Virus record (IMG/VR): IMGVR_UViG_3300045586_000026
Location: 1 to 56,797 of that record
Length of the DNA stretch: 56,797 nt
Direction: 5' to 3' (one strand)
DNA from: a virus
Lineage: Duplodnaviria; Caudoviricetes
The notes beneath the pieces are model-generated. The model saw only the letters and a program-made list of their open reading frames with translations, had not been told where the DNA came from and made no database searches. Positions 1-56,797 of the stretch are shown piece after piece. A program made the translations under genes and the position numbers. Positions within the stretch are counted from its first letter, which is position 1. The number at the start of each line of letters is the position of its first letter.

Positions 1-249
1 TGTAAGCGATATGCAAATGATCGAAACAGTTCGTAAAACAATTCGGATTGTAAACAAACAAGCCCGGCTAGTGTCCAAATGGTCACAGGAACCCGCAAAG
101 TTGTTTAGAGTTTGTTTGAAAGCTCGCGTACCTAGCACTAATCCTGCTTACGCGAAATACAAGAACCAGTACATCAAATCGTTTCATATGATTGATGCAC
201 AAACAATCGACGTATACGTACAACGTCGTTAATGTTAGTAAAATAACAG

Positions 250-278
250 TGTACATTAAATCGTTAGTGTGGTATAAT
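250..278 (+). promoter_or_regulatory. Early/sigma70-type promoter heading the tRNA/ncRNA operon
   Basis: TGTACA-N17-TATAAT with TG extended -10; the same motif recurs roughly 25-30 times in the window. Confidence 0.8.
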
Positions 279-291
279 TAGTCCATACACT

Positions 292-331
292 GAAGATCAT
301 CGAATCTTCTTTAAGTTTCTTTAACAATTTA
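292..331 (+). promoter_or_regulatory. boxB-like hairpin plus rrn-type boxA antitermination signal
   Basis: GAAGAT-catcga-ATCTTC hairpin then GTTTCTTTAACAATTTA, close to rrn boxA TGCTCTTTAACAATTTA. Confidence 0.6.
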
Positions 332-418
332 GGTTTCTTGTATCTTTCTAAGTCATCGGTCGAATACGGTGCATAAGATATTCAAAAGTCGACACATCGT
401 GATGATGCTCGCAATTAT

Positions 419-493
419 ACTGCTATCGTCTATCGGTTAGGACACCAGGTTTTCATCCTGGTAAGCGGGGTTCGACTCCCCGTAGCAGTACCA
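419..493 (+). tRNA. tRNA-Glu(TTC)
   Basis: Acceptor ACTGCTA/TAGCAGT, anticodon arm CCAGG-TTTTCAT-CCTGG, GTTCGA T-loop, CCA. Confidence 0.95.
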
Positions 494-588
494 TATTAAA
501 GCACACTACTTGCCCGACTGCAAATGTCGTGGTAAACTACTAAAGAAACAGGTTCGAATCCTGGGGACTGGTAGTGTTCTTCAATATG
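491..588 (+). ncRNA. Family B structured element 1 (contains a T-arm-like hairpin)
   Basis: Terminal stem CATATTAAAGCACACTAC/GTAGTGTTCTTCAATATG enclosing CAGG-TTCGAAT-CCTG. Confidence 0.55.
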
Positions 589-597
589 TTAAATTTA

Positions 598-672
598 GGT
601 GCGTTCATATAATGGTCATTATCGCGGATTGTCTATCCGTAGACGGGAGTTCGATTCTCCCACGCATCGCCA
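598..672 (+). tRNA. tRNA-Asp(GTC)
   Basis: Cloverleaf, anticodon loop TTGTCTA, CCA. Confidence 0.95.
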
Positions 673-679
673 AGTTTTT

Positions 680-754
680 GGGGGATTCATATACTGGGTA
701 TTATGCCTGCCTTGCACGTAGGTCAAAAGAGTTCGATTCTCTTATCCTCCACCA
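680..754 (+). tRNA. tRNA-Ala(TGC)
   Basis: Cloverleaf, loop CTTGCAC, G3:U70 pair, CCA. Confidence 0.95.
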
Positions 755-761
755 GTTTTTC

Positions 762-835
762 GCGGGGTTCGTATAGTGGTAATACCTTAGCCTTCCAAGC
801 TAAAGCGAGGAGTTCGATTCTCCTACCCCGCTCCA
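762..835 (+). tRNA. tRNA-Gly(TCC)
   Basis: Cloverleaf, loop CTTCCAA, U discriminator, CCA. Confidence 0.95.
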
Positions 836-841
836 AGTTAT

Positions 842-920
842 CTGTGTGTAATGTCAGTCTGGTCAGACGGCCTGGTTTGGAACTAGGAGGCCGCAGGTTC
901 GAATCCTGCCACACAGACCA
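842..920 (+). tRNA. tRNA-Pro(TGG)
   Basis: Cloverleaf, loop TTTGGAA, CCA. Confidence 0.93.
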
Positions 921-977
921 AGAAACTCTCCCTTGCATGCGGAGTATAATGAGATAAGTAGTATGCAAACAAATTTA

Positions 978-1054
978 GCCCTTGTGACGGAATTGGTATA
1001 CGTACTGGTCTTAGAAACCAGGTTCTGGGAGTTCAAGTCTCCCCGAGGGCACCA
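978..1054 (+). tRNA. tRNA-Leu(TAG), short variable arm
   Basis: Loop CTTAGAA, acceptor GCCCTTG/CGAGGGC, CCA. Confidence 0.9.
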
Positions 1055-1060
1055 AACAAA

Positions 1061-1152
1061 GGAAAGTAATGCAGCGGGGTTGGTCCTGCGACCAGCCTTG
1101 AAAACTGGGTTCTCAGAAATGGGATGGGGTTCGACTCCTCTGCTTTCCGCCA
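1061..1152 (+). tRNA. tRNA-Ser(TGA)
   Basis: Loop CTTGAAA, long variable arm, G discriminator, CCA. Confidence 0.9.
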
Positions 1153-1157
1153 GATAT

Positions 1158-1233
1158 ATCGACGTAGCTCATCAGGTAGAGCACCGGACTGAAAATTCGG
1201 GTGTGGTTGGTTCGAGTCCAACCGTCGGTACCA
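1158..1233 (+). tRNA. tRNA-Phe(GAA)
   Basis: Loop CTGAAAA, cloverleaf, CCA. Confidence 0.93.
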
Positions 1234-1239
1234 ATCAAT

Positions 1240-1314
1240 AGCCTTATAGCTCAGAGGAAGAGCAATCGCTTGATAAGCGATAGGTCGACATTTCAAAATT
1301 GTCTAAGGCTACCA
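1240..1314 (+). tRNA. tRNA-Ile(GAT)
   Basis: Loop TTGATAA, cloverleaf, CCA. Confidence 0.92.
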
Positions 1315-1319
1315 ATTTT

Positions 1320-1379
1320 AGGATCAGTTCAGCAAAAACTTAAAACTTTCTCTTATTCAGAAACTAAAAGTTGATCCTG
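1320..1379 (+). ncRNA. Family A (Y-RNA-like) copy 1
   Basis: AGGATCA-GTTCAGCAA...TTGATCCTG terminal stem; internal TTTCT-CTTATTC-AGAAA hairpin. Confidence 0.75.
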
Positions 1380-1387
1380 TTTTATTT

Positions 1388-1472
1388 GGAGTAGAAGCAT
1401 CAATGGTGATGCAGTGGACTGTAAATCCGCCGCCTTCGGGCACGCCTGGTTCGATCCCAGGATACTCCACCA
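1388..1472 (+). tRNA. tRNA-Tyr(GTA)
   Basis: Loop CTGTAAA, variable arm, CCA. Confidence 0.92.
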
Positions 1473-1479
1473 ATTTTAT

Positions 1480-1555
1480 TCCCTAGTAGCTCAGAGGTAG
1501 TAGCAAACGACTGTTAATCGTTAGGTCACACGTTCGATCCGTGTCTGGGGAGCCA
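1480..1555 (+). tRNA. tRNA-Asn(GTT)
   Basis: Loop CTGTTAA, cloverleaf, GCCA. Confidence 0.93.
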
Positions 1556-1561
1556 ATTTAA

Positions 1562-1657
1562 CCACTGTAGACTTGGTTGTCCGAGTTTGCGCAGCTCGAG
1601 GAGACGGTTCGATTCCGTTCATGGACTTAGCGGGTTCGATTCCCGCACAGTGGGCCA
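1562..1657 (+). ncRNA. Atypical tRNA-like RNA with two T-arms (GCG anticodon)
   Basis: Acceptor CCACTGT/ACAGTGG plus GCCA; CGAGT-TTGCGCA-GCTCG; two GGTTCGATTCC arms. Confidence 0.7.
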
Positions 1658-1661
1658 GTTT

Positions 1662-1827
1662 TGTAAGTGTAGATGTTGAGAAAGCATGGCGTCGAAAACC
1701 ATGCGAATGAGTCCCACCGCAACGTGGCTAAACTAGTAAGCTCTGTTATCAACTGTTACTGCGTACCTCTAACCCTAACGTACACTGGGCGAAATGGTTC
1801 CGAATGAGTGAGGCGGAACTACTTACA
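1662..1827 (+). ncRNA. Unknown structured RNA
   Basis: Terminal stem TGTAAGT(G)TAG/CTACTTACA with several internal hairpins, between tRNA genes. Confidence 0.6.
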
Positions 1828-1837
1828 GATTCAATAT

Positions 1838-1912
1838 GGGGAAGAAACTTTGACGGTGAAGTCCTGCCTCTTAAGCAGAGAGAACCGAGTTCGAATCTCG
1901 GCATCCCCACCA
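1838..1912 (+). tRNA. tRNA-Lys(CTT)
   Basis: Loop CTCTTAA, T-arm CCGAG-TTCGAAT-CTCGG, CCA. Confidence 0.85.
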
Positions 1913-1914
1913 AG

Positions 1915-2056
1915 AATTAGTCGGATTAATTACCCGAGATAGTAGATAGTAGACGGTGTTGGCACCACCATCGTCTTTGCAGTGATACTGCGTCAGGGAG
2001 CCCGAAAGGGTAACTTGAGAAACACTGGGGTAAGAGTCCCAAGTTTGTGTCAGCAA
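1915..2056 (+). ncRNA. Unknown structured RNA
   Basis: GC-rich hairpins AGACGGTG/CATCGTCT, GCAGT-gat-ACTGC, CCC-GAAA-GGG inside the tRNA operon. Confidence 0.5.
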
Positions 2057-2061
2057 TTTTT

Positions 2062-2118
2062 AGGATACATTCAGCAAAATTAAAAATTTCACTGTAAATG
2101 AAAAACAAACGTATCCTG
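2062..2118 (+). ncRNA. Family A copy 2 (Tyr-like anticodon stem-loop)
   Basis: AGGATAC-ATTCAGCAA...GTATCCTG; TTTCA-CTGTAAA-TGAAA. Confidence 0.75.
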
Positions 2119-2126
2119 TTGAACAT

Positions 2127-2202
2127 GCGCCGTTAGTTATAATGGAGAATATACGAGGCTACGAACTTCGGGATGGTGGTTCGATTCCATCACGGCGCAC
2201 CA
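2127..2202 (+). tRNA. tRNA-Arg(ACG)
   Basis: Loop CTACGAA, cloverleaf, CCA. Confidence 0.93.
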
Positions 2203-2263
2203 AATAGATTGTACATTATAACTTTTGTATGATATAATTACTTTATAACACATAGGATATATT

Positions 2264-2425
2264 ATGCTTAAACCTTCGAAAACATTTAGAATCTGGAAAG
2301 AAACGAAACGTGCTATGGCAACTATCGTCGATCCAGTTCAGCGTAACATTTATAAGAATGCAATGATTCAGGCTCAGTTAACCTCTGAGTTGCCTCCAGT
2401 TCGCGATAAGAGCGACAAGAAGTAA
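2264..2425 (+). CDS. Small basic hypothetical protein (53 aa, not in ORF track)
   Basis: Own TGTACA/TATAAT promoter (~2210-2238), AGGA RBS, ORF MLKPSKTFRIWKETKR...DKSDKK. Confidence 0.7.
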   Translation: MLKPSKTFRIWKETKRAMATIVDPVQRNIYKNAMIQAQLTSELPPVRDKSDKK

Positions 2426-2432
2426 AGATTTT

Positions 2433-2488
2433 AGGATGCGTCCAGCAAGCAAAAAAATTCAACTTGTAATTGAAAAATAAGCATCCTG
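2433..2488 (+). ncRNA. Family A copy 3 (Thr-like anticodon stem-loop)
   Basis: AGGATGC-GTCCAGCAA...GCATCCTG; TTCAA-CTTGTAA-TTGAA. Confidence 0.75.
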
Positions 2489-2496
2489 TTGTATAT

Positions 2497-2575
2497 CGCG
2501 GAGTAGGGGAGTCTAGTCGTCCCCGCCAGTCTCATAAGCTGGAGATCGCAGGTGCGAATCCTGCCTCCGCAACCA
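2497..2575 (+). tRNA. tRNA-Met(CAT), initiator-like
   Basis: Loop CTCATAA, C1:A72 mismatch (CGCGGAG/CTCCGCA), CCA. Confidence 0.88.
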
Positions 2576-2579
2576 GTTT

Positions 2580-2645
2580 AGGATAGTTTCTGCACAAAAT
2601 ACAGAACACCAACTTTTACTTGACATGTTCGTCAACACTATCCTG
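2580..2645 (+). ncRNA. Family A copy 4
   Basis: AGGATAG-TTTCTGCAC...CTATCCTG; possible CAA-CTTTTAC-TTG loop. Confidence 0.7.
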
Positions 2646-2653
2646 TTGTATTT

Positions 2654-2729
2654 GCCCTTATAGCTCATTTGGTAGAGCAACCGCCTTGTAAGCGGTAGGT
2701 GGTCAGTTCGAAACCGACTGAGGGCACCA
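2654..2729 (+). tRNA. tRNA-Thr(TGT)
   Basis: Loop CTTGTAA, cloverleaf, CCA. Confidence 0.95.
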
Positions 2730-2797
2730 TATTAAAGCACATTCGATATGCTCACAGCATATAGAGACATATGAAACGTGAGTGTGCTCCAATATGG
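2727..2797 (+). ncRNA. Family B structured element 2
   Basis: CCATATTAAAGCACATTC...GAGTGTGCTCCAATATGG terminal stem. Confidence 0.55.
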
Positions 2798-2845
2798 TCA
2801 GTACTATCGACGGATAGTATCCATAATCGGGAGTCATGACCCGAT

Positions 2846-2923
2846 GAACTCGTAGTCTTCTAATGGTTAGGATGCTCTTACTGGGTGATACAGGTTCGAA
2901 TCCTGTCTACAATGAGTTCGCAA
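2846..2923 (+). ncRNA. Degenerate tRNA-like RNA with stunted anticodon arm
   Basis: GAACTC-GTAG/CTAC-aat-GAGTTC stem, TAATGGTTA D-loop, ACAGG-TTCGAAT-CCTGT T-arm, ends GCAA not CCA. Confidence 0.55.
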
Positions 2924-2937
2924 GTTTAAAAAGGTTT

Positions 2938-3036
2938 AGGATCAGTTCCGCAAACCCAACTCTTTAATTGTAAGCAATTTAGTATGCCTCTTGAGTTATA
3001 CTAGATTTTTTATACTTGAAATGTAAACTGATCCTG
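2938..3036 (+). ncRNA. Family A copy 5 (Ser-like anticodon stem-loop plus extra hairpins)
   Basis: AGGATCA-GTTCCGCAA...CTGATCCTG; TTTATA-CTTGAAA-TGTAAA. Confidence 0.72.
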
Positions 3037-3039
3037 CCT

Positions 3040-3114
3040 GGTTCCATAGCACAGCGGTAGTGCACCTCCTTCATACGGAGATGGTCGTTAGTTCGATTCT
3101 AACTGGAACCACCA
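3040..3114 (+). tRNA. tRNA-CAT (elongator Met or Ile2)
   Basis: Loop TTCATAC, cloverleaf, CCA. Confidence 0.9.
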
Positions 3115-3138
3115 ATAGTTTTAATATATAGTTTTATT

Positions 3139-3215
3139 CGGAATGTAGCGCAGCCTGGTAGCGCACCTCGTTTGGGACGAGGGGGTCCAAGGTTCGAATC
3201 CTTGTATTCCGACCA
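3139..3215 (+). tRNA. tRNA-Pro(TGG), second copy
   Basis: Loop TTTGGGA, host-like CGGAATGTAGCGCAGCCTGGTAGCGC. Confidence 0.95.
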
Positions 3216-3224
3216 TTTTTAATC

Positions 3225-3298
3225 GCTCTTTTAGTATAAAGGCATTACAATACATTGGTAATGTATAGACGCTGGATCGTTACCAGCAAGGAGCACCA
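3225..3298 (+). tRNA. tRNA-Thr(GGT)
   Basis: ATACA-TTGGTAA-TGTAT; non-canonical T-loop ATCGTTA; CCA. Confidence 0.85.
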
Positions 3299-3308
3299 AG
3301 GAGTAACT

Positions 3309-3515
3309 ATGAGTGATGGCGGTAAAGGGTCTAAGCCAAGACCATTTAGTGTAAGTGATATTGAATACGCAGACCGATGGGAAGCGATATTCCACAAAGA
3401 CAAGAAACCTGAATTGAGAGAAGTGGTTGAACATAGTAGTCACAAGATGTTGACTGCGGAAAATCACCTTCAAGCTCTAGCCGATGAGAATCAACGACTA
3501 GGTTTGTACGATTAA
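3309..3515 (+). CDS. Hypothetical protein
   Basis: AGGAG RBS before ATG 3309 (MSDGGKGSKPRP...); the upstream part of the track ORF overlaps a tRNA. Confidence 0.75.
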   Translation: MSDGGKGSKPRPFSVSDIEYADRWEAIFHKDKKPELREVVEHSSHKMLTAENHLQALADENQRLGLYD

Positions 3516-3554
3516 CATGGCTCAGTCCTCTACGTAAGTACGATTGAGTTCTCT

Positions 3555-3640
3555 GCGGGTGTGATGAAATTGGTAGTACATAGGAGACTTAAAATCTCCC
3601 GCCGCAAGGCGTGCCGGTTCGAGTCCGGCCACCCGCACCA
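3555..3640 (+). tRNA. tRNA-Leu(TAA)
   Basis: Loop CTTAAAA, long variable arm, CCA. Confidence 0.95.
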
Positions 3641-3645
3641 AATTT

Positions 3646-3762
3646 AGGATCAGTTCAGCAAACTTATATTTCAACCAGCGTTTTGTGGGTTCGAGTCCCA
3701 CCTTCTAAGTAATTGGAAGTAGTCAAATTGGTAAAGACAGCCGGCAATAAAAGTTGATCCTG
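3646..3762 (+). ncRNA. Family A copy 6: YrlA-like RNA with circularly permuted tRNA domain
   Basis: Family A stem enclosing T-arm (GTGGG-TTCGAGT-CCCAC), loop-closed acceptor stem (CTTCTA/TGGAAG), then D-arm (GTC-AAATTGGTAAA-GAC). Confidence 0.82.
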
Positions 3763-3770
3763 TTAGATAT

Positions 3771-3845
3771 ATCTCGATAGTGTAATTGGCAACACTCTGA
3801 TCTCCAAAATCAGCATTCTAGGTTCGAGTCCTAGTCGGGGTGCCA
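3771..3845 (+). tRNA. tRNA-Trp(CCA)
   Basis: Loop CTCCAAA, cloverleaf, GCCA. Confidence 0.9.
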
Positions 3846-3905
3846 AATAAGTCCTGGACACGCGGACTCTAAAACGAAGTGGATGTAAGTGGAATCCTTA
3901 CACCT

Positions 3906-3979
3906 GCGTGCTTAGTTTAATGGTAAAATGTTACGTTGCCAACGTTACGTCAGGAGTTCGATTCTCCTAGCCCGCACCA
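3906..3979 (+). tRNA. tRNA-Gly(GCC)
   Basis: Loop TTGCCAA, T-arm, CCA; some stem mismatches. Confidence 0.85.
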
Positions 3980-3990
3980 AAATATATTTT

Positions 3991-4019
3991 CAAAAGTCTT
4001 GTCATGAGACTTTTGTTTT
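3991..4019 (+). terminator. Intrinsic terminator of the tRNA operon
   Basis: CAAAAGTCTTG/ATGAGACTTTTG hairpin followed by T-tract. Confidence 0.7.
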
Positions 4020-4020
4020 A

Positions 4021-4028
4021 TATAAATA
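4021..4028 (+). promoter_or_regulatory. T4-type late promoter
   Basis: TATAAATA; also at 14588, 36431, 45255, 48389, 52327 and on the minus strand at 14273. Confidence 0.8.
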
Positions 4029-4211
4029 AATCTATCAAGGGAACTTGATGACGCTTACAGTGGCGAATCACTGTGGCAATGGTATGAACCTACGAATATA
4101 GCTCAAAGCTTGATCACAATCTGGCTTTGAATTGTAATTGTTAGTCTATACCTCTAGTAAAAACTGAGCAAACGCTGTTCCAGCTACGCTCACATTTAGA
4201 GGAAATCAAAA

Positions 4212-4766
4212 ATGGCTGATATGTTAACAACTGATCCGTTCTTCGCGCTTACATCACAAATCGGTGGAGTTCGTGAAAAGGTATCTGACTCTGTCTTTGA
4301 AAACTACAAACTTCAAGTAGCACAAACAAACGACATCAACAACCGCGCAATGCAGGTTGCTCTACACGATGCAAGCGAGCTATCTTCAATCAAGCAAGAA
4401 GTGTCAAACGGAACTCTACAGGCTATGCTTGCAGCTTCACGTACTGATGCTGCTATTGGTGCAACTGCTTCTGCAACGCAACGTACAATCTTCGAACAAG
4501 GCGAACTAACTCGTCGTTTAGTACAAGACTTGAATACCCAAAACCTAAACACCGCACTTATCAATACCAACACCGCACTTTCCGGTCTTGGTGGTCAGTA
4601 CGCTGGTCTTGGTCTTGCCTACGGCGGTGCTGTAGCTGCTTATCAAAGTGCTAATACTGTATCTTCAGTTAACGCATTAAATAGCGCTCTAGCTAGCAAT
4701 GGCATGATCAACACTGGTACCCTAAGCGGCGTGTCACAAGCTGCTACTCCAACTACAATCCGTTAA
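4212..4766 (+). CDS. Hypothetical late protein (Ala/Asn/Gln-rich, coat-like)
   Basis: 184 aa, GAGG RBS, highly expressed-type codon usage. Confidence 0.85.
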   Translation: MADMLTTDPFFALTSQIGGVREKVSDSVFENYKLQVAQTNDINNRAMQVALHDASELSSIKQEVSNGTLQAMLAASRTDAAIGATASATQRTIFEQGELTRRLVQDLNTQNLNTALINTNTALSGLGGQYAGLGLAYGGAVAAYQSANTVSSVNALNSALASNGMINTGTLSGVSQAATPTTIR

Positions 4767-4778
4767 TCGGAACTTGGT

Positions 4779-4949
4779 ATGTTTGGACGTAACTGGGGTT
4801 ACGGAGGCTATTATCCAAGAAGTTATCTAGCAGCTGGCATAGGGTTTCCCTATGGTGCTCTGCTTGGATACCCTTATTTTGGATACGGCTATCCAGGTTA
4901 TGGGTATGGCTACGGAGGCTACCGCACTTCGTACCTACCTTATTACTAA
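4779..4949 (+). CDS. Tyr/Gly/Pro-rich small protein (56 aa, not in ORF track)
   Basis: MFGRNWGYGGYYPRSYLAAGIGFPYGALLGYPYFGYGYPGYGYGYGGYRTSYLPYY. Confidence 0.75.
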   Translation: MFGRNWGYGGYYPRSYLAAGIGFPYGALLGYPYFGYGYPGYGYGYGGYRTSYLPYY

Positions 4950-5009
4950 AATGTAAATTAAACGGGCTGGCTCACGAGGCTGGCCCGTTTTCGTTTCAAG
5001 GAGAATGTT

Positions 5010-5201
5010 ATGATCGGATACCTATATCCATTTTATAGAAGTTATGTGCCTGCACCGTACCCAGTCTGGGGTTATGGTGGATACCCAATTGGAAACTTCG
5101 GCACAAATATCGTTGGTAGTGCAATCGCTAACAACAGTCTAATTAATACTGGCACAGCCGTTGGAGTCATCCAAACTGCCACGCCAACCGTCATCGGATA
5201 A
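5010..5201 (+). CDS. Tyr/Pro/Gly-rich small protein
   Basis: AAGGAG RBS; C-terminal motif shared with ORF 4212. Confidence 0.8.
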   Translation: MIGYLYPFYRSYVPAPYPVWGYGGYPIGNFGTNIVGSAIANNSLINTGTAVGVIQTATPTVIG

Positions 5202-5204
5202 ATC

Positions 5205-5966
5205 ATGTACAAGAAAATCACGCATCACATAGTCGAGGAACACTTCGACCACCCAGCAACACTTCCAAATGGAATGCTGACCGCCATGAATGGAGCACCA
5301 ATGCAAGCTCCGGTTGGATCCACCGCGCCAACTGAGGCGAGCTTTACTGCAACGTCTGGCGATCTACCACAGTACGTCATGACTGAGATGACGATGTTGT
5401 TCAGAATGGATGCGAGAACAGCTTGGTCCAAGTGGGTGTTCAGTCTCATGAACTACGCAGTTAGTTTGAATGGTGATCTACCCGGCACCGATCAAGTAAA
5501 GGGCCGTGTGCACAAGACCGCAATAGCGCTTGGCGAATTCATCATCCCATATTATGGATTGACCGCTGCAAATTCGTTGTCGACTGCGTTAATCGCGATC
5601 AATGACATTGGTATGCACTATGTTGAGGCTATGAAAGCTAAGAAATCACCTGAAGAGTTGGCAAAGATTGCAGCTGGATGGGATCCATATGTTGAAGATC
5701 TAGCGAAAGTTTTAAACGAGTTGAATCCAAACAATTGGCCTCACGCTCTTATCGAAGATATTGTAACCAACTTAGTTAAAGCATGGCAAGATCAATTGAC
5801 TGCTCGCGCTAAAGGTGACATCGTCGCCGACGAGATTGCGATTGATCGTATCAATAAGTTGGTGATTACTGGTTTACCTGACCACGTTAAGCATGGCTAT
5901 AGTAGCTTAGCTGACATCTTTAGTCGTGGCATCCTCGCGCAATTTCCAGCGATGTTTGCTGCGTAA
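5205..5966 (+). CDS. Helical-bundle protein resembling the Firmicutes family often labelled 'acetylglutamate kinase/glycosyltransferase' (LWxxHVxWTR family)
   Basis: Recognisable segments PYYG, LNELNPNNW, ARAKGDIVADE, C-terminal GILAQFP. Confidence 0.6.
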   Translation: MYKKITHHIVEEHFDHPATLPNGMLTAMNGAPMQAPVGSTAPTEASFTATSGDLPQYVMTEMTMLFRMDARTAWSKWVFSLMNYAVSLNGDLPGTDQVKGRVHKTAIALGEFIIPYYGLTAANSLSTALIAINDIGMHYVEAMKAKKSPEELAKIAAGWDPYVEDLAKVLNELNPNNWPHALIEDIVTNLVKAWQDQLTARAKGDIVADEIAIDRINKLVITGLPDHVKHGYSSLADIFSRGILAQFPAMFAA

Positions 5967-5969
5967 TAT

Positions 5970-6215
5970 ATGGCTCTAATTCATATCCCAGACTATCCAA
6001 AGAGTCTCGAGTCGACTGATCTTGAAGCGCACGTCGCGATATGTGCTGAGCGCTACAAGAAACTCGATGAGAACTCCGAGCGTATGGAAAAGAAGATAGA
6101 GCTTATGATTGAAACAAATAGAGAAAATAGGAAGATGTTCGTTGGTGCACTCGTAACGATAGCAACTGGCGTCATCTCTTATTTGCTCAGTAGTCTTATA
6201 CGTATGTATAGTTGA
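5970..6215 (+). CDS. Small coiled-coil plus C-terminal TM protein (holin/XhlA-like)
   Basis: LEAHVAICAERY motif, coiled coil, one hydrophobic helix. Confidence 0.6.
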   Translation: MALIHIPDYPKSLESTDLEAHVAICAERYKKLDENSERMEKKIELMIETNRENRKMFVGALVTIATGVISYLLSSLIRMYS

Positions 6216-6610
6216 GGTATATTATGATTAGTTTAGAAGAGTCTATAAAGAGATTGAAGTTGTTGAAGATGGCCCGCGATAAGCTTGGTGCTGAGTTGTT
6301 ACAAAAGCACAACGATTCATTTTTAAATTGGAAAAAAGAATGCGATGAAGCATGGGATAAAGACAAGAAGTTGTTGCCATACCATGTGCAGTCATATTAC
6401 CCAACTGAGAGTGAGATCGTCGCTAAAGCTGTTGAGCTATATGTCGCTACCGTCAACGCTGAAGTTAATGAAGATGAAAAGACAGAGGAACTCGTCGAAG
6501 AGATCAGTCCACAGACTATAGATGATTTTACACACGACAGCGAAGTTATCTCTATGGAGACCTTCAATAGAATAAAGAACAAAAATAAGAAAGATCCACC
6601 AGATGTCTAA
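6212..6610 (+). CDS. Hypothetical protein
   Basis: 132 aa ORF tightly packed in operon. Confidence 0.75.
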   Translation: MRYIMISLEESIKRLKLLKMARDKLGAELLQKHNDSFLNWKKECDEAWDKDKKLLPYHVQSYYPTESEIVAKAVELYVATVNAEVNEDEKTEELVEEISPQTIDDFTHDSEVISMETFNRIKNKNKKDPPDV

Positions 6611-7094
6611 TGTAGTCGGCATATATTCTAACAACACTTCACTGTTGACGTCGTATACTCACGCGCTCTCCAATCTAAATCAAAGCGTTGTTGCAGTTCA
6701 ATCTGCTAACAGCGGGATGGGAGGCTCTGGTAACGATGTAATCAACATTGGTACGATGGGAGAGCCCGGACCGCCTGGACCTCCAGGACCTCCGGGGCCT
6801 CCTGGCAATCCAAGCCCAGTCGCAGTCACTGAAGTTGCTACAGCCGAGTATACCGCATTATCAACTGATTACTTTCTATGTGTATTGGTTATAGCTCAAG
6901 TCGTAATCACGCTGCCAACAGGCATTCTCGGTACAGTCTACATAGTTAAAGACTGTAGTGGAAATGCTTCTGTTGCCTCACCTATTATCATACAAGGTAC
7001 TGCACAAAATGTGGATGGTGGAACCGCAACGATCAATGTTGCGTATGGAAGTGTAACGCTTATATTTAATGGCACTGACTGGAGTCTAGTGTAA
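6603..7094 (+). CDS. Collagen-repeat protein with C-terminal beta domain
   Basis: GEP(GPP)4 repeats; ITLPTG..GTVYIVKD..W motif shared with ORFs 7665 and 8073. Confidence 0.8.
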   Translation: MSNVVGIYSNNTSLLTSYTHALSNLNQSVVAVQSANSGMGGSGNDVINIGTMGEPGPPGPPGPPGPPGNPSPVAVTEVATAEYTALSTDYFLCVLVIAQVVITLPTGILGTVYIVKDCSGNASVASPIIIQGTAQNVDGGTATINVAYGSVTLIFNGTDWSLV

Positions 7095-7648
7095 TGTCAT
7101 ATAAAGCTCCATTAGCATCATTGACTGACTTTGGTATCATGAAGGTCGGCACTGGTCTGAGCGTAACCAATGGATTGGTGACGGCAACACTTGGCTTATT
7201 GAACTATGGATTCTTCACCGACAGTACCACGCAGACCAATCCAGTCGCGAGTGCCGTTAACATCGCAACGTTCAACGTAACAGGTCCAGCCAATGGCGTA
7301 AGTGTAGTTGGTGGCACTGCCGTCACAGTTGCCAATGCTGGTACTTACACTAAGATGTTTACATTGATTGTGTCAAAGACTTCTGGTGGTACGACAGACA
7401 TAAGCGTTTGGCTCAGACTGAACGGAGTCGACGTTGTAGGATCAAGACAAGATTTAGAATTAACAAACACCTTGGCGCTGATTTTTGCGTCGGGAAATTT
7501 TACTTTGAATATTCCAGCTGGCGGCAATATTCAATTGTGTTGGAGCAGCATTGACACCACTGTTGCTCTAACTGCTCTCCCAGCCGCCGTAACTCCCACA
7601 AGACCCACTGGCAATAGTGTCAAACTTACACTGACCAGAATTAGTTAA
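7094..7648 (+). CDS. Beta-sandwich (BclA-CTD/C1q-like) structural protein
   Basis: NGVSVVGGTAVTVANAGTY...VWLRLNG pattern typical of TNF/C1q-like jelly rolls. Confidence 0.6.
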   Translation: MSYKAPLASLTDFGIMKVGTGLSVTNGLVTATLGLLNYGFFTDSTTQTNPVASAVNIATFNVTGPANGVSVVGGTAVTVANAGTYTKMFTLIVSKTSGGTTDISVWLRLNGVDVVGSRQDLELTNTLALIFASGNFTLNIPAGGNIQLCWSSIDTTVALTALPAAVTPTRPTGNSVKLTLTRIS

Positions 7649-7664
7649 AAAGAAGGAAATAGAA

Positions 7665-8066
7665 ATGTCATATGCAAATAATTCACTATCGATCGCCGCA
7701 GGAACCGGCATCACAGTAACACCAACTACGGCCACAGGTGCTACCACACTTACGATCAGCACTGCTGGTACTGAGATCTTAGGCGTACGTATCGCAGTCG
7801 CTACACCAATCGCGGTTGTAGCAGCTACTGACGAAGTCGTAAGCATCGAAGTTCCAGGTCCAGTCGCAGTTGCTGTAACGCTACCAGCTGGTGTAACAGG
7901 ACAAGTATTTTATCTTAAGGATGGTCTTGGTCTAGCTGCTCCAGCAACACCAGTGACTATCACTCCAGTTGCTGGCACCATCGACGGCGCTGCGACTGCA
8001 ACCATCGACGCACCTTATGGCTCACTTACACTAGTTTACTCTGGCGTAGAGTGGAAGATCCTATAA
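7665..8066 (+). CDS. Beta-rich structural protein (paralog of 6603 and 8073 C-domains)
   Basis: VTLPAGVTGQVFYLKD...YGSLTLVYSGVEW. Confidence 0.75.
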   Translation: MSYANNSLSIAAGTGITVTPTTATGATTLTISTAGTEILGVRIAVATPIAVVAATDEVVSIEVPGPVAVAVTLPAGVTGQVFYLKDGLGLAAPATPVTITPVAGTIDGAATATIDAPYGSLTLVYSGVEWKIL

Positions 8067-8072
8067 TATATT

Positions 8073-8531
8073 ATGGCATACAGTAGACCAGTATTACCCG
8101 GCGTCGGGCTCAGACAACGTCCAGTCGCTACGACTCCAGCGCAGACTGGAATTCAACAGACGACTCTAGACGTTGACATCGCCACGACCTTTAGTCTTGG
8201 AGTAGTTCAAGTTGGTAGTGGTCTGAACATAACTCCAGCTGGAGTGCTGTCGACGATTAGTAACGGTTTTATCAATGTCACATTAACAAATATTAATTAC
8301 ACTGCAACTGTAGATGATTATTATATTGGTTGTACTAAGAAGGATATAACAGTTACACTTCCTCTTGGTATAGTTGGTAAGGTATACGTGATAAAGAGTC
8401 AATCTAATGGAAACATAGAAGTTGAAACAACTGGCGGACAAAAGATAGACTCAAGTTTAGATAAAACACTCGGTTCTAATGACAGCATCATCGTCGTGTT
8501 CGATGGCACTCGTTGGAATATCATAAATTAA
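8073..8531 (+). CDS. Beta-rich structural protein
   Basis: LGVVQVGSGLNIT motif (cf. 7094) plus VTLPLGIVGKVYVIK...FDGTRW. Confidence 0.75.
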   Translation: MAYSRPVLPGVGLRQRPVATTPAQTGIQQTTLDVDIATTFSLGVVQVGSGLNITPAGVLSTISNGFINVTLTNINYTATVDDYYIGCTKKDITVTLPLGIVGKVYVIKSQSNGNIEVETTGGQKIDSSLDKTLGSNDSIIVVFDGTRWNIIN

Positions 8532-8658
8532 TTTTGTTCTTTTGATAGATTTATTACACAAACGTATATATAGAAGACCACTGTAAAATAACAGTGTACA
8601 TTAATTCATACATGTGGTATAATTGATCTATCAAAACAACAAACTCATTGGAGTTTTG

Positions 8659-8862
8659 ATGGCTTACATAAAAACAAAAGAAGACGTTCTCAAAGTCTGC
8701 TTAACGATCCCACTTCTAGTGCGTGTTCTTGAGCTGGTCAGAGAAGACGTGAAGAGCGATGTGAATCTGCATAAAGTTCTCGAAGTGCTGCTACAACTTA
8801 GCGTTGATAGATGCCTAACGATGGATGATTACATGAAGATTGCAGAAGCAAATCCAAAATAA
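8659..8862 (+). CDS. Hypothetical protein
   Basis: Early promoter, GGAG RBS, ATG 8659. Confidence 0.7.
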   Translation: MAYIKTKEDVLKVCLTIPLLVRVLELVREDVKSDVNLHKVLEVLLQLSVDRCLTMDDYMKIAEANPK

Positions 8863-8918
8863 CAGTGTACATTAAATGGAAACTGTGGTATAATTAACCT
8901 AACAACGGAGGAATGAAT

Positions 8919-9050
8919 ATGAAACGAAAACCTATCGCTAGAGAACGTAACTGCTTCGTTCGTCTGGCCTTATTCCGAAAAGCAGGGTCACACCGCAAGA
9001 GCAACAAAGCTCTACGTAAAGTGACAAAGCAAACACAGGAATCGTGGTGA
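8919..9050 (+). CDS. Small Arg/Lys-rich protein (43 aa) overlapping the 5' end of tRNA-Lys
   Basis: GGAGG RBS; MKRKPIARERNCFVRLALFRKAGSHRKSNKALR... Confidence 0.6.
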   Translation: MKRKPIARERNCFVRLALFRKAGSHRKSNKALRKVTKQTQESW

Positions 9051-9113
9051 AATGGTTATCACAGCAGACTTTTAATCTGCCAGTTCCGGGTTCGAGTCCC
9101 GGTGGTTCCACCA
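9038..9113 (+). tRNA. tRNA-Lys(TTT)
   Basis: GCAGA-CTTTTAA-TCTGC, CCA. Confidence 0.95.
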
Positions 9114-9149
9114 TATTAAAGTGCATTCATTGAGTGTATTTCAATATGG
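9111..9149 (+). ncRNA. Family B element 3 (minimal hairpin)
   Basis: CCATATTAAAGTGCATTC-att-GAGTGTATTTCAATATGG. Confidence 0.55.
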
Positions 9150-9155
9150 TTTTAT

Positions 9156-9231
9156 GGTGATGTTAGTGTAATGGTCAGCACCAGAGATTGTGAATCTCTT
9201 AGTACGGGTTCGATACCCGTACGTCACCCCA
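9156..9231 (+). tRNA. tRNA-His(GTG)
   Basis: G-1:C73, loop TTGTGAA, CCA. Confidence 0.93.
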
Positions 9232-9239
9232 ATAAACAT

Positions 9240-9314
9240 GCCTCGGTAGCTCAGAGGAAGAGCAACGCTTTTACACGGCGAAGGTCGGGATTTCGAAATT
9301 CCCCTGAGGCACCA
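9240..9314 (+). tRNA. tRNA-Val(TAC)
   Basis: Loop TTTACAC, cloverleaf, CCA. Confidence 0.92.
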
Positions 9315-9331
9315 TAAACAAGGAGTCCAAC

Positions 9332-9532
9332 ATGGACATCAAGAAGATTGGTCTTACAAGAGAAGACTTAGGCGCGATAGTAGAAGCAATGGCTAAGTTC
9401 CCAGACGCAATGGGAGCTCATCTAATTCACGAAGAAGACGACGGTAAGTATACATTGGGACTCGGCGTTATGGCCACCATCAATGGCATGACCGGACACT
9501 TCATCGTTCCTCTCGCAATGGGAAAAGTTTGA
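9332..9532 (+). CDS. Hypothetical protein
   Basis: AAGGAG RBS, 66 aa. Confidence 0.75.
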   Translation: MDIKKIGLTREDLGAIVEAMAKFPDAMGAHLIHEEDDGKYTLGLGVMATINGMTGHFIVPLAMGKV

Positions 9533-9578
9533 TTGTTAAGGTGTACATTAAATCGTATACCTGATACAATAGAGTTAT

Positions 9579-9841
9579 GGGATGAGTACAGCAGTTAAAA
9601 CTATTACGCTCAAAACGGACGCCGAACTGAGGAAACATCGTAAGGTGTAACAACAACGGCTAGGTTGGAAAAGACTAGAGACCCTATTAGGATCTCGACG
9701 TTGGTGCCGAATCACTACCTAGTTCACATTACATGTGATATGCCAATGAATTGGATACGCCGATAGACCGGATAGTCTATTAATTTCAGGCTGGGTATAA
9801 GAGCCTTGGTTAGAAAACCAAACTAACGAACCACCATCCCG
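9579..9841 (+). ncRNA. Family A copy 7: long multi-hairpin RNA
   Basis: GGGATG-AGTACAGCAG...CATCCCG enclosing about 8 short hairpins; starts just after a promoter at 9542-9570. Confidence 0.7.
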
Positions 9842-9849
9842 GTATTTTT

Positions 9850-9913
9850 AGATTGAATTCTGCAACATAAAAAAAATGGCTGTCTGCTAGGACTTTAAAC
9901 TAGTATCAATCTG
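9850..9913 (+). ncRNA. Family A copy 8
   Basis: AGATTGA-ATTCTGCAA...TCAATCTG; directly upstream of the DUF2828 gene. Confidence 0.7.
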
Positions 9914-9938
9914 TTAACATTAAGAAAGTGAAATAATC

Positions 9939-11369
9939 ATGTCATCATTTGCTCAAGCCGTTCAAGGCCAATCCGCTCGTACCACTAACGGTATGAAGGC
10001 ACTCAAGTCTACCTCAGACGCATGTGTAGACCTATTCTTTAAGGTGGGTGCATCACGTGGTAAGAACATCACCAAGGATTTTGTCGCAGCTCTGGCTGAA
10101 GACCAAGACACCGCACTGCGTATCGCTCAATGGGCTCGTGACGCTCGTGGTGGTGCTGGTGAGCGTGAACTGTTCCGTAACATCCTAACCTACCTTGAAG
10201 GCACCAAGCCTGAACTGGCTCTTAAGCTGATGGCTAAGGTTCCAGAGATCGGACGTTGGGACGACCTGCTAGTGTTCAAGACTGCACCAATCAAGTCCAA
10301 GGCTTATGATATGTTGGGCGATGCCCTTCGTGCTAAGAATGGACTGGCTGCAAAGTGGACTCCTCGTAAGGGCGTTATCGCTCAAGAGATTCGTGAGCAC
10401 TTTGGTATGTCGCCTAAGTTCTATCGTAAGTCACTGGTTGAAATGACTAACGTTGTTGAGACCAACATGTGTGCTAAGGACTGGGACAACATCAACTTCT
10501 CCCATGTTCCATCGGTAGCTGCTGCTCGTTACAAGAAGGCATTCTCTCGTAACACTGAAACCTATGCTGCATACGTTGCTGCACTGGTTAAGGGTGAGGA
10601 TCCAAAGGTGAAGGTTAACGCCGGCGCCGTGTATCCATACGACGTGCTGAAGGGTTGTATCAACTCTTACGGTCGTGCTGCTTACAACAGCGATGAGAAG
10701 GCTGTGATCGTTAAGCAATGGGATGCACTGGAGAACTTCATCGGCGATGCTAATGTATTGGCGATGGTGGATGTATCCGGTTCCATGAGTTGTAAGGCTG
10801 GTGGAACTGCTTCAAAGAGCGAGACCACCTGTATGGAGGTTGCTATCTCCTTGGGATTGTATGTAGCTGATAAGAACAAGGGTAAGTTCAAGGATACGTT
10901 CCTGACCTTCTCGGGTTCGCCAGAACTGCTACACTTGAAGGGCGATGTGCTGCAGAAGATCGATCAAATGTCCAAGTCCAAGTGGGCTATGAACACCGAC
11001 CTAGTGAAGGCGTTCGAGAAGATCCTTCGTGTCGCTAAGGAAGGTAACGTAGCTCAAGAGGAAATGCCTGAGATGCTGTTGATCATGTCAGACATGCAGT
11101 TTGACCAGTGTGCTCGTTTCGACGATAGCGCAATGAAGATGATCGAACGTAAGTTTGAAGATGCAGGGTACGAACTTCCAAAGATCGTGTTCTGGAACAT
11201 CAGCGCTGCCGACAACGTGCCAGTGAAGTACGACACTCGTGGAGTAGCATTGGTATCAGGGTTCAGCCCTGCTATCATGAAAGCGGTACTGTCTGCGGAC
11301 ACTACTCAATTCACGCCTGAGTCAATCATGCGTAAAGCTATCGATATCCCACGATACGATCTGGCCTAA
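9939..11369 (+). CDS. DUF2828-family protein (TROVE/Ro60-like helical region plus vWA/MIDAS domain)
   Basis: TTNG...VDLFF, ARDARGGAGER, GRWDDLL, AAKWTPR; MIDAS DVSGSM, NTD, SDMQFD, IVFWN, SGFS. Confidence 0.88.
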   Translation: MSSFAQAVQGQSARTTNGMKALKSTSDACVDLFFKVGASRGKNITKDFVAALAEDQDTALRIAQWARDARGGAGERELFRNILTYLEGTKPELALKLMAKVPEIGRWDDLLVFKTAPIKSKAYDMLGDALRAKNGLAAKWTPRKGVIAQEIREHFGMSPKFYRKSLVEMTNVVETNMCAKDWDNINFSHVPSVAAARYKKAFSRNTETYAAYVAALVKGEDPKVKVNAGAVYPYDVLKGCINSYGRAAYNSDEKAVIVKQWDALENFIGDANVLAMVDVSGSMSCKAGGTASKSETTCMEVAISLGLYVADKNKGKFKDTFLTFSGSPELLHLKGDVLQKIDQMSKSKWAMNTDLVKAFEKILRVAKEGNVAQEEMPEMLLIMSDMQFDQCARFDDSAMKMIERKFEDAGYELPKIVFWNISAADNVPVKYDTRGVALVSGFSPAIMKAVLSADTTQFTPESIMRKAIDIPRYDLA

Positions 11370-11371
11370 AC

Positions 11372-11394
11372 AAAAGGACCTTCGGGTCCTTTTT
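11372..11394 (+). terminator. Intrinsic terminator (CUUCGG loop)
   Basis: AAAAGGACC-TTCG-GGTCCTTTTT; a near-identical one lies at 21217-21237. Confidence 0.9.
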
Positions 11395-11420
11395 ATTATA
11401 TGTAAATAAGCGTTTAATAT

Positions 11421-12248
11421 ATGGACATCAATAAATTCGAATGGGATGCTGACGAGCATTTGAATAGAGACTATAATTGGGATAGGACTATTGCCGAAAC
11501 TAGAATTATCACTATTGCAGGTAATGCTCATAGCGAATTGCAAGCAGCGAAAGCGTTAGAAACCTGCCGACGAGTAGGACAACCTAATGTGGAAATTTTT
11601 ACAGCATACGATGGAACTGATCGCAAGACAATAAGAACTCCTAATCATCTAAAAAATAATGATGTGATGACGTGGGTTAAAGTTTTAGATCCTGCGCTCA
11701 GTATAACTGAAGTAGCTTGTGCATTAAGCCATCTAGCATTATGGAGTCGATGTATCACCATCAACCGCCCTATAGTGATATTAGAACATGATGCTATTAT
11801 GATTAGGCCATTTTTAGAAATAACGCAAACCAATAGCATAGAAATTTTAGGTCACTATTTACAAGTTCAGGATTTTATAAATTATCTAAAGTTAGATAGT
11901 TACTTAGACTTAGTCAATTATTACTTGCATTCTAGTAATTTTCCACCTGTCGAACATGACATACCGATGACCGCTGTTATCAATTATAATTTTCTATATT
12001 GTATGGGACTGCATTCATATGCGATAGATCCATTTATGGCACGTAGATTATTTTCTAAAGTACTCACTGAAGGATTGATTAATCCTATAGATGTTGTCGT
12101 TGAAGTTACTGAATTTGAATTAGCTCAAACTGGATTATACGCATTCAACAGTGCACAGTCTGCTAGTACAACTATAGGTATTAAAGATCGCAAGGATCCG
12201 ATGCGCGGGCGTAAAAACACTCATAGTATTCCAGGAGTAAGCCAGTGA
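11421..12248 (+). CDS. Glycosyltransferase family 25-like protein
   Basis: FTAYDG, EVACALSHLALW, IVILEHDA, HSYAIDP motifs. Confidence 0.8.
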   Translation: MDINKFEWDADEHLNRDYNWDRTIAETRIITIAGNAHSELQAAKALETCRRVGQPNVEIFTAYDGTDRKTIRTPNHLKNNDVMTWVKVLDPALSITEVACALSHLALWSRCITINRPIVILEHDAIMIRPFLEITQTNSIEILGHYLQVQDFINYLKLDSYLDLVNYYLHSSNFPPVEHDIPMTAVINYNFLYCMGLHSYAIDPFMARRLFSKVLTEGLINPIDVVVEVTEFELAQTGLYAFNSAQSASTTIGIKDRKDPMRGRKNTHSIPGVSQ

Positions 12249-12937
12249 AGCCATTACTGCCGAATCTTAGGTATGATAACATTTTAGAAGATCATAGCAT
12301 AGTGATTGGTCCACGAACTCTTATGAATGTAGAAGGACTTTCGTTTAATCACTCTTGGAAATTTAAAATAAATGAAGTAGCAGTAATACAGGGGCGCGAA
12401 CACCGGGGCGCGATAGATTCTGCTATCAATTTAAAGTTGAATGTAACTGAATTTGAATCATATAATGTAGTGGATAGTCTACCATCACATTATAAAGATG
12501 TAGATGTTAGAAATATAGTAATACCGCCTAGTTACACAAATTCTAATTGGGTTAATCAAATACGAATTATGAATCATAGATTAGATTATCAAGACATATC
12601 TCGATTGTTTAATCATATGACAGTATGGTTACATTGTATTACTAAAGGAACGCCAATCATAGTATTAGAATCTACGGCCAGGTTAAAATCGGTTCCAACA
12701 CAACATTTGCCACGTAGTTCTATAATAGGTTTAGATACAGACGGTGAATTTTATTGTCACAATATAAACTATAGAGTTATGCCTGGAGTTTGGGCATATT
12801 GCATAGATCAATTTGCTGCTCAAAGGATGTTCGCTAGTGTATTAGTTCAAGGTGTTAGAGAACCTCTTGAATTGATGTTTAGAGCAGATCAGCGATTAAT
12901 TCTACTACAATCACATGCGTATAGAGTGACCCCGTAA
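12245..12937 (+). CDS. Degenerate GT25-like paralog
   Basis: FNHMTVWLHC..PIIVLE..WAYCID align with the upstream gene; acidic catalytic motif altered. Confidence 0.6.
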   Translation: MKPLLPNLRYDNILEDHSIVIGPRTLMNVEGLSFNHSWKFKINEVAVIQGREHRGAIDSAINLKLNVTEFESYNVVDSLPSHYKDVDVRNIVIPPSYTNSNWVNQIRIMNHRLDYQDISRLFNHMTVWLHCITKGTPIIVLESTARLKSVPTQHLPRSSIIGLDTDGEFYCHNINYRVMPGVWAYCIDQFAAQRMFASVLVQGVREPLELMFRADQRLILLQSHAYRVTP

Positions 12938-12941
12938 GAAC

Positions 12942-12967
12942 AAAAAGGGCCTTAAACGGCCCTTTTT
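12942..12967. terminator. Bidirectional terminator
   Basis: AAAAAGGGCC-ttaaac-GGCCCTTTTT between convergent genes. Confidence 0.85.
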
Positions 12968-12991
12968 ATGGAAAATGCTCTTATGGGAACA

Positions 12992-13531
12992 TTAAATGAA
13001 GAGCCACAATCCTTGACTCATCAGCATAGCACCAATCAATCCAACAACGATACTACCCCAGAACATCGCCATGCTCACAGCTAGAATAGCTGCAGACAAT
13101 AAGACTATACTCAACTGAAACGCAGAACCTGAGAACGACAGCCAAGGAGTGTGTCGTTTTGCTTCGTCTCTAGCTGCTTCATACGCTCTTGCTCTCTCCA
13201 ATAGTTCCTTCTTACCCTCGCCAGATTTTGGATCACTCTCATAGCGATCGATCTTAGCGTTCAACTCGGTTACCTTTTTAATGTCTTTTCTATCGGCGGC
13301 ATCATCCCTTGCGTTCTCTGCAATCGTCTGCTTGATACTCTTTGCTTGATAGAAGTTATAAGTATCATTTGACTTTAGTGTGTTAGTCAATACGCTACTG
13401 CTGTACCCATTGGCGATGTATGTGTTAACCGCTAACAATGCTGCAATGACTGTGATCACCCATCCAGCTTTATCCTTAATGTGAGCTTCTCTTTCAGATC
13501 TGCTCAACGTCTTTTCTTTTACTGTGTCCAT
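12992..13531 (-). CDS. DUF4337-like membrane protein
   Basis: Three TM segments; YQAKSIKQ, ELLERARAYEAARD, AFQLSIVLLS. Confidence 0.75.
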   Translation of the reverse strand: MDTVKEKTLSRSEREAHIKDKAGWVITVIAALLAVNTYIANGYSSSVLTNTLKSNDTYNFYQAKSIKQTIAENARDDAADRKDIKKVTELNAKIDRYESDPKSGEGKKELLERARAYEAARDEAKRHTPWLSFSGSAFQLSIVLLSAAILAVSMAMFWGSIVVGLIGAMLMSQGLWLFI

Positions 13532-14022
13532 TAAAATCCCCTGTTAACTATTATGTGAAATGTGCTCCATATGACTGGTATTAATATTGATAGCGCACCA
13601 ATGAAATATAATGTATACATAATTATTTCAGCCATCGTCTCACGGTCTCTTTGTTTCTTATCTGCGATCGCCTTCTCTGCTGCGTTGCGTTCCTTCGTCA
13701 TACGGGTACGCTCTGCCATCATCTCTTCCCATACAGGAGCGTTGCCACTCCAGAATAGGATGTCCTTCAATTCTTTTTCATGGTCGCGTAGAGCCTTAGA
13801 CGCCATCGCAATCTCAAGTGCTTGAGCACTGATCTGAGCGTCACTCTTACCAATGTTGTCCATCTTCATCTTTGTCGATGCGATGTGGACGGCGTCAGCA
13901 TTCTGATAGAATGAACTGAACTCTTTGTACAATCCGTTGATGTCTTTACCAAGTGCCATCGCAGCCTTGATACCTTTCACCGCGCCTTGAGCTAAAGCGA
14001 ATGCTGTGAATGGATCGATCAT
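13531..14022 (-). CDS. Membrane-anchored coiled-coil protein
   Basis: MIDPFTAFALAQGAVKGIK N-terminus, C-terminal TM. Confidence 0.8.
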   Translation of the reverse strand: MIDPFTAFALAQGAVKGIKAAMALGKDINGLYKEFSSFYQNADAVHIASTKMKMDNIGKSDAQISAQALEIAMASKALRDHEKELKDILFWSGNAPVWEEMMAERTRMTKERNAAEKAIADKKQRDRETMAEIIMYTLYFIGALSILIPVIWSTFHIIVNRGF

Positions 14023-14219
14023 GATCGTCTATGCCAAGGTTTATCTTTCTTTTCCCAAGTGAGACATATGCTGGGGCTATGTTGCGAATGATCTGAAGAT
14101 CCAATCCATCTTACACAAACGTACTCTTCATTCTTTTTTAGTTTATCTGTGGGTGCGTTGATTGCACGAGATGTGGTGGATATACATAATATAATGATCA
14201 ACAGAATTAAATCTATCAT
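14019..14219 (-). CDS. Small secreted hypothetical protein
   Basis: Signal-like N-terminus; minus-strand late promoter at 14273-14280. Confidence 0.65.
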   Translation of the reverse strand: MIDLILLIIILCISTTSRAINAPTDKLKKNEEYVCVRWIGSSDHSQHSPSICLTWEKKDKPWHRRS

Positions 14220-14279
14220 ATTGTTCCTTATAGTTTTTATAAATTCACAATATAATACTTCACTCCAACAGATATTTAT

Positions 14280-14585
14280 ATGGCTACCAATTCAATAACA
14301 GCTGCGGCAGGCAGGTACAAAGCGCATCCATGTCCTAAGTGTCAAGTGATACACAAGGGCAAAGGACCGTATTGCTCTAAAGTTTGTTCTAATCGCGATA
14401 GAGACGATGAGTACAAAAAGAAGATGAGTGATATGAAAAAGTTCGGCGATAAAGGTCAACAAGTTATATGGGACCTCAATTGGGGAGAGAACTACGAGCC
14501 AATCATTGCTGGTGGACCTGTTGGACTAAAGGATAATCAATTTGTTTCTGGTGGCGATGTCTGGGAGTCCGATGATTCCTGGTGA
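14280..14585 (+). CDS. Small Cys-motif (zinc-finger-like) protein
   Basis: CPKC...YCSKVCSN. Confidence 0.7.
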   Translation: MATNSITAAAGRYKAHPCPKCQVIHKGKGPYCSKVCSNRDRDDEYKKKMSDMKKFGDKGQQVIWDLNWGENYEPIIAGGPVGLKDNQFVSGGDVWESDDSW

Positions 14586-14623
14586 TCTATAAATAGATTA
14601 TAACTTATCAAGTCGGGACTCAC

Positions 14624-17600
14624 ATGGCAATATCAAAAAAATTATCGCAATTAGCCAGTTTAACAACAGTTAACGGCACTGCTGTTACCATTGCCGGAAC
14701 TCTAAATGTTCCACTCGCCGATAGTCCAACGTTTACTGGAACTGTATCAGGCGTGACTAAGGCGATGGTGGGTCTTCCAAATGTAGAAGACAAGAATTCA
14801 TCGACTATACGTAGTGAGTTAAGTCATAGCAACGTATCAACTGCGTTGGGATTCACTCCGTATAACGCTACTAATCCCAATGGTTATACCACCAACGTTG
14901 GTACGCTCACTGCAGTCACAGCAACTGGACCTATTGCATCGACAGGTGGTACGACTCCAGTCATCAGTATGCCAGCTGCGACTACTGCAGTTGATGGTCA
15001 CCTTACAGCTGCCGACTGGACGATCTTCAACAATAAACAAGCTGCTGGTACATATGCTACCGGAACAGGTAGCGCCGCTGGTACGAATACCGGCGATAAC
15101 GCGGTCAACTCGCTATATTCTGGTTTAGTAACTAACGCTACTCACACCGGTGATGTGACTGGTAGCACTGCACTAACACTTGCGACTGTCAATACTAACG
15201 TTGGTCAATTTGGTTCTACCACGGCAATCCCAGTCGTTACAGTCAACGGTAAGGGATTGATCACTGCGATATCCACCACATCGATAACTGTACCTACAGC
15301 GGTGAGTCAATTGAGTAATGACTCTAGTTTTGCTACCACGACATACGTCGGTACCGCAATAGCAAATCTGGTCGCTTCATCACCAGCAGCATTGGATACT
15401 CTAAATGAACTGGCTGCAGCGCTTGGCAATGATGCTAGCTTCGCTGCCACGACTGCAACGAACCTAGGCCTTAAGGCTCTAAAGACAACCACGATTAGTG
15501 CTGGAGCTGGATTGACCGGCGGCGGTGATCTGGGCGCTGACAGAACGCTTGCATTAGCTGCATCGGGTGTGACTGCTGGAACTTATAACAACGTCACTGT
15601 CGATACGTATGGACGTGCTACATCTGGTTCTAACGTAGCGTACATTACTGGGTACACTGAAGTAGATACGTTGGCGACTGTGACAGCACGAGGTTCGCAA
15701 GCTAGTGCAAGTATTACAATTGGTTCTAATGGAACTTACGCAGCTGGTTCTATTTACTCTGATTCCAATTGGGGTATGTTATTCAGAGCTAGACAAGCTT
15801 CTCCAGCTAGTAAAGAGTTCATGTGGTCTACAAGTACAGACACAAACTTAATGACTCTTTCGACGGCTGGTGCACTTAATGCCATTGGCGCGATCACTGG
15901 CTCTAATTTGTCAGGCACAAACACTGGTGATAATCCAGGTGTTACATCAGTCGCTGGCGTTACACCAATCGTATCATCTGGTGGTACTACACCTTCAATA
16001 TCACATGCTACGTCTGGCGCGACGGCTGGTACATATAATAACGTCACCGTTGATACGTTTGGTCATGTCACCAGTGGTTCTAATACAGCGTACATTACTG
16101 GGTATAGCGAAACGGATACATTAGCGACTGTTACAGCTCGTGGAGCCACTACATCGACTGCGTCTACATTCAGTGGTGGCATCACTGGTGCTATTAATGG
16201 TATGCCTAACGACGGTAATGGACTTAGTGGTATGGGCGTATCCACGACATGGGATGCTAGACCTCAAGGCGTTTATGATCGATATTCTTTAAACTGGCAC
16301 ACTGGCATATCATTGAGTGGGTATCCTGGGTATGGTGGTGTTCGTTTATACGCTTCTGGATACCCTTCTATAACTACTTCAACATTGCGTTTAGAAGCGT
16401 CCGATGCTGTTTACACTTATGGTGTATTGTATAACAATGGTAATACCGTACTGCACGCCGCTAACTACAATTCATACTCACCAACGCTAACAGGTGGCGG
16501 AGCGTCAGGTACTTGGGGTATCAATATTACTGGAAGCGCTGCCTCAGCTAGCACCTCTACAAGTGCTAATTGGTCTACATATTCTCAAGTTCAAGATACT
16601 CGCGCTGCACCGGTGTTGCCTAATCAGTATGCCAGTCATCGCACAACATATGAGTTTACAGACCAAATTATTGGCGGTTGGCACTCTGCTATTACAACGG
16701 TGGGATGGGATAGCGGAAGTTACGCAGCTTGGCAGATCATTGGCGGTGCTACAAGTTCTACACATGAAAATTGGTATTTGCGCAGTGGCATAGCCTCATC
16801 CTGGAATCCTCTTCGTACGATCTTACATTCTGGCAACTACAATTCATATTCGCCAACGCTAACCGGTGGAGGAGCGTCAGGCACTTGGGGTATTAATATT
16901 ACTGGAAGTGCCGGTTCTATACCTTGGGCGAATGTAACTGGTGGTGTAAGAACAAATTATGACTTAGGGTTTCAAGCACCAAGTAGCAGCTATGCCGGTT
17001 TTTCTTTTTCTAAAAGTGCTAGCGCTTCAGGCGCATCAGACGCTGGTTATCTTTTAATTCGTGGTACATCAGATAATTTTATTCCATATACCGCAGAAGG
17101 TATCACACTGGTTTCTGATGCGAATAGTTTGAATTTATTTGCTCGTGGAAGTAGCTTAGTCTCCGGCGGTAATGCTTGGGTGCGTATGGGTACGGGTACT
17201 GAAGAAACTTTCCGTTTGATGGGTAATTACTCGTACTCATTAAATTCGTCAAGAGCACCTATCTTCTACGACAGTGACAACACTGCATATTACGTAGATG
17301 CTGCCGGCGAGTCTAGACTAAATTCACTTAGAATATTTGGTGCAGCTAATTGGGATGCTATCACTCTTTCAACTGATGGCGCTAATGGTTATATTCAAGG
17401 GTTAGGCGATGAAACTGGCCTACACATACGATCAGAATACGGCAACGTATATCTTGCTGATAATCGTGGCGATGTTCGTATGCCAATGTTTTACGATGTT
17501 AACGACACTGCATACTATGTAGATCCTAATAGCGGTTCAAATCTTTCTAGTCTGACTGTTGTCAATACTATAACTGGTAGTATCACTGGCACCGCAGCTA

Positions 17601-20600
17601 GTGAAACGCTGGCGACAGTTACTGGACGCGGTGCTAGTACATCGGCTGCAATTTCGTTAAGTGGAACGTTAAGTTTTGCTCAACCAGTTGGACTATCTTT
17701 TGCTAATGGACAGTATATTAAAGATAACGGCGGCGGCGGTTTAGCAATTTATAGCGGTGCTGCTATAAATCTTACTGGCGCCACATCAGTAACTGGTGCA
17801 CTAACAGTTAGCACTACAGTTCAAACAACAGGAAAAGTAGTTATAGGTGGTACTTTTGCGACTACTGGATACAATGGACCTACTGGTGCAAGACTAATGT
17901 TTAGTGGAGCTGACACTGATGCTGAAAGTCATTATTTCATCGGAACAAACCTAGAAAACTATGGTGGTAACTATAACAAATTAGACATACGCTGGCACAC
18001 TGGTATTCGAATGGGTGCTCGACCAAATTATGGTGGTATTCGTTTCTATGATAGCGAGGATTTAGGAACACAGATTTTTGCTATTGGTAAAGATGGGTCG
18101 TACGCTCAGGCAAACCATAGTATGCGTGCACCGATATTCTATGATCATGATGACACTACATACTATGGAGACTTTGCTAGCACTTCTAATCTTCTTGGGC
18201 TGACTGTCACTAATACTATAACTGGTAGCGTTACTGGCACTGCTACTGAACTCTTATCTAAATATCCGTATAATACAAATGTAATTTCGGATGCAAATAC
18301 TGCTTTTACTCTATCGCCGGGAGTGGGTTCTACTACAGTAGCAATGCACGCCTCGCACGGATTGTTTGGAGGATATGCTACAACGCTCACAATGTCTGGA
18401 TATGAGCGATACGGCGCATATCAAATTTCTGGCAATTATAATGCAACAACATCTGCGCTGGCCATGCGCAATTATAATCAAACTGCTGGAGGATGGACTT
18501 CCTGGGTACCCCTTCTTTCAAGCGCAAACTACAATTCATATTCGCCAACATTAACTGGTGGTGGAGCTTCTGGCACTTGGGGTATTAATATCACAGGCAG
18601 TGCTGCAACTGCAACTGACAGCACGAAAGTAGCAAAGACCGGCGATACAATGACTGGCGCGTTAAATATTAGTGCTTCACCAAGTGGAAGAACATTATCT
18701 TTAGGCGGGGATCAGCTAGATCGAGTGATTGACGATTCAGCTCGTTCGAGTCTGGTGATAAACGCAGCGTACTATCCACACTTATACATTAATGCGACAT
18801 CTAACGCATCTAATACTAATCATGGACCAGTTTTCTCAATGTCTGGAGTATTATCGGCAGGTGGGTATAGAAGATGGGGTATGGGTATTGCTAATACTGA
18901 CCCGGATTGTTTCAGTTGGGGTTATTACGATAATAACGTAAATCCTCATTATGGTGTCGGTGGCGTATTTGGTTATACTGGTACTAATTCGAAGATGTGG
19001 CTAAACACTGGTGGTTCTTTGATGACTACTGGTGATATGCGTGCACCAATCTTCTATGATAGCAATGACACTACATACTATGGAGACTTTGCTAGCACTT
19101 CTAATCTATATAATTTGCAAATAACTGGCGCTAGCAACAAGTACTTGTATATTAATCCAGGCAACGGTTACGAAGCAATGGTTAGATACAATGGTGGTGC
19201 TGGTAGTGGATGGTATGCAGGAAAACGAGTTGCCGATCAGTTAGTTAGTCCTTCAGACTTTCACTTTTATTCAGAAGGTGCAGGTAGAACTGTTGGTGGT
19301 ATAACTGCAGCTGGGGCGATAGTCGCGTATGGCTCTGTAGATTCTCCTAAATTTTATAGTACTAATCGTTGGGGCTCTGCTAACTTATCTGACTTATCTA
19401 GTGCTCCATTTGAAGGTGGTGATTTTAGTGCTGGCACAACAGCACAATACGTGCCACTGACACATCAGTCTGCTGTATATAATTCTGGTTATCGCACACA
19501 CGTCAGTACTGGTACATATAAAGATGCTAATGGATGGGGCGCCGGTTGGTACATGGCGATTGGTGGCAGCGATAGTTATCCAACTGAAGCGTTCCAGTTA
19601 AGACACGGTGGCGCAATTAGACATACGAATGGTTATGTTACTATTGAAGGAGATACACGATCACCATTATTCTATGATAGTAACGACACTGCGTATTATT
19701 TAGACGCAGCTGGTACATCTGTATTCAATCGTATAAGCACCGTTCGCACGAATAACTTTTTGTACATGGATAACAACTATGGTCATTCCATTGTTGGAGC
19801 ATACTCTGCGAGTCGCTATCAGGGTGTGTTTGCGATGGGCGATGCATATAAACTTCCAGCCGATGGTACTACAACTGGTAACTTATATGGCTTAGCATGG
19901 AGTCATCCTAATGCAGGTGGTGTTGCCGCTAACTTGAACACTCACGGCTTGCTAGCAATGGAAAACGGTACTTGGCTAGCGTCGTTATGTGGCAGTACTC
20001 GTGCTCGTGACGACATGCGTGCACCGATCTTCTACGATAACAATGACACTGCTTATTATGTAGATCCTAATGCTACTACTAGAATTAGAAAGACTAATTT
20101 AATTGCATCTGGCTCAGGATGGGACGATGGTTTAAACTTATACTCATCAGACGCGACCAATAGATGGAACTTTTTAGTAGATGATGGCGCAGCAGATTCT
20201 TTACGAATTGCGTACAATAACTCTGAAGCATTAACTATTAATACTTCTAGAAACGTAATAGCAGCTGTTGATATTCGTGCACCGATCTTCTACGACAGTG
20301 AAGACACTGGTTATTATTTGAGTCCTAACAGCGAAAGTAATTTAAACAAACTTACATATGCTGCTCAACAACGTTTCAGTGTGAGCTACAGAGCACCTGG
20401 TCGCAGTTCTAATACAAGTGATCAATTCTATTGGACTAACACAGTGGGCTGGGCTCAAGAGCAGGGCAACTGGAGTAATTATTGGAAATATGGATTTGGT
20501 GGATTTGACTGTTGGGGAACTAACACGGACCATCCACAAGGCACCGCATATATTCACGCACAGGGTATTCAATCTGGTATGCACGCCGCAAATGCCGACG

Positions 20601-21145
20601 GCAGTGCTGCATACGGCTGGCAGATGGTTGGAGCTGGTAATGTAAGCAATAACAGATATTGGGCTCGTGGTAAGTGGGACACCACTACAACCGCATGGAA
20701 AGAATTCGCAATGTACGGCGGAGGAGGCACTGGTGATCTACATGCCGCTGCATTCTATGATAGCAACAACACTGCATACTACTTAGATCCAAACACGACA
20801 GGAACATCGTTGAATGTCGCCGGATCTATTGTAGCGGCTGGTAACGTTACTGCATACTCTGACATTAGATTGAAAGAAGACATTGAAGTAATTACCGACG
20901 CCATTGATAAAGTCAAGCAGATAACCGGTGTTACATACACTCGTAAAGAGAATGGCAAGCGTCAGACCGGCGTGATCGCTCAAGATGTTCTTAAGGTTCT
21001 ACCTGAAGCGGTTGAAGGCTCCGATGATTCAATGTATTCGGTAGCGTATGGTAACATGGTTGGTCTACTGATTGAATCCATCAAGGAACAACAAAAGACT
21101 ATCGAATCACTCACTGCTCGCATAGCAGTACTGGAGGCAAAATGA
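14624..21145 (+). CDS. Long tail fibre with C-terminal intramolecular chaperone (peptidase S74)
   Basis: ALDTLNELAAALGND motif, modular repeats, C-terminal YSDIRLKEDI...GVIAQDV...LLIESIKEQ; late promoter at 14588. Confidence 0.92.
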   Translation: MAISKKLSQLASLTTVNGTAVTIAGTLNVPLADSPTFTGTVSGVTKAMVGLPNVEDKNSSTIRSELSHSNVSTALGFTPYNATNPNGYTTNVGTLTAVTATGPIASTGGTTPVISMPAATTAVDGHLTAADWTIFNNKQAAGTYATGTGSAAGTNTGDNAVNSLYSGLVTNATHTGDVTGSTALTLATVNTNVGQFGSTTAIPVVTVNGKGLITAISTTSITVPTAVSQLSNDSSFATTTYVGTAIANLVASSPAALDTLNELAAALGNDASFAATTATNLGLKALKTTTISAGAGLTGGGDLGADRTLALAASGVTAGTYNNVTVDTYGRATSGSNVAYITGYTEVDTLATVTARGSQASASITIGSNGTYAAGSIYSDSNWGMLFRARQASPASKEFMWSTSTDTNLMTLSTAGALNAIGAITGSNLSGTNTGDNPGVTSVAGVTPIVSSGGTTPSISHATSGATAGTYNNVTVDTFGHVTSGSNTAYITGYSETDTLATVTARGATTSTASTFSGGITGAINGMPNDGNGLSGMGVSTTWDARPQGVYDRYSLNWHTGISLSGYPGYGGVRLYASGYPSITTSTLRLEASDAVYTYGVLYNNGNTVLHAANYNSYSPTLTGGGASGTWGINITGSAASASTSTSANWSTYSQVQDTRAAPVLPNQYASHRTTYEFTDQIIGGWHSAITTVGWDSGSYAAWQIIGGATSSTHENWYLRSGIASSWNPLRTILHSGNYNSYSPTLTGGGASGTWGINITGSAGSIPWANVTGGVRTNYDLGFQAPSSSYAGFSFSKSASASGASDAGYLLIRGTSDNFIPYTAEGITLVSDANSLNLFARGSSLVSGGNAWVRMGTGTEETFRLMGNYSYSLNSSRAPIFYDSDNTAYYVDAAGESRLNSLRIFGAANWDAITLSTDGANGYIQGLGDETGLHIRSEYGNVYLADNRGDVRMPMFYDVNDTAYYVDPNSGSNLSSLTVVNTITGSITGTAASETLATVTGRGASTSAAISLSGTLSFAQPVGLSFANGQYIKDNGGGGLAIYSGAAINLTGATSVTGALTVSTTVQTTGKVVIGGTFATTGYNGPTGARLMFSGADTDAESHYFIGTNLENYGGNYNKLDIRWHTGIRMGARPNYGGIRFYDSEDLGTQIFAIGKDGSYAQANHSMRAPIFYDHDDTTYYGDFASTSNLLGLTVTNTITGSVTGTATELLSKYPYNTNVISDANTAFTLSPGVGSTTVAMHASHGLFGGYATTLTMSGYERYGAYQISGNYNATTSALAMRNYNQTAGGWTSWVPLLSSANYNSYSPTLTGGGASGTWGINITGSAATATDSTKVAKTGDTMTGALNISASPSGRTLSLGGDQLDRVIDDSARSSLVINAAYYPHLYINATSNASNTNHGPVFSMSGVLSAGGYRRWGMGIANTDPDCFSWGYYDNNVNPHYGVGGVFGYTGTNSKMWLNTGGSLMTTGDMRAPIFYDSNDTTYYGDFASTSNLYNLQITGASNKYLYINPGNGYEAMVRYNGGAGSGWYAGKRVADQLVSPSDFHFYSEGAGRTVGGITAAGAIVAYGSVDSPKFYSTNRWGSANLSDLSSAPFEGGDFSAGTTAQYVPLTHQSAVYNSGYRTHVSTGTYKDANGWGAGWYMAIGGSDSYPTEAFQLRHGGAIRHTNGYVTIEGDTRSPLFYDSNDTAYYLDAAGTSVFNRISTVRTNNFLYMDNNYGHSIVGAYSASRYQGVFAMGDAYKLPADGTTTGNLYGLAWSHPNAGGVAANLNTHGLLAMENGTWLASLCGSTRARDDMRAPIFYDNNDTAYYVDPNATTRIRKTNLIASGSGWDDGLNLYSSDATNRWNFLVDDGAADSLRIAYNNSEALTINTSRNVIAAVDIRAPIFYDSEDTGYYLSPNSESNLNKLTYAAQQRFSVSYRAPGRSSNTSDQFYWTNTVGWAQEQGNWSNYWKYGFGGFDCWGTNTDHPQGTAYIHAQGIQSGMHAANADGSAAYGWQMVGAGNVSNNRYWARGKWDTTTTAWKEFAMYGGGGTGDLHAAAFYDSNNTAYYLDPNTTGTSLNVAGSIVAAGNVTAYSDIRLKEDIEVITDAIDKVKQITGVTYTRKENGKRQTGVIAQDVLKVLPEAVEGSDDSMYSVAYGNMVGLLIESIKEQQKTIESLTARIAVLEAK

Positions 21146-21294
21146 TGATGATCACAGTAATGATGCAATGGTGGAAGAATGTTCTAGACGACATACTTAA
21201 GCCAAAAGAATAAAAGAGGACCTTCGGGTCCTTTTTTCATATGAGTGTACATTTAATCGCATCTGTGATACAATAGACTCATATAAGGAATCAT

Positions 21295-21486
21295 ATGAAA
21301 TACAGTGTAGCTATCATCGCGGTCTATCATCGTACCGCCAACGAGGTCAAGGAACAGAAGGTGTTCGACACGCTGACCGAGGCGACTCAGTTCGTCAACG
21401 ATTGGAACGCGCTGCAGTTCATTCAGACTCGCACCAACAGCGATCCCATCATCGTCGCTATGAATCCACTTCCCTTTGGAGCTTAA
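21295..21486 (+). CDS. Early hypothetical protein
   Basis: Promoter ~21246-21274 and AAGGA RBS. Confidence 0.75.
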   Translation: MKYSVAIIAVYHRTANEVKEQKVFDTLTEATQFVNDWNALQFIQTRTNSDPIIVAMNPLPFGA

Positions 21487-21651
21487 CATGGCTGAACCTA
21501 ATCCTCTCCCAATAGATAAGCCTAGGTATAGCGTGGGTGTCGCTGCAGATGGTCGTACACAACTTATGATCAATACTGAATATGGTGCAGCCGTCATCAC
21601 TATGAATGCCGATGGTGTGGAACAGATGATACGACTCCTTGAGGCTACGCT

Positions 21652-22107
21652 ATGACTGAGTATCAATTACATAAATCACCTCTCAATCCGTACATTGTCT
21701 TCAATGATGGTACGAACAAGGAGGTGGGTCGCATCAGCTTCCATGATGGTGTCATGACGTTCACAGGTAATGCAGACGAGTCAGCACTGCTCTTCCTCGA
21801 TTGGATTAAGAAGTCCTACGCGAGTGAGTTCCTCAAGTTGACGGATGAGAACTACAAGCTCAAGCGTAAGGTTGACGATCTAGAGATCAGACTAGACAGC
21901 GAGGAGCGTGACAGCGAGGGTAAGACTCGACGTTGGTTCATCGGTGATCGCGTGCTGGTTGGTCCAAATGGTATGATCGCGACAGTGGTCAAGCAACGCT
22001 TACATCACGACGGATCCGAATCGTTCTTTGGTAATGTAGACCTATTGTACGACGACGGCGTGAAGGGTGAGTCGAACTCTTGGCAGTTGAAGGATGCAGA
22101 TGAGTAA
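21652..22107 (+). CDS. Hypothetical protein
   Basis: 151 aa ORF with GAGG RBS. Confidence 0.75.
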   Translation: MTEYQLHKSPLNPYIVFNDGTNKEVGRISFHDGVMTFTGNADESALLFLDWIKKSYASEFLKLTDENYKLKRKVDDLEIRLDSEERDSEGKTRRWFIGDRVLVGPNGMIATVVKQRLHHDGSESFFGNVDLLYDDGVKGESNSWQLKDADE

Positions 22108-22721
22108 GCACCATCCAAGATACCAAGCATGGTTAGATAAAATGGCGGTGACGATACGAAACGAAGTAGATCAAGAGGTGATGATGGCAACGAAACTTGA
22201 AGCATTGAATAAGATATTGCTCGCCATGCTTGGTGATGCTCGCCTCCTCGACATGTGGTGGGACGGACAGAACAAAGCATTCAACTACGCCACACCGCGA
22301 GAGATATATCAAGAGGATCCCGAGAAGGTAATTAGATATGTTATGGAGCACTACCGATGAGCGATGTAGTTGGTTATACGATCACACCGATCATTCAGCC
22401 CGCGGGTTACGTCTACACTCAGGCATTCATCCTTTGCTATAGATGTAAAGGTGCGGTGTCGAGCCACGGTGGACCCATGTACAACGCGATCTGTATTCCT
22501 TGCTTTAACGAGATCAATCATGACCTGTCGCTGTAAGGTATGCCTATACTACGAGGAGTTCAACGATCGTATCGATCTCCTGCCGGTCGAGCATCGAGAG
22601 TTCTTCCGGTCCATGTACGACGACATGGTACACCTGCAGTCCAAACACAATCACCAACGCGCCATCATCAACGGTTCATGGCCCAACGCCGACGAGATAA
22701 TCAAACATAAGAGAAAACATT

Positions 22722-23384
22722 ATGCTCTACATAGTAGCGGGAAACAATAACGAGTATCGTGACTGGGTGTTTTGGCAAACCACGATTCATGTATCGGAGA
22801 CTCGCTACGTGAGTAATGCCGATCAGTTACGCGGCATGTCGTCGATCGAGGGTCGCTTCATTGGTACCTGCTTCGATCGACCCGACATATCACAGATCGT
22901 GAACCACATCAACGTGATACGATCTAGGTCGGCGAAGCCAATCATCAAGATGGAGAGCCTATTCCACTTGACAGCGAATCAAACGACAGTACCGAACTGG
23001 TCACAGAACAACATCCCTGTCGCTAATGGAGGTACCGCTACATCGTACAATAGCACCATGTCAGGTACGACATACGACAACGCCATCTTCGACGAGTCTA
23101 CGATAAACCCCTACATTAGAGTCGCTCCTTCCTATAGCGCATTGACAACCACGACAGGATATGGAACGATCGCTCCAAGCTCCTTCAAGGTCCCGCTATC
23201 TACCAACGTCCACACCACGGCGATCGAGGGTCGCCTCATCCTAAAGGTAGCGAAGAGCTATAAGAGTTACATCACTAATACATACAACGCCACGCACAGT
23301 ACGATAGAATACTACTTCAACGACAAGGACGATGCGGTACACTTCGCGAAGGTATACAATGCCGTAGCATATGAGTACAATTGA
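22722..23384 (+). CDS. Hypothetical protein
   Basis: 220 aa ORF. Confidence 0.7.
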   Translation: MLYIVAGNNNEYRDWVFWQTTIHVSETRYVSNADQLRGMSSIEGRFIGTCFDRPDISQIVNHINVIRSRSAKPIIKMESLFHLTANQTTVPNWSQNNIPVANGGTATSYNSTMSGTTYDNAIFDESTINPYIRVAPSYSALTTTTGYGTIAPSSFKVPLSTNVHTTAIEGRLILKVAKSYKSYITNTYNATHSTIEYYFNDKDDAVHFAKVYNAVAYEYN

Positions 23385-23801
23385 TTACCGATCAGTATTT
23401 AATTGAACTGACCGTACACGATAAACACTTGTAGTATATGAATAGGATATGTACAATAAATCGTTATCCTGTTATAATAGAACCAACCAAGGAACAAACA
23501 CATGCTTAATTCGTCATCGACAATGTACATTCGAATCGTCCCCGCCGATCGCGATCGAGGGTACATGCTGCTAGTCTCGTGGGTCAAGCCAGTGATTCAG
23601 AAGACAGCGACACAGATCACAACGCTCTCCGTAATGACACGAGCTAGCCTCGAAGCCGCTGTCGACTCCGCAACGAAGTCATACAAGCCAGCGAGTGTGG
23701 TCGACGTTACACCTCCCGGCATCCACGCTCAGCTACGTAAGCTCTTCGGCGAGACACATCAATCAGGTATCACATCAACCACACCATAACCAGAGATAAC
23801 A

Positions 23802-24281
23802 ATGCCACATCGCGTAATGCTCTCATCTATGCTACGAATCGTCAGTGTAGCTCACGAACCTTCTGCTCTATACAGTAGAGCAGACGTACTGCATCCGATA
23901 CGGGTCATGACGGCGCTGAAATCATATGACGAGGAGCTGAACTGTATCGCTCTTGGTCATGAGTTGCTGAACAAGACTAGCGTAACTGTAGACGATCTAG
24001 TCATAGCAGGCATGAGCGACCGTGTAATACGCGGCATTATCCTATTCAAAGATGCTCCTACACCTGCTCAGACGCTAGACAACATCTCTTCTACCTATGA
24101 TACGATACGTGTTGCGATGCCATGTCTGCTAGATCGTGGTGCTCTCGCCGATACTGCTAACGTTAGCAGAAAGACTGCTAAGAAAATCGAAGCATATCAT
24201 AGAGCGTACCTGCGTATGGCAGGACTCGTTAATGGAGCGGAGACGTGTAAACTATTGGGTCTTCAGCATCCTTTTTTTTAG
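23802..24281 (+). CDS. Degenerate HD-domain protein, paralog of 31734
   Basis: LHPIRVM..LKSYDEELNCIALGHE vs LHPLKVM..LKSDDEELMCMALGHD. Confidence 0.75.
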   Translation: MPHRVMLSSMLRIVSVAHEPSALYSRADVLHPIRVMTALKSYDEELNCIALGHELLNKTSVTVDDLVIAGMSDRVIRGIILFKDAPTPAQTLDNISSTYDTIRVAMPCLLDRGALADTANVSRKTAKKIEAYHRAYLRMAGLVNGAETCKLLGLQHPFF

Positions 24282-25247
24282 CATTTATAATTGTCAATTA
24301 TATAATATAATACAAAGTTAAAGAAGTCTGACTAAATGACTAGGGAAACGACCAGTCGGCAGCCGCATACGTTAGATTTGCCGCTCTAAGTTGTTGATTC
24401 TAAAGGGTTTTTTATGCCATTTTTGACCGTTTTGCAGCGTCGAAGGGGTTACCAAGGGTAGAATGTGGTTCGGCTGCACGAATCTATAAGAAACTGCATA
24501 AAACAGTGTACAATAAATCGTCTAAATGGTATAATAGACTCATGAACAAACAAACCTACTCCGATATCGCAGCTTCCATCAACGACTTTGCCAACATGTC
24601 CTACGAGGACAAAGGAAGTTTTTCCTACGCCTGTGGAACCTTCCAGTCGATGCTGGCTACTCTGGTTGCAGACCTCCCTAAGCACAAGCAAGCTGAGTTC
24701 ATGAAGACTCTTGAGCAAGCAATGAAGCGTGTAGGTCAAGCAGCATGAACGAACTACAACGTATCGCCGAACTCCTACCGACGGAGCTCTACAGTGACTC
24801 TAAGGACTGGCGCGAGGGATCACTGGTCGAACGTGTGGAGTGGTTGCTGTCTATGTACGAGTCCAGTCGCGAAGACGTGCTGCGCCTAGAACTAGATGTG
24901 GATGACCTGAAGCTGGGTCGCTACTACCCAGCAGAATAACGGTGTACAATAAATCGTCTAAATGGTATAATTGATCTAATCAATCAAACGGACACCAAAT
25001 GATCTCTTATCAACGCCGAATCGAACTAGTCTCTCTTGGTTACTTCATCGAGGACATGGAAGCTGTGTGGGGTTCTGAGTTCGTTGGCCAGTTTCGCTGG
25101 ATGAACGATGTGACTACGGAGTTTCAGGACTGCGACACTTCGTGCTCCATCGAAGAAGCTTGGGTCGATGCAGATTATTTTGCACAAACCTGTGTACATT
25201 AAATCGTCTATTTGATATAATAGATCTATCAAAACAAAGGAACCAGT

Positions 25248-25517
25248 ATGACTTCAGTAGCTCAACTCCACGCAATGGACACAGACACTCTTCGGGCTCT
25301 CAACAAGACCGTTGTTGCCATCCTCAATGCTCGAATCAAAGCCAACCAAGTGCAGGCAGCAGGCAAACTGTCTATTGGACAAGAGGTAAAGTGGACTGGA
25401 CGTAGTGGATTGCCCATGCACGGTGTTGTGACTAAGGTCAAGATCAAGATGGTCGAAGTGAATGCTGGTCCTCACGGCCGCTGGAACGTGTCTGCCACGA
25501 TGCTGAAGGCTGCATAA
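25248..25517 (+). CDS. Early hypothetical protein (SH3/KOW-like C-terminus)
   Basis: LSIGQEVKW...GVVTKVKIKMVEV...WNVSATML. Confidence 0.8.
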   Translation: MTSVAQLHAMDTDTLRALNKTVVAILNARIKANQVQAAGKLSIGQEVKWTGRSGLPMHGVVTKVKIKMVEVNAGPHGRWNVSATMLKAA

Positions 25518-27534
25518 AACGGTGTACAATAAATCGTCTATTTGATATAATTGATCTATCAAAACAAGGACACCAGATGAAAGTCAAGACAGCAGTTAAG
25601 AGAGTTGAAGAAGCGGTCAACTACGGTGAGTTCAAGATGGCTAACCACCTGTTGAACAAGTACCGCAAGCGCTTTGGCAATCGTCACTTCACCTACTGGC
25701 TGCGTCTGAACATTGCCAACGGACTGTATTTCAACTGCTGAACATTACTTTAAGGACTATATGAACACAGTAACAGCAACCTTCTCGAACCTAGACTTCA
25801 AGAACTTTGACCAGTACAAGGAAGATGCCGCTTTCCTGGGTCTGAGCATGATTCGGTTCCGCGTAGAGGACTTCAAGCTGGTCACGTTTGACCTGAAGGG
25901 CAACTACGAGATGATCAAGACCTTCACTGGTTGGATCAACAATCCTCAGAACTGGACAGACGAGGCTCTGGAAGATGCCAAGATCATGGAGCTAGCCGAG
26001 TTCTACCAAGGAGACCAAGAATGACTGTGAAACAAGACACCCAAAACCAGCAAAAAGGTCTGGTTCAGGACCGCAAGACCGGCGAATGGTACGATCCTAA
26101 GGCCAAGTTTGACGAGTTGATGAACAAGCCTGAGATCATGGCTGTCCTGCAACGGCTGAAAGTCCGCTAATAGTTGACTAATTTAGTATACTACTGGTGT
26201 ACAATAAATCGTCTAAATGGTATAATTGATCTATCAAAACAAAGGAACCAGTATGAAATTGAAGCACGGTTATATTGTGAAGGGCATGTCAGAAGACGCA
26301 CAGGAGTTCTCATACGGCAAGTACGATACAAAGCACCAGGCGTTAAAGTCGTATCTCTGGTCGATGAAGGATATTAACACATCCGCTGAAGAGAAGAAGA
26401 CTCTCCGTATCCTTGAGCTTGTGGAGCATGATATCACCGACGAGCTCATGGCCAAGTATGATGAGGTTAATAGTTGACTAATTTAGTATACTACTAGTGT
26501 ACAATAAATCGTCTAAATGGTATAATTGATCTATCAAAACAAAGGAACTAGCATGAACAAGACAATCGACTCCTCCACTGGCGGCACTATCTCCATGACC
26601 TCTACCGGTCTGATTCACAAAGCTGGCCAAGGTGCCTACTCGGGTCGTATCGCCGAACTGGGTATCGAGTGCAAGGTTGTTGATGCTGTCAAGCGCGGTC
26701 GTGGTCGTCCTAAGTTGGCTACTTCGACCAACGGCTTCTATGACTTCTCTGCCTTCCAGACCACTGTCAAGCTGAAGAAGTTCGAGGGCAACGTTACTGT
26801 CGTGAAGGCTCGTGTATGAGCTTCATGATTCAGTACAAGGATGGCTACGGAGCACTCCATAACGTGGAGGTTCTAGCTGAAGACATAGATCAAGCTTGGA
26901 AGATCGCCGAGGGATTCATGCTCAATACCGACAAGGTACAACAGATCTGGAAGATGTCGTGAGCAAGTCTACCCACTATCGACAACTCCTAGTCGAGGCC
27001 TTAGCCGAATCCTACTGGAGGGACTACGAGGAGATGGTTGAGCTCGAGGAGACATGTCTAGACAAGACCAGCCTGCGCCGTTGCCGGAAGGGTCAACTCC
27101 ACTACAAGACCCTCGCCTTGATCTATCAGGACCGGAGCCAGAAGCTCAAATAGTATACTAAAACAGTATACTACTAGTGTACATTAAATCGTCTATTTGA
27201 TATAATTGATCTATCAAAACAAGGATAGATTATGAACTTAGAAATCGGCACCAAGATCCAGTACACATGTGCTCTCGGAACCCTCGTTGGAACCATCTCG
27301 AACATCCGGATTGCTCCTACTGCTAAGAAGGGTTTCCTAAACACTTGGTTGACTCTGGACCTGCCAGTTCAGGAAGGTCTCGGCAGCGCTCACAAGACTC
27401 AGATCGCCGGCGACAACTCCAGCTTGAAGATGTTCAAGGTAGCAATAGTATACTAAATCGGTATACTATTGGTGTACAATAAATCGTCTATTTGATATAA
27501 TAGATCTATCAAAACAAACAAGCAAAGTAACAAA

Positions 27535-28440
27535 ATGAACACTAGCATCTCCTTCGACAAAGCCTCTTCTAAGTACACTTGCTCCATCGAAGGTACTTCC
27601 TTCAAGACCGGTAAGAAAGACTACATCGAGTACATGTTCAAGAAGATCACCGGTGTGAAGAAGTCCTTTGACGAGATTGCTGGCACCGTCAAGGAAGTCA
27701 AGTCTGATCGCTTCTGTATCAACCAACGCTTCTCCTTCGTGGAAAAGCTGATCTCCATGGTTGCCTCTGGTGTTCAACCCTCTGCTGTGATCACTGGTCA
27801 AGGTGGCCTTGGTAAGACCTACACGGTTACTAAGACCCTGACCAACGCTGGCTATGTTGATGCTTCTACTCTGGCAGACTTCCAAGTCGGTCAGGTCGTG
27901 CAGCGCTCAAAGATGTTTGTGACTGTCAAGGGTTACTCTACTGCTAAGGGTCTGTTCCGTACCTTGTTTGAGAACAACGGTTCGGTTATCGTGTTCGACG
28001 ACTGTGACTCGGTGCTTAAAGATCCAGTTGCTTTGAACCTGCTCAAGGGTGCTCTGGACTCCTACGGCAAGCGTATCATCTCTTGGAATGCAGACATGAA
28101 GGATGAAGATCTGCCACGTAGCTTTGACTTCACTGGTAAAGTGGTGTTCATCTCCAACAAGGCTCAGAACGACATCGATCAGGCAATCCGCTCACGTAGC
28201 ATGATGATCGACCTTGCAATGACTCTGGACCAGAAGATCGATCGTATGGACTTCATCTCCAAGAGCGATGAGTTCATGCCTGAGTACAGCATGGAAGTTA
28301 AGACTGACGCTATGAACCTGATCCGTGCACTCAAGGATGACGCTAAGGAGATCAGCCTGCGTACTCTAATCTCTGTCTCTAAGATTCGTGCTTCTAACAA
28401 GGATTGGAAAGATCTGGCAGAGTACATGTTGGTTGCATAA
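27535..28440 (+). CDS. P-loop (AAA-like) ATPase
   Basis: Walker A GQGGLGKT, Walker B IVFDDCD, AIRSR arginine finger. Confidence 0.88.
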   Translation: MNTSISFDKASSKYTCSIEGTSFKTGKKDYIEYMFKKITGVKKSFDEIAGTVKEVKSDRFCINQRFSFVEKLISMVASGVQPSAVITGQGGLGKTYTVTKTLTNAGYVDASTLADFQVGQVVQRSKMFVTVKGYSTAKGLFRTLFENNGSVIVFDDCDSVLKDPVALNLLKGALDSYGKRIISWNADMKDEDLPRSFDFTGKVVFISNKAQNDIDQAIRSRSMMIDLAMTLDQKIDRMDFISKSDEFMPEYSMEVKTDAMNLIRALKDDAKEISLRTLISVSKIRASNKDWKDLAEYMLVA

Positions 28441-28496
28441 ACGGTGTACATTAATTAGATCTTTTATAATAGATCTATCAACAAGGACACTGATCT

Positions 28497-28832
28497 ATGA
28501 CTCTGGCTGACATGATCGCTCGCCAAAACAACAAGTGCCACTACTGCTCCTGTGAAATGAATCACATTGCAAAGTCTCCTCAGCTGGCAACAGTTGAGCA
28601 CTTGGTTGATAAGTGGTCAAGCCCCAAGCACATCAGAAATGATGATCCATCAAACTTGGTTGCTGCTTGCTTTGAATGCAATAACTCTCGTGGCAATGTT
28701 CGTAATCGAATTGCCCGAGATTACTATAAGACTCAAGCAGCTAAGAAGAGTATGAAACTTGCTATTGCATCGACATCAAGTCGACAACTCTATTCACTGT
28801 TCGGCTCAATCCCACAACACATCTTTGCATAA
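28497..28832 (+). CDS. HNH endonuclease-like protein
   Basis: CHYC...ATVEHL...NLVAACFECNNSRG. Confidence 0.85.
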   Translation: MTLADMIARQNNKCHYCSCEMNHIAKSPQLATVEHLVDKWSSPKHIRNDDPSNLVAACFECNNSRGNVRNRIARDYYKTQAAKKSMKLAIASTSSRQLYSLFGSIPQHIFA

Positions 28833-29193
28833 AACTGTGTACAATAAATCAAATTCGTGGTATAATTGATCTAATCAAACAAGGACACCAAAGTGAACTT
28901 ATCTACACAGCAAATTTCCAGAGCAAACACACTCAATTCTCTTAAACAAAAAGAGTACGCCTATCACCCACATAAAATGGTACTCACTAACTGCGATGGG
29001 AAATTGATGGACCCTATCGTCTCCTATGGAAAATACGCATATTGGCATTCGTATCTAAGCGATAGCGTATCTAATGAACAATCTGGATGGTACGCTGAGC
29101 CTGTAGGCGACGTTAAAAACTACACAGCCATTAAAAACAAGTTCAAAACGATTAAAAATCGTCCTACACATACTGTAGCATAGGACACGAAGA

Positions 29194-30485
29194 ATGAACG
29201 AACGAATCAAACAACTTATGGCACAGGCTGATAAGTTTGCTGCAGAAAATAAGACACAAACTATTAGTGGTCTGGGTAATAACTACTTTGAACTCTTACA
29301 CGAAAAGTTCGCCGAGTTGATTGTTCGGGAATGCTTGGACATTCTGGACGATGAAGACGACGGTAGTACTGACACGAAAAGTGTTCGCATTGCCGCATAT
29401 TGTATTAAGAAAAATTTCGGAGTTGAAGAATGACACTACAATTTAACTGTCACAAACGAATTGGTATTACGCCAGGGGCTAGGGTGTCTCGTGAACCTTA
29501 TGGAAAATTAGGAACAGTCTATATTTTACGATTGTGGTGGAGTGCGTTGACTTTAACATTGTTTCGGAGTTGAAGAATGAAGTGGAATAAACAAAAAGAA
29601 GCAATCGGTACGAGGGAAACAAAAAATTGTTTTGCTTGGCTTCCTGTTGAATTAGATTACCCCGAAAATGAAGTTGTGTGGCTAAGGTGGTATAAGATGG
29701 ACCTTAGATACGGCTATTATGGATGGGATCATGAACCTTATGCCTGGATCGTAGGCAAGAAATATTTAGAGGTTGAAGAATGAACGAACGAATTAACGAA
29801 CTCATTAAACAGTCTTATGTGACTGTCCGATCCCAGAACGACAGGGATGTTACTTATTTCAGCCAAGAAAAGTTCGCCGAGTTGATTGTTAGAGTATGTG
29901 GTTATCATGCTGATGTGTTTGAATCACTTGGATGTCCACAGGACATGGACCCAACTGAAACAAAACCCAGTGACTATATCAAGAAACATTTCGGAGTTGA
30001 AGAATGATTACACTATTCATCTGGACCGTGGTAGCTATGGGACACGGTAGTACCGCTAGAGACTGGAAACAGTTAGCTCAATTTGAGACTATCGCCCTCT
30101 GCGAGGAGGCTGTACGATCCATGAACCTACAGGACAGGCACCGTTGCTTGAAGACAAAATGAACGAACGAATTAAAGAACTTTTAGAACAGGCTGGCGTA
30201 AAATATGTCACTATGCCTAAAGACACGGTATACGAAAAGTTCGCCGAGTTGATTGTTAGTCATGCTATCGAATGTGTGCGTGATGTACTACGCGAGGAAG
30301 ATTCAGATTTGAGTTATGCTGCTGCATCACAGGTACAAAAACGGATCAAGCAACATTTCGGAGTTGAAGAAATAATGGAAGATCAGCCTGACGAAATTGA
30401 GTACTGCCCTACATGCGGAGAAGAGTGGAGCGGTACTAGTTGTGGCGCTCTTCGATGTGGTTGGATTGAAGGAAACGAAGAATGA
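29194..30485 (+). repeat. Paralogous MNERI...EKFAELIV...HFGVEE small-gene family with shared junction sequence
   Basis: ORFs at 29194, 29780, ~30159 (also 31431); junction TTCGGAGTTGAAGAA or close variant five times. Confidence 0.85.
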
Positions 30486-30901
30486 AACTATTTTTAGATA
30501 CAGAATTTAATGGCTTTGGCGGTAAGTTGATGTCTATGGCCCTAGTACCAGAGGATGACCGAGTACCCAATTGGTACTGTGAACTAGTCATGACCGACCA
30601 GTTACATCCTTGGGTCAAGGAGAACGTGGTACCGCATATGATCCTAGTACCCTCCACGATGGCGCAGTTTCAGGCTAGTCTGTCTGCGTATCTCTTTAAG
30701 TTTCCATACATTACTATCGTTGCCGACTGGCCTGATGATATTAGGTACTTCTGCGAGTCGCTGATCGTTGGTCCTGGAGAGCGAATCATGCTTCCCGCTG
30801 TGATCAAGTTTGAGTTAGACCTAAACATCGAGTACGAATCGAAGGTTCCACATAATGCACTCCACGATGCTATTGGTATCCGGGAGTACTACAGGAAATG
30901 A
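30482..30901 (+). CDS. DEDDh 3'-5' exo(ribo)nuclease
   Basis: FLDTEF...DWPDD...HNALHDA. Confidence 0.85.
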   Translation: MKLFLDTEFNGFGGKLMSMALVPEDDRVPNWYCELVMTDQLHPWVKENVVPHMILVPSTMAQFQASLSAYLFKFPYITIVADWPDDIRYFCESLIVGPGERIMLPAVIKFELDLNIEYESKVPHNALHDAIGIREYYRK

Positions 30902-31733
30902 TTCTAGATACTGACACCAAGGAGCAGATTAATGCTTTCGACGAGTGGACTAAACTAACCGCAGACTTCTACGATAGACAGCGGCATCACAGTGGCGCGG
31001 TTGGATACGAAGAGATAGAATGGGACGCATTTCAAATGGGTTGGAACGCAGCAAAGATACACTTTGGAGTACAAGGATGATTATATCAAATTTAAGGCTC
31101 GTCACGGATGAAACTACCTTTGGACCTAATGCCATAGTAGATGTAAAGATTCCGTTGATGACTTTATATGAAATACCCTTGATTAACGAGGAAGTCAGAA
31201 ATGAAATTCTATTAGCAATCGGCAAAGAATTAGTTGAAAAAATCAATGATATGCGCAAAACGGAGTACACGAATGAAACCCGAGAAGTTTAAAGAGTTGC
31301 TAGACGAGATTGAAGAGTTCATTGGTGGACACAACCTCAGCAATCCACACTACCTATTCGACGAGGACATCATCAAGGTGTTCTCCCACTACAAGAAGAA
31401 GCATGTTAAGAAAGCACTAGAGGAATTACGATGAACGCACGATTTGATGAACTATATAAGCTGAGCTGTACTCATAAAGTAGGAGTGGATTATAATAACA
31501 ATCCTATGTATGAGATTAGGCAGAATCCCAGCCTATTCGCCGAGTTGATTCTACAGGAAGTTCTAGCTCAGGTGGACGCGGTGATTGCAGATCTGGACAA
31601 GGACGGAGAAAAGCAACAATCCCTAGGAGCAGAATGGGCTGGTTATGCCATCGCGAAGCACTTCGGAGCAAAATAACGGTGTACATTAAATCGTCTATTT
31701 GATATAATAGATCTATCAAAACAAGGACAGATC

Positions 31734-32180
31734 ATGAAAAAAGGTGAGATGCTCGGAACAATGCTGGTCATTGCCACCAACGCCCACGCTGGTCAATTCG
31801 ACCGTGGCGGTGCTCCCTACATCTTGCATCCTCTGAAGGTCATGCACTACCTCAAGAGTGACGACGAGGAGCTCATGTGTATGGCTCTTGGTCATGACGT
31901 GATCGAGGACACTCCAGTAACTTACAAGGACCTACGGGACGCTGGTATCTCAGAACGAGTTATCACCGGCATCCGGGCTTTGACTAAGCAACCCGGCCAG
32001 ACTCTAGACGAGTACAAGGCCGGTGTCTTCGCCAGCGAGGATGCCATGCGAGTCAAGATGGCCGACCTACGGCACAACACAGACATCCGTCGCCTGAAGG
32101 GTGTTACAGAAAAGGACATTGCTCGAATGGCAAAGTACCATCTGTTCTACACGGAGATTAAAGTTCGTCTGGCAGCATAA
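31734..32180 (+). CDS. HD-domain hydrolase (SpoT/Mesh1-like small alarmone hydrolase)
   Basis: AHAGQFDRGGAPYILHP, GHDVIEDT, VKMADLRHN. Confidence 0.88.
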   Translation: MKKGEMLGTMLVIATNAHAGQFDRGGAPYILHPLKVMHYLKSDDEELMCMALGHDVIEDTPVTYKDLRDAGISERVITGIRALTKQPGQTLDEYKAGVFASEDAMRVKMADLRHNTDIRRLKGVTEKDIARMAKYHLFYTEIKVRLAA

Positions 32181-32994
32181 AACAGTGTACATTAAATCGT
32201 CTATTTGATATAATAGATCTATCAAAACAAGGACAGATCATGATAGTATACACACTGCTGGGATTCAACGATTACGAAGGTTCGGATCTAGTGGGCGTGT
32301 TCCACCGTCTGGTAGACCTGCAGAAGGTAGTACAGGAAGGTAAGTGGTACTTTGACCACATGGGTTTTGTGGAGTCTCGTCTAGGCGAGAAGATAGAAGA
32401 CGTACTGGGACGAGTGGAGTACGTGCTCTTTACACGGTACAATGGCGAAGTTCGTGAAGTAAACTAAGGAGAATAGCATGGCTTACAATAACGGCGGTTT
32501 ATATGACCAAGAGGCGGAGTACGCCAAGAAGACTTTGACCGAGTTGTATGCCATTCGTACACAATTCGAGTTGGCGGTGGTAAACTACCCACAAGGACCT
32601 AAGATGTTCAACGAGCACCTACAGTGGGTCAAGGCTAAAATTGCAGAACGTATTGGAAAGAAATGACTAAAGAACACAGTAACTATCTAATCGCCCTCCG
32701 GGATTCCGGAGTTACCAACATGTGGGGAGCCGGAGCCTACTTGGAAGCCTACTTCGGGCTTTCTCGTAAAGAGGCAAGTGCAATCCTAGTCGAATGGATC
32801 GAGAGTTTCAAATGAAAGTACCTATCAGTGTATGGCTGTCCGGCCTCGTGGTATTTGGCTATAGCGCCTACGGCTTCTACCAGAATCCTTTGGCGTGGCT
32901 ATCGGCTCTAGTTTTAGCGATTCTAGTCGCTTCTTTTTTACGAATAGTCTATTGGTTTATTGAAGGAGAATAAAATGTTGAATAATGTAATGTC

Positions 32995-33321
32995 ATGAGT
33001 GACTATACACCTGACAAATGGATGGTCATCAAGATCACCATAGCGAAAGCTTCACACTATCGAGTGTTCGCCTGCTGGTATGGCGGCTATACGGGAAGTG
33101 ATTCGTGGAAGATGAATTCTGGAATCACCGCTGCGACTCAAGACGAGAATGGCTACCACTTCACTGGATCCTCTGGATCTGTCTACCATTGCCATAAGGA
33201 TGGCTACGGTATTAGTGGCTATGGTGCTAGCGTGCTGGCAGGATTGTCTAAGTCAGACAAAATGAGCATCGAACACCTGCCGGAAGAAACAAATTTCTTG
33301 GAGTTAAACTATGAAGATTGA
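32995..33321 (+). CDS. Conserved phage hypothetical protein
   Basis: YTPDKW..YRVFACWYGGYTGSDSWKMNSGI. Confidence 0.8.
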   Translation: MSDYTPDKWMVIKITIAKASHYRVFACWYGGYTGSDSWKMNSGITAATQDENGYHFTGSSGSVYHCHKDGYGISGYGASVLAGLSKSDKMSIEHLPEETNFLELNYED

Positions 33322-34878
33322 AGAATACGTATCCCAGCTAGAATCCATTTCGGATCCAGAGCTAGTGTCACAAATCGCCGAGTGGCCTTTGGAGACTAAG
33401 CTCTATATGTACCTACACAACATCCAGTTGTCGTACATGATGCAATTCATGGAGAAGCTCGATGCCCGCTAATGGATGGCGCAAACGACAGATCGGCACC
33501 CTACATGCAGAGATCGACCAGTTCGAAGAAGTCATGGCAGAACGGATCTTAATCGAGGAAGAAATTGAGATGCTAGAGGCAATGATCTTCAATGCTTCTG
33601 GAGATGTCAACGGGCAGATGGGAGTAGATCTAGACTCTAGCCTGAAGCTGGCCCGTGAGAAGCTTAAAAGCCTATAATAGTATACTAAAACAGTGGCCTA
33701 TTAGTGTACATTAAATCGTCCTTTTGATATAATAGATCTATCAAAACAAGGATATAACATGAAAAGCTTCCTCAAAGACCTCTTCCAAGCCTCTATCGCA
33801 GCTCTCCTGATCGGCTTTCCCTTCATCATCTATTTTTACCAGATGAAACCATGAGCAAGAAATTCGAAATTGACGGCGAGACTGCCGATCGTATCACAGT
33901 GCTGAACTTGATCGACTATCGTAAGTACCTCAAGAATGAACTGAAGGATTACCGCAAGGGTGGTTATCTGCACAGTGAAGACGTGGTAGGCAACCTCAAG
34001 CGTATCGAAGCTCTCACGCTTATCATTGGTGATTTTAAAACAGGAGATGAAGGATGATTCAATATTGGCCACAGCTCACATATGTAGCTCTGCTCGTCTT
34101 TAGTCTGGGCATTTCGCTAGAGCAACACGGTAAACCAAAGACTGGCAATCATAGTTTTTGGATCTCTACAGTAGCTACTGCTCTCACGCTATGGTTGCTC
34201 TATGAGGGCGGCTTCTTCAACGTTAAAGGAATCGTATGAAATTTTTTGAATGGATGCAACGTAACGCGTTCAAGATCGACGTCACCGTCGCGAGTATGAA
34301 TATGCTTGGTGGTATTATGAGTTTGATTGCGGGTAGTTATATAAACGCTGGAATTGGTTTTGCTATAGCCGCAATTTTCTTTAACGAAGCAAGGAAGTAC
34401 AAATGAACGAAGTAACTCTACATCGCGATGATCTGGAGACAATCCTGCAATTCATGAAGAAGTATCCCACGGCGGACTTTACGACTATCTCGGTCGACTC
34501 GTCTTCTGGCATAGGATCCATCGTGAAGGCAAGTGTCTTCGCAGTAGTGAATGGCGATCCAGTGACTATCACTAAAACAATCGTGGATGAATCGTCATGG
34601 TAGTAAAATCTGCAAACGGCGTGACCGGGTGCCTGCTTCGAGTAGGCTTCACTGAGTGGGTATTTCGCGTGCACTCGGACGATGGCTTCAAGGATTATGA
34701 CCTGATTCACTCTGACCTACAATTTACGATCTGTGATCCCGATGCGGCCTTCTACGAAGATGGTGATAATCTAAAGTTAGACCACTCGCCGGAAACTCTT
34801 GGACTTGAAAAATAAGATTGTACAGCAATTCGTCTGTATGGTATAATAAACTCTGTATTACATTAATTGAAAGAATAT

Positions 34879-35358
34879 ATGAAAATTGCTTTGGGTACTC
34901 TCTTCCCTGAACTAGAATCTGGTTTCACTTCTGGCTACACCGCAGACGAATATGGTTATATCTGGTCGACCCGACAGGGTGCGGAACGCCGACTGACACT
35001 ACAGTCTAATGGTGTCAAGTATGCTTACACTTGCATCAACAAGCCAGATGGCTATCGTCGTGGCAAAGCTATTACAGCTACTGCATCGATCAAGCGACAA
35101 GATGTCATTGATCGTCTAGCAAAGCATAAGAATGTTGGATCTACGCCATTCCATCCTGCTCTATTGTCTACTAGTGGTTATATCGTTGGTAGTGTTACTC
35201 TAAGTGGTTTGTCCTTCGCAGCATATCCAAAGATTCATAAGAGTCTCGCTGAAGTACGAATTGAGACTGAACGTCTGGCAAAGACTAATGCCGGTAAGAC
35301 TTTCGTCTACCTAGAGATCAAAGGTAACTGCACTGCAGGTGGAGTCAACTGGAGCTGA
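34879..35358 (+). CDS. Hypothetical early protein
   Basis: Promoter ~34819-34847, ATG 34879. Confidence 0.7.
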   Translation: MKIALGTLFPELESGFTSGYTADEYGYIWSTRQGAERRLTLQSNGVKYAYTCINKPDGYRRGKAITATASIKRQDVIDRLAKHKNVGSTPFHPALLSTSGYIVGSVTLSGLSFAAYPKIHKSLAEVRIETERLAKTNAGKTFVYLEIKGNCTAGGVNWS

Positions 35359-36467
35359 TATGAAAGAGTGTTGCAACGGTAATTGTGACCAAGGGCGTAC
35401 TTGTCCTAACCGAGTACCCTCTGAAGATATTGTCGACAACCTGCGTAAGCGAGCTGAGATTCGTCGACAGATCTCCACTAGGAAGTCGGTTCAAGAAGGG
35501 AAGCCTGATCGGATCGCCGACCTGCTAGAAGAAGCTGCTGATATGATTGTGACCCTCCGCTGGGCACTTTCACTACATACTAAGGATTGATTATGGATGA
35601 TGTGATTGGATGGGTTTTCGCTATTTGGTTGGCTATCACTACGGCGTTTACTATCAACTTTATGATTACGGACTATAGGAACTTTGATCATGTCGTGAAA
35701 GCCTGCCAGACGACTGGTTATATTCAGGACACTAAGACCCGAGTAATATGTGCTCCAGAAAAGCCTGTAGATCGTAACTAAGATGATGGACAAGCTCAAG
35801 GATCTATACGCAGATCCTAGACATCCTATATTATCAGAAGTAATAAGGGTTCTGGACAGCCAGAAAGTCTGGAATGGTATGTCCTACACGTACCATCCAC
35901 TTCGTCCAGAGCTCTATAGGCCTCTTGCTGACAAAGTTAGTGAAGAAATCACTAAAATAGCCGCAGAATACGGTCTTTAGGCCTATATGAATCAACAACT
36001 TAGACACCTCAAAGTGACGTACGTACATGTTCATTGTCAGGATGTATGGTTACCCACTTGAGGCTTTTCGTGTCACTTGAAGACAGCATTTAGCGGTGTA
36101 CATTAATTCGTAGTCGATATATAATAGACCCACAACAGCAAAAGGTCTACTATGAACTACACGTTGATTACTCGCACAGGCAAAGTCTTCACTTTCTATG
36201 TAAAAGCAGTTGCTGAAACGTACTTGAGTGCCTATGGTGGTACTTTAGTTGACAATAGCGTACTAGAGAAATCGCTCGCAATGTCATGAAGGTCCTACGG
36301 GATTTTTTTAGATTCTGTAAACATGTCGTACTAACAGTTTATGTTAGTATAACGATCGCTATAATGCTCTTAATGGGCATGTTGATGTTTGGTATTTTAG
36401 GCGAAGTTCTTAGATACATCCTATCTGCATTATAAATATATGATTAATAGTCCTCACTCATAAAAAA

Positions 36468-37462
36468 ATGACTACACCTACAACTCCAATTTCTTTTTCT
36501 GATATTCAAACTGAATTCGGCGGTAACAACCCCATAAGTTTAAGCGAATATTACAAAGGTGGTGGATACGTTCCATCTAGCCAATCGTATGGCGGTGGAT
36601 ATGGATCCATGTCAATCGGTGGCGCTATCGAAATGTATAATTTCCGTAATAAGCAGAAATTCGTTAGTGGCTCGCATGGATTTGACACAGTAGGCACTAC
36701 TGGCTGGGTTGTTCCATCATACGTAGGTGCTATTAATATACGTGCTGTTGGCGGCGGTGGTGGCGGCGGTGGTGGCAGCGCACGTTCTGGTCGTCAAAGT
36801 CCTCAAGAAGCGGTCGGTGCTGGTGGCGGCGGAGGCTGCGCCACCGTTTATCAAACGACAGTAGCGGTAGAACCGGGTTCTACCATTTGGGTTGTAGTCG
36901 GCGGCGGCGGCGGTGCCGGCGGTGCCAGAGATGGTACTTATAGCGCAGGCTCGTCCGGTGGCGCTGGTAGTCATTCTGGTGTCTTAACTCCATCTCTCAA
37001 GGCGCGTGGCATATTCTTTCATATGGCGCAGCGGGCGGTCAAGTAGGACAAGATAATGCCAGATCAGCGGGTGGCGTGCGCGGCGCAGACAGGGCTGCTG
37101 GCGTTGGCACTATATACAATTACGCCGGCGGCGGTGGCGGTCAAGGAAAGAACGACGGCGCTACGACAACTACAACTGTCGACGGCAAAAATGGTTCAAC
37201 GACTACGACAACTTACACTTATAATACGCAAGGTGGATTAGGAGCTTATGGCGTTAATATATGGGGAGATACCGTTGGTAATTCTGGTCCTGGCGGATCG
37301 TTTAATGATGGTCACGTAATTGGTGATAGAGGTTACGCTACTGCTGTTACGTCTCCTGATTATGGCGGCGGCGGTGGCGGTGGATCCGGCGGTAATCGCG
37401 GCGGCTCCCCATATTATAATGGAGCCGCTGGCCAGAAGGGCTGCGTTGTCATCTGGTATTAA
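36468..37462 (+). pseudogene. Glycine-rich tail adhesin-like gene interrupted by a 1-nt frameshift near 36985
   Basis: ISFSDIQTEFGGNNPISLSEYY N-terminus and poly-Gly motifs; the Gly-rich sequence continues in the -1 frame to ...GCVVIWY. Confidence 0.7.
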
Positions 37463-37484
37463 TTAATTAATTAAAGGAAAAAAA

Positions 37485-37808
37485 ATGGAATTCAATTGGA
37501 AAATAGTATCAGCTGATGATACCACTCACTCTATAACAGTAGCTTATTGGACTGCAGATCACCCAGAGCAAATTCAAGTAAATATAGTAGCGCCAGCGGT
37601 TGGCGTTGACGTTGCAGAGTACGTTGCAAAATTTGTGCCGAGCTTTATTAAACCAGTTACAGATTATCAGTCAATTCAAATTGGTGTTGAAGGAACTGCT
37701 ACTTTAGCGCCTGTTGTGGTGACAGAAATGCCTCCTGCGACTATTCCAACTCCAGAAGTTACAGTCACTCCTATGCCTACGATAGAAATCCAAAAAGTAG
37801 TTGTATAA
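37485..37808 (+). CDS. Hypothetical late protein
   Basis: AAGGA RBS, 107 aa. Confidence 0.8.
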   Translation: MEFNWKIVSADDTTHSITVAYWTADHPEQIQVNIVAPAVGVDVAEYVAKFVPSFIKPVTDYQSIQIGVEGTATLAPVVVTEMPPATIPTPEVTVTPMPTIEIQKVVV

Positions 37809-37809
37809 T

Positions 37810-38310
37810 ATGCAATATACAAAATACGCCTTTTTCAATTGGGTGATCGCCAAAGCAAAAGTTTTAAAAGATGAAACTTTTAAAGTTGTATATGCTGAAG
37901 ATACTACTCGAGCTGAAACTGGCAATCTAACGCTCTACACTAAAGGACTAATGACCGCTGTTAAAGACGGTGATCCTAGTTACGTTATAGTAGATAGAGT
38001 TCCAGGGTTGTACAGTCAAGATTTAAAAGATGCTCCTGCGGGCACATACTTCTTTACAGCGAGTGAAGATTCAGAATGGTGGTGCATAAACTATACTGCT
38101 AATGGAAATAAACTTCCTAACGTATCTGTTTTTAGATTAAATAGTGGTGAGACGATCGTACTTCCACTTGGAACTAAGTTGTTTATATGCGAAGGTGATC
38201 ACACGATCAATGGAACTGCTGCGACTTCTCCCACTAGTTATGAAGTTAGTCTTGCTCCTGCTACTATCGTTGCTACAACTAATTGCTATGGATTTTACTT
38301 ACTGGATTAA
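37810..38310 (+). CDS. Hypothetical beta-rich protein
   Basis: ORF in late operon. Confidence 0.75.
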   Translation: MQYTKYAFFNWVIAKAKVLKDETFKVVYAEDTTRAETGNLTLYTKGLMTAVKDGDPSYVIVDRVPGLYSQDLKDAPAGTYFFTASEDSEWWCINYTANGNKLPNVSVFRLNSGETIVLPLGTKLFICEGDHTINGTAATSPTSYEVSLAPATIVATTNCYGFYLLD

Positions 38311-38312
38311 TA

Positions 38313-39044
38313 ATGAAAATTTTTGAATGGGCTCTTAAGTACCTAGAGAATAAAGGTAGAAAGTACGCCTTTGTTGATATGTATGGCGATATTAGATTCT
38401 ACAGATATTATGTTTTCTACGTAGAAAAGAACACAGATGATTCTTGGAAAGCTCGATGGCTGCCAAATCTTTTCGTACACTATTTTCCAGGTGAACCCGG
38501 CGACGAAGGTCCTGACGGAGATCAGCCACACTTTCACCCTTGGAATACTCTAAGCATAATTCTTAAAGGCGGTTATACTGCCACTTTAAATAGTCTTAAA
38601 GATAGAACGTCCAAAGCTCTTGGAATTTCTTATATGTCTTATAAGGATTCGCATAATATCACTAAGATGACGGCTGGAACATGGACTCTATTCTTTCATG
38701 GTATTCGTAAACAGAATTGGTTAGTTGATGTTCGCACCTGCGAAAATGTATGTCAATCATGTATGACGCTTAACGAAGGTTCTTGCATGAAGACCCAGCG
38801 TGTTCGTCCTATGGCTGAAGATACTGAACTTGCTATGTCTGCTAAAGAAGCGAGAGGTTGGCGCAAGGCTAAATGGATTAATGTCGATGAAAACTTTGAC
38901 ACTCTAATTGCTGAACGCAAGAAGATGCTAAGAACTTTAAAAGTTCCGACACCGCCAAATAGTTCAGCTAAATTTTTAATTCTTAAAGAAGAAACTATAA
39001 AAGAACGTAGAGCTGCAAAATTACAAAATGAAAGCAATACTTAA
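38313..39044 (+). CDS. Cupin-like protein
   Basis: HFHPWNTLSIILKGGY...SHNI..WTLFFHG. Confidence 0.7.
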   Translation: MKIFEWALKYLENKGRKYAFVDMYGDIRFYRYYVFYVEKNTDDSWKARWLPNLFVHYFPGEPGDEGPDGDQPHFHPWNTLSIILKGGYTATLNSLKDRTSKALGISYMSYKDSHNITKMTAGTWTLFFHGIRKQNWLVDVRTCENVCQSCMTLNEGSCMKTQRVRPMAEDTELAMSAKEARGWRKAKWINVDENFDTLIAERKKMLRTLKVPTPPNSSAKFLILKEETIKERRAAKLQNESNT

Positions 39045-39801
39045 ACTACTTCGTACTAACCTACTAGCATTTAGATTGTATTTGTTATTAGCGTTAGTTG
39101 CGTCTATATCGTATTTCACGTTTAGTGATGCTCCAACTTGGGTATGGTTGTCTACGTTGGGAATGTATTTCGTATATGGTTGTCTTGGCGTTGTTGTCAC
39201 ATTTCATCGTGGTTTAACTCATCGCAGTTATAAGACTTCTAAAATTCTTGAGAACATATTCACGTTCTTAGGAACTCTCGCTGGAACTGGTAGCAGCATT
39301 GCATGGGTTAATATGCACATGTTACACCACAAATATTCAGACAGTATTAAAGATTCGCATTCTCCTAAGAATGGTATTCTAAAGATGTTTTTGCTGAATT
39401 ACAATGTTCCAAATGAATTGACTAAACCTGCTAAAGTTTTAATGCGAGATAGATACCATTTGTTTCTACATAAGTATTATAATCTCATCCATGTTTTAGT
39501 TGCTATAACTTTATTGAGCGTGTTTGGAATAAACGTCTTATTTGGATTCTATGTATTGCCCATGTTATTGACTGCTCTTATGAGTAACTTAGTAAATTAT
39601 CTTGGCCATTCGCATGGATATAGAAACTTTGATACTAAAGACTATAGCACTAATAGCTTTATCGCAGCTGCTCTAAGTTTTGGAGAAGGCTGGCACAACA
39701 ATCACCACAAATATCCGACTTCACCTAATTTCGGTGGTCACCATTGGTGGGAATTTGACTTAAGTTACTACGTTATAAAATTCATTAGATCGAGTCCTTA
39801 A
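39028..39801 (+). CDS. Delta-9-type fatty acid desaturase
   Basis: His boxes HRGLTH, HMLHH, HNNHH; GEGWHNNHH; TM helices. Confidence 0.92.
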   Translation: MKAILKLLRTNLLAFRLYLLLALVASISYFTFSDAPTWVWLSTLGMYFVYGCLGVVVTFHRGLTHRSYKTSKILENIFTFLGTLAGTGSSIAWVNMHMLHHKYSDSIKDSHSPKNGILKMFLLNYNVPNELTKPAKVLMRDRYHLFLHKYYNLIHVLVAITLLSVFGINVLFGFYVLPMLLTALMSNLVNYLGHSHGYRNFDTKDYSTNSFIAAALSFGEGWHNNHHKYPTSPNFGGHHWWEFDLSYYVIKFIRSSP

Positions 39802-39872
39802 TGTAGTACATCTAACGGTGTACATTAATTCGTCATTATGTTATAATTGGTCCATAGACAAAAAGGATCGTG

Positions 39873-40904
39873 ATGAGAAAGTTAGCAACAATTCGTAAGA
39901 TCGATGCACTCACTCCAATCACTGGAGCTGATGCGATCGAGTGCGCCCACGTCGGTGGATGGAAGGTCGTAGTCAAGAAAGGCGAGTATGTCGCCGGTGA
40001 CTTAGCGGTCTACATCGAGATCGACTCTTGGGTTCCTACAACTCTGGCTCCCTTCCTATCTAAGGGAAACTACCCCCGCGTCTACAATGAAGTAGAAGGT
40101 GAACGCCTTCGAACGGTGAAGCTGCGCGGTCAAGTTTCTCAAGGACTGCTGTTGCCTCTAGACGTACTACGCGGTAAGGTCAGCGATAATGATTTTGAAT
40201 ATCTCAGTGACTGTGAGAACATGGATGTCACTGAGTTGCTTAGCATCCAAAAGTGGGAACCCGCAACTGAATTCATGTCTGCAGACGCCAAAGGCGCTTT
40301 CCCTTCGCAAATTCCTAAGACTGATCAGGAGCGTATCCAGAACCTGTCATACGAACTCGAGCAATGGAAGACAGAAGGCATCACTTGGGAGGTGACTGAG
40401 AAGCTCGAGGGCTCTTCAATGACTGCCTACCTGATTGACGGCGAGTTTGGCGTGTGTTCTCGCAACCTCAACCTAAAGCCTAATCCAGATGCTACATTCT
40501 GGAAGACCGCTATTGATGCAAAACTTGAAGAAGCTATGCGCAAATTTGGCGACAACATCGCGCTTCAAGGTGAGTTGGTCGGCGAAGGTATCCAAGGGAA
40601 CATCTACAAGCTTAAGGGTACTCACTTCTATGTGTATGACATCTATGACATCGCTGAAGGTAAGTACTTTGAACCCATTGATCGAAGAGTGTTCTGTAAG
40701 ATGTATGCTATCAATCACGTTCCTGTGATGCACGCGAATACCGAACTGCTAACGTCAGTTGACTCGTTGTTAACTCTTGCCGAAGGTAAGTCTGTAATGG
40801 GAATGATTGGATGCGAGCGTGAAGGTCTGGTGTTCAAATGTAATGATAAGGAAGTTTCCTTCAAAGCGATCTCTAATCGCTATCTGTTAAAATCTAAGGA
40901 TTAA
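39873..40904 (+). CDS. RNA ligase, DRB0094/Rnl5 family (N-terminal OB-like domain)
   Basis: RKLATIRKI..GADAIE, LRGQVSQGL, PKTDQERIQN, motif I EKLEGSS, QGELVG, EGLVFK, FKAISN. Confidence 0.92.
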   Translation: MRKLATIRKIDALTPITGADAIECAHVGGWKVVVKKGEYVAGDLAVYIEIDSWVPTTLAPFLSKGNYPRVYNEVEGERLRTVKLRGQVSQGLLLPLDVLRGKVSDNDFEYLSDCENMDVTELLSIQKWEPATEFMSADAKGAFPSQIPKTDQERIQNLSYELEQWKTEGITWEVTEKLEGSSMTAYLIDGEFGVCSRNLNLKPNPDATFWKTAIDAKLEEAMRKFGDNIALQGELVGEGIQGNIYKLKGTHFYVYDIYDIAEGKYFEPIDRRVFCKMYAINHVPVMHANTELLTSVDSLLTLAEGKSVMGMIGCEREGLVFKCNDKEVSFKAISNRYLLKSKD

Positions 40905-40905
40905 A

Positions 40906-41535
40906 ATGAAAGTTTATTTTTCTAATTATCGAAACCATTGGGTATCTCCATTCACCATCCTTGAGAAGGTGTTCTTCTGGCGAGAAATTGAGTACGATGA
41001 ACCTATCATCGAGAAGTGGGCTAATCGATTAGATCCATTGTGTACAGCAGTCATGAAGACTCTCGACTTCTTTCATCCGAAGATCGAGTACGTCAAGATC
41101 GACCACTATGATACTTGGAACATGGACAGTACTCTGTCTAAGATCATCTATCCTATGCTAGTGCAACTCAATGAGAAGAAGCATGGAGCTCCATTCACTA
41201 ATGATGAAGACGCTCCAGAGGAATTGAAGTCTACAAGCGCTCCTGCTAAGGAGAACGAATGGGACACTGATGGGAATCACTTCAAGCGCTGGGATTGGAT
41301 CATGGGAGAAATGATCTGGGCCTTCCAACAAAAGAACATCGATTGGGAAGAACAATATCGTACGGGTGAGATGGACGTTGTGTGGGTCAAAGATCCTATT
41401 GATGGATCTTCTGAAATGACTCGTGGTCCACTCGATACTTACAAGTGTGACTATGAAGGCATGAAGGTTCATCAAGCTCGTATCGACAATGGTCTTCGTT
41501 TATTTGGTACTTACTATCAGGGACTTTGGGATTGA
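40906..41535 (+). CDS. Conserved T4-like hypothetical protein
   Basis: DTWNMDSTL..WDWIMGEMIWAF..GLRLFGTYYQGLWD. Confidence 0.85.
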   Translation: MKVYFSNYRNHWVSPFTILEKVFFWREIEYDEPIIEKWANRLDPLCTAVMKTLDFFHPKIEYVKIDHYDTWNMDSTLSKIIYPMLVQLNEKKHGAPFTNDEDAPEELKSTSAPAKENEWDTDGNHFKRWDWIMGEMIWAFQQKNIDWEEQYRTGEMDVVWVKDPIDGSSEMTRGPLDTYKCDYEGMKVHQARIDNGLRLFGTYYQGLWD

Positions 41536-41798
41536 TGTTTGATTGGATTAAAGATGACTACAGATCTCATCGTATTCGCTTTTGTGTTGAGTTGTGTGCT
41601 TGGGCAATTAGTATCACTTGTGCCATTGTTATGGCAGCCACTGTCCCGAGCCCTCCGCTTCTGGCTCTATATCCTATTTGGATTAGCGGGTGTGCTATGT
41701 ACGGTTGGGCTGCTTATTCTAGGCGGTCGTTTGGCATGTTGGCAAACTACCTATTGTTAGTCAGTATTGATATTGTTGGATTAGTGAGAATGTTATGA
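41535..41798 (+). CDS. Small membrane protein
   Basis: Three hydrophobic segments. Confidence 0.75.
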   Translation: MFDWIKDDYRSHRIRFCVELCAWAISITCAIVMAATVPSPPLLALYPIWISGCAMYGWAAYSRRSFGMLANYLLLVSIDIVGLVRML

Positions 41799-42391
41799 AT
41801 GAATGTGTGATTTACGACTTTGAAACATTAAGTCAGGATACTCAGAACGGAGTCGTTACTTCGTTAGCTCTACTGTCATTTAGTGAGAAGCGTTACACTA
41901 GTAACCCATACACCTATGAAGAACTAGTAAAAAGTTGTGCTTACATTAAGTTCGACGTAAAAGAACAAGTCTCATCGTTCAAGCGTGCGATGAGTAAGTC
42001 AACACTTGAGTGGTGGGAATCCCAAGGAGCAGAAGCTAAGAAGCAGATCACTCCTTCGTCTGAAGATGTTTCTATTCGCGAACTCTATGCGTTTCTATGT
42101 GATAATATTGACTTGAAGAATCATAAGAAAGCCTACACTCGTGGCAATACTTTTGATCCTATCTTTCTTGATAGCGTATTAAAGGAATGCGGTAAAACTA
42201 ATCCAATGCACTGGCGTACTATTCGTGATACTCGCTCCATGATTGAAGGTATGTCCTTTGGCATGGACTTAGACAATGGATTCATGCCTAACGATCTAGC
42301 ATCAAAGTTCGTAAAGCATGACCCATGCCATGACATTGCAATGGATGTGATGCGTATGCAACTTTTAGCCCAAGCGATTGGTGTACAATAA
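41795..42391 (+). CDS. dexA: DexA-like exonuclease
   Basis: IYDFETL, STLEWW..Q..EAK, RGNTFD, RDTRS, HDPCHDIAMD. Confidence 0.85.
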   Translation: MNECVIYDFETLSQDTQNGVVTSLALLSFSEKRYTSNPYTYEELVKSCAYIKFDVKEQVSSFKRAMSKSTLEWWESQGAEAKKQITPSSEDVSIRELYAFLCDNIDLKNHKKAYTRGNTFDPIFLDSVLKECGKTNPMHWRTIRDTRSMIEGMSFGMDLDNGFMPNDLASKFVKHDPCHDIAMDVMRMQLLAQAIGVQ

Positions 42392-42415
42392 TTCGTAATT
42401 GTGATATAATTAACT

Positions 42416-43315
42416 ATGAAAATAGCTCTTGCCTCTGACGTCCACCTCGAGTTTGGTCAACTCGAAATCAATAACACGGAAAATGCCGACGTGCTTATCC
42501 TCTCTGGTGACATCTGTGTCGCTAAGGATCTAAACGATCGCGCAGATGTTAACATCCTCGGTGAATCCCATAAGTCCAATAGATACCATGTGTTCTTTCA
42601 GAAGTGCTCTGAAGAATTTAAGCACGTGATCTACATTGCTGGTAACCATGAACACTATCATGGCGACTACGCAAAGTCCATCCCACGAATTCGTGAGAAG
42701 CTTGCGTACTTGCCTAACATTCACTTTCTCGATAAAGAATTTGTGACATTCGATGACGTAACTTTCATTGGTGGAACTCTTTGGACAGATATGAACAAGG
42801 AAGATCCGAACACTTTGTACTCTATTAAAGGTTACATGAATGACTATCGTATCATCGAGAACAGCGATGAATTAGTGCATTTTAAGACGCCAGTGTATGG
42901 TACTAAAGAAGGCGGTGGTACTGACTATGACAATATTGTAAGTCAAGAGTTTCATACTCGTAGTGCTAGGTTTACGCCGGAGGATTCTGTGAAGGATCAC
43001 AAAGCGCTGTTGAAATTCATCGATGAAACTACTGCAGGTGTACAAGAAAAGTTCGTGGTGGTGGGTCACCATTCTCCTTCGAAACTTTCTACTAAGCCTC
43101 AGTACGAAAAAGACGTGATGGTCAATGGTGCTTACTCTTCTGATTTGACCGAGTTCATTCTCGATCGTCCGCAGATCAAGGCTTGGACGCATGGTCATAC
43201 TCATCATAAGTTTGACTACATGATTGGCTCTACTCGTATCGTTTGCAACCCTCGTGGTTACATCGACTACGAACCAGATGCTAAGTTTTTTGAACTACAA
43301 TACTTTGAGGTGTAA
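42416..43315 (+). CDS. Calcineurin-like metallophosphoesterase
   Basis: SDVH, GD, GNHE, HH, HGHTH, NPRGY. Confidence 0.92.
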   Translation: MKIALASDVHLEFGQLEINNTENADVLILSGDICVAKDLNDRADVNILGESHKSNRYHVFFQKCSEEFKHVIYIAGNHEHYHGDYAKSIPRIREKLAYLPNIHFLDKEFVTFDDVTFIGGTLWTDMNKEDPNTLYSIKGYMNDYRIIENSDELVHFKTPVYGTKEGGGTDYDNIVSQEFHTRSARFTPEDSVKDHKALLKFIDETTAGVQEKFVVVGHHSPSKLSTKPQYEKDVMVNGAYSSDLTEFILDRPQIKAWTHGHTHHKFDYMIGSTRIVCNPRGYIDYEPDAKFFELQYFEV

Positions 43316-43316
43316 T

Positions 43317-43745
43317 ATGACTATAGTGACTCTTGAGGAAGACAAGGACGGCAATCTAATCCTACCCATCTCCGATGAGATGATGGCGGAGTTGGGATGG
43401 AAGATTGGCGATACGATTAACTGGAATGATAATGAAGATGGGACTTGGACTATGAGTAAACTTGAAACTGAACTAGTGTTGGTAGAATGTGTATCAACGT
43501 TCCGTATGCGCTACATGGTAGAAGTACCTAAGGGCAAAGCTGAATGGGCGCTTGACACTGTGACTATGAATGAAGCCGATGAGTTCTCACAAGAACACAT
43601 TGGCGAACAGATTATGTCTCACCGCGTTGTAAGCGAAGATGAAGCAATTGCGCTCTGCGATGTAGATAACCATTACTGCAGTGCATGGCCTCGCGAGAAG
43701 AAACTTGAAACTTTTGTAACTGAATGGAAAGAAGAAAATGAGTAA
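43317..43745 (+). CDS. AbrB-like N-terminal domain protein
   Basis: DGNLILPISDEMMAELGWKIGDTI. Confidence 0.65.
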   Translation: MTIVTLEEDKDGNLILPISDEMMAELGWKIGDTINWNDNEDGTWTMSKLETELVLVECVSTFRMRYMVEVPKGKAEWALDTVTMNEADEFSQEHIGEQIMSHRVVSEDEAIALCDVDNHYCSAWPREKKLETFVTEWKEENE

Positions 43746-43976
43746 TTTTACTTTTATATGTGATCAAGGCAGCGTTGAAAACACAACTACCTTTGAGTGT
43801 GAGACTTGGGATGAAGCTGTTGAGAACTTCGAGCTGTTCCTACGTGGAGCGGGTTTCGTCTTTAGTGAAGGCGCAACTCTTCAAATGGTAGAACCTGAAC
43901 AACATAGCAAATCCTACTTCGATACGCAGCGAAATCGATGAGTGTACATTAATTCGTATTTGTGTTATAATTAATT

Positions 43977-44474
43977 ATGAAAATATATCTTGACATGGAT
44001 GGAGTTCTAGCGAACTTCGATAAACAATACGGATTACTATTTGGAGTACGTCCCACTGACACTGAGAATCGCACTAAGCATTTTTGGAGTCACTGGGACG
44101 AATTCGTCACTGGTAAGAACTTTACCAAATTAGAACTTATGCCTGGTGCTGAGACTCTAATGAAGGCGTGTGATCTACTTAAAGTTCCTGTGGAAATTCT
44201 TACTTCTACTGGCAATGAAAAGTACTATGATACTATTGCTGCTCAAAAAACTGAGTGGCTGAAGACTCATAACATCGCATACAAGCCTAACTTCGTCGCT
44301 GGTGGTTTAAAGAAAGCACAGTACGCCGATCCTTGGAATATCCTCATTGATGATACTCCTAAAGTCGTCGACGCCTACGTTAAAGCTGGTGGTACTGCTA
44401 TTCTGCATACCGATGCAGATAAGACTATCGCTGAACTTAGTAAACTCTATTTAGAATATCAAGGTGGACAATAA
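43977..44474 (+). CDS. HAD-family 5'(3')-deoxyribonucleotidase
   Basis: YLDMDGVLANF, ILTS, K..W, LIDD. Confidence 0.9.
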   Translation: MKIYLDMDGVLANFDKQYGLLFGVRPTDTENRTKHFWSHWDEFVTGKNFTKLELMPGAETLMKACDLLKVPVEILTSTGNEKYYDTIAAQKTEWLKTHNIAYKPNFVAGGLKKAQYADPWNILIDDTPKVVDAYVKAGGTAILHTDADKTIAELSKLYLEYQGGQ

Positions 44475-44715
44475 TGAATCCAAATATGCCAGTTCCGTTG
44501 ACGACTATACCTATTTCATTGCCATCGATTCCGGTGTATGTTCCTACGCCTGTTACGTATCAATTTCAAGTGATTGAATTCGTCACTGATAACAAGATCG
44601 TTAAGGTAGAACTACAAGTGCAGTCTACGACTCATAAAGCAGATGGCAGTGTAGATCGTATGTCTGGATTCGCTGCTATCCCTCGTATCCAAATGCCCTT
44701 TGTTGAATACGCAAA

Positions 44716-45354
44716 ATGAACATCTTCTATCTTCACCGCGATCCAAAGTTATGCGCTCAAATGCACAATGATAAGCACGTTGTAAAAATGATTCTTGAGT
44801 ACGCTCAATTACTTTCCACTGCGCATCGTATTCTTGATGGTACGCTAGTTGAAGGTCTTTCAAAGTCTGGTCGTAAAGCAAAGCGCTATCAACTTCCAGA
44901 TGCACGTGATGATATTCTATACACTGCGACTCACTCGAATCATCCTAGCGCTGTTTGGGCTCGTGCTGACGAAGTACACTATCGTTGGTTGTTCTCGTTG
45001 TGGATTCAACTTATGGATGAGTATACCTATCGCTATGGGAAAGTGCATGCATCGTCACGTCTGATTGGATCGCTCAATAAAGCTCCTAATAATATCAAAT
45101 ATGAAGGTGGATTTGTTGAACCTCCACCAGCAATGCCTGAGCACTATCGTGTTCCTGGTAACGCTATTCAATCATACCATAACTACTACATCGGCGATAA
45201 GCGTAATATGTCTCGTTGGACTAATCGTGAAATGCCGCTGTGGTTCGCCGATGGTATAAATATGTTGTACGATGATGCTCTTTACATGTTCAACAATGTA
45301 AAACTTGGTCGTATTATATCAATGCCAATGAGTCAATATAATGCCAACATATAA
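44716..45354 (+). CDS. Pyrimidine-dimer DNA glycosylase (DenV-like family)
   Basis: MNIFYL..DKHVVKMILEYAQLLSTAH, THSNHPSAVWAR, EYTYRYGKVH. Confidence 0.85.
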   Translation: MNIFYLHRDPKLCAQMHNDKHVVKMILEYAQLLSTAHRILDGTLVEGLSKSGRKAKRYQLPDARDDILYTATHSNHPSAVWARADEVHYRWLFSLWIQLMDEYTYRYGKVHASSRLIGSLNKAPNNIKYEGGFVEPPPAMPEHYRVPGNAIQSYHNYYIGDKRNMSRWTNREMPLWFADGINMLYDDALYMFNNVKLGRIISMPMSQYNANI

Positions 45355-45586
45355 TTTTTACGATAAAGATACCTCCCTTGAATTTGAAAAATTCATGTCA
45401 ATCTCTGCTAGAGAACAATACCTATTAGACAATCCAAATGTAGAAACTCGAATGAGTGGCGCGCCAATGGTGTGTGATCCTGTTCGTGTTGGTGCTACTA
45501 AAAAGGATACTGGCTTTAAAGAAGTTCTACAAAAGATTCATGAAAAGACATCAGGGAGTATGATGCATCGAAACAATTCTTGGTAA
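45341..45586 (+). CDS. FmdB-like small protein conserved in T4-like phages
   Basis: MPTYNF...GFKEVLQKIHE. Confidence 0.75.
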   Translation: MPTYNFYDKDTSLEFEKFMSISAREQYLLDNPNVETRMSGAPMVCDPVRVGATKKDTGFKEVLQKIHEKTSGSMMHRNNSW

Positions 45587-45640
45587 ACTGTCTTATTTTA
45601 TTATGTACTTCTTTGATTGTTCAATTAATTTAGGAGAATT

Positions 45641-46417
45641 ATGGCTACAAAAGTTGCAAGTAAGAGAACACCTGTTCAGCGTCGAGAGGAATCTCAAGCC
45701 GATCAGTCTTTCGCTACAAGACACCAGCCAGTCGTAAGCAATGCGCTTAAGATCAAATTAGATCATTTAAAAACATTCGATGCACTAACGGAGAATCAAG
45801 GTTTATTCTTTGACGCTTATCGAAGTGGATCATATGCGTTCATGCTAATGGGTAGTCCTGGAACTGGTAAAAGTTTCATCTCGCTCTATCATGCACTCGC
45901 AGACGTTTTAACTAAGGATACTCCATATAAGAAACTAGTTATCGTACGCAGTTCAGTCTCAACACGTGATTCTGGTTTCTTACCAGGATCTCTAGACGAC
46001 AAGATGTCAATCTATGAAGAACCATATAAGCAAATCTGTGCTGATCTATTTGGTCGCCCGGATGCATATGATAGATTGAAAGAACAAGGTTACATCGAAT
46101 TCCTAAGCACAAGTTACCTACGTGGAACTACATTTAATGATGCCATCATTTTCTTTGATGAGATTCAAAATGCTAATTGGTCTGAGATGAAAACTGTTAT
46201 TGGTCGAACAGGTACTCGCTCTAAGGTTATCCTATCTGGCGACTACTCGCAAAACGATCTCACTAAATCAAAGCACGATCAGTCTGGATTTAAAGAACTG
46301 CATAAGGTTGTCACTCACATGGATGAGTTCGACATTATTAATTTTACAACAGATGACATCGTTCGTAGTTCATTCACTAAGAACTTCATCATCGCTTGCG
46401 AGGAAATGGATCTATGA
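45641..46417 (+). CDS. phoH: PhoH-family ATPase
   Basis: GSPGTGKS, GFLPG, YLRGTTF, DEIQN, GDYSQND, DIVRS. Confidence 0.93.
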   Translation: MATKVASKRTPVQRREESQADQSFATRHQPVVSNALKIKLDHLKTFDALTENQGLFFDAYRSGSYAFMLMGSPGTGKSFISLYHALADVLTKDTPYKKLVIVRSSVSTRDSGFLPGSLDDKMSIYEEPYKQICADLFGRPDAYDRLKEQGYIEFLSTSYLRGTTFNDAIIFFDEIQNANWSEMKTVIGRTGTRSKVILSGDYSQNDLTKSKHDQSGFKELHKVVTHMDEFDIINFTTDDIVRSSFTKNFIIACEEMDL

Positions 46418-46881
46418 CCCAACTATCTGCTAATTTTTCTCTATCAGAATTGACTAAGAGTGAGACTGCTCTTCGTCATAACATGGACAATACACCTGGT
46501 CAAGCAGAGATTGCAAACCTAACAGTCCTTGCACAACACGTGCTACAGCCTGTTCGCGATCACTATAAGATGGGCGTTAAGGTTAACTCTGGTTATCGTG
46601 CACCTGCTGTCAACGCTTCAGTTGGTGGATCTAAAACATCCGACCACTGTAAAGGTCAGGCCGCGGACATCGAGATTCCCAGTATCGCCAACGCAGAACT
46701 CGCTACATGGATTAGTGCTAACTTAAAATTCACTCAGATCATCCTTGAGTTCTATACTCCTGGAATTCCAGATAGTGGATGGGTTCACGTTAGTTACGAT
46801 CCAAACAACTTAAAATGTCAATTGTTGACTGCTGTTAAAGAAAACGGAAAGACGGTTTATATACCGGGACTTATTGCTTAA
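46414..46881 (+). CDS. Peptidase M15A (endolysin candidate)
   Basis: NFSLSEL, SGYR, SDHCKGQAADI, WVHVS. Confidence 0.9.
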   Translation: MTQLSANFSLSELTKSETALRHNMDNTPGQAEIANLTVLAQHVLQPVRDHYKMGVKVNSGYRAPAVNASVGGSKTSDHCKGQAADIEIPSIANAELATWISANLKFTQIILEFYTPGIPDSGWVHVSYDPNNLKCQLLTAVKENGKTVYIPGLIA

Positions 46882-47534
46882 TGTTCACTCACATACATCA
46901 TGATATTGCGAAGCTTAAGCGAATCGACAGCGATAAAGGAAGAGTATACGAAACACCTTCGGGTAAAGCGTATCCTTCCGTTACCGCCGTCACTGGACTC
47001 CACGGCAAAGCAGAAATCTTTGCTTGGAGAAAACGAGTCGGCGAAGAGGAAGCAAATAAGATCTCAAGTCGAGCAACAACCCGAGGAACTCGTGTACACT
47101 CGCTTTGCGAAGACTATCTAAACAACAAAGAAGTGTTGGTCGACATGTTCGATCAGCATACCTTCAAGTCTATAAAGCCTTCACTTGATCGTATTAATAA
47201 CATCCATGCTCTTGAGACACAGTTGTATTCTGATCACCTTCGTGTGGCGGGTACAGTAGACTGTATTGCAGAGTGGGATGGAAAGCTTGCTGTCATTGAC
47301 TTCAAGACTTCCTCGCGAGTAAAAAGTCGTGATGACATTCATGCATACTTCCAGCAGTGCGCTGCGTACGCCGTGATGTTTGAAGAGCGAACTGGAATTC
47401 CAGTGAGTAGATTAGTTATCCTTATGTCTGTTGATGGAGAGAACGAAGCATCTATCTTTGTTGAAAAACGAGATGATTGGATCGGAGAATTCATCGAGGC
47501 GCGGGAAGACTACTTCAAACTCAAAGGAAATTAA
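46881..47534 (+). CDS. PD-(D/E)XK (Cas4-like) exonuclease
   Basis: YPSVT, RGTRVH, AGTVDC, IDFKTS, Q..AYA. Confidence 0.9.
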   Translation: MFTHIHHDIAKLKRIDSDKGRVYETPSGKAYPSVTAVTGLHGKAEIFAWRKRVGEEEANKISSRATTRGTRVHSLCEDYLNNKEVLVDMFDQHTFKSIKPSLDRINNIHALETQLYSDHLRVAGTVDCIAEWDGKLAVIDFKTSSRVKSRDDIHAYFQQCAAYAVMFEERTGIPVSRLVILMSVDGENEASIFVEKRDDWIGEFIEAREDYFKLKGN

Positions 47535-47570
47535 TTGTACTTTAATTCGTAATTGTGGTATAATAAACTA

Positions 47571-47925
47571 ATTGTTGTAATTCCTTCAAAGAGAAGGCTT
47601 GTTGGACGGGGGTGCAAATCCCCCCACCTCCACCAAAAGAATTCTAAGTGTACCGTATGTGACCATGTCCACCGCGGTGAAGGTGTTAAGCAGTAACAAT
47701 TGAACCTGTAGCACTAGAGCGACACCTGCTCTTTAATAGAATTCTTTTGATGGGGGTGTACTCAGTATTCGACAGCGAGAGATATTAGAGACGGCAACAC
47801 AGTAGGCGATGACTGTAAATCAAGCAAAGTAAGTAAATGCAAACGACACACTGTACGCATTAGCAGCCTAAACGCCGCTTAGGGTTTCGGTTGGTTTCCT
47901 CGTAACAGAATAACCAACCACTTTT
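47571..47925 (+). ncRNA. ssrA: Circularly permuted two-piece tmRNA
   Basis: 3' acceptor part GGACGGGGGTGCAAATCCCCCCACCTCCACCA (ends 47635) precedes 5' part GGGGGTGTA..TTCGAC (from 47752); tag frame ANDTLYALAA* at 47839-47871; outer ends approximate. Confidence 0.9.
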
Positions 47926-47942
47926 ATTAACTTGGAGAATTT

Positions 47943-48383
47943 ATGAAGAAATTGGTTATTGCCACGATGTTGGCTACTGTTGGTTTGATGGCATCTGCAA
48001 CTGAAGTTGGAGTGGCTGGCATTCATGACATCGCTGCAAATAAAGATGGAGTTCGCGTAACGGCTTCTGTTGGTTCAGTTGCTGGATTCACTCCTCAACT
48101 AAGCGTATCTCGTGTTGACACTGTCTACACTCGCTATGCAGTTGGTACTCAATATACTATTACTAAAGTTGGTCCAGTTGCTCTTGCAGCTACCGCTTCC
48201 GGTGTATATCAAGACACCATTGGTGGAACTACTGGGTATGGAGCTACGGCAGGTTTGAAGGCAAGTGTTGCTTTGAACAAAGGCGTTGATCTAGTCGTAG
48301 GCGCTGAGCGCTTTATGGGTCAAGATCGCATCAGTGCATCTAATGGAACCGTAACCTCGGTTGGATTGAACGTAAAGTTCTAA
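47943..48383 (+). CDS. Outer-membrane beta-barrel protein
   Basis: Signal peptide, alternating beta strands, terminal Phe (VGLNVKF). Confidence 0.8.
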   Translation: MKKLVIATMLATVGLMASATEVGVAGIHDIAANKDGVRVTASVGSVAGFTPQLSVSRVDTVYTRYAVGTQYTITKVGPVALAATASGVYQDTIGGTTGYGATAGLKASVALNKGVDLVVGAERFMGQDRISASNGTVTSVGLNVKF

Positions 48384-48506
48384 AATAGTATAAATACTAA
48401 CCAGAGGCTCCTTCGTGGAGCCTCTGTTTTCTGCCCAAACTAAAGGCTTATTGGCAAAAGTCTTCCTGGGAATTTAGAGGTAACTCTAACAACTTAAGGG
48501 GAAATA

Positions 48507-49028
48507 ATGCAAAAAGTATTATTCGCATTGGCGTTTGTGTTCGCAATAGTAGCACTACAATATAACGCATCACACGATGAACCGACTACGGTATCATTAA
48601 ATCTTCCGAAATATGAAGAACTCACTAAAGCTCAAAAGACAGAAGTTGACTGTTTAACTCAAAACATTTATCGTGAAGCCGGTATTGAACCAGAATCTGG
48701 AATGATCGCCGTCGGATTAGTAACGATGAATAGAGTGAAAGCTCCTGGCTTTCCAGAAACTGTATGTAAGGTTGTCAAACAAAAGACAAAGCACACATGC
48801 CAATTTTCTTGGACATGTATCAAGAAGTTGCCGAACATTGATCAACGGATATATAGTTATAGCAGAAGTCTTGCTATTAGAGTTTTCTTCAATCACCGTG
48901 TAATCGATGATACGACATTTGGCGCGTTATTTTACCATGCTGATTATGTTCGCCCTCGATGGACTAAGCTTGAAGTCACCACTAAAATTGGAAGACATAT
49001 TTTTTATAAACCAATCGGAGAAGCGTAA
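48507..49028 (+). CDS. SleB-like cell wall hydrolase (Hydrolase_2)
   Basis: CLTQNIYREAG, VTMNRV, CQFSW, YHADYVRPRW, IGRHIFY. Confidence 0.92.
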   Translation: MQKVLFALAFVFAIVALQYNASHDEPTTVSLNLPKYEELTKAQKTEVDCLTQNIYREAGIEPESGMIAVGLVTMNRVKAPGFPETVCKVVKQKTKHTCQFSWTCIKKLPNIDQRIYSYSRSLAIRVFFNHRVIDDTTFGALFYHADYVRPRWTKLEVTTKIGRHIFYKPIGEA

Positions 49029-49690
49029 TGGATATTTTAGACATGATGAAGTCAAAGGCACATTCTAATGGTTATTTTCCAAGTAAAGCTGTCGCACAAG
49101 TTCATGAGTTCTACCTCACTGGTACGATCGAAGAACCTGAAAACTATCTAGAATGGTTTGATACGATCCGTCACGCAGGTGAACATGATCTTGTCAAGAT
49201 CTACATCAATAGTTATGGTGGTGACCTATTCACTGCGATCCAATTCATGCGTGTTCTAGCAGATACTGAAGCTACAGTAGTATGTTCAGTCGAAGGCGCT
49301 TGCATGTCTGCTGCTACGATGATCTTCATGTGTGCTGATCAATTTGAAGTAACTCCTCACTCCGTGTTCATGTTTCACAACTATTCAGGTGGAGCTATTG
49401 GCAAAGGCGGCGAAATGATCGATCAACTGTTGCATGAGCGCAAGTGGTCTGAACGTCTTATGAATGAAGTTTATAAAGACTTCATGTCTGATGCTGAGAT
49501 CAAATCTATGCTTGACAATAAGGATATGTGGATGGACGGGGAAGACGTCGTAGTCCGCATGAACGCTCGTATTGCAAAGCTTCAAGCTGAGTTGCAAGAA
49601 GCTGCAGCAAAACCTAAGGCGCCTAGAAAACCCGCCGCTAAAAAGCCTGCAGTAAAAAGAACGCCAATTAAAAGAAAACCTGTACAATAA
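49028..49690 (+). CDS. ClpP-like protease
   Basis: IYINSYGG, ACMSAAT, FMFHN. Confidence 0.85.
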   Translation: MDILDMMKSKAHSNGYFPSKAVAQVHEFYLTGTIEEPENYLEWFDTIRHAGEHDLVKIYINSYGGDLFTAIQFMRVLADTEATVVCSVEGACMSAATMIFMCADQFEVTPHSVFMFHNYSGGAIGKGGEMIDQLLHERKWSERLMNEVYKDFMSDAEIKSMLDNKDMWMDGEDVVVRMNARIAKLQAELQEAAAKPKAPRKPAAKKPAVKRTPIKRKPVQ

Positions 49691-49719
49691 ATCGTAATTA
49701 TGGTACAATAGTACCATAT

Positions 49720-49794
49720 CTGGCGTTCGTATAATGGACAATACAGGAAGCTTCTACCTTCTAAATGGCAGTTCGATTCTGTCACGCCGGACCA
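49720..49794 (+). tRNA. tRNA-Arg(TCT)
   Basis: GGAAG-CTTCTAC-CTTCT, acceptor CTGGCGT/ACGCCGG, CCA, own promoter. Confidence 0.9.
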
Positions 49795-50285
49795 ACTAAC
49801 TGGAATATATTATGGCATACATAAGCGTTGATATTGAATTGGAAGACTTTGATGACGACGATCTAATTAAAGAAGTCAAAGCCCGTGGCTATCAGATCTT
49901 CGAAGACAACTCTACGAGCATCGATGAAGACCTCGAACAGATCTACCTTCTACGTCGACGCGGCCTCTCGTATGATCACCTGATGGACGCTTACATCTAT
50001 AAAGTCCTAGGAAAAGTGCTCTAAGCTATATACATTAAATCACACTTGTGGTATAATAGGTCTATGGCAAACATACACTTCCAACAAAAAATCGCTTCCG
50101 ACGAACTTCGGGACACTATCTTCTTTGTCACTGGCACTCGCTCAGTCAAAGAAAAAGCCAAAGACTTTCTAACACTTCGAGTTCCAAACCTTGAAGTGAA
50201 GATTGCAAACTTCAAAAATATCATAGTGAATGGTGATAAGTGCCGTTCGGTCTACGAAGCAAAGCTTGTTATCATGGAAATGCTA

Positions 50286-50626
50286 TGATCTATACATCTG
50301 TACAAAAACGTAAGCCTAAGAAACCTAATGCTGCACAACGACAATTGCAAGCTGATTGGGAATCCATTCAGCAAAAGTACATGCCCAAGAAAGCATTGAT
50401 GCGGGCCGATACTTCATTCAGTTATTCATTGCCGCCACCTCCCGGCCGTAGTACATCCCATCACATCCCAAGTCGTAACACCGGCGACGGCATCGCTTCG
50501 TCTAAACCAACGATGCAATACACCGGCGATAAGATGCTCGGCATTGGTACACTGCACAAATCAAATGCAGTGCCCGTCTTCAGCAATCATGAAGCAAAAG
50601 AAATGGCGCGAATGCGTCGTGGTTGA
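50286..50626 (+). CDS. Conserved T4-like hypothetical protein
   Basis: YTGDKMLGIGTLHKSNAVPVF..EAKEMARMRR. Confidence 0.8.
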
Positions 50627-50929
50627 TTGTACATTTAATCGTAAATATATTATAATAGACTATGAATCGTAAACAAACTGAATCTGATCTCTCTACAGCT
50701 CATCTGTATAATCAACCTCACAAGATTGAAGAAATCTACATGGAGTTGATTAACTCTAAAAGTAAACTTGATCGATGGTTTACAAAATACATTGACATGT
50801 TTGATGAGCAAATGAATACGCTTCCAACTAGTCATCCTATCTGGAAATTGTATAACGTTAAGTTTGACCAATACAGCGACATCAATCAGACTATCAAAAC
50901 AGCTGAATATTACATGAAGAAAGCCTAAT

Positions 50930-51145
50930 ATGTTCAAAGGTGCATCAGCATTTTCTCTTCACATCGAGGAGATCGTAAAACAATCTAGAGTATCACACAT
51001 GGACGCCGTCCTTAAATATTGTGCTGACAACTTTCTAGAACCAGACGACATCAAAAGTCTCGTCAATAAACCACTCAAAGATAAGATCGCCCGCGACATG
51101 CGTGAGGCTAACCTACTCCCTAAACAAGCAATGTTGGATGTGTAA
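50930..51145 (+). CDS. gp33: Late transcription coactivator gp33
   Basis: FSLHIEEIV..MDAVLKYC..LKDKI..ANLL, next to gp59 and gp32. Confidence 0.85.
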   Translation: MFKGASAFSLHIEEIVKQSRVSHMDAVLKYCADNFLEPDDIKSLVNKPLKDKIARDMREANLLPKQAMLDV

Positions 51146-51606
51146 TGAGCACTGAAATCGACAAAGAAAAACACAGTCGTCGTTTGCATAAGGACGAAGT
51201 GTATATCGCTAAACAGGTAAAGATCGCTAAAGCACATGGAGTCCCAGTGAAACCCGGTGAAGAACATCGGTTGCATAAAGTAAGCGGACTCACGTGCGGT
51301 GACTCTAACTGTGTAATGTGTGGTAACCCTCGTAAGTTCTTCAAAGAACCAACCATGCAAGAAAAGAAATTTATTCAAACGGAGAAATGGTATGATGACA
51401 CCGAATCCAACCTGTGAACTTGAGTGCAGATTTAGTACCTCGTTTGGCATGACTACGATGATGTATTATCCTCCAGTCTACGACAAGCATGGTGTGAACG
51501 TGAATCCGGATATGAACGTTACTTCAACTACTGTCAATTGCTCAGTCTGCAATAAGTCGTGGGCTAGTTCCACTCGTGCTGGTGTATCAACCTTCGATGA
51601 AATCCT

Positions 51607-52209
51607 GTGATTGAAGCCTTCGCAACATACAAATACTTCATGGCAATCAAGTTGCATTTTACGACTGATCGCTATGATGTATTCCAAGCAAATGGAAAAG
51701 TATCTGGATCTCGTGCAGCTTTTGAAAAGCGCAATGATAGATTCCTATTTGACAAGATTGGACGTAAGTTCGATCAACCGCGCGAGCTGATTGATTATTT
51801 CGTCGCCAACTTTGCTTATGGTAACAAGAGTGTTATCTATTCGAGTGAATCGACTGACTATCATGAAGTGTGGACTAAGCGTAAAGAATCTCGAACTCAT
51901 ATGTTTAAGACACAAATGTCTGACATTCAACGGCATCTAGAAAAGAATAATCTCAAGTATGAAGATTTATTTCGTATAGATAATAATGTACCAGAACTTT
52001 TGAGTTTATATGTCGGTGGACATGTACATTTAGAAACTATGGTTATCTTAGACGAATTTGAAAACTTTCTCCCGCAATGGGAACCACTCGTTATGCTTTG
52101 GGGCGACCAGCTCCGTATCATCAATAAGACAAAAAAGTTTGTCAAATTCGACAAAACTAAGATACAATCAATCTATCAACAATATAAAGAATCATTTGCA
52201 GAACTTTAA
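51607..52209 (+). CDS. gp59: Helicase loader gp59
   Basis: YFMAIKLHFTTDRYD..FEKRNDRFLF..LETMVILD. Confidence 0.9.
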   Translation: MIEAFATYKYFMAIKLHFTTDRYDVFQANGKVSGSRAAFEKRNDRFLFDKIGRKFDQPRELIDYFVANFAYGNKSVIYSSESTDYHEVWTKRKESRTHMFKTQMSDIQRHLEKNNLKYEDLFRIDNNVPELLSLYVGGHVHLETMVILDEFENFLPQWEPLVMLWGDQLRIINKTKKFVKFDKTKIQSIYQQYKESFAEL

Positions 52210-52435
52210 CATGGGCCGCACTCTACATAATTACGATGATCGCGATGACGATCGTCGAGCAGTAAAAAATAAATTTACTAAACCCGCAAAACATACAAGA
52301 AATACCCCTGGAAGTGGGATGCGCGTTATAAATAAATGGTCGGAGGAATCAGTTGACTTAGATGTTGATGATGACTTTGATGATAACGCAAAATACTTCG
52401 CAAATCGTAAATAAACCGTACATAAGGAAAATACA

Positions 52436-53344
52436 ATGGACATTACTACACTTCGCAAAATGCGCAATACAGACTTCGGTAAAATCTCTACCGAGTTCAA
52501 CAAGATCGCTAATCCCCAAAGCGAATCAAAGTCTTATCAAGACGACCGTTTCTGGAAACTAGAAGCGGACAAAGCCGGTAACGCTACCGCAACTATTCGA
52601 TTCCTCCCACGCGCTGAAGGCGACGAACTACCTTGGGTTCGAGTGTTCAATCACGGGTTCCAAGGACCTACTGGTAAGTGGTACATCGAAAACTCTCTTA
52701 CGACAATCGGCGAAAATGATCCAGTCGGCGAACTGAATTCACGTTTGTGGAATACAGGAAATGATGCTGACAAGGAAGTTGCTCGTAAACAGAAGCGTCG
52801 TCTTCAATACATCGCAAACGTATTGATTGTATCAGATCCTAAGCATCCAGAGAATGAAGGACAAGTTCGCTTGTATAAGTTCGGTAAGAAGATCTTCGAC
52901 AAGATCATGGATAAAGCACGCCCTACATTCGAAGACGAAACTCCAGTCAACGTGTTTGACTTGTGGGAAGGCGCCGACTTTAAGCTTCGTCAGCGTAAGG
53001 TTGAAGGCTATCCTAACTATGATCAGTCGGTGTTCAATACACCTGCACCAATCTCTGAAGATGAGGATGCTATCCTTGCAGTAGTGAATGCTCAACATAA
53101 GTTGGCCGAGTTCGTTGACAAGAAGAACTTCAAGACCTATGAGGAACTATCACGCAAGTTGGTATCTGTTCTGAACAGCGAGATGGCAACACCAAGTGCT
53201 GCTAGCATGGGTGAAGATGATGGTTATACACCACCAGCTCGTCCAGCCGCTGCAGCGAAACCTTCTGTGAAGATCTCTGCACCAGACGACGAAGGCGATG
53301 ATGACGCAATGAGTTACTTTAAGAAGATCGCTATGGAAGATTAA
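52436..53344 (+). CDS. gp32: Single-stranded DNA-binding protein gp32
   Basis: DDRFWK..IRFLP..WYIENSLTT..KFGKKIFDK; acidic tail. Confidence 0.97.
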   Translation: MDITTLRKMRNTDFGKISTEFNKIANPQSESKSYQDDRFWKLEADKAGNATATIRFLPRAEGDELPWVRVFNHGFQGPTGKWYIENSLTTIGENDPVGELNSRLWNTGNDADKEVARKQKRRLQYIANVLIVSDPKHPENEGQVRLYKFGKKIFDKIMDKARPTFEDETPVNVFDLWEGADFKLRQRKVEGYPNYDQSVFNTPAPISEDEDAILAVVNAQHKLAEFVDKKNFKTYEELSRKLVSVLNSEMATPSAASMGEDDGYTPPARPAAAAKPSVKISAPDDEGDDDAMSYFKKIAMED

Positions 53345-53368
53345 ACTTCCTCGTAAGTGAGGATAGTT

Positions 53369-53392
53369 AGGGAGGCTTCGGCCTCCCTTTTT
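53369..53392. terminator. Intrinsic terminator
   Basis: AGGGAGGC-TTCG-GCCTCCCTTTTT. Confidence 0.9.
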
Positions 53393-53394
53393 CG

Positions 53395-55386
53395 TTAGAT
53401 GATCGCCGAGCGTCTATTCATATAACGATTGAACCCAGAATCATCGTTACGAATTGGAGTAGGCAGTGCAATATTTTGCTTAGAAGTATTATTAGTAGTA
53501 GGAGCACTAACGATGATAGGTGCTTGTGGAGGAGTTGTCATAGCAGCACCAGCATTAGCAGCAGACTTAGTTGCAACAACTTCGCCTGTTTTTGTTTCAG
53601 GTTTCTGTAGTGACAATAGATCAGTTGCTTTTGCATACCCTACATCTACTTTACGCTTGTCGAAGAATCCAAGCTTATCATAAGCAGCATCTTCTTTAAT
53701 GACACTTTCGATAGCAGCAGTATCCTCACCTCTAGCTGACATTCGTTTTACTTTACCAAACGTAGACTTAGAGATCTCTTTATCGTATATTTGTTCTGCG
53801 CCTGGGGCTGTAGATTCTGATGTATAAGCAGCTTTACCAGTCTTAGTGTCAAACTCAGCGGACAGTGCACGCGATTCGCTCACAGCCTTTCCGCCAATCA
53901 TAGATGCTTTTGTAGAAGTAGACGCAGCAGTAGTTTTATCTGACTCAGTTCCACTGAATCCAAAAACAGTAGAAGCTTTAGCAGTTTCACCACCAGCGCC
54001 GCCGGTATTGCCAAGTTGAGTATCGCTAGTAGTTCGAACTCGTTCACCTCCAGCTTCTGGTCTGAAAGGATAGAATGGTCCTATCGCAACTTTCTTATTA
54101 ATGATAGGAATAGTAAATGAAATTTCTGGAATTCCAAAGTCTTCCACGAACGACAGTAGTTGATCTTTAATCTTACTGAAGAACGTTGCAATAGGTGCAA
54201 ACAATTCTTTTAGTGGATTGAAGATGTATTCGTTTATAGCTCCACCAATCTGATCAGCTAACTTTGCAATAGCGTCAGGAATAGCGTTGAACATCTTCTT
54301 CAATGGCTTAAAGATAAAATCATCAATTGCGCCACCGAGCCAGACGAAAGCGTCTCGAATTAATTCTACTGGGTAGAATATCTTATCGACTAATTCTTTG
54401 AACATGTCTTGTAGATTAAATGAATCTAGAAACGCAGCAGCTTTATCGAATCCAAATACACCTAGAATCCAAGACGTTGCATCTTTAATTAGTTCGATAG
54501 GTGCAAGAATCAATGAATTTACAAATCCGGTGATGGCGCCTTTGATGCCGCCAATGATACCACCTTCTTCGAAGCCAGCAAGCATTCCTTTCACAGTATC
54601 CCAGACAGTCATAATGACCATAAGTGGATAAGCGATCTTACTTACTATTTTCGCTGCAGCACTAAAGATAGTCCCGAATGAACCAAGCTTAGAGCCAATG
54701 CTAGAGAAGAATTCAAACATTACGCCTATTTTATTTTTTAAAAATCCCATAGCTTCTGCAATTGGTTTGCTTGCCTTTTCAATTTCTCCAAATGATTTAA
54801 CTATAGGTGCAAAGAATTCTGAAAATCCAGTAACTATTCGCGATATGAACTTACCAATAGTGCTACCTTCGCCGAATACAGCTTTAAATCCAGCAACAGC
54901 ATCATCGAAAATTTTTACAATCTTTTGCGCAAATGAACTGAATGTTGTCTTTATCGTATTGACACCGAGCATGAACGCGGTTTCAATTTCGAATAACACC
55001 CTTTTAAATTTAGGGAAAAATTCAGATACGTAGATTAAACCTTTTTCAAAAGCTCCAGCGAAAAACTTAATAGTCTTAAGCTGCCCTTGAATGATACCTG
55101 CGATAGAACCTAAACTAAGTGCTATAGTTGTTCCAATTGCACCAATTCCACCGAGACCTAGTTCAGCACCTGCGCCTTCACTTTTAGCAGCAGGACCGAT
55201 TGCTCCACCACGAGTATTCTTTTCAATCTTAGTCAACAAGTCAATCTGTTCTTCTCTAAACTTTTGATCTTCTATTTCTTTTTCAAGAGAAGTGTTATCC
55301 GACGCTGGTTTTAAGCCAGGCGTTACTAACCCACCACCCGGAAATTTGATGATCTGCGCCGATTGCTTGTCTAGTATGTTCTTCAT
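53395..55386 (-). CDS. Tape-measure/baseplate hub-like protein (gp29-like)
   Basis: 663 aa amphipathic helical, Phe/Gly/Ile-rich; follows gp26 and gp51. Confidence 0.65.
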   Translation of the reverse strand: MKNILDKQSAQIIKFPGGGLVTPGLKPASDNTSLEKEIEDQKFREEQIDLLTKIEKNTRGGAIGPAAKSEGAGAELGLGGIGAIGTTIALSLGSIAGIIQGQLKTIKFFAGAFEKGLIYVSEFFPKFKRVLFEIETAFMLGVNTIKTTFSSFAQKIVKIFDDAVAGFKAVFGEGSTIGKFISRIVTGFSEFFAPIVKSFGEIEKASKPIAEAMGFLKNKIGVMFEFFSSIGSKLGSFGTIFSAAAKIVSKIAYPLMVIMTVWDTVKGMLAGFEEGGIIGGIKGAITGFVNSLILAPIELIKDATSWILGVFGFDKAAAFLDSFNLQDMFKELVDKIFYPVELIRDAFVWLGGAIDDFIFKPLKKMFNAIPDAIAKLADQIGGAINEYIFNPLKELFAPIATFFSKIKDQLLSFVEDFGIPEISFTIPIINKKVAIGPFYPFRPEAGGERVRTTSDTQLGNTGGAGGETAKASTVFGFSGTESDKTTAASTSTKASMIGGKAVSESRALSAEFDTKTGKAAYTSESTAPGAEQIYDKEISKSTFGKVKRMSARGEDTAAIESVIKEDAAYDKLGFFDKRKVDVGYAKATDLLSLQKPETKTGEVVATKSAANAGAAMTTPPQAPIIVSAPTTNNTSKQNIALPTPIRNDDSGFNRYMNRRSAII

Positions 55387-55523
55387 TTGTTTTTCTCTAA
55401 TCTTTGTTTTTCTTCTTCTAGGAATTGAACCAACATAGCAACATATATTTCACGCTCATAGGGTATCATATTCTCAATGTCATACAAATTATATTTATGA
55501 TACTGCATGAGCGCGAAGTTCAT
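55383..55523 (-). CDS. gp51: gp51-like baseplate hub assembly protein (46 aa from first ATG; probably a frameshift extension of gp26)
   Basis: (LCHDSLANHYK)MNFALMQYHKYNLYDIENMIPYEREIYVAML. Confidence 0.8.
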   Translation of the reverse strand: MNFALMQYHKYNLYDIENMIPYEREIYVAMLVQFLEEEKQRLEKNK

Positions 55524-55558
55524 TTTATAATGATTTGCAAGACTATCATGACAAAGAG

Positions 55559-56275
55559 TTACTGAAAAAAACCGTTAAGGCCTCTAATAGTATGTTCGTG
55601 ATGATGCTTACATACTGGGCAATCAAACTCTACTTTCTTTTCGAGTTTTGGCATTGTCTCAAAGAATGCTTGAACTTTTTTAAACTGATCTTGAGTAAGA
55701 TTGTTTATAAATTGATCAAGTTCTTCTTTAGTCTGTTCGTTTGCACTGTAAACTGCGTCTTCATCGTAAATTGATTCGATGCATTGGGTGATGATTTTAA
55801 AGATAGAATCAACATCGTTTACATTACCACCTTCCAATGAATCTAACAATGCAAGATCTGGATACTTCATCTTAATGCCGACGTTACCAAATAAGTTAAT
55901 GTCAGAAGTGTGCGCTGGATCAAATTGCACTTTGAGTTGGGTAAGATCGATGTCAACATACATCTTTGCTTTAGGATCATTACACTGCTTGCACATGAAA
56001 ACTAATTCAGAAATTTCTCCAACTGATTTTGCTCTAAGTTGCGTAAAGATGTATTCGATGTCAAACATTGCAATCTTATCTGCGTCTAGTTTGCCAAGAG
56101 TACATGCTGTAATGACGTCTTTTAATGTATTCAACATTACTGTTTCGTCTTCGCTCTGTTGAGCAATCAACAGAGCTTTTTCTTCTTTAACTAGAAAAGG
56201 TCTGTATTTAATCTTCTGTTTAGTTGAAGGTACAGTCAATTCATATGTCGGTGCCGACATCACTGGTAAAGCCAT
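55559..56275 (-). CDS. gp26: Baseplate hub assembly chaperone gp26
   Basis: YRPFLVKEEK, FDIEYIFTQLRAKSVGE, CxxC motifs, FFETMP. Confidence 0.9.
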   Translation of the reverse strand: MALPVMSAPTYELTVPSTKQKIKYRPFLVKEEKALLIAQQSEDETVMLNTLKDVITACTLGKLDADKIAMFDIEYIFTQLRAKSVGEISELVFMCKQCNDPKAKMYVDIDLTQLKVQFDPAHTSDINLFGNVGIKMKYPDLALLDSLEGGNVNDVDSIFKIITQCIESIYDEDAVYSANEQTKEELDQFINNLTQDQFKKVQAFFETMPKLEKKVEFDCPVCKHHHEHTIRGLNGFFQ

Positions 56276-56277
56276 GA

Positions 56278-56694
56278 TTATTTTCCTTTTCGAATATCAT
56301 TGAGCATTTTGCTCAATTCAGTTGTGCTACCCACGAAGATAGCGTTATTATTTGTTATTGTAGCCTTTTCATCATCTGGTTTACCAGATTCTAAAGCTTG
56401 CTTTTTCTTATGCAGATCAAGCAACTGATGATTAATATCAGACAAGTGTTTCATCAATCCACCCACGACTTCGAATGCTCGTGGGTGTTCACTTTGTTTT
56501 GCAACTTCAAGAGCATGGAACAAAGCATCTTGACCTTGACTTAGAATAGAATGAAGATTGCTTCTAGTCGTTTCATAGTCATGATCAAATGCTTCATTCT
56601 TTGCAGGTATCACGTTGCCAGTTTGTGATATAATCTCAGTTTTACCTATTGGTTCTATATCAAATACTTGGCTCAAATTATCATCAATATTCAT
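56278..56694 (-). CDS. gp16: Terminase small subunit gp16
   Basis: DYETTRSNL..ALEVAKQSEHPRAFEV..NNAIFVGSTTEL. Confidence 0.88.
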   Translation of the reverse strand: MNIDDNLSQVFDIEPIGKTEIISQTGNVIPAKNEAFDHDYETTRSNLHSILSQGQDALFHALEVAKQSEHPRAFEVVGGLMKHLSDINHQLLDLHKKKQALESGKPDDEKATITNNNAIFVGSTTELSKMLNDIRKGK

Positions 56695-56797
56695 ATTATT
56701 GTGTGTCAGTATTCTCTGCACCTTGTGTTATTGCCGCAGTTTTTTCTTTGCTTCGGCCGTAAGCTGAAACACCCAAGATAGCACCAAATGCTAAGTG

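Follow-up and report, generated by a model that had tools for sequence, protein, structure and literature searches.

Small RNAs with a common handle adjoin the gene of a predicted Ro60-like DUF2828 protein in a large T4-like phage and other phages

Here we describe a family of small RNAs with a common terminal structure, the handle, in the genome of a large T4-like phage and in other phages. The window, i.e. the whole stretch of 56,797 nucleotides that was analysed (IMG/VR record IMGVR_UViG_3300045586_000026), contains eight elements that would be genes of one small stable RNA family, joined by the handle and different in the interior module of each RNA. The handle RNA family is real. Near its members lies a gene for a DUF2828/DUF7788 protein, for which a Ro60-like fold is predicted. 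On balance, we consider it probable that the two form a particle like that of Ro60 and Y RNA, in which one protein takes up interchangeable tRNA-mimicking RNAs, with a possible role as decoy or adaptor for tRNA enzymes.

An earlier note on this DNA had placed eight elements in the window, each with a terminal helix followed by a C-N-G-C-A motif and an A-rich linker, six of them among tRNAs and two between a promoter and the DUF2828 start codon. Reading of the sequence confirmed all eight, on the plus strand throughout:

1320..1378, plus strand: E1, 59 nt, tRNA-Ile on one side and tRNA-Tyr on the other; helix AGGATCA/TGATCCT, motif G-TTCAGCAA, 7-nt hairpin loop CTTATTC, GTT tail; AGGATNNNTYCNGCA pattern match
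2062..2117, plus strand: E2, 56 nt; helix AGGATAC/GTATCCT; pattern match
2433..2487, plus strand: E3, 55 nt; helix AGGATGC/GCATCCT; pattern match
2580..2644, plus strand: E4, 65 nt; helix AGGATAG/CTATCCT, motif T-TTCTGCAC; pattern match
2938..3035, plus strand: E5, 98 nt; helix AGGATCA/TGATCCT, motif G-TTCCGCAA; pattern match
3646..3761, plus strand: E6, 116 nt; interior a permuted tRNA "elbow"
9579..9840, plus strand: E7, 262 nt, first RNA in the DUF2828 transcription unit; helix GGGATG/CATCCC, motif G-TACAGCAG
9850..9912, plus strand: E8, 63 nt; helix AGATTGA/TCAATCT, motif A-TTCTGCAA, 9-nt hairpin loop GACTTTAAA

The consensus order is a T-rich 5' flank, the end-closing helix, the motif and the A-rich linker, then an interior that varies between elements and finally a G-U-U tail. 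The motif, N-T-[T/C/A]-C-N-G-C-A-[A/C/G] after the 5' helix strand, and the linker were read in all eight elements. The helix of 7 bp is likewise present in all, with compensatory changes (E8 differs from AGGATCA in three pairs, 3/3 compensated), and only in E7 is it incomplete, with just six Watson-Crick pairs besides an A·C mismatch and, at the flank, a U·G; the relatives of E7 have 8 bp. E7 is a member of a conserved long sub-family of 176-287 nt, and in the alignment of 14 copies the terminal helix is present in 14/14, with compensatory changes in the interior helices. The handle of the whole family would consist of a 7-bp end-joining helix and a G-U-U 3' tail, with a single-stranded U-[U/A]-C-A-G-C-A-A by the 5' helix strand. 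Six elements have tRNA surroundings, as claimed, and E7 and E8 fall in the interval from a promoter-like site (9542-9570) to the ATG at 9939.

The AGGATNNNTYCNGCA pattern occurs six times on the forward and zero times on the reverse strand of the window (0 and 0 in a backwards-read control). With one mismatch allowed, 11 matches were found vs 5.6 expected, a number reached in 3/100 shuffles; the four extra matches among them were rejected as elements, being located within coding sequence. The earlier note had proposed covariance-model and covariation checks. A model (R1) trained on 48 short elements, three of them from the window, recovers seven of the eight window elements at E <= 6e-6, four of them outside the training set, misses the 262-nt element at 9579-9840, and gives zero matches on the minus strand of the window. 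Scores are 65.4 bits (E 4.2e-15), 77.4 bits and 77.2 bits for the training members E1, E2 and E3, and 35.5 bits (E 5.5e-7), 31.6 bits (E 6.1e-6), 42.1 bits (E 8.7e-9) and 36.1 bits (E 3.6e-7) for E4, E5, E6 and E8, which are outside the training set. In the 48 aligned short elements both sides changed in 11/12 pairs and the covariation score is 0.597 vs 0.140 shuffled (0/500 shuffles equal it), statistics that are partly circular for the terminal helix because the stem was required when the elements were collected. The non-circular test of the helix was a seed test with the motif [TA]CAGCAA as the sole criterion and stems swapped among occurrences as the control: a 7-bp complement lies downstream in 207/401 plus-strand occurrences vs 62.5 with swapped stems, and in 29/300 minus-strand occurrences vs 37.2.

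A strict scan of the window and 60 related viral loci (975,011 bases) found 232 elements on the strand of the DUF2828 gene vs 8 on the opposite strand, with at least 10 distinct stem sequences and a perfect complement for each. Short inverted termini, many copies per genome and variable interiors would also suit miniature mobile DNA with terminal inverted repeats, or DNA recombination sites, acting without any RNA. This we hold to be extremely improbable in view of the 232 to 8 strand bias relative to the neighbouring gene, the G·U pairs within helices, the one-sidedness of the conserved motif, the compensatory changes in interior hairpins, the constant placement ahead of the start codon and the lack of target-site duplications in the flanks inspected.

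E7, E8 and the protein gene make up one unit with the following features:

9542..9570, plus strand: promoter-like site, TGTACA, 17-nt spacer, TG-TACAAT (from a consensus scan; consensus match only)
9939..11369, plus strand: gene of the DUF2828 + DUF7788 protein, 476 aa (Pfam)
11372..11393, plus strand: terminator-like hairpin with a T run, closing the E7-E8-DUF2828 unit

The gap from the promoter-like site to the first base of E7 is 8-9 nt, and the 3' end of E8 is 26 nt from the ATG. Further promoter-like sites of this phage-specific type were found at 250, 2210, 8595 and 8866. RNA-library contigs from four studies span parts of the array and 9568-10259; these contigs give no ends, and DNA carry-over is possible. 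Early-type phage promoters would drive the handle RNAs, some inside the tRNA array and others as the 5' leader of the DUF2828 mRNA, and excision from the longer transcripts would follow.

The identity of the DUF2828 gene stands, with Pfam matches to DUF2828 and DUF7788 and a match to PHROG 850 "RNA-binding protein" (1.8e-139). The protein combines a helical ring with a vWA domain, whose MIDAS site is intact (D278, S280, S282, T353, D385) and formed by invariant columns. The comparison with Ro60 that had been suggested was made with an AlphaFold model (pLDDT 92.7), for which the best 12 Foldseek matches are Ro60, each full-length (E 2.5e-9 to 3e-6; query-normalised TM-score 0.37-0.64), followed by vWA-only proteins at E >= 4.7e-3. 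A profile search of PDB sequences reached Ro60 weakly (E 0.045-0.12), around the MIDAS site only, and the TROVE Pfam family gave no match to the protein.

The earlier note had also asked whether the elements co-occur with DUF2828 genes, and they do. Of 61 loci (the window plus 60 viral or named-phage ones), 58 have an element that ends <=200 nt upstream of the DUF2828 ATG, vs 1/61 in the minus-strand control. Elements adjoin the gene in 8/8 distant named phages examined, with Listeria, E. coli, Mycobacterium, Synechococcus, Campylobacter, Vibrio, Bacillus and Sinorhizobium as hosts. On bacterial and archaeal genome-bin contigs an element lies near DUF2828 in 56/73 cases vs 11/73 on the minus strand, and the near-window scan found no element at 17/73 loci. 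In a panel of 10 named phages, model matches occur in 3/3 phages with DUF2828, and credible ones in 0/7 without it.

Such co-occurrence bears on the possibility that the elements just serve polycistronic tRNA transcripts as spacers or as signals for processing (e.g. minihelices that resemble acceptor stems, for RNase P, E or Z), with DUF2828 an unrelated gene that just lies near tRNA arrays. This unlikely reading would account for the location of 6/8 elements between tRNAs, for an acceptor-stem-like 7-bp helix followed by one purine, as by a discriminator base, and for T-rich and GTT flanks as possible cleavage sites. However, CAGCAA is kept across phages whose hosts, whether Gram-positive, Gram-negative, cyanobacterial or actinobacterial, differ in their RNases, and the tRNA-rich, DUF2828-less phages T4, T5, Bxz1, CcrColossus and S-PM2 gave no credible match. 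Moreover, elements flank the gene in Synechococcus phage BUCT-ZZ01, where no tRNA is annotated within the 9.4-kb stretch, and in Kingsolomon the sole annotated tRNA is ~1.2 kb upstream of the element-flanked gene.

The elements could instead act in cis as leaders of the DUF2828 mRNA, in the manner of autoregulatory operators or attenuators, their array copies being decayed duplicates with no role in trans. In most loci the last element ends 13-50 nt 5' of the ATG, and a mini element of Vibrio phage K566 covers both ribosome-binding site and start codon, as expected of leaders. Yet most copies lie kilobases from the gene with helix, motif and tail intact and with compensatory changes, all copies in EC6 and Kingsolomon are downstream of the gene, and the interiors hold conserved tRNA-like modules, which makes a purely cis-acting role improbable. 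Autoregulation also fits the particle model and hence is no true alternative to it: the position of the last element, ~20-50 nt 5' of the start codon and over it in one Vibrio phage, suggests that the DUF2828 protein represses its own mRNA.

The interiors resemble pieces of tRNA, a feature that, like the Dictyostelium likeness described below, goes beyond the claims of the earlier note. An anticodon-arm-like hairpin, with a 5-bp stem and a 7-nt C-U-NNN-A-A loop, is present in 48/88 short elements (200 shuffles: mean 1.6, maximum 5). Among 76 anticodon-like loops, 30 match the anticodon loop of a same-locus tRNA exactly, and 64 a tRNA loop of some locus, the imitated loops including those for Lys, Tyr, Asn, Asp and Arg. 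A T arm occurs in 49/130 longer elements vs 1.19 shuffled, and some 40 of the 88 short elements have other recurrent modules instead of the anticodon-like hairpin. In the window, the loop CTGTAAA of the 5-bp interior hairpin of E2 is identical to the anticodon loop of tRNA-Tyr (1388-1469), and the loop of the E3 hairpin TTCAA-CTTGTAA-TTGAA to that of tRNA-Thr(TGT) (2654-2729). E4 has two interior hairpins, one of them weak, with a loop CTTTTAC that equals 6/7 of the tRNA-Lys loop, and the E5 loop CTTGAAA is, by eye, that of a tRNA-Ser(TGA)-like gene at 1061-1148. E6 combines a T arm (GTGGG-TTCGAGT-CCCAC), a loop-closed acceptor-like stem and a D-arm-like hairpin in a YrlA-type arrangement.

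With such hairpins, an occasional T arm, a 7-bp closing helix in the place of an acceptor stem and a purine after it, the elements might be taken for truncated tRNAs that lack the D arm or the T arm and act in translation, or for tRNA pseudogenes. We rate this as very unlikely: no CCA follows the helix, while the array tRNAs inspected do encode it; ARAGORN and the Rfam tRNA model both pass over the elements; an invariant C-A-G-C-A-A, common to elements with different "anticodons", stands where a D arm would be; the loops duplicate those of complete tRNAs of the same array; and many members have no anticodon-like hairpin.

An Rfam search, proposed earlier as a check of novelty, found no family that reaches its gathering score. 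In architecture the handle equals that of the Dictyostelium Class I RNAs (RF01414), whose model scores 33-34 bits, below the cut-off of 41.5, in the window and in five relatives' records (E2, aligned full-length at 2063-2118, 33.1 bits; E3, 20.7 bits; E1, 13.6 bits). As described in PMC7919456, Class I RNAs share with the phage RNAs a length of about 55-60 nt, a start at (A)AG, a short end-joining helix of variable sequence with compensatory changes, a variable A/U-rich interior, a C-U-G-U 3' end whose C pairs with a conserved 5' G, and many, frequently clustered gene copies. After the 5' strand, the single-stranded motif is ...CUUACAGCAA in the Class I Rfam consensus and N-U-[U/A]-C-A-G-C-A-A in the phages. 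Class I RNAs differ in their eukaryotic host, their DUSE promoter and their known direct binder, the RRM protein Rnp1A (Cibp), and are reported by Kjellin et al. 2021 as absent outside Dictyostelia (PMC7919456).

The Ro60/Y RNA system, which includes bacterial Rsr/YrlA, is matched by the phage locus in the ring and the vWA domain with its MIDAS site, in several small RNA genes adjoining the protein gene on one strand, and in a terminal helix that closes the RNAs. Some phage RNAs also share with YrlA a module of tRNA-like T arm and D arm (PMC4201824). Unlike Ro60, which belongs to TROVE, the phage protein is in Pfam DUF2828/DUF7788; a phage genome can hold as many as eight RNAs or more, the majority of just 52-66 nt and displaying an anticodon arm alone; and the conserved feature is CAGCAA beside a plain 7-bp helix, vs a bulged helix or GNCGAA/CGAA in Y and YrlA RNAs (PMC4201824, PMC12135203). 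The best YrlA score (RF02553) is 23.2 bits vs a cut-off of 69 (E6, 3678-3741, model positions 24-84). With the RNAs below the YrlA cut-off and no TROVE match for the protein, the name "Y RNA" is used here as an analogy. A phage Ro60 of the canonical type is described from Thermus phage phiLo, where it binds two Y-like RNAs (Yrl1, Yrl2) encoded upstream of its gene (PMC12135203). In Listeria phage CKA15, the protein CKA15_055, with Rsr as its best HHpred match, is reported in virions, and the unannotated regions upstream of its gene are highly transcribed (PMC12282133). Bas63 gp130 is reported to have a Ro60-like fold and to counter the Ppl defence (PMC11482910). From its position and the Felixounavirus EC6 locus, gp130 is probably a DUF2828 homologue. 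We know of no tRNA involvement in the countering of Ppl, the sole reported phenotype of a relative.

Every computational check proposed in the earlier note was favourable and supports its interpretation, with the binding itself being what we infer. The DUF2828/DUF7788 protein would grip the handle as Ro60 grips the terminal stem of Y RNA, giving a set of particles with a single protein and exchangeable RNA modules, many of which copy the anticodon stem-loop, the T arm or the entire elbow of tRNAs. Phage tRNAs can escape or replace the targets of tRNA-cleaving defences such as PARIS, Retron-Eco7, Septu and PrrC. The handle RNAs occupy the tRNA array too but are no tRNAs, as they lack CCA, a D arm and in most cases a T arm. 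Their role could be that of decoys or adaptors only, not of translational replacements. As their most likely role, the particles would engage tRNA-recognising proteins, chiefly anticodon nucleases of the host or other enzymes of defence or repair that are directed at tRNA, and may act as decoys or adaptors during infection.

Eight RNA elements that share a common end structure, referred to here as the handle, were read directly from the sequence of the window. An earlier note had claimed them as Y-RNA-like RNAs with a shared terminal helix, a CNGCA motif, an A-rich linker and differing interiors, and that observation is confirmed: all eight are present on the + strand, and the differences between their end helices are compensated.

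Handle elements of the window
1320-1378, + strand, handle element E1
2062-2117, + strand, handle element E2
2433-2487, + strand, handle element E3
2580-2644, + strand, handle element E4
2938-3035, + strand, handle element E5
3646-3761, + strand, handle element E6
9579-9840, + strand, handle element E7
9850-9912, + strand, handle element E8

Every element starts with (A/G)G behind a T run, and its ends pair in a helix of 7 bp (in the element at 9579, 6 bp plus U·G), the 5' strand of which reads AGGATCA, AGGATAC, AGGATGC, AGGATAG, GGGATG or AGATTGA. This strand is followed by one free base, the motif T-[T/C/A]-C-N-G-C-A and a stretch rich in A; the interior beyond it varies, and the elements end with G-T-T. 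It is GTT, not CCA, that lies directly 3' of the handle helices, and no tRNA call made by ARAGORN or with the Rfam tRNA model RF00005 overlaps any of the eight. The pattern AGGATNNNTYCNGCA occurs six times on the forward strand of the window, with no occurrence on the reverse strand or in a backwards-read control. One-mismatch matches at 10765, 46321, 47343 and 50360 were not accepted as elements, all of them being inside coding sequence. A covariance model, R1, built from 48 short handle elements (three from the window), recovered seven of the eight window elements at E <= 6e-6, including four outside its training rows; it missed the 262-nt element at 9579-9840 and gave no match on the - strand. 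No family of Rfam 15 reached its gathering score on any window element. Matches to the elements in the gathering and E-value scans were all sub-threshold (RF01414, RF02553), and the weak names HIV_POL-1_SL, SNORA15, speF and TMV_UPD-PK3 were taken as chance.

Beyond the window, the elements belong to a widespread RNA family with one conserved handle. A strict scan (TT, a 7-nt stem, N, NNCNGCA and the stem complement within 450 nt, then G) was applied to 975,011 bases, comprising the window and 60 viral loci around relatives of its DUF2828 gene, and detected 232 elements on the strand of the gene versus 8 on the opposite strand. Further stems, each with its complement, include AGAATCC, AGGAAGG, AGGTTAA, AGAGTAG, AGGCTAC, AGTTTGG, TGGATCA and others. 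Because the strict scan itself demands a stem, the seed [TA]CAGCAA was also used alone: the stem complement was present at 207 of 401 + strand occurrences, compared with 62.5 for swapped stems, and at 29 of 300 - strand occurrences, compared with 37.2. Among the 48 aligned short elements, both-side changes were observed in six of the seven terminal-helix pairs and in 11 of 12 pairs of the terminal and one interior helix together, and the covariation score was 0.597, versus 0.140 in shuffled alignments (none of 500 as high) and 0.02-0.16 with slid partners. The rows of this alignment were partly picked for having helices, and the seed test and the strand counts are therefore the fairer tests. 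In the element logo, G2 (92%), U9 (88%), A12 (81%), A16 (81%) and T at tail positions +2 (81%) and +3 (83%) are conserved, C11, G13, C14, A15 and tail G+1 being imposed by the scan. The elements fall into three length clusters, of 50-69 nt, 90-130 nt and roughly 160-280 nt.

The handle RNAs are tightly and strand-specifically associated with the DUF2828 gene (9939-11369, + strand, in the window), the predicted product of which has a Ro60 fold. Large phages very commonly encode DUF2828 proteins: at least 7,982 relatives were obtained among 8,000 candidates scored, a search at E <= 0.001 gave 6,180 cluster representatives, and matches are present in 711 named phage records. Upstream DNA of at least 350 nt was available for 61 loci. 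In 58 of them, the 3' end of an element is no more than 200 nt upstream of the start codon, mostly 13-50 nt, versus one of 61 in the - strand control. The three exceptions are EC6 and Kingsolomon, both with 3-4 elements directly 3' of the gene, and Vibrio phage K566. In the last of these, a mini handle, AGACATT-A-TACAGCAA...AATGTCT (about 3963-4006 of the fetched locus L075), spans the ribosome-binding site and the DUF2828 start codon and looks like a translational operator. Elements lie beside the gene in eight of eight distant named phages, at gene identities of 31-48%: LMLPA3 (Listeria), EC6 (E. coli), Kingsolomon (Mycobacterium), BUCT-ZZ01 (Synechococcus), F371 (Campylobacter), K566 (Vibrio), PJN02 (Bacillus) and phiM12 (Sinorhizobium).

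A second set comprised 80 contigs from bacterial bins and one archaeal bin (31-71% identity), 73 of them with enough upstream DNA. In 56 of the 73, a + strand element was located within 500 nt upstream or 700 nt downstream of the gene, versus 11 of 73 for the - strand, and the element counts were 111 and 14, respectively. A contig binned as a Woesearchaeota archaeon (L130), which may be a binned virus, carries two handle elements upstream of the DUF2828 gene (2814-2872 and 2881-2939). A further scan took in ten named phages selected for having tRNA arrays. Three of the ten proved to have DUF2828; R1 matched all three (EC6, E 0.0024; KVP40, 3.8e-8; Aeh1, 1.3e-6), and no R1 match was accepted in the seven phages without DUF2828 (T4, T5, Bxz1, K, SPO1, S-PM2 and CcrColossus). 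The best match among the latter, in S-PM2 (22.8 bits, E 0.0055), was counted as false because its position is within a coding region and the terminal helix is missing, and those in phages K and T5 (E 0.03-0.56) were rejected as covering part of the model only.

The 476-aa protein encoded by the gene matched only DUF7788 (2.5e-51) and DUF2828 (1.6e-24), and not TROVE, in a Pfam scan at E <= 0.01. A phmmer search against PDB sequences gave nothing meaningful, and a profile search against PDB reached Ro60/TROVE chains only at E 0.045-0.12, in the MIDAS region. The family is labeled "RNA-binding protein" in PHROG 850, and mycobacteriophage relatives are annotated as "Ro-like RNA binding protein". 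The AlphaFold model, computed from a 99-sequence alignment (pLDDT 92.7, pTM 0.91), shows a helical-repeat ring followed by a vWA domain. In Foldseek against PDB, its 12 best matches are all Ro60 over the full length (514-568 aligned columns, E 2.5e-9 to 3.2e-6), among them 2i91, 1yvr, 1yvp, 9nep, 9nfa, 9nf8, 2nvo, 9kop, 9l5y and 9nen; vWA-only proteins come next, with E-values a thousand-fold worse. The MIDAS residues D278, S280, S282, T353 and D385 are invariant in the 99 aligned sequences. Taken together, the missing TROVE match and the model, Foldseek and MIDAS results indicate a protein that is Ro60-like in its predicted fold, as the earlier note had proposed, and outside TROVE by sequence. 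Eukaryotic DUF2828 members, from plants and fungi, were found in a search among longer proteins.

The interiors of the handle RNAs mimic parts of tRNAs. A hairpin resembling an anticodon arm (a 4-6 bp stem with a 7-nt loop reading C/U-U-NNN-A/G-N) is present in 48 of 88 distinct short elements, compared with 1.6 on average and at most 5 in shuffled interiors. This direct search with shuffled controls was used because minimum free energy folding, which returned the loop in 9 of the 88, under-detects weak A/U hairpins. The stem has 5 bp in 43 of the 48 hairpins, and the loop is almost always C-U-NNN-A-A, displaying the "anticodons" TGT (19), TTT (7), GGA (7), GTT (6), GAA (2), GCT (2) and GTA, TCT, GTC, CTT and GAT (one each). 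The 76 anticodon-like loops in elements no longer than 135 nt include 30 that exactly match the anticodon loop of an ARAGORN tRNA of the same locus and 64 that exactly match that of a tRNA of some locus. In the window, the E2 loop is the anticodon loop of tRNA-Tyr, the E3 loop is that of tRNA-Thr(TGT) and the E5 loop, by eye, that of a tRNA-Ser(TGA)-like gene. Of the longer elements, 49 of 130 contain a T arm (1.19 in shuffles); in the interior of E6, a T arm is combined with an acceptor-like stem, which is closed, and a D-like arm. E7, the long element that opens the DUF2828 unit, represents a conserved sub-family of its own, and its interior was matched to no known fold.

Two other interior modules recur. 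One, without an anticodon-like loop (...GCTAAAC-TTTTGG-TTGTC-TAGC-GACAAAA, hairpin loop TAGC), was found in short elements of the relative loci L009, L016, L018, L020, L025, L029, L042, L046 and L056. The other, CTAG-GACTTTAAA-CTAG, belongs to the element immediately preceding the gene and was found there in the window and in L007, L033 and L041.

The window, a complete viral record of 56,797 bases estimated to represent 32% of a genome, was placed with T4-like phages by gene content (gp32-type single-strand DNA-binding protein, helicase loader, baseplate hub, RNase H, small terminase subunit and a 2,173-aa tail fibre). Megablast of its first 12 kb against named phages gave tRNA-sized matches only, and it therefore has no close named relative.

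Other RNA-related features of the window
419-3979 and 9038-9314, tRNA array
250, 2210, 8595, 8866 and 9542, five promoter-like sites (TGTACA-17 nt-TG-TATAAT or TACAAT)
3991-4015 and 11372-11393, terminator-like hairpins delimiting transcription units
47517-47926, permuted (two-piece) tmRNA, tag peptide ANDTLYALAA (Rfam beta_tmRNA 129.5 bits, tmRNA_permuted 129.2 bits)
1061-1148, tRNA-like gene missed by ARAGORN (Rfam tRNA-Sec-like, 33.9 bits; by eye tRNA-Ser with a TGA anticodon)
1388-1469, tRNA-like gene missed by ARAGORN (Rfam tRNA, 33.6 bits; Tyr)
1838-1909, tRNA-like gene missed by ARAGORN (Rfam tRNA, 39.5 bits; by eye Lys, CTT)
2849-2914, tRNA-like gene missed by ARAGORN (Rfam tRNA, 26.7 bits, below the cut-off)

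The phage-specific promoter consensus, TGTACATTAAAT...TG-TATAAT, heads tRNA and small-RNA units and several small ORFs; a promoter-like sequence of this type directly precedes the tmRNA, and further such sites were noted by eye near 47536, 49680, 50030 and 50627. The tRNA-array segments 494-597, 1556-1660, 1661-1837, 1910-2061 and 2730-2848 have no assignment and may be further small RNAs of other kinds. In segment 1556-1660, an acceptor-like helix ending in GCCA encloses two T-arm-like motifs, and the word ATTAAAG(C/T)(A/G)CA is located 3' of tRNAs at 494, 2730 and 9106.

Four window genes might together serve in healing and sealing RNA ends; they encode an RNA ligase (39870-40901), a metallophosphoesterase (42416-43312), a nucleotidase/kinase-like protein (43977-44471) and an HD hydrolase (31734-32177). 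In the Listeria phage LMLPA3, an RtcB-type RNA ligase, an HD phosphohydrolase and a "tRNA amidotransferase" are encoded just downstream of the DUF2828 gene (6848-8059 of locus L070), RtcB being 1.3 kb away. The bacterial Rsr-YrlA-RtcB system follows the same neighbourhood theme. The ligase, metallophosphoesterase and HD hydrolase of the window and the Listeria RtcB fit a setting of RNA damage or repair.

Portions of the array and the beginning of the DUF2828 unit (e.g., 9568-10156, 9676-10259, 2177-2575 and 1115-1416) are represented in RNA-library contigs from four studies, which leave some stretches of 5600-8400 uncovered; since such contigs cannot show ends or exclude DNA, their support for expression is weak. 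For a Listeria relative, PMC12282133 describes unannotated regions upstream of the homologous gene as very highly transcribed and reports the protein in virions. The three handle elements of LMLPA3 are located in one promoter-headed gap, probably of this kind. A Felixounavirus protein described as Ro60-like, a possible DUF2828 homologue, is reported in PMC11482910 to counter the Ppl defence. In the mechanism that we propose, the DUF2828 protein would bind the handle, the handle RNAs would be excised and stable, their interior modules would bait or recruit tRNA-recognising enzymes, and the leader copies would permit autoregulation.

Two known RNA kinds were compared with the elements. The best match to bacterial YrlA (RF02553), at 3678-3741, has 23.2 bits (E 0.11) against a gathering score of 69 bits and covers model positions 24-84 only, and there was no YrlA match at E <= 1 on the four tandem elements of locus L009. 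A YrlA-type tRNA-like domain (T arm and D arm) on an end-formed stem was read in E6 but not in the short elements. The only Rfam model aligning over its full length to the short elements is Dicty_Class_I_RNA (RF01414), with scores below its gathering score of 41.5 bits: 33.1 (2063-2118), 20.7 and 13.6 bits in the window, and at best 33.9 bits in the records of five relatives, none of the five exceeding the cut-off. According to Kjellin et al. 2021 (PMC7919456), Class I RNAs measure 42-65 nt; their ends are joined by a 6-bp stem whose sequence varies with compensation, an 11-nt motif adjoins its 5' strand, and a conserved G at the 5' end pairs with the C of a 3' CUGU. Each of these features is present in the phage handle, although the curated score for membership is not reached: the end-joining helix is conserved in structure and not in sequence, the single-stranded motif lies beside its 5' strand together with the 5' G and the 3' CUGU, and UU-CAGCAA and ...CCUG align to CUUACAGCAA and ...UCUG of the RF01414 consensus. 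The same paper places a DUSE promoter ~60 nt upstream of Class I genes and gives their occurrence as Dictyostelia, whereas the phage has sigma-70-like TGTACA-17-TATAAT sites.

The likeness may stem from shared ancestry or from convergence on a binding protein of the same kind. A tentative and somewhat doubtful proposal goes further: the handle RNAs would be the same RNA kind as dictyostelid Class I, the helix, CAGCAA and CUGU tail would be the recognition site of DUF2828-family Ro-like proteins, and in phages the family would be a programmable platform that displays tRNA anticodon arms against tRNA-targeting immunity. If so, the function of Class I RNAs could be tested through a DUF2828 partner, and plant and fungal DUF2828 proteins should have undiscovered handle RNAs too.

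The Y-RNA-like and Ro60-like interpretation advanced in the earlier note is thus supported as far as computation goes, its proposed checks by covariance model, covariation, gene neighbourhood and predicted fold having all come out in its favour. No description of the handle RNA motif was found in literature searches on DUF2828, UCP015417, phage Ro-like proteins or Y RNA, or Ro60 in anti-defense or tRNA contexts. Two recent papers guess that the Ro-like phage protein works with "Y RNAs" and do not name which (PMC11482910, PMC12282133). The window and its relatives would define those RNAs, by a short, searchable handle and interiors copying tRNA anticodon arms or elbows. What emerges is a probable Ro60/Y RNA-like system with an RNA family of which these searches gave no description, to which anticodon-arm display and the likeness to Class I RNAs are added. 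It provides a concrete, mutable RNA-protein pair that is testable in cultured phages, a candidate means by which phages may bait or redirect tRNA-recognising enzymes, and an unexpected structural twin for the orphan Class I RNAs of Dictyostelium.

What the first reader, a model, noticed from the sequence alone, without database searches (positions are those of the whole stretch)
1347..3027. Family A RNAs display free anticodon stem-loops: possible decoys for anticodon nucleases
Seen: the short copies carry a stem closing a 7-nt loop starting CU. Copy 2 CTGTAAA (2092-2098) is identical to the phage tRNA-Tyr loop, copy 3 CTTGTAA (2463-2469) to tRNA-Thr(TGT), copy 5 CTTGAAA (3015-3021) to tRNA-Ser(TGA). 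Copy 1 CTTATTC (UAU) and copy 4 CTTTTAC (UUU, Lys; weaker stem) fit less well; copy 8 has CTTTAAA in a looser loop. Known: host defences such as PrrC, RloC, VapC-type toxins and PARIS AriB cut tRNAs in or near anticodon loops. Inference: a protein-stabilised panel of anticodon mimics that titrates such nucleases, or alternatively engages synthetases or modification enzymes.
Basis: partly seen in the sequence, partly recalled or inferred. Interest (0 to 1): 0.86.

Follow-up and report, generated by a model that had tools for sequence, protein, structure and literature searches.

The report
Phage RNAs displaying anticodon-arm mimics
A freshwater T4-like phage and many other phages encode small RNAs that hold out a look-alike of a tRNA anticodon arm on a conserved handle, next to a Ro60-like protein gene; I found no description of this design, and its purpose (perhaps baiting tRNA-cutting defences) is untested.

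Summary
Each has a 5-bp stem closing a 7-nt loop that starts CU, and copies 2 and 3 are perfect C32-U33-NNN-A37-A38 loops. It fails for copy 5, where the loop is buried in a strong long hairpin. It is doubtful for copy 4 and does not apply to copy 8.

It is far beyond chance. In 61 related sources, 44 of 77 unique short elements carry such a hairpin, against about 2.6 of 61 in shuffles of an earlier set. A second set reached by DNA pattern repeats this: 29 of 60 against 2.4.

The elements share a handle: UAG, a covarying 8-9 bp terminal stem, a (U/A)CAGCAA box, then CUGUU. They sit between tRNA genes and co-occur with a DUF2828/DUF7788 protein whose predicted fold matches Ro60. Longer members carry T, acceptor and D arms like YrlA, sometimes with an anticodon arm at tRNA spacing, so the short hairpins look tRNA-derived. 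Cluster L mycobacteriophages have the same design.

Best reading: Y-RNA-like RNAs that present tRNA parts to anticodon-loop-binding proteins. The decoy-for-nucleases idea is plausible but untested. The stems are AU-rich and predicted to be weak.

Verdict: a new variant of a known kind, worth experiments.

The parts
1319..1379 (+). Family A copy 1. Handle plus an apical 5-bp/7-nt hairpin (stem 1347-1351 / 1359-1363, loop CTTATTC 1352-1358). The mimic is imperfect: U at the position-37 place and C at 38.
   Evidence: (the minimum-energy fold contains the hairpin)
2061..2118 (+). Family A copy 2. Handle plus an anticodon-arm mimic (stem 2087-2091 / 2099-2103, loop CTGTAAA 2092-2098).
   Evidence: The same TTTCA...TGAAA stem occurs in relatives and in cluster L mycobacteriophages.
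2432..2488 (+). Family A copy 3. Handle plus an anticodon-arm mimic (stem 2458-2462 / 2470-2474, loop CTTGTAA 2463-2469).
   Evidence: L007, whose protein is 97% identical, differs in this element only at the middle loop base.
2579..2645 (+). Family A copy 4. Handle plus hairpin 2619-2623 / 2630-2634.
2937..3036 (+). Family A copy 5. Handle plus a long, stable hairpin. It is not an anticodon-arm mimic.
   Evidence: -29.8 kcal/mol, z -5.0. L007's copy differs by changes that keep the pairs.
3645..3762 (+). Family A copy 6. Handle plus a T arm, a closed acceptor-like hairpin and a D arm, in the permuted order seen in YrlA.
   Evidence: Weak Rfam YrlA hit at 3678-3741: 23.2 bits against a cut-off of 69.
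9578..9842 (+). Diverged long family member (copy 7). 5' TGGGATGAGTACAGCA ... 3' CCATCCCGGT.
   Evidence: Aligns with the roughly 210-240 nt members of relatives.
9849..9913 (+). Family A copy 8. It ends 25 nt before the DUF2828 start codon. It has a 4-bp stem and a 9-nt loop and is not anticodon-like.
9939..11369 (+). DUF2828/DUF7788 protein with a predicted Ro60-like ring fold. It is the presumed protein partner of the handle.
   Evidence: Co-occurrence with the RNA elements.
419..3979 (+). The tRNA gene cluster that holds copies 1-6. The elements are wedged between tRNA genes at fixed distances.

Best explanation
Shown by the calls:
- Family A elements share a conserved handle: UAG, an 8-9 bp terminal stem whose sequence covaries, a single-stranded (U/A)CAGCAA box, and a 3' CUGUU.
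- They co-occur with a DUF2828/DUF7788 protein whose predicted fold matches Ro60.
- The short copies carry a hairpin with exact anticodon-arm geometry.
- Longer members of the same family carry whole or permuted tRNA bodies.

Inferred:
- The elements are small stable RNAs cut out of the phage's tRNA-cluster transcript by the enzymes that trim the flanking tRNAs.
- The handle is what the Ro60-fold protein holds, as Ro60 holds Y RNAs.
- The short copies are reduced forms that keep only a 5-bp, 7-nt-loop anticodon-arm mimic (C32 U33 NNN A37 A38).
- The resulting particle presents this loop as bait to a protein that recognises anticodon loops.

My committed reading is that this belongs to the conflict over tRNA integrity. 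The bait would occupy tRNA-cleaving defence enzymes, or bring the Ro60-like ring and the phage's RNA-repair enzymes to them.
For: Family and handle:
- 226 elements lie on the gene strand against 1 on the opposite strand, in 54 of 61 sources; 167 are unique.
- The terminal helix is 99% paired, and 4 of its 8 pairs change on both sides.

Anticodon-arm geometry:
- 44 of 77 unique short elements have a YU-NNN-RN 7-nt loop, and 42 of the 44 have a stem of exactly 5 bp.
- In the first set, 37 of 61 had it, against a shuffle mean of 2.6 and a maximum of 8.
- Selecting only on the loop motif CT...AA, 39 of 51 windows are flanked by exactly 5 pairs, against 18 of 1298 other 7-mers.
- Replication on elements reached by a DNA pattern: 29 of 60, against 2.4 in shuffles.
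- The hairpin helix shows double changes at 3 of 5 pairs.
- Loop positions 32-33 and 37-38 are nearly fixed (0.18 and 0.0 bits). Positions 34-36 vary like the linkers (1.13 against about 1.0 bits). The phages' real tRNAs are 98% YU-NNN-RN and 51% CU-NNN-AA.

tRNA descent:
- 15 of 60 long unique elements with a T-loop motif have such a hairpin 18-20 nt upstream of it, which is tRNA spacing.

Protein partner:
- The predicted structure (pLDDT 74) matches Ro60 chains over its full length, E about 1e-7.
- A homologue is present in 28 of 52 records with a complete element, against 1 of 28 with only a chance pattern match (Fisher p 5e-6).
- One element always abuts the protein gene.

Processing context:
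- The element starts 4-5 nt after the upstream tRNA in 55 of 65 cases. The next tRNA starts 8-9 nt after CUG in 47 of 62 cases.

Breadth:
- In 5 of 5 cluster L mycobacteriophages looked at, three such elements follow the 'Ro-like RNA binding protein' gene. Phage CELFI holds the same 17-mer hairpin as the freshwater phages.

Repair context:
- The window holds an RNA ligase, an exoribonuclease and a metallophosphoesterase.
- LeBron has a Ro-like protein, a polynucleotide kinase and an RNA ligase (passages of PMC13148394).
Against: - No binding, cleavage or expression end was shown. The RNA-library contigs only cover the region.
- The mimic stems are AU-rich: 2.1 G/C per 10 stem bases, against 6.0 in real tRNAs.
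- The thermodynamic model gives the stems a median pair probability of 0.08 at 37 C and 0.125 at 15 C.
- The protein has no Pfam TROVE hit and no sequence-level match to solved Ro60. The likeness is fold-level only, with TM about 0.49.
- The handle lacks the Y-RNA motif GNCGAAN0-1G (passage in PMC4201824).
- The G34-type hairpin keeps its stem sequence (TTTCA/TGAAA) from mycobacteriophages to T4-like phages. That fits a sequence-specific site at least as well as a generic anticodon mimic.
- 33 of 77 unique short elements have no such loop.
- The rows of alignment A2 were chosen for having the hairpin, so its paired percentage is inflated.
Confidence: 0.45

Rival explanations
1. Tether for housekeeping tRNA enzymes. 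The anticodon-arm and elbow mimics recruit host modification enzymes, synthetases or processing nucleases to the Ro60-like ring. The purpose would be quality control or maturation of the phage's own large tRNA set, not defence evasion.
For: - YrlA is modified by tRNA enzymes and can be cut by RNase P (abstract and passages of PMC4201824).
- The elements are embedded in the tRNA cluster at fixed distances from the tRNAs.
- A37 and A38 are invariant in the 42 aligned rows.
Against: - No enzyme is identified.
- The weak AU stems would be poor substrates for enzymes that read the stem.
- The evidence does not separate this from the bait reading.
Confidence: 0.2
2. The hairpin is a second, sequence-specific contact for the DUF2828 protein or a phage partner. 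Its likeness to anticodon loops is inherited from a tRNA ancestor and has no present role with tRNA-binding factors.
For: - The same TTTCA-CTGNNAA-TGAAA hairpin occurs in GC-rich cluster L mycobacteriophages and in the AT-rich freshwater phages.
- CTTGTAA is kept in 19 unique short elements with 4 different hairpin stems and several different terminal stems (sequences).
- Long members show descent from tRNA bodies.
Against: - The U34-type hairpins change their stems freely (4 stems with CTTGTAA and 6 with CTTTTAA).
- The three middle loop bases vary as much as the linkers. That fits a geometry constraint better than a fixed sequence site.
Confidence: 0.2
3. Processing punctuation. The elements are spacers that guide cutting of the polycistronic tRNA transcript, and the apical hairpin is incidental.
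For: Spacing to the flanking tRNAs is fixed: 4-5 nt upstream and 8-9 nt downstream.
Against: - 35 of 100 short instances have no upstream tRNA within 40 nt and 38 have no downstream one.
- One copy abuts the protein gene, not a tRNA.
- In Synechococcus phage BUCT-ZZ01 the elements lie between ORFs.
- The conserved box and the covarying apical hairpin would be unnecessary.
Confidence: 0.07
4. Minimal 'armless' tRNAs that decode.
For: Terminal stem plus anticodon arm, 54-65 nt long, with anticodon-like loops.
Against: - There is no CCA, while the phage's real tRNAs encode it.
- The 3' end is a conserved CUGUU.
- The terminal stem is 8-9 bp and closes with U-G.
- Neither ARAGORN nor the Rfam tRNA model calls them.
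- The same anticodons are already covered by normal tRNAs in 44 of 54 instances.
Confidence: 0.03

Closest known systems
YrlA / YrlB and Yrn1: bacterial and phage Y RNAs bound by Ro60 (Rsr). Sources: Chen et al. 2014, PMC4201824 (abstract and passages read); bioRxiv 10.1101/312249 (abstract and passages read).
   Same: - Small RNAs encoded beside, and on the same strand as, a Ro60-fold protein gene.
- The ends pair into a stem, with a conserved single-stranded motif near the 5' end.
- There are several different RNAs per genome.
- One class carries T, closed-acceptor and D arms.
- D. radiodurans Yrn1 was modelled with a 5-bp 'anticodon arm' carrying a 6-nt loop.
   Different: - The handle motif is (U/A)CAGCAA, not GNCGAAN0-1G.
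- The protein is DUF2828/DUF7788 and has no Pfam TROVE hit.
- No element reaches the Rfam YrlA cut-off.
- YrlA 'lacks the anticodon loop', whereas the short copies here are nothing but handle plus anticodon arm.
- The elements sit inside a tRNA gene array.
Thermus phage phiLo Ro60 with Yrl1 and Yrl2 (PMC12135203; abstract and passages read; PDB 9L5Y and 9KOP)
   Same: - A phage Ro60-type ring with phage-encoded partner RNAs placed upstream of its gene.
- It is the best structural match of the window's protein.
   Different: - The phiLo RNAs were picked by a CGAA motif and a stem-bulge-stem shape.
- No tRNA-part mimicry is reported in the passages I read.
- Sequence identity to the window's protein is about 15-17% in the structural alignment.
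Dictyostelium Class I RNAs (Rfam RF01414; Kjellin et al. 2021, PMC7919456, passages read)
   Same: - About 42-65 nt long.
- A short terminal stem that covaries.
- A conserved roughly 11-nt motif directly after the 5' strand. The Rfam consensus reads CUUACAGCAA, and some phage elements read UUACAGCAA.
- Conserved ends: AAG...CUGU there, UAG...CUGUU here.
- A variable A/U-rich middle.
   Different: - The hits are sub-threshold: 33.1, 20.7 and 19.7 bits against a cut-off of 41.5.
- They are eukaryotic genes with their own promoter element.
- The only partner named in the passages I read is an RRM protein.
- No link to DUF2828 is known to me.
Phage tRNAs as counter-measures to tRNA-cleaving defences (PMC10264068, PMC11464382; search listing and abstracts only)
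   Same: Phage-encoded RNAs with anticodon loops, in phages with large tRNA sets.
   Different: Those are complete, chargeable tRNAs that replace cleaved ones. The elements here cannot be charged and could only compete or recruit.

Membership tests
Y RNA / YrlA-type Ro60 partner RNA (Rfam RF02553) | Encoded close to, and on the same strand as, a Ro60-fold protein gene | tested here: met
   - Copy 8 ends 25 nt before the gene. Copies 1-6 lie 6-8.6 kb upstream on the same strand.
- The predicted fold matches Ro60.
- Co-occurrence is 28 of 52 against 1 of 28.
- Caveat: there is no Pfam TROVE hit and no sequence-level PDB match.
Y RNA / YrlA-type Ro60 partner RNA (Rfam RF02553) | Terminal stem carrying the Ro60-binding motif GNCGAAN0-1G (bacteria) or GGUCCGA (vertebrates) | tested here: not met
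   The stem is present and covaries, but the conserved motif is (U/A)CAGCAA. The motif definition comes from PMC4201824.
Y RNA / YrlA-type Ro60 partner RNA (Rfam RF02553) | tRNA-like domain with a T arm, closed acceptor stem and D arm | tested here: inconclusive
   - It is visible in copy 6 and in many long relatives.
- It is absent from the short copies 1-4.
- The Rfam YrlA score is 23.2 against a cut-off of 69, and there is no YrlA hit in L189, L188 or L069.
Y RNA / YrlA-type Ro60 partner RNA (Rfam RF02553) | Bound and stabilised by the Ro60-type protein | not testable with these tools
   This needs immunoprecipitation or gel-shift assays.
tRNA (Rfam RF00005) | Anticodon arm with a 5-bp stem, 7-nt loop, U33 and purine 37 | tested here: met
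   Met for copies 2 and 3; copy 1 has U at 37.
tRNA (Rfam RF00005) | Acceptor stem ending in CCA, plus D and T arms | tested here: not met
   The short copies are not called by ARAGORN or by the Rfam tRNA model. They end in CUGUU.
Dictyostelium Class I RNA (Rfam RF01414) | Reaches the curated score of 41.5 bits | tested here: not met
   Scores are 33.1 bits (copy 2), 20.7 (copy 3) and 19.7 (E. coli phage EC6 element).
Dictyostelium Class I RNA (Rfam RF01414) | Short covarying terminal stem, conserved motif right after its 5' strand, conserved termini, about 60 nt | tested here: met
   The alignment covers the full model, 1-56. The features are as described in PMC7919456.
Anticodon-nuclease decoy (no curated family) | Is bound or cut by a tRNA anticodon nuclease and relieves its effect | not testable with these tools
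   No computation available here bears on it.

The most novel reading that the evidence does not exclude
The DUF2828 Ro60-like protein and its CAGCAA-handle RNAs form a modular particle that displays tRNA parts. It would be a widespread phage counter-defence in which anticodon-arm and elbow mimics act as baits or sensors for tRNA-cleaving immunity, possibly resealed by the phage RNA ligase. Dictyostelium Class I RNAs, which have the same architecture, would be its eukaryotic relatives and partners of eukaryotic DUF2828 proteins.
Probability: 0.15. Interest if true: 0.9.

Novelty: new variant of a known kind. Interest (0 to 1): 0.74.

Why it matters
Ro60 and its Y RNAs are conserved from bacteria to humans, yet what the tRNA-like part of bacterial Y RNAs is for remains open.

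This is a second handle type, large and not in Rfam. It is tied to the DUF2828 branch of Ro60-like proteins, which have homologues in 711 cultured-phage records. Its variable module runs from whole tRNA bodies down to a bare anticodon arm. That says the thing being presented is tRNA surface, piece by piece.

It also gives tractable systems:
- cluster L mycobacteriophages on M. smegmatis mc2 155;
- Felixounavirus on E. coli K-12;
- a Synechococcus phage.

If the anticodon-arm modules do engage tRNA-cleaving defences, this would be a new class of RNA-based counter-defence.

The likeness to Dictyostelium Class I RNAs offers a first hypothesis for an orphan eukaryotic RNA class.

Tried and rejected
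- Rfam at curated thresholds names none of the elements. One multi-locus call was swamped by tRNA rows, and its 36 lowest-scoring rows were not shown.
- Sequence searches of the protein against solved structures found no Ro60. Only the fold search did.
- The protein atlas returned only DUF2828 clusters of viruses.
- DNA searches found no cultured close relative of the region or of copy 3.
- Metatranscriptome contigs from 4 runs cover copies 1-4 and 6. They are contigs, so they give no ends or strand, and DNA carry-over cannot be excluded.
- Triplet against the phage's own anticodons: 44 of 54 overlap, which is uninformative because these phages encode most tRNAs.
- Synteny: the flanking tRNAs differ between phages, so there is no link between a mimic's triplet and its neighbour.
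- I considered pairing between the loop and the box by eye, on the sequences. I dropped the idea because CTTGTAA occurs with several different boxes.
- Chance is rejected by the shuffles.
- Look-ups of earlier scan notes for this genome and for this sequence returned nothing.
- Three papers were not held: Avesson 2011 on Class I RNA-binding proteins, and two Y-RNA reviews. Supplements of Chen 2014, which list the phage YrlA loci, are closed. I therefore cannot exclude that some long elements of cluster L phages were already listed there.
- Literature searches found no description of these RNAs: 'DUF2828' (5 papers, none on an RNA); Ro60 + phage + Y RNA + TROVE; anticodon nuclease + decoy; Ro-like + mycobacteriophage.
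Full report
**Setting**

The window is a 56.8-kb fragment of an uncultured virus, about 32% complete. It carries gp32 and a T4 baseplate protein, so it is a T4-like phage. DNA runs that hold it are labelled freshwater and lake water.

Bases 419-3979 and 9038-9314 hold 21 tRNA genes by ARAGORN, plus further tRNA-like hits by Rfam. A two-piece tmRNA lies at about 47.5 kb.

It finds none on the other strand and none for the reversed control pattern. The paired-end pattern TTAGGAT...ATCCTG finds 4 copies where 0.04 are expected. Two more diverged copies lie just before the DUF2828 gene: 9578-9842 and 9849-9913.

**The observation**

Read, copies 1, 2 and 3 each have a 5-bp A/U-rich stem closing a 7-nt loop at the stated places.

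- Copies 2 and 3 read CTGTAAA and CTTGTAA. That is C32-U33, three bases, then A37-A38. They equal the loops of the phage's tRNA-Tyr-like gene and of tRNA-Thr(TGT).
- Copy 1 reads CTTATTC and lacks the purine at 37.
- Copy 4's loop has only a 3-bp stem. That stem shares bases with a better hairpin, which covaries in a relative.
- Copy 5's loop is swallowed by a long hairpin of -29.8 kcal/mol, which 0 of 200 shuffles reach.
- Copy 8 has a 9-nt loop.

So the panel in this window is two clean mimics and one imperfect one, not five.

**More than chance**

I fetched 60 loci that encode relatives of the DUF2828 protein, at 51-97% identity. I scanned them and the window for this architecture: TAG, 8 or more terminal pairs, the box, then CTG.

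- There are 226 elements on the gene strand and 1 on the opposite strand. They occur in 54 of 61 sources, and 167 are unique. I did not check why 7 sources have none.
- Of 77 unique short elements (72 nt or less), 44 have a 7-nt loop of the form YU-NNN-RN closed by at least 4 pairs. In 42 of the 44 the stem is exactly 5 pairs.
- In the first version of the set, 37 of 61 had it. Dinucleotide shuffles of the inner parts gave a mean of 2.6 and a maximum of 8 in 300 rounds. For the stricter form CU-NNN-AA the count was 34, against 0.55.
- A test that does not select on pairing: of 51 windows reading CT...AA inside short elements, 39 are flanked by exactly five pairs, against 18 of 1298 other 7-mers.
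- A replication set came from scanning the viral collection for the handle pattern. It gave 60 further unique short elements. Of these, 29 have the loop (24 as CU-NNN-AA), against 2.4 and 0.44 in shuffles.

I aligned 42 of the 44 hairpin-bearing short elements. The two copy-4-type rows were left out.

- The terminal helix is 99% paired, with double changes at 4 of 8 pairs.
- The apical helix is 89% paired, with double changes at 3 of 5 pairs.
- All slid controls fall to 50% paired or less.
- These rows were chosen for having the hairpin, so only the compensatory changes carry weight, not the paired percentage.

Column entropy shows the signature of an anticodon loop. Positions 32-33 have 0.18 bits and 37-38 have 0.0 bits. 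Positions 34-36 have 1.13 bits, like the linkers at about 1.0.

The real tRNAs of the same loci number 1079 genes, with 443 unique anticodon arms. They are 98% YU-NNN-RN and 51% CU-NNN-AA.

**What the elements are**

All members share the handle.

- The sequence reads (U)UAG, a terminal stem whose sequence covaries, a single-stranded box, a variable middle, the returning strand, and CUGUU.
- The box reads GUUCAGCAA, or UUACAGCAA in many relatives.
- The elements start 4-5 nt after the CCA of the upstream tRNA in 55 of 65 cases.
- The next tRNA starts 8-9 nt after CUG in 47 of 62 cases.
- Trimming of the flanking tRNAs would therefore release the elements with short tails. That step is inferred.

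The middle is modular.

- Long members carry a T arm, a closed acceptor-like hairpin and a D arm in permuted order, as YrlA does. Copy 6 is of this kind, with a weak Rfam YrlA hit.
- Others carry a D arm, an anticodon arm, a variable loop and a T arm in normal order.
- In 15 of 60 long unique elements with a T-loop motif, an anticodon-like hairpin sits 18-20 nt upstream of it, at tRNA spacing.
- The short elements therefore look like reduced forms that kept only the anticodon arm.

**The protein**

- The ORF at 9939-11369 matches Pfam DUF7788 and DUF2828, and PHROG 850 'RNA-binding protein'.
- Its AlphaFold model (16 sequences in the alignment, pLDDT 74) matches Ro60 chains over the whole length at E about 1e-7 and TM about 0.49. 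The matches are Thermus phage phiLo, Xenopus and Deinococcus.
- Sequence searches do not see Ro60.
- One family member always lies directly upstream of the gene in the loci where the upstream flank is held.
- Among 80 loci found by the DNA pattern alone, a homologue of the protein is in the same record for 28 of the 52 that have a complete element. It is there for 1 of the 28 that have only the pattern (p 5e-6).
- Among records at least 90% complete, 5 of the 6 with a complete element have the homologue.
- At least five of these contigs also occur in the first set.

**Wider spread**

tblastn finds the protein in 711 cultured-phage records. I looked at a few of them.

- Synechococcus phage BUCT-ZZ01 has three unannotated elements, one abutting the gene.
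- Sinorhizobium phage phiM12 has a long one with the box UCCAGCAA.
- E. coli phage EC6 (Felixounavirus) has four in its tRNA cluster, with the box UUACAGCAA. Its short ones are not anticodon-like.
- All five cluster L mycobacteriophages examined have three elements right after the 'Ro-like RNA binding protein' gene. Their handle reads UGGAC...ACAGCAA...GUCCAGU.
- Three of those five have a short element with a TTTCA-[loop]-TGAAA hairpin whose loop is anticodon-like (CTGCTAA, CTGTTAA, ATGGTAA). CELFI's 17-mer is identical to that of several freshwater loci.
- In phage Zakai the long element is annotated as tRNA-Thr.

**Caveats**

- The mimic stems average 2.1 G/C per 10 bases, against 6.0 in real tRNAs.
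- Their predicted pair probability is low: median 0.08 at 37 C and 0.125 at 15 C. If they form, it is probably with help from protein or ions.
- RNA-library contigs cover copies 1-4 and 6 but prove neither transcription nor ends.
- The strict conservation of the TTTCA/TGAAA stem across very distant phages suggests that, for the G34 type, sequence as well as shape is read.

**How it most likely works**

Shown: the family, its handle, the covarying anticodon-arm geometry, its link to tRNA bodies, and its link to a protein with a predicted Ro60 fold.

Inferred, by analogy with Ro60 and Y RNAs: the protein holds the handle and the module is displayed (Chen 2014, passages read; phiLo paper, passages read).

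The displayed surface is the one read by enzymes that act on anticodon loops.

- The window also encodes an RNA ligase, a 3'-5' exoribonuclease and a metallophosphoesterase within 3.5 kb of one another.
- Cluster L phage LeBron combines the Ro-like protein with a polynucleotide kinase and an RNA ligase. Its authors relate that pair to T4 tRNA repair (PMC13148394, passages read).

I therefore place the system in the tRNA damage and repair conflict, as bait for tRNA-cleaving enzymes or as a tether for repair, at 0.45. Taken alone I would give it about 0.2.

The rivals are a tether for housekeeping tRNA enzymes (0.2), a purely internal protein contact inherited from a tRNA ancestor (0.2), processing punctuation (0.07) and armless tRNAs (0.03).

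**Comparison with the known**

- It works like a Y RNA but fails two membership tests for YrlA: the handle motif and the Rfam score.
- The solved YrlA domain 'lacks the anticodon loop' (bioRxiv 10.1101/312249, passage read). The short elements are the complementary piece.
- The nearest Rfam model to the short elements is, unexpectedly, Dictyostelium Class I RNA. It scores 33.1 bits over the full model against a cut-off of 41.5.
- It shares the stem, the adjacent CAGCAA-type motif, the conserved ends and the length.
- Kjellin et al. state that no Class I RNA was found outside Dictyostelia (PMC7919456, passage read). The match is sub-threshold, so I report it as a resemblance only.
- My four literature searches found no description of DUF2828-linked RNAs or of anticodon-arm-only mimics.

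**Verdict**

This is a new variant of the Y-RNA kind. Interest 0.74.

Noticed in passing
window 2063-2118; L068 11755-11815: The short elements resemble Dictyostelium Class I RNAs (Rfam RF01414). They share a covarying terminal stem, a CAGCAA-type motif just after the 5' strand, conserved ends, and a length of about 60 nt. Scores are 33.1 and 19.7 bits against a cut-off of 41.5. Class I RNAs are reported as unique to dictyostelids.
   Followed up: partly
window 39870-43315: Several RNA-end-processing genes lie together: RNA ligase (39870-40904), a Rv2179c-like 3'-5' exoribonuclease (41795-42391) and a metallophosphoesterase (42416-43315). PhoH lies at 45641-46417. This is a possible RNA-repair set.
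   Followed up: partly
window 47517-47962: The phage encodes a tmRNA, of beta-proteobacterial or permuted two-piece type by Rfam. ARAGORN gives the tag peptide as ANDTLYALAA.
   Followed up: no
window 243-285, 2211-2250, 8588-8626, 8860-8898, 9536-9572: A repeated promoter-like motif (GTGTACATTAA, a spacer, then TGGTATAAT or a near variant) stands before the tRNA cluster and before several small ORFs.
   Followed up: no
window 1061-1148, 1388-1469, 1556-1660, 1838-1909, 2849-2914: Several tRNA-like stretches are not called by ARAGORN. Rfam gives a tRNA-Sec-like 33.9 bits, then tRNA 33.6, 39.5 and 26.7 bits. The stretch 1556-1660 shows two T-arm-like GGTTCGATTCC motifs and a CCA end.
   Followed up: no
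L068 (Escherichia phage EC6) 11745-12530: A Felixounavirus of E. coli has four handle-bearing elements (AGAAGACC...UUACAGCAA...GGUCUGG) in its tRNA cluster, right after the DUF2828 'RNA-binding protein' gene. They are unannotated in the record, and one has T, acceptor and D arms.
   Followed up: partly
L190 (Mycobacterium phage Zakai) 214-284: The record annotates as tRNA-Thr what is the front part of a long handle-bearing, permuted tRNA-like element (213-334).
   Followed up: partly
window 14624-21145: A 2173-aa ORF of unknown role lies downstream of the DUF2828 locus. I did not examine it.
   Followed up: no
L141 record (handle G072) 157840-159282: In one complete 173.6-kb relative, the DUF2828 homologue matches in two adjacent pieces (residues 12-398 and 395-475). 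This may be a frameshift or a split gene.
   Followed up: no

What the first reader, a model, noticed from the sequence alone, without database searches (positions are those of the whole stretch)
3646..3762. Circularly permuted tRNA inside a Family A stem: YrlA architecture with an unfamiliar handle
Seen order: handle 5' strand, CCAGC, variable loop, T-arm GTGGG-TTCGAGT-CCCAC, acceptor stem closed by a loop (CTTCTA-agtaat-TGGAAG), D-arm with TGGTAA, GCCGG, handle 3' strand. This is a tRNA opened at the anticodon loop. Known: YrlA-class Y RNAs have this T-before-D tRNA-like module joined to a Ro-binding stem. It is the best independent support for the Ro/Y interpretation, and it complements the other copies (elbow without anticodon loop versus anticodon loop without elbow).
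Basis: partly seen in the sequence, partly recalled or inferred. Interest (0 to 1): 0.82.

Follow-up and report, generated by a model that had tools for sequence, protein, structure and literature searches.

The report
Phage Y-RNA-like tRNA mimic
This 116-base stretch in a phage tRNA cluster is a small RNA built from a rearranged tRNA on a conserved stem, one of a widespread and apparently undescribed family encoded beside a phage protein shaped like the RNA-binding protein Ro60.

Summary
Window 3646-3761 has, in order: a 7-bp terminal helix, a bulged GUUCAGCAA, CCAGC, a 5-nt variable loop, a T arm, a 7-bp acceptor stem capped by GUAA, U8-A9, a D arm, GCCGG, and the 3' helix strand.

A covariance model built from eight relatives, without this copy, finds it full length (58 bits, E about 1e-9). 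Rfam YrlA matches only the tRNA-like core (23 bits against a cut-off of 69), and YrlA's GNCGAA motif is absent.

It is one of eight RNAs in the window that share "helix + YCAGCAA + A-rich 3' strand". Two of them lie in the leader of ORF 9939-11369. That ORF is DUF2828, and all 13 significant PDB matches of its AlphaFold model are Ro60/TROVE structures.

The same RNA design flanks DUF2828 genes in 49 of 53 related contigs and in 7 of 8 phage isolates I sampled (Felixounavirus Bas63, a mycobacteriophage, Listeria, Staphylococcus, Campylobacter, Sinorhizobium and Synechococcus phages). The helix sequence covaries across them.

Best reading: a divergent Y RNA whose handle binds the Ro-like protein and whose cargo displays a tRNA elbow. 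Binding, expression and function are inferred, not shown. I class it as a new variant of a known kind.

The parts
3646..3652 (+). Handle, 5' strand (AGGAUCA); pairs with 3755-3761
   Evidence: for the sequence. Across relatives, helix positions 6 and 7 both pair in 80 of 84 unique members, using all four Watson-Crick pair types; shuffled partners give a mean of 16 and a maximum of 30.
3653..3661 (+). 9-nt bulge GUUCAGCAA holding the family's conserved CAGCAA motif (3656-3661); proposed protein-contact site
   Evidence: C11, G13, C14 and A15 are each conserved in 81 of 83 unique members; A12 in 73 and A16 in 74. ACAGCAA recurs in Bas63, mycobacteriophage, Listeria, Staphylococcus, Campylobacter and phiM12 copies whose helix sequences are unrelated.
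3662..3665 (+). Second helix, 5' strand (ACUU); pairs with AAGU 3751-3754 and stacks on the handle
   Evidence: Minimum-energy folds.
3675..3679 (+). CCAGC, 3' strand of the anticodon-stem analogue (tRNA positions 39-43); pairs with GCCGG 3740-3744 with one C.A mismatch
   Evidence: The equivalent two-strand helix changes on both strands among relatives (CCCC/GGGG, ACCGA/TTGGT, ACAGC/GCCGT), as I read it from alignment A5.
3680..3684 (+). 5-nt variable loop GUUUU; U48 can pair with A15 (Levitt pair)
   Evidence: read in tRNA numbering.
3685..3701 (+). T arm GUGGG-UUCGAGU-CCCAC
   Evidence: In relatives, 3 of the 5 T-stem pairs show compensatory changes and 100% of cells pair. A 22-nt stretch of T arm plus acceptor 3' strand is identical to phage tRNA-Leu(CAA) of L020.
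3702..3719 (+). Acceptor-stem analogue CUUCUAA/UUGGAAG (7 bp, one G-U) closed by a GUAA tetraloop (3709-3712); no free 3' end and no CCA
   Evidence: In relatives, 5 of the 7 acceptor pairs show compensatory changes and 100% of cells pair.
3720..3739 (+). U8-A9, D arm (GUCA / AAUUGGUAA / AGAC: 3 Watson-Crick pairs plus A.A at 13:22) and A26
   Evidence: In relatives, 2 of the 4 D-stem pairs show compensatory changes. The minimum-energy fold does not predict this stem.
3740..3744 (+). GCCGG, 5' strand of the anticodon-stem analogue (tRNA positions 27-31)
3745..3754 (+). A-rich 3' segment CAAUAAAAGU, including the 3' strand of helix 2
   Evidence: Positions -9 to -13 from the 3' end are A in 50 to 69 of 83 unique members.
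3755..3761 (+). Handle, 3' strand (UGAUCCU), followed by G3762
1320..1378 (+). Family member with the same handle and helix 2 as the target; cargo is a short hairpin with a 7-nt loop CUUAUUC
2062..2117 (+). Family member; cargo UUUCA-CUGUAAA-UGAAA, an anticodon-like loop with GUA in the anticodon position
2433..2487 (+). Family member; cargo UUCAA-CUUGUAA-UUGAA, an anticodon-like loop with UGU in the anticodon position
2580..2644 (+). Family member (motif CUGCA); cargo not classified
2938..3035 (+). Family member (motif CCGCA); cargo is a long irregular hairpin (fold z-score -4.9)
9579..9840 (+). Large-cargo family member with a covarying handle (GGGAUG/CAUCCC; motif CAGCAG). It starts about 9 nt after the promoter-like site 9542-9570.
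   Evidence: Relatives with GGGATGA handles sit at the same place.
9850..9912 (+). Family member (handle AGAUUGA/UCAAUCU, motif CUGCAA) ending 27 nt upstream of the Ro-like ORF
9939..11369 (+). Ro60-like protein (476 aa; DUF2828 + DUF7788; vWA MIDAS motif D278-x-S280-x-S282), followed by a terminator-like hairpin at 11372-11393. Proposed protein partner of the handle.
   Evidence: Pfam and PHROG hits. AlphaFold2 pLDDT 79, pTM 0.75. The 13 PDB matches with E<=0.001 are all Ro60/TROVE. Invariant residues. Terminator.

Best explanation
Window 3646-3761 encodes a small non-coding RNA of the Y-RNA kind, made of two modules.

Module 1 is a 'handle'. The 5' and 3' ends pair into a 7-bp helix. Next to it, a conserved GUUCAGCAA is bulged out opposite an A-rich 3' strand. 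I infer that this handle is the docking site for the phage's own Ro60-like ring protein (DUF2828, ORF 9939-11369).

Module 2 is the cargo: a circularly permuted, tRNA-Leu-derived tRNA body. It has a T arm, a GUAA-capped acceptor stem, a D arm, and a two-strand stand-in for the anticodon stem. It should fold into the tRNA elbow, but it cannot be charged or decode, because it has no 3' end and no anticodon loop.

The RNA lies between tRNA-Leu and tRNA-Trp in one transcription unit. RNase P and the tRNA 3'-end nucleases would therefore release it without any dedicated processing signal (inferred).

Once on the Ro-like ring, the tRNA-shaped cargo would either tether the ring to proteins that recognise tRNA shape, or occupy them as a decoy. 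Candidates are processing, repair and modification enzymes, PNPase-type nucleases, or host tRNA-targeting defence nucleases. Sister RNAs with the same handle display anticodon stem-loops instead, so the phage would field a panel of tRNA parts on one protein platform.

Shown here: the anatomy, family membership, covariation, strand and position linkage to the Ro-like gene, and the Ro60 fold of that protein.
Inferred: binding, processing and the biological role.
For: (1) Anatomy and core tRNA nucleotides are present. YrlA's model aligns to the T/acceptor/D core.

(2) Model R1 was built from 8 relatives without this copy. In those relatives 98.4% of cells pair, 15 of 24 pairs show compensatory change, 0 of 500 shuffles reach the observed values, and slid controls pair at 36-44%. 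R1 finds the copy end to end at 58.1 bits, E about 1e-9. All 206 hits with E<=1 are on the strand of the Ro-like gene.

(3) Handle family:
- All 111 occurrences of the 5' motif are on the + strand, and 105 have a 3' partner.
- In 80 of 84 unique members the two variable helix positions both pair, against a mean of 16 for shuffled partners.
- G-U pairs occur, which fits RNA rather than DNA repeats.

(4) Linkage to the protein:
- 49 of 53 related contigs have at least one member within 500 nt upstream of the DUF2828 gene on the same strand. Controls gave 2 of 53 (opposite strand) and 6 of 53 (inside the gene).
- In five 96-100% complete genomes, all 11 short-form matches lie on that strand within the stretch around the Ro-like gene that the loci cover. 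The reversed-pattern control gave 0.
- In the window, promoter-like site 9542-9570, two members, the ORF and a terminator form one unit.

(5) The same 'helix + ACAGCAA' RNAs lie in unannotated gaps beside or near the DUF2828 gene in 7 of 8 isolates sampled. Their helix sequences are unrelated.

(6) The protein has a Ro60 fold. The 13 PDB matches with E<=0.001 are all Ro60/TROVE, at TM 0.35-0.58 over the full length. The MIDAS residues are invariant.

(7) Precedent: canonical Ro60 binds Y RNAs through a terminal stem with a conserved 5'-strand motif, and YrlA carries a tRNA-like domain (PMC4201824, sections read). Thermus phage Ro60 binds two phage Yrl RNAs and PNPase (PMC12135203: abstract and sections 8 and 17).

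(8) Bas63 gp130, which is 38% identical to the window's protein, counters the Ppl defence system. The authors guessed that some nearby 'tRNAs' might be Y RNAs (preprint 10.1101/2024.10.10.617714, passages only; homology).

(9) The window also encodes an RNA ligase and a metallophosphoesterase.
Against: - No binding, expression or processing data exist.
- RNA-library contigs cover the element: 3520-3719 at 99.5% identity in one study, and 3258-3786 at about 91% in another. Such libraries can contain DNA, so transcription is not shown.
- This copy lies 6.2 kb from the Ro-like gene.
- It is precisely absent from the closest relative, L001, whose flanks are 93-97% identical. It is therefore dispensable or recent, and it has no ortholog among the fetched loci to give covariation of its own.
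- The fold z-score is only -1.7, the D stem has 3 Watson-Crick pairs, and the anticodon-stem analogue has a C.A mismatch.
- It fails two YrlA criteria: the GNCGAA motif and the Rfam cut-off.
- The protein does not match Pfam TROVE by sequence.
- One DUF2828 phage (Vibrio phage 1.081.O) shows no convincing member within 3 kb of the gene.
- The decoy-or-tether role is inferred from anatomy alone.
Confidence: 0.65

Rival explanations
1. The handle is a processing or stability signal rather than a Ro-like docking site. For example, it could be a site for RNase III, RNase E or a phage nuclease that punctuates the tRNA operon, or the docking site of some other protein such as the phage RNA ligase. 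The RNAs would then be spacers or have another partner, and their closeness to the DUF2828 gene would reflect only a shared operon.
For: - Members are interspersed among tRNAs within transcription units.
- Nothing here shows binding to the DUF2828 protein.
- This copy lies 6.2 kb from that gene.
- An RNA ligase is encoded in the window.
Against: - A bare processing helix would not need an invariant CAGCAA bulge kept across phages of Actinobacteria, Firmicutes, Campylobacter and Proteobacteria while the helix sequence itself changes freely.
- In phages with few nearby tRNAs (Kingsolomon, the Staphylococcus phage), the RNAs still sit directly beside the DUF2828 gene.
- A spacer would not need covarying T, acceptor and D arms.
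Confidence: 0.15
2. It is genomic debris or a small mobile DNA element: either a scar of recombination between tandem tRNA genes, or a MITE-like insertion whose 'handle' is a pair of terminal inverted repeats. It would have no function as RNA.
For: - The element is precisely present or absent between two close relatives.
- Its ends form a 7-bp inverted repeat.
- Junctions between tandem tRNAs can imitate the T-before-D order. Such junctions produced weak local hits to model R1, covering model positions 46-101.
Against: - The two acceptor strands pair over 7 bp and are capped by a GNRA tetraloop.
- The copy matches the model end to end.
- Every family member lies on one strand.
- Helix positions covary and include G-U pairs.
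- The family is confined to the tRNA/Ro region of complete genomes.
- The design is conserved across distant phages.
Confidence: 0.05
3. It is a permuted tRNA gene of the kind known in red algae and some archaea (recalled). The transcript would be cut in the acceptor loop and rejoined to give a conventional tRNA that can be aminoacylated.
For: - The 3' half lies before the 5' half.
- The module resembles phage tRNA-Leu.
- The phage encodes an RNA ligase.
- CCA-ended relatives with the opposite permutation exist in other contigs.
Against: - There is no anticodon loop. CCAGC and GCCGG are joined only through the handle, which is 29 nt upstream on one side and 17 nt downstream on the other.
- There is no CCA or discriminator context; the acceptor cap is a 4-nt GNRA loop.
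- The flanks are the conserved handle shared with non-tRNA cargos.
Confidence: 0.02

Closest known systems
YrlA, the bacterial tRNA-like Y RNA (Rfam RF02553; Chen et al. 2014, PMC4201824)
   Same: - The 5' and 3' ends form a stem that carries a conserved 5'-strand motif.
- The interior is a tRNA-like domain in the order T arm, closed acceptor-like stem, D arm, with tRNA core nucleotides.
- It is encoded on the same strand as a Ro60-fold protein.
- In the Rfam consensus, an A-rich run also precedes the 3' strand of the terminal helix (consensus shown).
   Different: - The motif is YCAGCAA, not GNCGAA(N)G.
- It scores 23 bits against a gathering cut-off of 69. Even the mycobacteriophage member reaches only 37.9 bits.
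- The partner is DUF2828, not Pfam TROVE.
- There are up to eight or more copies per phage with interchangeable cargos, scattered through a tRNA array.
- Most long members keep a true 5-bp/7-nt anticodon hairpin where YrlA has a 'V' stem-loop.
Yrl1 and Yrl2 of Thermus phage phiLo, with phage Ro60 (PMC12135203)
   Same: Phage-encoded Y-like RNAs lie just upstream of a phage Ro60-fold gene. That protein's structures (9kop, 9l5y) are among the best structural matches to the window's protein.
   Different: Those RNAs were picked by their CGAA motif and are described as stem-bulge-stem. The sections I read report no tRNA-like module. Protein identity in the Foldseek alignments is 15-16%.
Metazoan and Deinococcus Y RNAs with Ro60/Rsr
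   Same: A small RNA whose terminal stem docks on a Ro ring and whose variable module recruits other factors; PNPase in Deinococcus (abstract and introduction of PMC4201824).
   Different: The binding motif, the protein subfamily and the cargo repertoire all differ. Nothing is known here about PNPase.
Circularly permuted tRNA genes and two-piece (permuted) tmRNA
   Same: The tRNA parts are encoded in permuted order. The window itself carries a permuted tmRNA at 47517-47926.
   Different: Those genes yield a functional acceptor end after processing. This element has a capped acceptor and no anticodon loop, so it cannot become a decoding tRNA.

Membership tests
YrlA (RF02553; Chen et al. 2014) | tRNA-like domain in the order T arm, closed 'acceptor' stem-loop, D arm, enclosed by a stem formed from the RNA's two ends | tested here: met
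   Sequence reading. YrlA model positions 24-84 align to 3678-3741. Model R1 aligns end to end.
YrlA (RF02553; Chen et al. 2014) | tRNA core nucleotides and tertiary pairs, including a 15:48 Levitt pair | tested here: met
   U8, A14, G18, G19, A21, G53, U54, U55, C56, A58, C61 and A15:U48 are all present when one search is read in tRNA numbering.
YrlA (RF02553; Chen et al. 2014) | GNCGAA(N0-1)G motif near the 5' end (presumed Rsr contact) | tested here: not met
   There is no CGAA anywhere in 3641-3770. The conserved 5' motif is GUUCAGCAA.
YrlA (RF02553; Chen et al. 2014) | Score at or above the Rfam gathering cut-off (69 bits) | tested here: not met
   23.2 bits, with E 0.27 in a 10-kb search and 0.0035 in a 130-nt search. 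There was no gathering-level YrlA hit in the window or in 8 related loci.
YrlA (RF02553; Chen et al. 2014) | Encoded within 4 kb of, and on the same strand as, a TROVE-domain Ro60 ortholog | tested here: inconclusive
   Same strand, but 6.2 kb away. The protein has the Ro60 fold but does not match PF05731. Two sister RNAs lie 27 and 99 nt upstream of the gene.
YrlA (RF02553; Chen et al. 2014) | Bound by Ro60/Rsr; carries tRNA-type modifications; recognised by tRNA enzymes | not testable with these tools
   Needs immunoprecipitation, modification mapping and enzyme assays.
Handle-ACAGCAA RNAs beside DUF2828 genes (family defined here) | Terminal helix of 6-9 bp, YCAGCAA starting about 10 nt from the 5' end, and an A-rich run before the 3' helix strand | tested here: met
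Handle-ACAGCAA RNAs beside DUF2828 genes (family defined here) | Recognised by a covariance model of long-form members that excludes the candidate | tested here: met
   58.1 bits, E 9.5e-10, model positions 1-115 of 115.
Handle-ACAGCAA RNAs beside DUF2828 genes (family defined here) | Same strand as, and clustered with, a DUF2828 gene | tested here: met
   All members lie on the gene's strand. 49 of 53 contigs have members within 500 nt upstream of the gene. This particular copy lies 6.2 kb upstream, inside the same tRNA/RNA region.
Permuted tRNA gene giving a functional tRNA | A complete anticodon arm and a processable acceptor end after rearrangement | tested here: not met
   No anticodon loop, a GUAA-capped acceptor and no CCA. 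ARAGORN calls no tRNA here.
Ro60/TROVE proteins (for ORF 9939-11369) | Sequence match to Pfam TROVE (PF05731) | tested here: not met
   No match in the window, while the control genomes did match. Pfam instead gives DUF2828 and DUF7788. phmmer against PDB sequences found nothing significant.
Ro60/TROVE proteins (for ORF 9939-11369) | Helical-repeat ring plus a C-terminal vWA domain with a MIDAS motif | tested here: met
   AlphaFold2 pLDDT 79, pTM 0.75. All 13 PDB matches with E<=0.001 are Ro60/TROVE, aligned over 487-567 columns. D278, S280, S282, T353 and D385 are invariant in 20 sequences.

The most novel reading that the evidence does not exclude
DUF2828 proteins and their 'helix + ACAGCAA' RNAs form a widespread, unrecognised phage ribonucleoprotein system. 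One Ro-like ring would be loaded with a set of swappable tRNA parts: elbows, anticodon stem-loops imitating Thr, Asn, Lys, Ser and Tyr tRNAs, and larger folds. In some phages it would also be loaded with CCA-ended tRNAs that carry the handle as an extra arm. The purpose would be to bait, block or redirect host enzymes that attack or process tRNAs during infection. This would be the mechanism behind the anti-defence phenotype reported for Bas63 gp130.
Probability: 0.35. Interest if true: 0.9.

Novelty: new variant of a known kind. Interest (0 to 1): 0.8.

Why it matters
**Scale of the protein family.** Homologs of the DUF2828 protein occur in 711 of the 50,697 phage records searched. Databases label them only 'RNA-binding' or 'Ro-like', and no RNA partner turned up in my literature searches.

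**What this element provides.** This element and its relatives offer a concrete candidate partner: a simple sequence signature, a covariance model, and a tractable laboratory system in Bas63 and E. coli K-12.

**What it makes testable.**
- What a phage Ro-like protein binds.
- Whether tRNA-shaped Y RNAs act as decoys or tethers in the conflict over host and phage tRNAs.
- How Bas63 gp130 counters the Ppl defence system.

**Annotation.** The family explains many unannotated gaps in phage tRNA clusters. It also explains some doubtful small ORFs drawn across them; for example, bas63_0137 and bas63_0138 overlap two members.

**Structure.** Both circular permutations of one design exist: handle at the termini, or acceptor at the termini. 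This natural pair could show how an extra arm is joined to the tRNA core.

Tried and rejected
- **Close phage genomes.** Megablast of 3300-6300 against isolated phages matched only a tRNA-Leu segment at 85-87% identity. No close genome is available.
- **Sequence match to solved structures.** phmmer of the protein against PDB sequences gave nothing significant, so the fold comparison was needed.
- **Rfam at gathering level.** Only tRNA and tmRNA were found in the window and in 8 loci. The sub-threshold 'Dicty_Class_I_RNA' hits at 2063-2118 and 2434-2488 (33 and 21 bits) fall on two family members. I treat them as chance resemblance of a stem plus an A-rich loop.
- **Thermodynamic folding.** It does not distinguish the element from shuffles.
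- **Orthologs of this copy.** BLAST of 3641-3770 against 63 loci found only handle or T-arm fragments, so this copy's own cargo has no direct covariation support.
- **RNA evidence.** The four runs laid were contigs only, so no ends, strand or expression level can be read. Parts without cover mean nothing.
- **Loose 7-mer scan.** It also reports matches inside ORFs and on the minus strand of L063-L068; for example, all 10 matches in the Vibrio locus. I counted as members only intergenic + strand matches with ACAGCAA, or in two cases CCAGCAA or CACAGCAA.
- **First pair filter.** The filter forced helix positions 6 and 7 to pair. I repeated the count without it.
- **Anticodon hairpin columns.** MAFFT misaligned them and misaligned the window's D stem, so those pairs were left out of the structure given.
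- **Literature.** Searches for 'DUF2828' (5 papers, none relevant); 'YrlA'+'bacteriophage'+'tRNA-like'; 'Ro60'+'phage'+'Y RNA'; 'Ro-like'+'phage'+'tRNA'; 'permuted tRNA'+'bacteriophage'; and 'Y RNA'/'anti-phage'/'tRNA-like'/'Ro60' found no description of this RNA family.
- **Sources I could not read.** The 2020 review by Sim et al. is not held. The supplementary tables of Chen et al. 2014, which list their 22 phages, were closed. Some mycobacteriophage members may already be listed there as YrlA.
- **Earlier scan notes.** Three look-ups returned nothing.
Full report
**Setting.** The window is an IMG/VR virus fragment of 56.8 kb, estimated 32% complete. Its relatives are 165-171 kb. It carries 22 ARAGORN tRNA genes, most of them between 419 and 3979, plus a permuted tmRNA. 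It also encodes gp32, PhoH, an RNA ligase and a metallophosphoesterase. The finding lies between tRNA-Leu(UAA) at 3555-3640 and tRNA-Trp at 3771-3845. Promoter-like sites that share TGTACA-17-TATAAT with an extended -10 lie at 250, 2210, 8595, 8866 and 9542. A terminator-like hairpin follows the last tRNA of the block at 3991-4015.

**The observation.**
- The two ends pair: AGGAUCA 3646-3652 with UGAUCCU 3755-3761.
- A second 4-bp helix, 3662-3665 with 3751-3754, stacks on this. That leaves GUUCAGCAA (3653-3661) as a 9-nt bulge.
- Next come CCAGC, a 5-nt variable loop, and the T arm GUGGG-UUCGAGU-CCCAC.
It is closed by GUAA, a GNRA tetraloop.
- Then follow U8-A9, a D arm with the AAUUGGUAA loop, A26 and GCCGG.
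- In tRNA numbering every core nucleotide I checked is present: U8, A14, G18, G19, A21, G53, U54, U55, C56, A58 and C61. A15 can pair with U48.
- Weak spots are a C.A mismatch in CCAGC/GCCGG and a D stem of three Watson-Crick pairs plus A.A. The folding energy is no better than 8-10 of 200 shuffles, and the minimum-energy fold omits the D stem.
- ARAGORN calls nothing here.

**Comparison with Rfam.** YrlA (RF02553) is the only family that aligns to more than the T arm. Model positions 24-84 of 114, which are the T, acceptor and D core, match 3678-3741 at 23.2 bits. That is far below the 69-bit cut-off (E 0.27 in 10 kb; 0.0035 in 130 nt). The parts of the model that hold YrlA's terminal stem do not align. 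The motif that Chen et al. give as the likely Rsr contact, GNCGAA(N)G, is absent (PMC4201824, section 6 read; sequence).

**A family, not a single element.** The pattern TTAGGATNNNTYCNGCA occurs six times in the window, all on the + strand, against 0.11 expected. Each occurrence is matched downstream by ATCCTG. Two more members with altered, still complementary handles lie at 9579-9840 (GGGAUG/CAUCCC) and 9850-9912 (AGAUUGA/UCAAUCU).

I fetched 60 related contigs through the neighbouring protein. Across those 60 contigs and the window:
- The 5' motif occurs 111 times, always on the + strand, and 105 have a 3' partner within 270 nt.
- Among 84 unique sequences, the two variable helix positions both pair in 80, using all four Watson-Crick types. 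Randomly reassigned partners give a mean of 16 and a maximum of 30.
- Two of the four exceptions, and probably the other two, are cases where my script picked a wrong 3' end.
- C11, G13, C14 and A15 are each conserved in 81 of 83 unique members, with A12 in 73 and A16 in 74. The 3' strand is A-rich before the helix. G-U pairs occur.

Cargo between the two handle strands ranges from 25 to about 200 nt.
- 32 of 46 unique short members hold a hairpin of at least 4 bp with a 7-nt loop that has U at loop position 2 and a purine at position 6. Shuffled interiors give a mean of 2.6 and a maximum of 9.
- The loops are CUUGUAA (11), CUGUUAA (5), CUUUUAA (4), CUGGAAA (3) and others.
- Long members carry permuted tRNA bodies.

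**Independent test of the long form.** I aligned eight long members, seven from related contigs and one from Escherichia phage Bas63, leaving out the window's copy.
- For the handle, T, acceptor and D helices, 98.4% of cells pair, against 79.9% in shuffles and 36-44% when the partners are slid.
- 15 of 24 pairs show changes on both sides, and 0 of 500 shuffles reach the observed values.
- The covariance model from this alignment finds window 3646-3761 over all 115 positions at 58.1 bits, E 9.5e-10 in 1.02 Mb.
- All 206 matches with E<=1 are on the + strand. The weakest include local matches to junctions between tandem tRNAs, which I disregard.

In most long relatives the permutation point is the D-stem/anticodon-stem junction, and a full anticodon hairpin precedes the variable loop and T arm. 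The window's copy belongs to a subtype without that hairpin, in which two strands form the anticodon-stem analogue. The same subtype sits 23 nt upstream of the neighbouring protein gene in about twenty contigs. Its two-strand helix changes on both strands (CCCC/GGGG, ACCGA/TTGGT, ACAGC/GCCGT), by my reading of alignment A5.

**Origin and turnover.** The closest relative, L001, has flanks that are 93-97% identical. It lacks the element exactly: window 3642-3773 corresponds to about 6 nt there. The handle and second helix are the same as in the copy at 1320-1378. A 22-nt stretch of T arm plus acceptor 3' strand is identical to a 77-nt tRNA-Leu(CAA) in contig L020, whose D loop is also AAUUGGUA. 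I infer that a tRNA-Leu-like body was set into an existing handle. This also means the copy has no ortholog among the fetched loci.

**The protein.** ORF 9939-11369 (476 aa) matches Pfam DUF2828 and DUF7788 and PHROG 850 'RNA-binding protein'. It does not match Pfam TROVE or any PDB sequence.
- An AlphaFold2 model from 20 sequences has pLDDT 79 and pTM 0.75.
- Its 13 PDB matches with E<=0.001 are all Ro60/TROVE structures: Xenopus and human Ro60, Deinococcus Rsr, and Thermus phage phiLo Ro60. They align over essentially the whole length at TM 0.35-0.58 and 12-16% identity. Lower hits are vWA/MIDAS domains.
- D278-x-S280-x-S282, T353 and D385 are invariant.
- Homologs occur in 711 phage records, some annotated 'Ro-like RNA binding protein'.

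**Linkage of RNA and protein.**
- In the window, the promoter-like site 9542-9570 is followed by member 9579-9840, member 9850-9912, the ORF, and a terminator-like hairpin at 11372-11393.
- Of 53 contigs with at least 450 nt upstream of the gene, 49 have one to four members within 500 nt, on the same strand. At least a dozen different handle sequences occur, each perfectly complementary. The same scan gave 2 of 53 on the opposite strand and 6 of 53 inside the gene.
- In five 96-100% complete genomes a short-form pattern matches 11 times, always on the gene's strand and within the stretch around the gene that the loci cover. The reversed pattern matches 0 times.

Beyond this lineage I examined eight isolates.
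- Bas63 has four members in the tRNA cluster just after gene bas63_0130, with handle AGACC.../...GGUCU. One carries a permuted tRNA.
- Synechococcus phage BUCT-ZZ01 has three in a row before the gene, and others elsewhere.
- Mycobacteriophage Kingsolomon has three in the unannotated gap after its 'Ro-like' gene. The middle one is a permuted tRNA at 65 bits with model R1, but only 37.9 bits with Rfam YrlA.
- Listeria phage LMLPA3 has three before the gene. Campylobacter phage CP8 has two before it. A Staphylococcus phage has three after it.
- Sinorhizobium phage phiM12 has at least three upstream, two of them permuted tRNAs.
- Vibrio phage 1.081.O showed none within 3 kb.
- In all seven positive cases the helix sequence differs and ACAGCAA stays.

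**What it most likely does.** In the Ro/Y RNA systems that have been studied, the RNA's terminal stem with a conserved 5'-strand motif binds the outside of the Ro ring, and the rest of the RNA brings in or excludes other factors (PMC4201824, passages and sections). Thermus phage Ro60 binds two phage Y-like RNAs and host PNPase and dampens its activity (PMC12135203: abstract and sections 8 and 17). By analogy and by the linkage above, I propose that the handle with its CAGCAA bulge docks on the DUF2828 ring, and that the cargo presents a tRNA elbow that cannot be charged or decode.

Release from the operon transcript would follow from ordinary tRNA end-processing of the neighbours. The handle begins 5 nt after tRNA-Leu and ends 9 nt before tRNA-Trp. 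The sister RNAs present anticodon-loop mimics. The phage also encodes an RNA ligase and a phosphoesterase. A preprint reports that deleting Bas63 gp130 sensitises the phage to the Ppl defence system, and it guesses that some nearby 'tRNAs' may be Y RNAs (passages only). Together these make a role in the conflict over tRNAs plausible, but that step is inference only. From memory, not from a call: known anticodon nucleases target Lys, Tyr, Asn and related tRNAs, which overlaps with the loop types seen.

**Expression.** Contigs from metatranscriptome libraries cover 3520-3719 at 99.5% identity (two runs of one study) and 3258-3786 at about 91% (another study). These are contigs and may derive from DNA. 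They show presence only.

**Classification.** The element works like YrlA but is not a member by Rfam's threshold or by the defining 5' motif, and its presumed partner is a different Ro-like subfamily. My six literature searches found no description of it. The supplementary phage list of Chen et al. 2014 could not be read and might include some mycobacteriophage members. I therefore rate it a new variant of a known kind.

Confidence by claim:
- About 0.65 that the handle binds the DUF2828 protein.
- About 0.35 for the decoy or tether panel reading.

Noticed in passing
L026 8646-8775; L033 about 5384-5510; L020 about 4270-4400; L023 1-90 (cut at the contig end); L061 about 13581-13700 and 13711-13827: These RNAs show the opposite circular permutation of the same design. 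Each has an open acceptor stem ending in NCCA and a D arm, followed by an inserted arm: an A-rich strand, the handle closed by a GUAA tetraloop, and YUCUGCAA. Then come an anticodon-like hairpin, the T arm and the acceptor 3' strand. ARAGORN calls none of them. Rfam's tRNA model scores one at 50.7 bits. Several have a one-base bulge in the 5' strand of the T stem.
   Followed up: partly
window 9579-9840, and the same position in relatives (e.g. L022 9628-9845, L037 1141-1348, L053 9705-9940): Large-cargo family members (about 160-260 nt) lie at the start of the Ro-like gene's leader. They share internal blocks such as GGAGGACCACCGNAAGGUGU. No Rfam family matched at gathering level in the window or in L022. 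The fold and role of this cargo are unknown.
   Followed up: partly
window 3642-3773 versus L001 3191-3198: The whole element is present in the window and precisely absent in the closest relative. L001 in turn has a member at 2204-2324 that my scan did not find in the window. The set of handle RNAs turns over quickly between near-identical phages.
   Followed up: partly
L062 8376-8445 and 8463-8590 (Escherichia phage Bas63 = JohannRWettstein): Two family members are overlapped by small minus-strand CDS annotations (bas63_0137 and bas63_0138). These are probably mis-calls over RNA genes.
   Followed up: no
window 47517-47926: A permuted (two-piece type) tmRNA with tag peptide ANDTLYALAA. Synechococcus phage BUCT-ZZ01 has one too (L061 7737-8137).
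   Followed up: no
window 1061-1148, 1388-1469, 1838-1909, 2849-2914: tRNA-like Rfam hits that ARAGORN does not call: tRNA-Sec model 33.9 bits (below its cut-off), and tRNA model 33.6, 39.5 and 26.7 bits. They may be odd tRNAs or further tRNA-derived RNAs.
   Followed up: no
window 250-278, 2210-2238, 8595-8623, 8866-8894, 9542-9570: Five copies of one promoter-like design, all on the + strand: GTGTACATTAAAT, a spacer, and TG-n-TAtAAT. They head the tRNA/RNA blocks and the Ro-like gene's unit.
   Followed up: partly
window 39870-40904 and 42416-43315: An RNA ligase (PF09414 with the PHA02142 OB domain) and a calcineurin-like phosphoesterase, which together could form an RNA end-healing and sealing pair. 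In Listeria phage LMLPA3 the DUF2828 gene lies within 1.4 kb of an RtcB-type ligase gene and 0.6 kb of a phosphohydrolase gene (L064).
   Followed up: no
window 14624-21145: A 2173-aa tail-fibre-like protein with a C-terminal Peptidase_S74 intramolecular chaperone domain.
   Followed up: no
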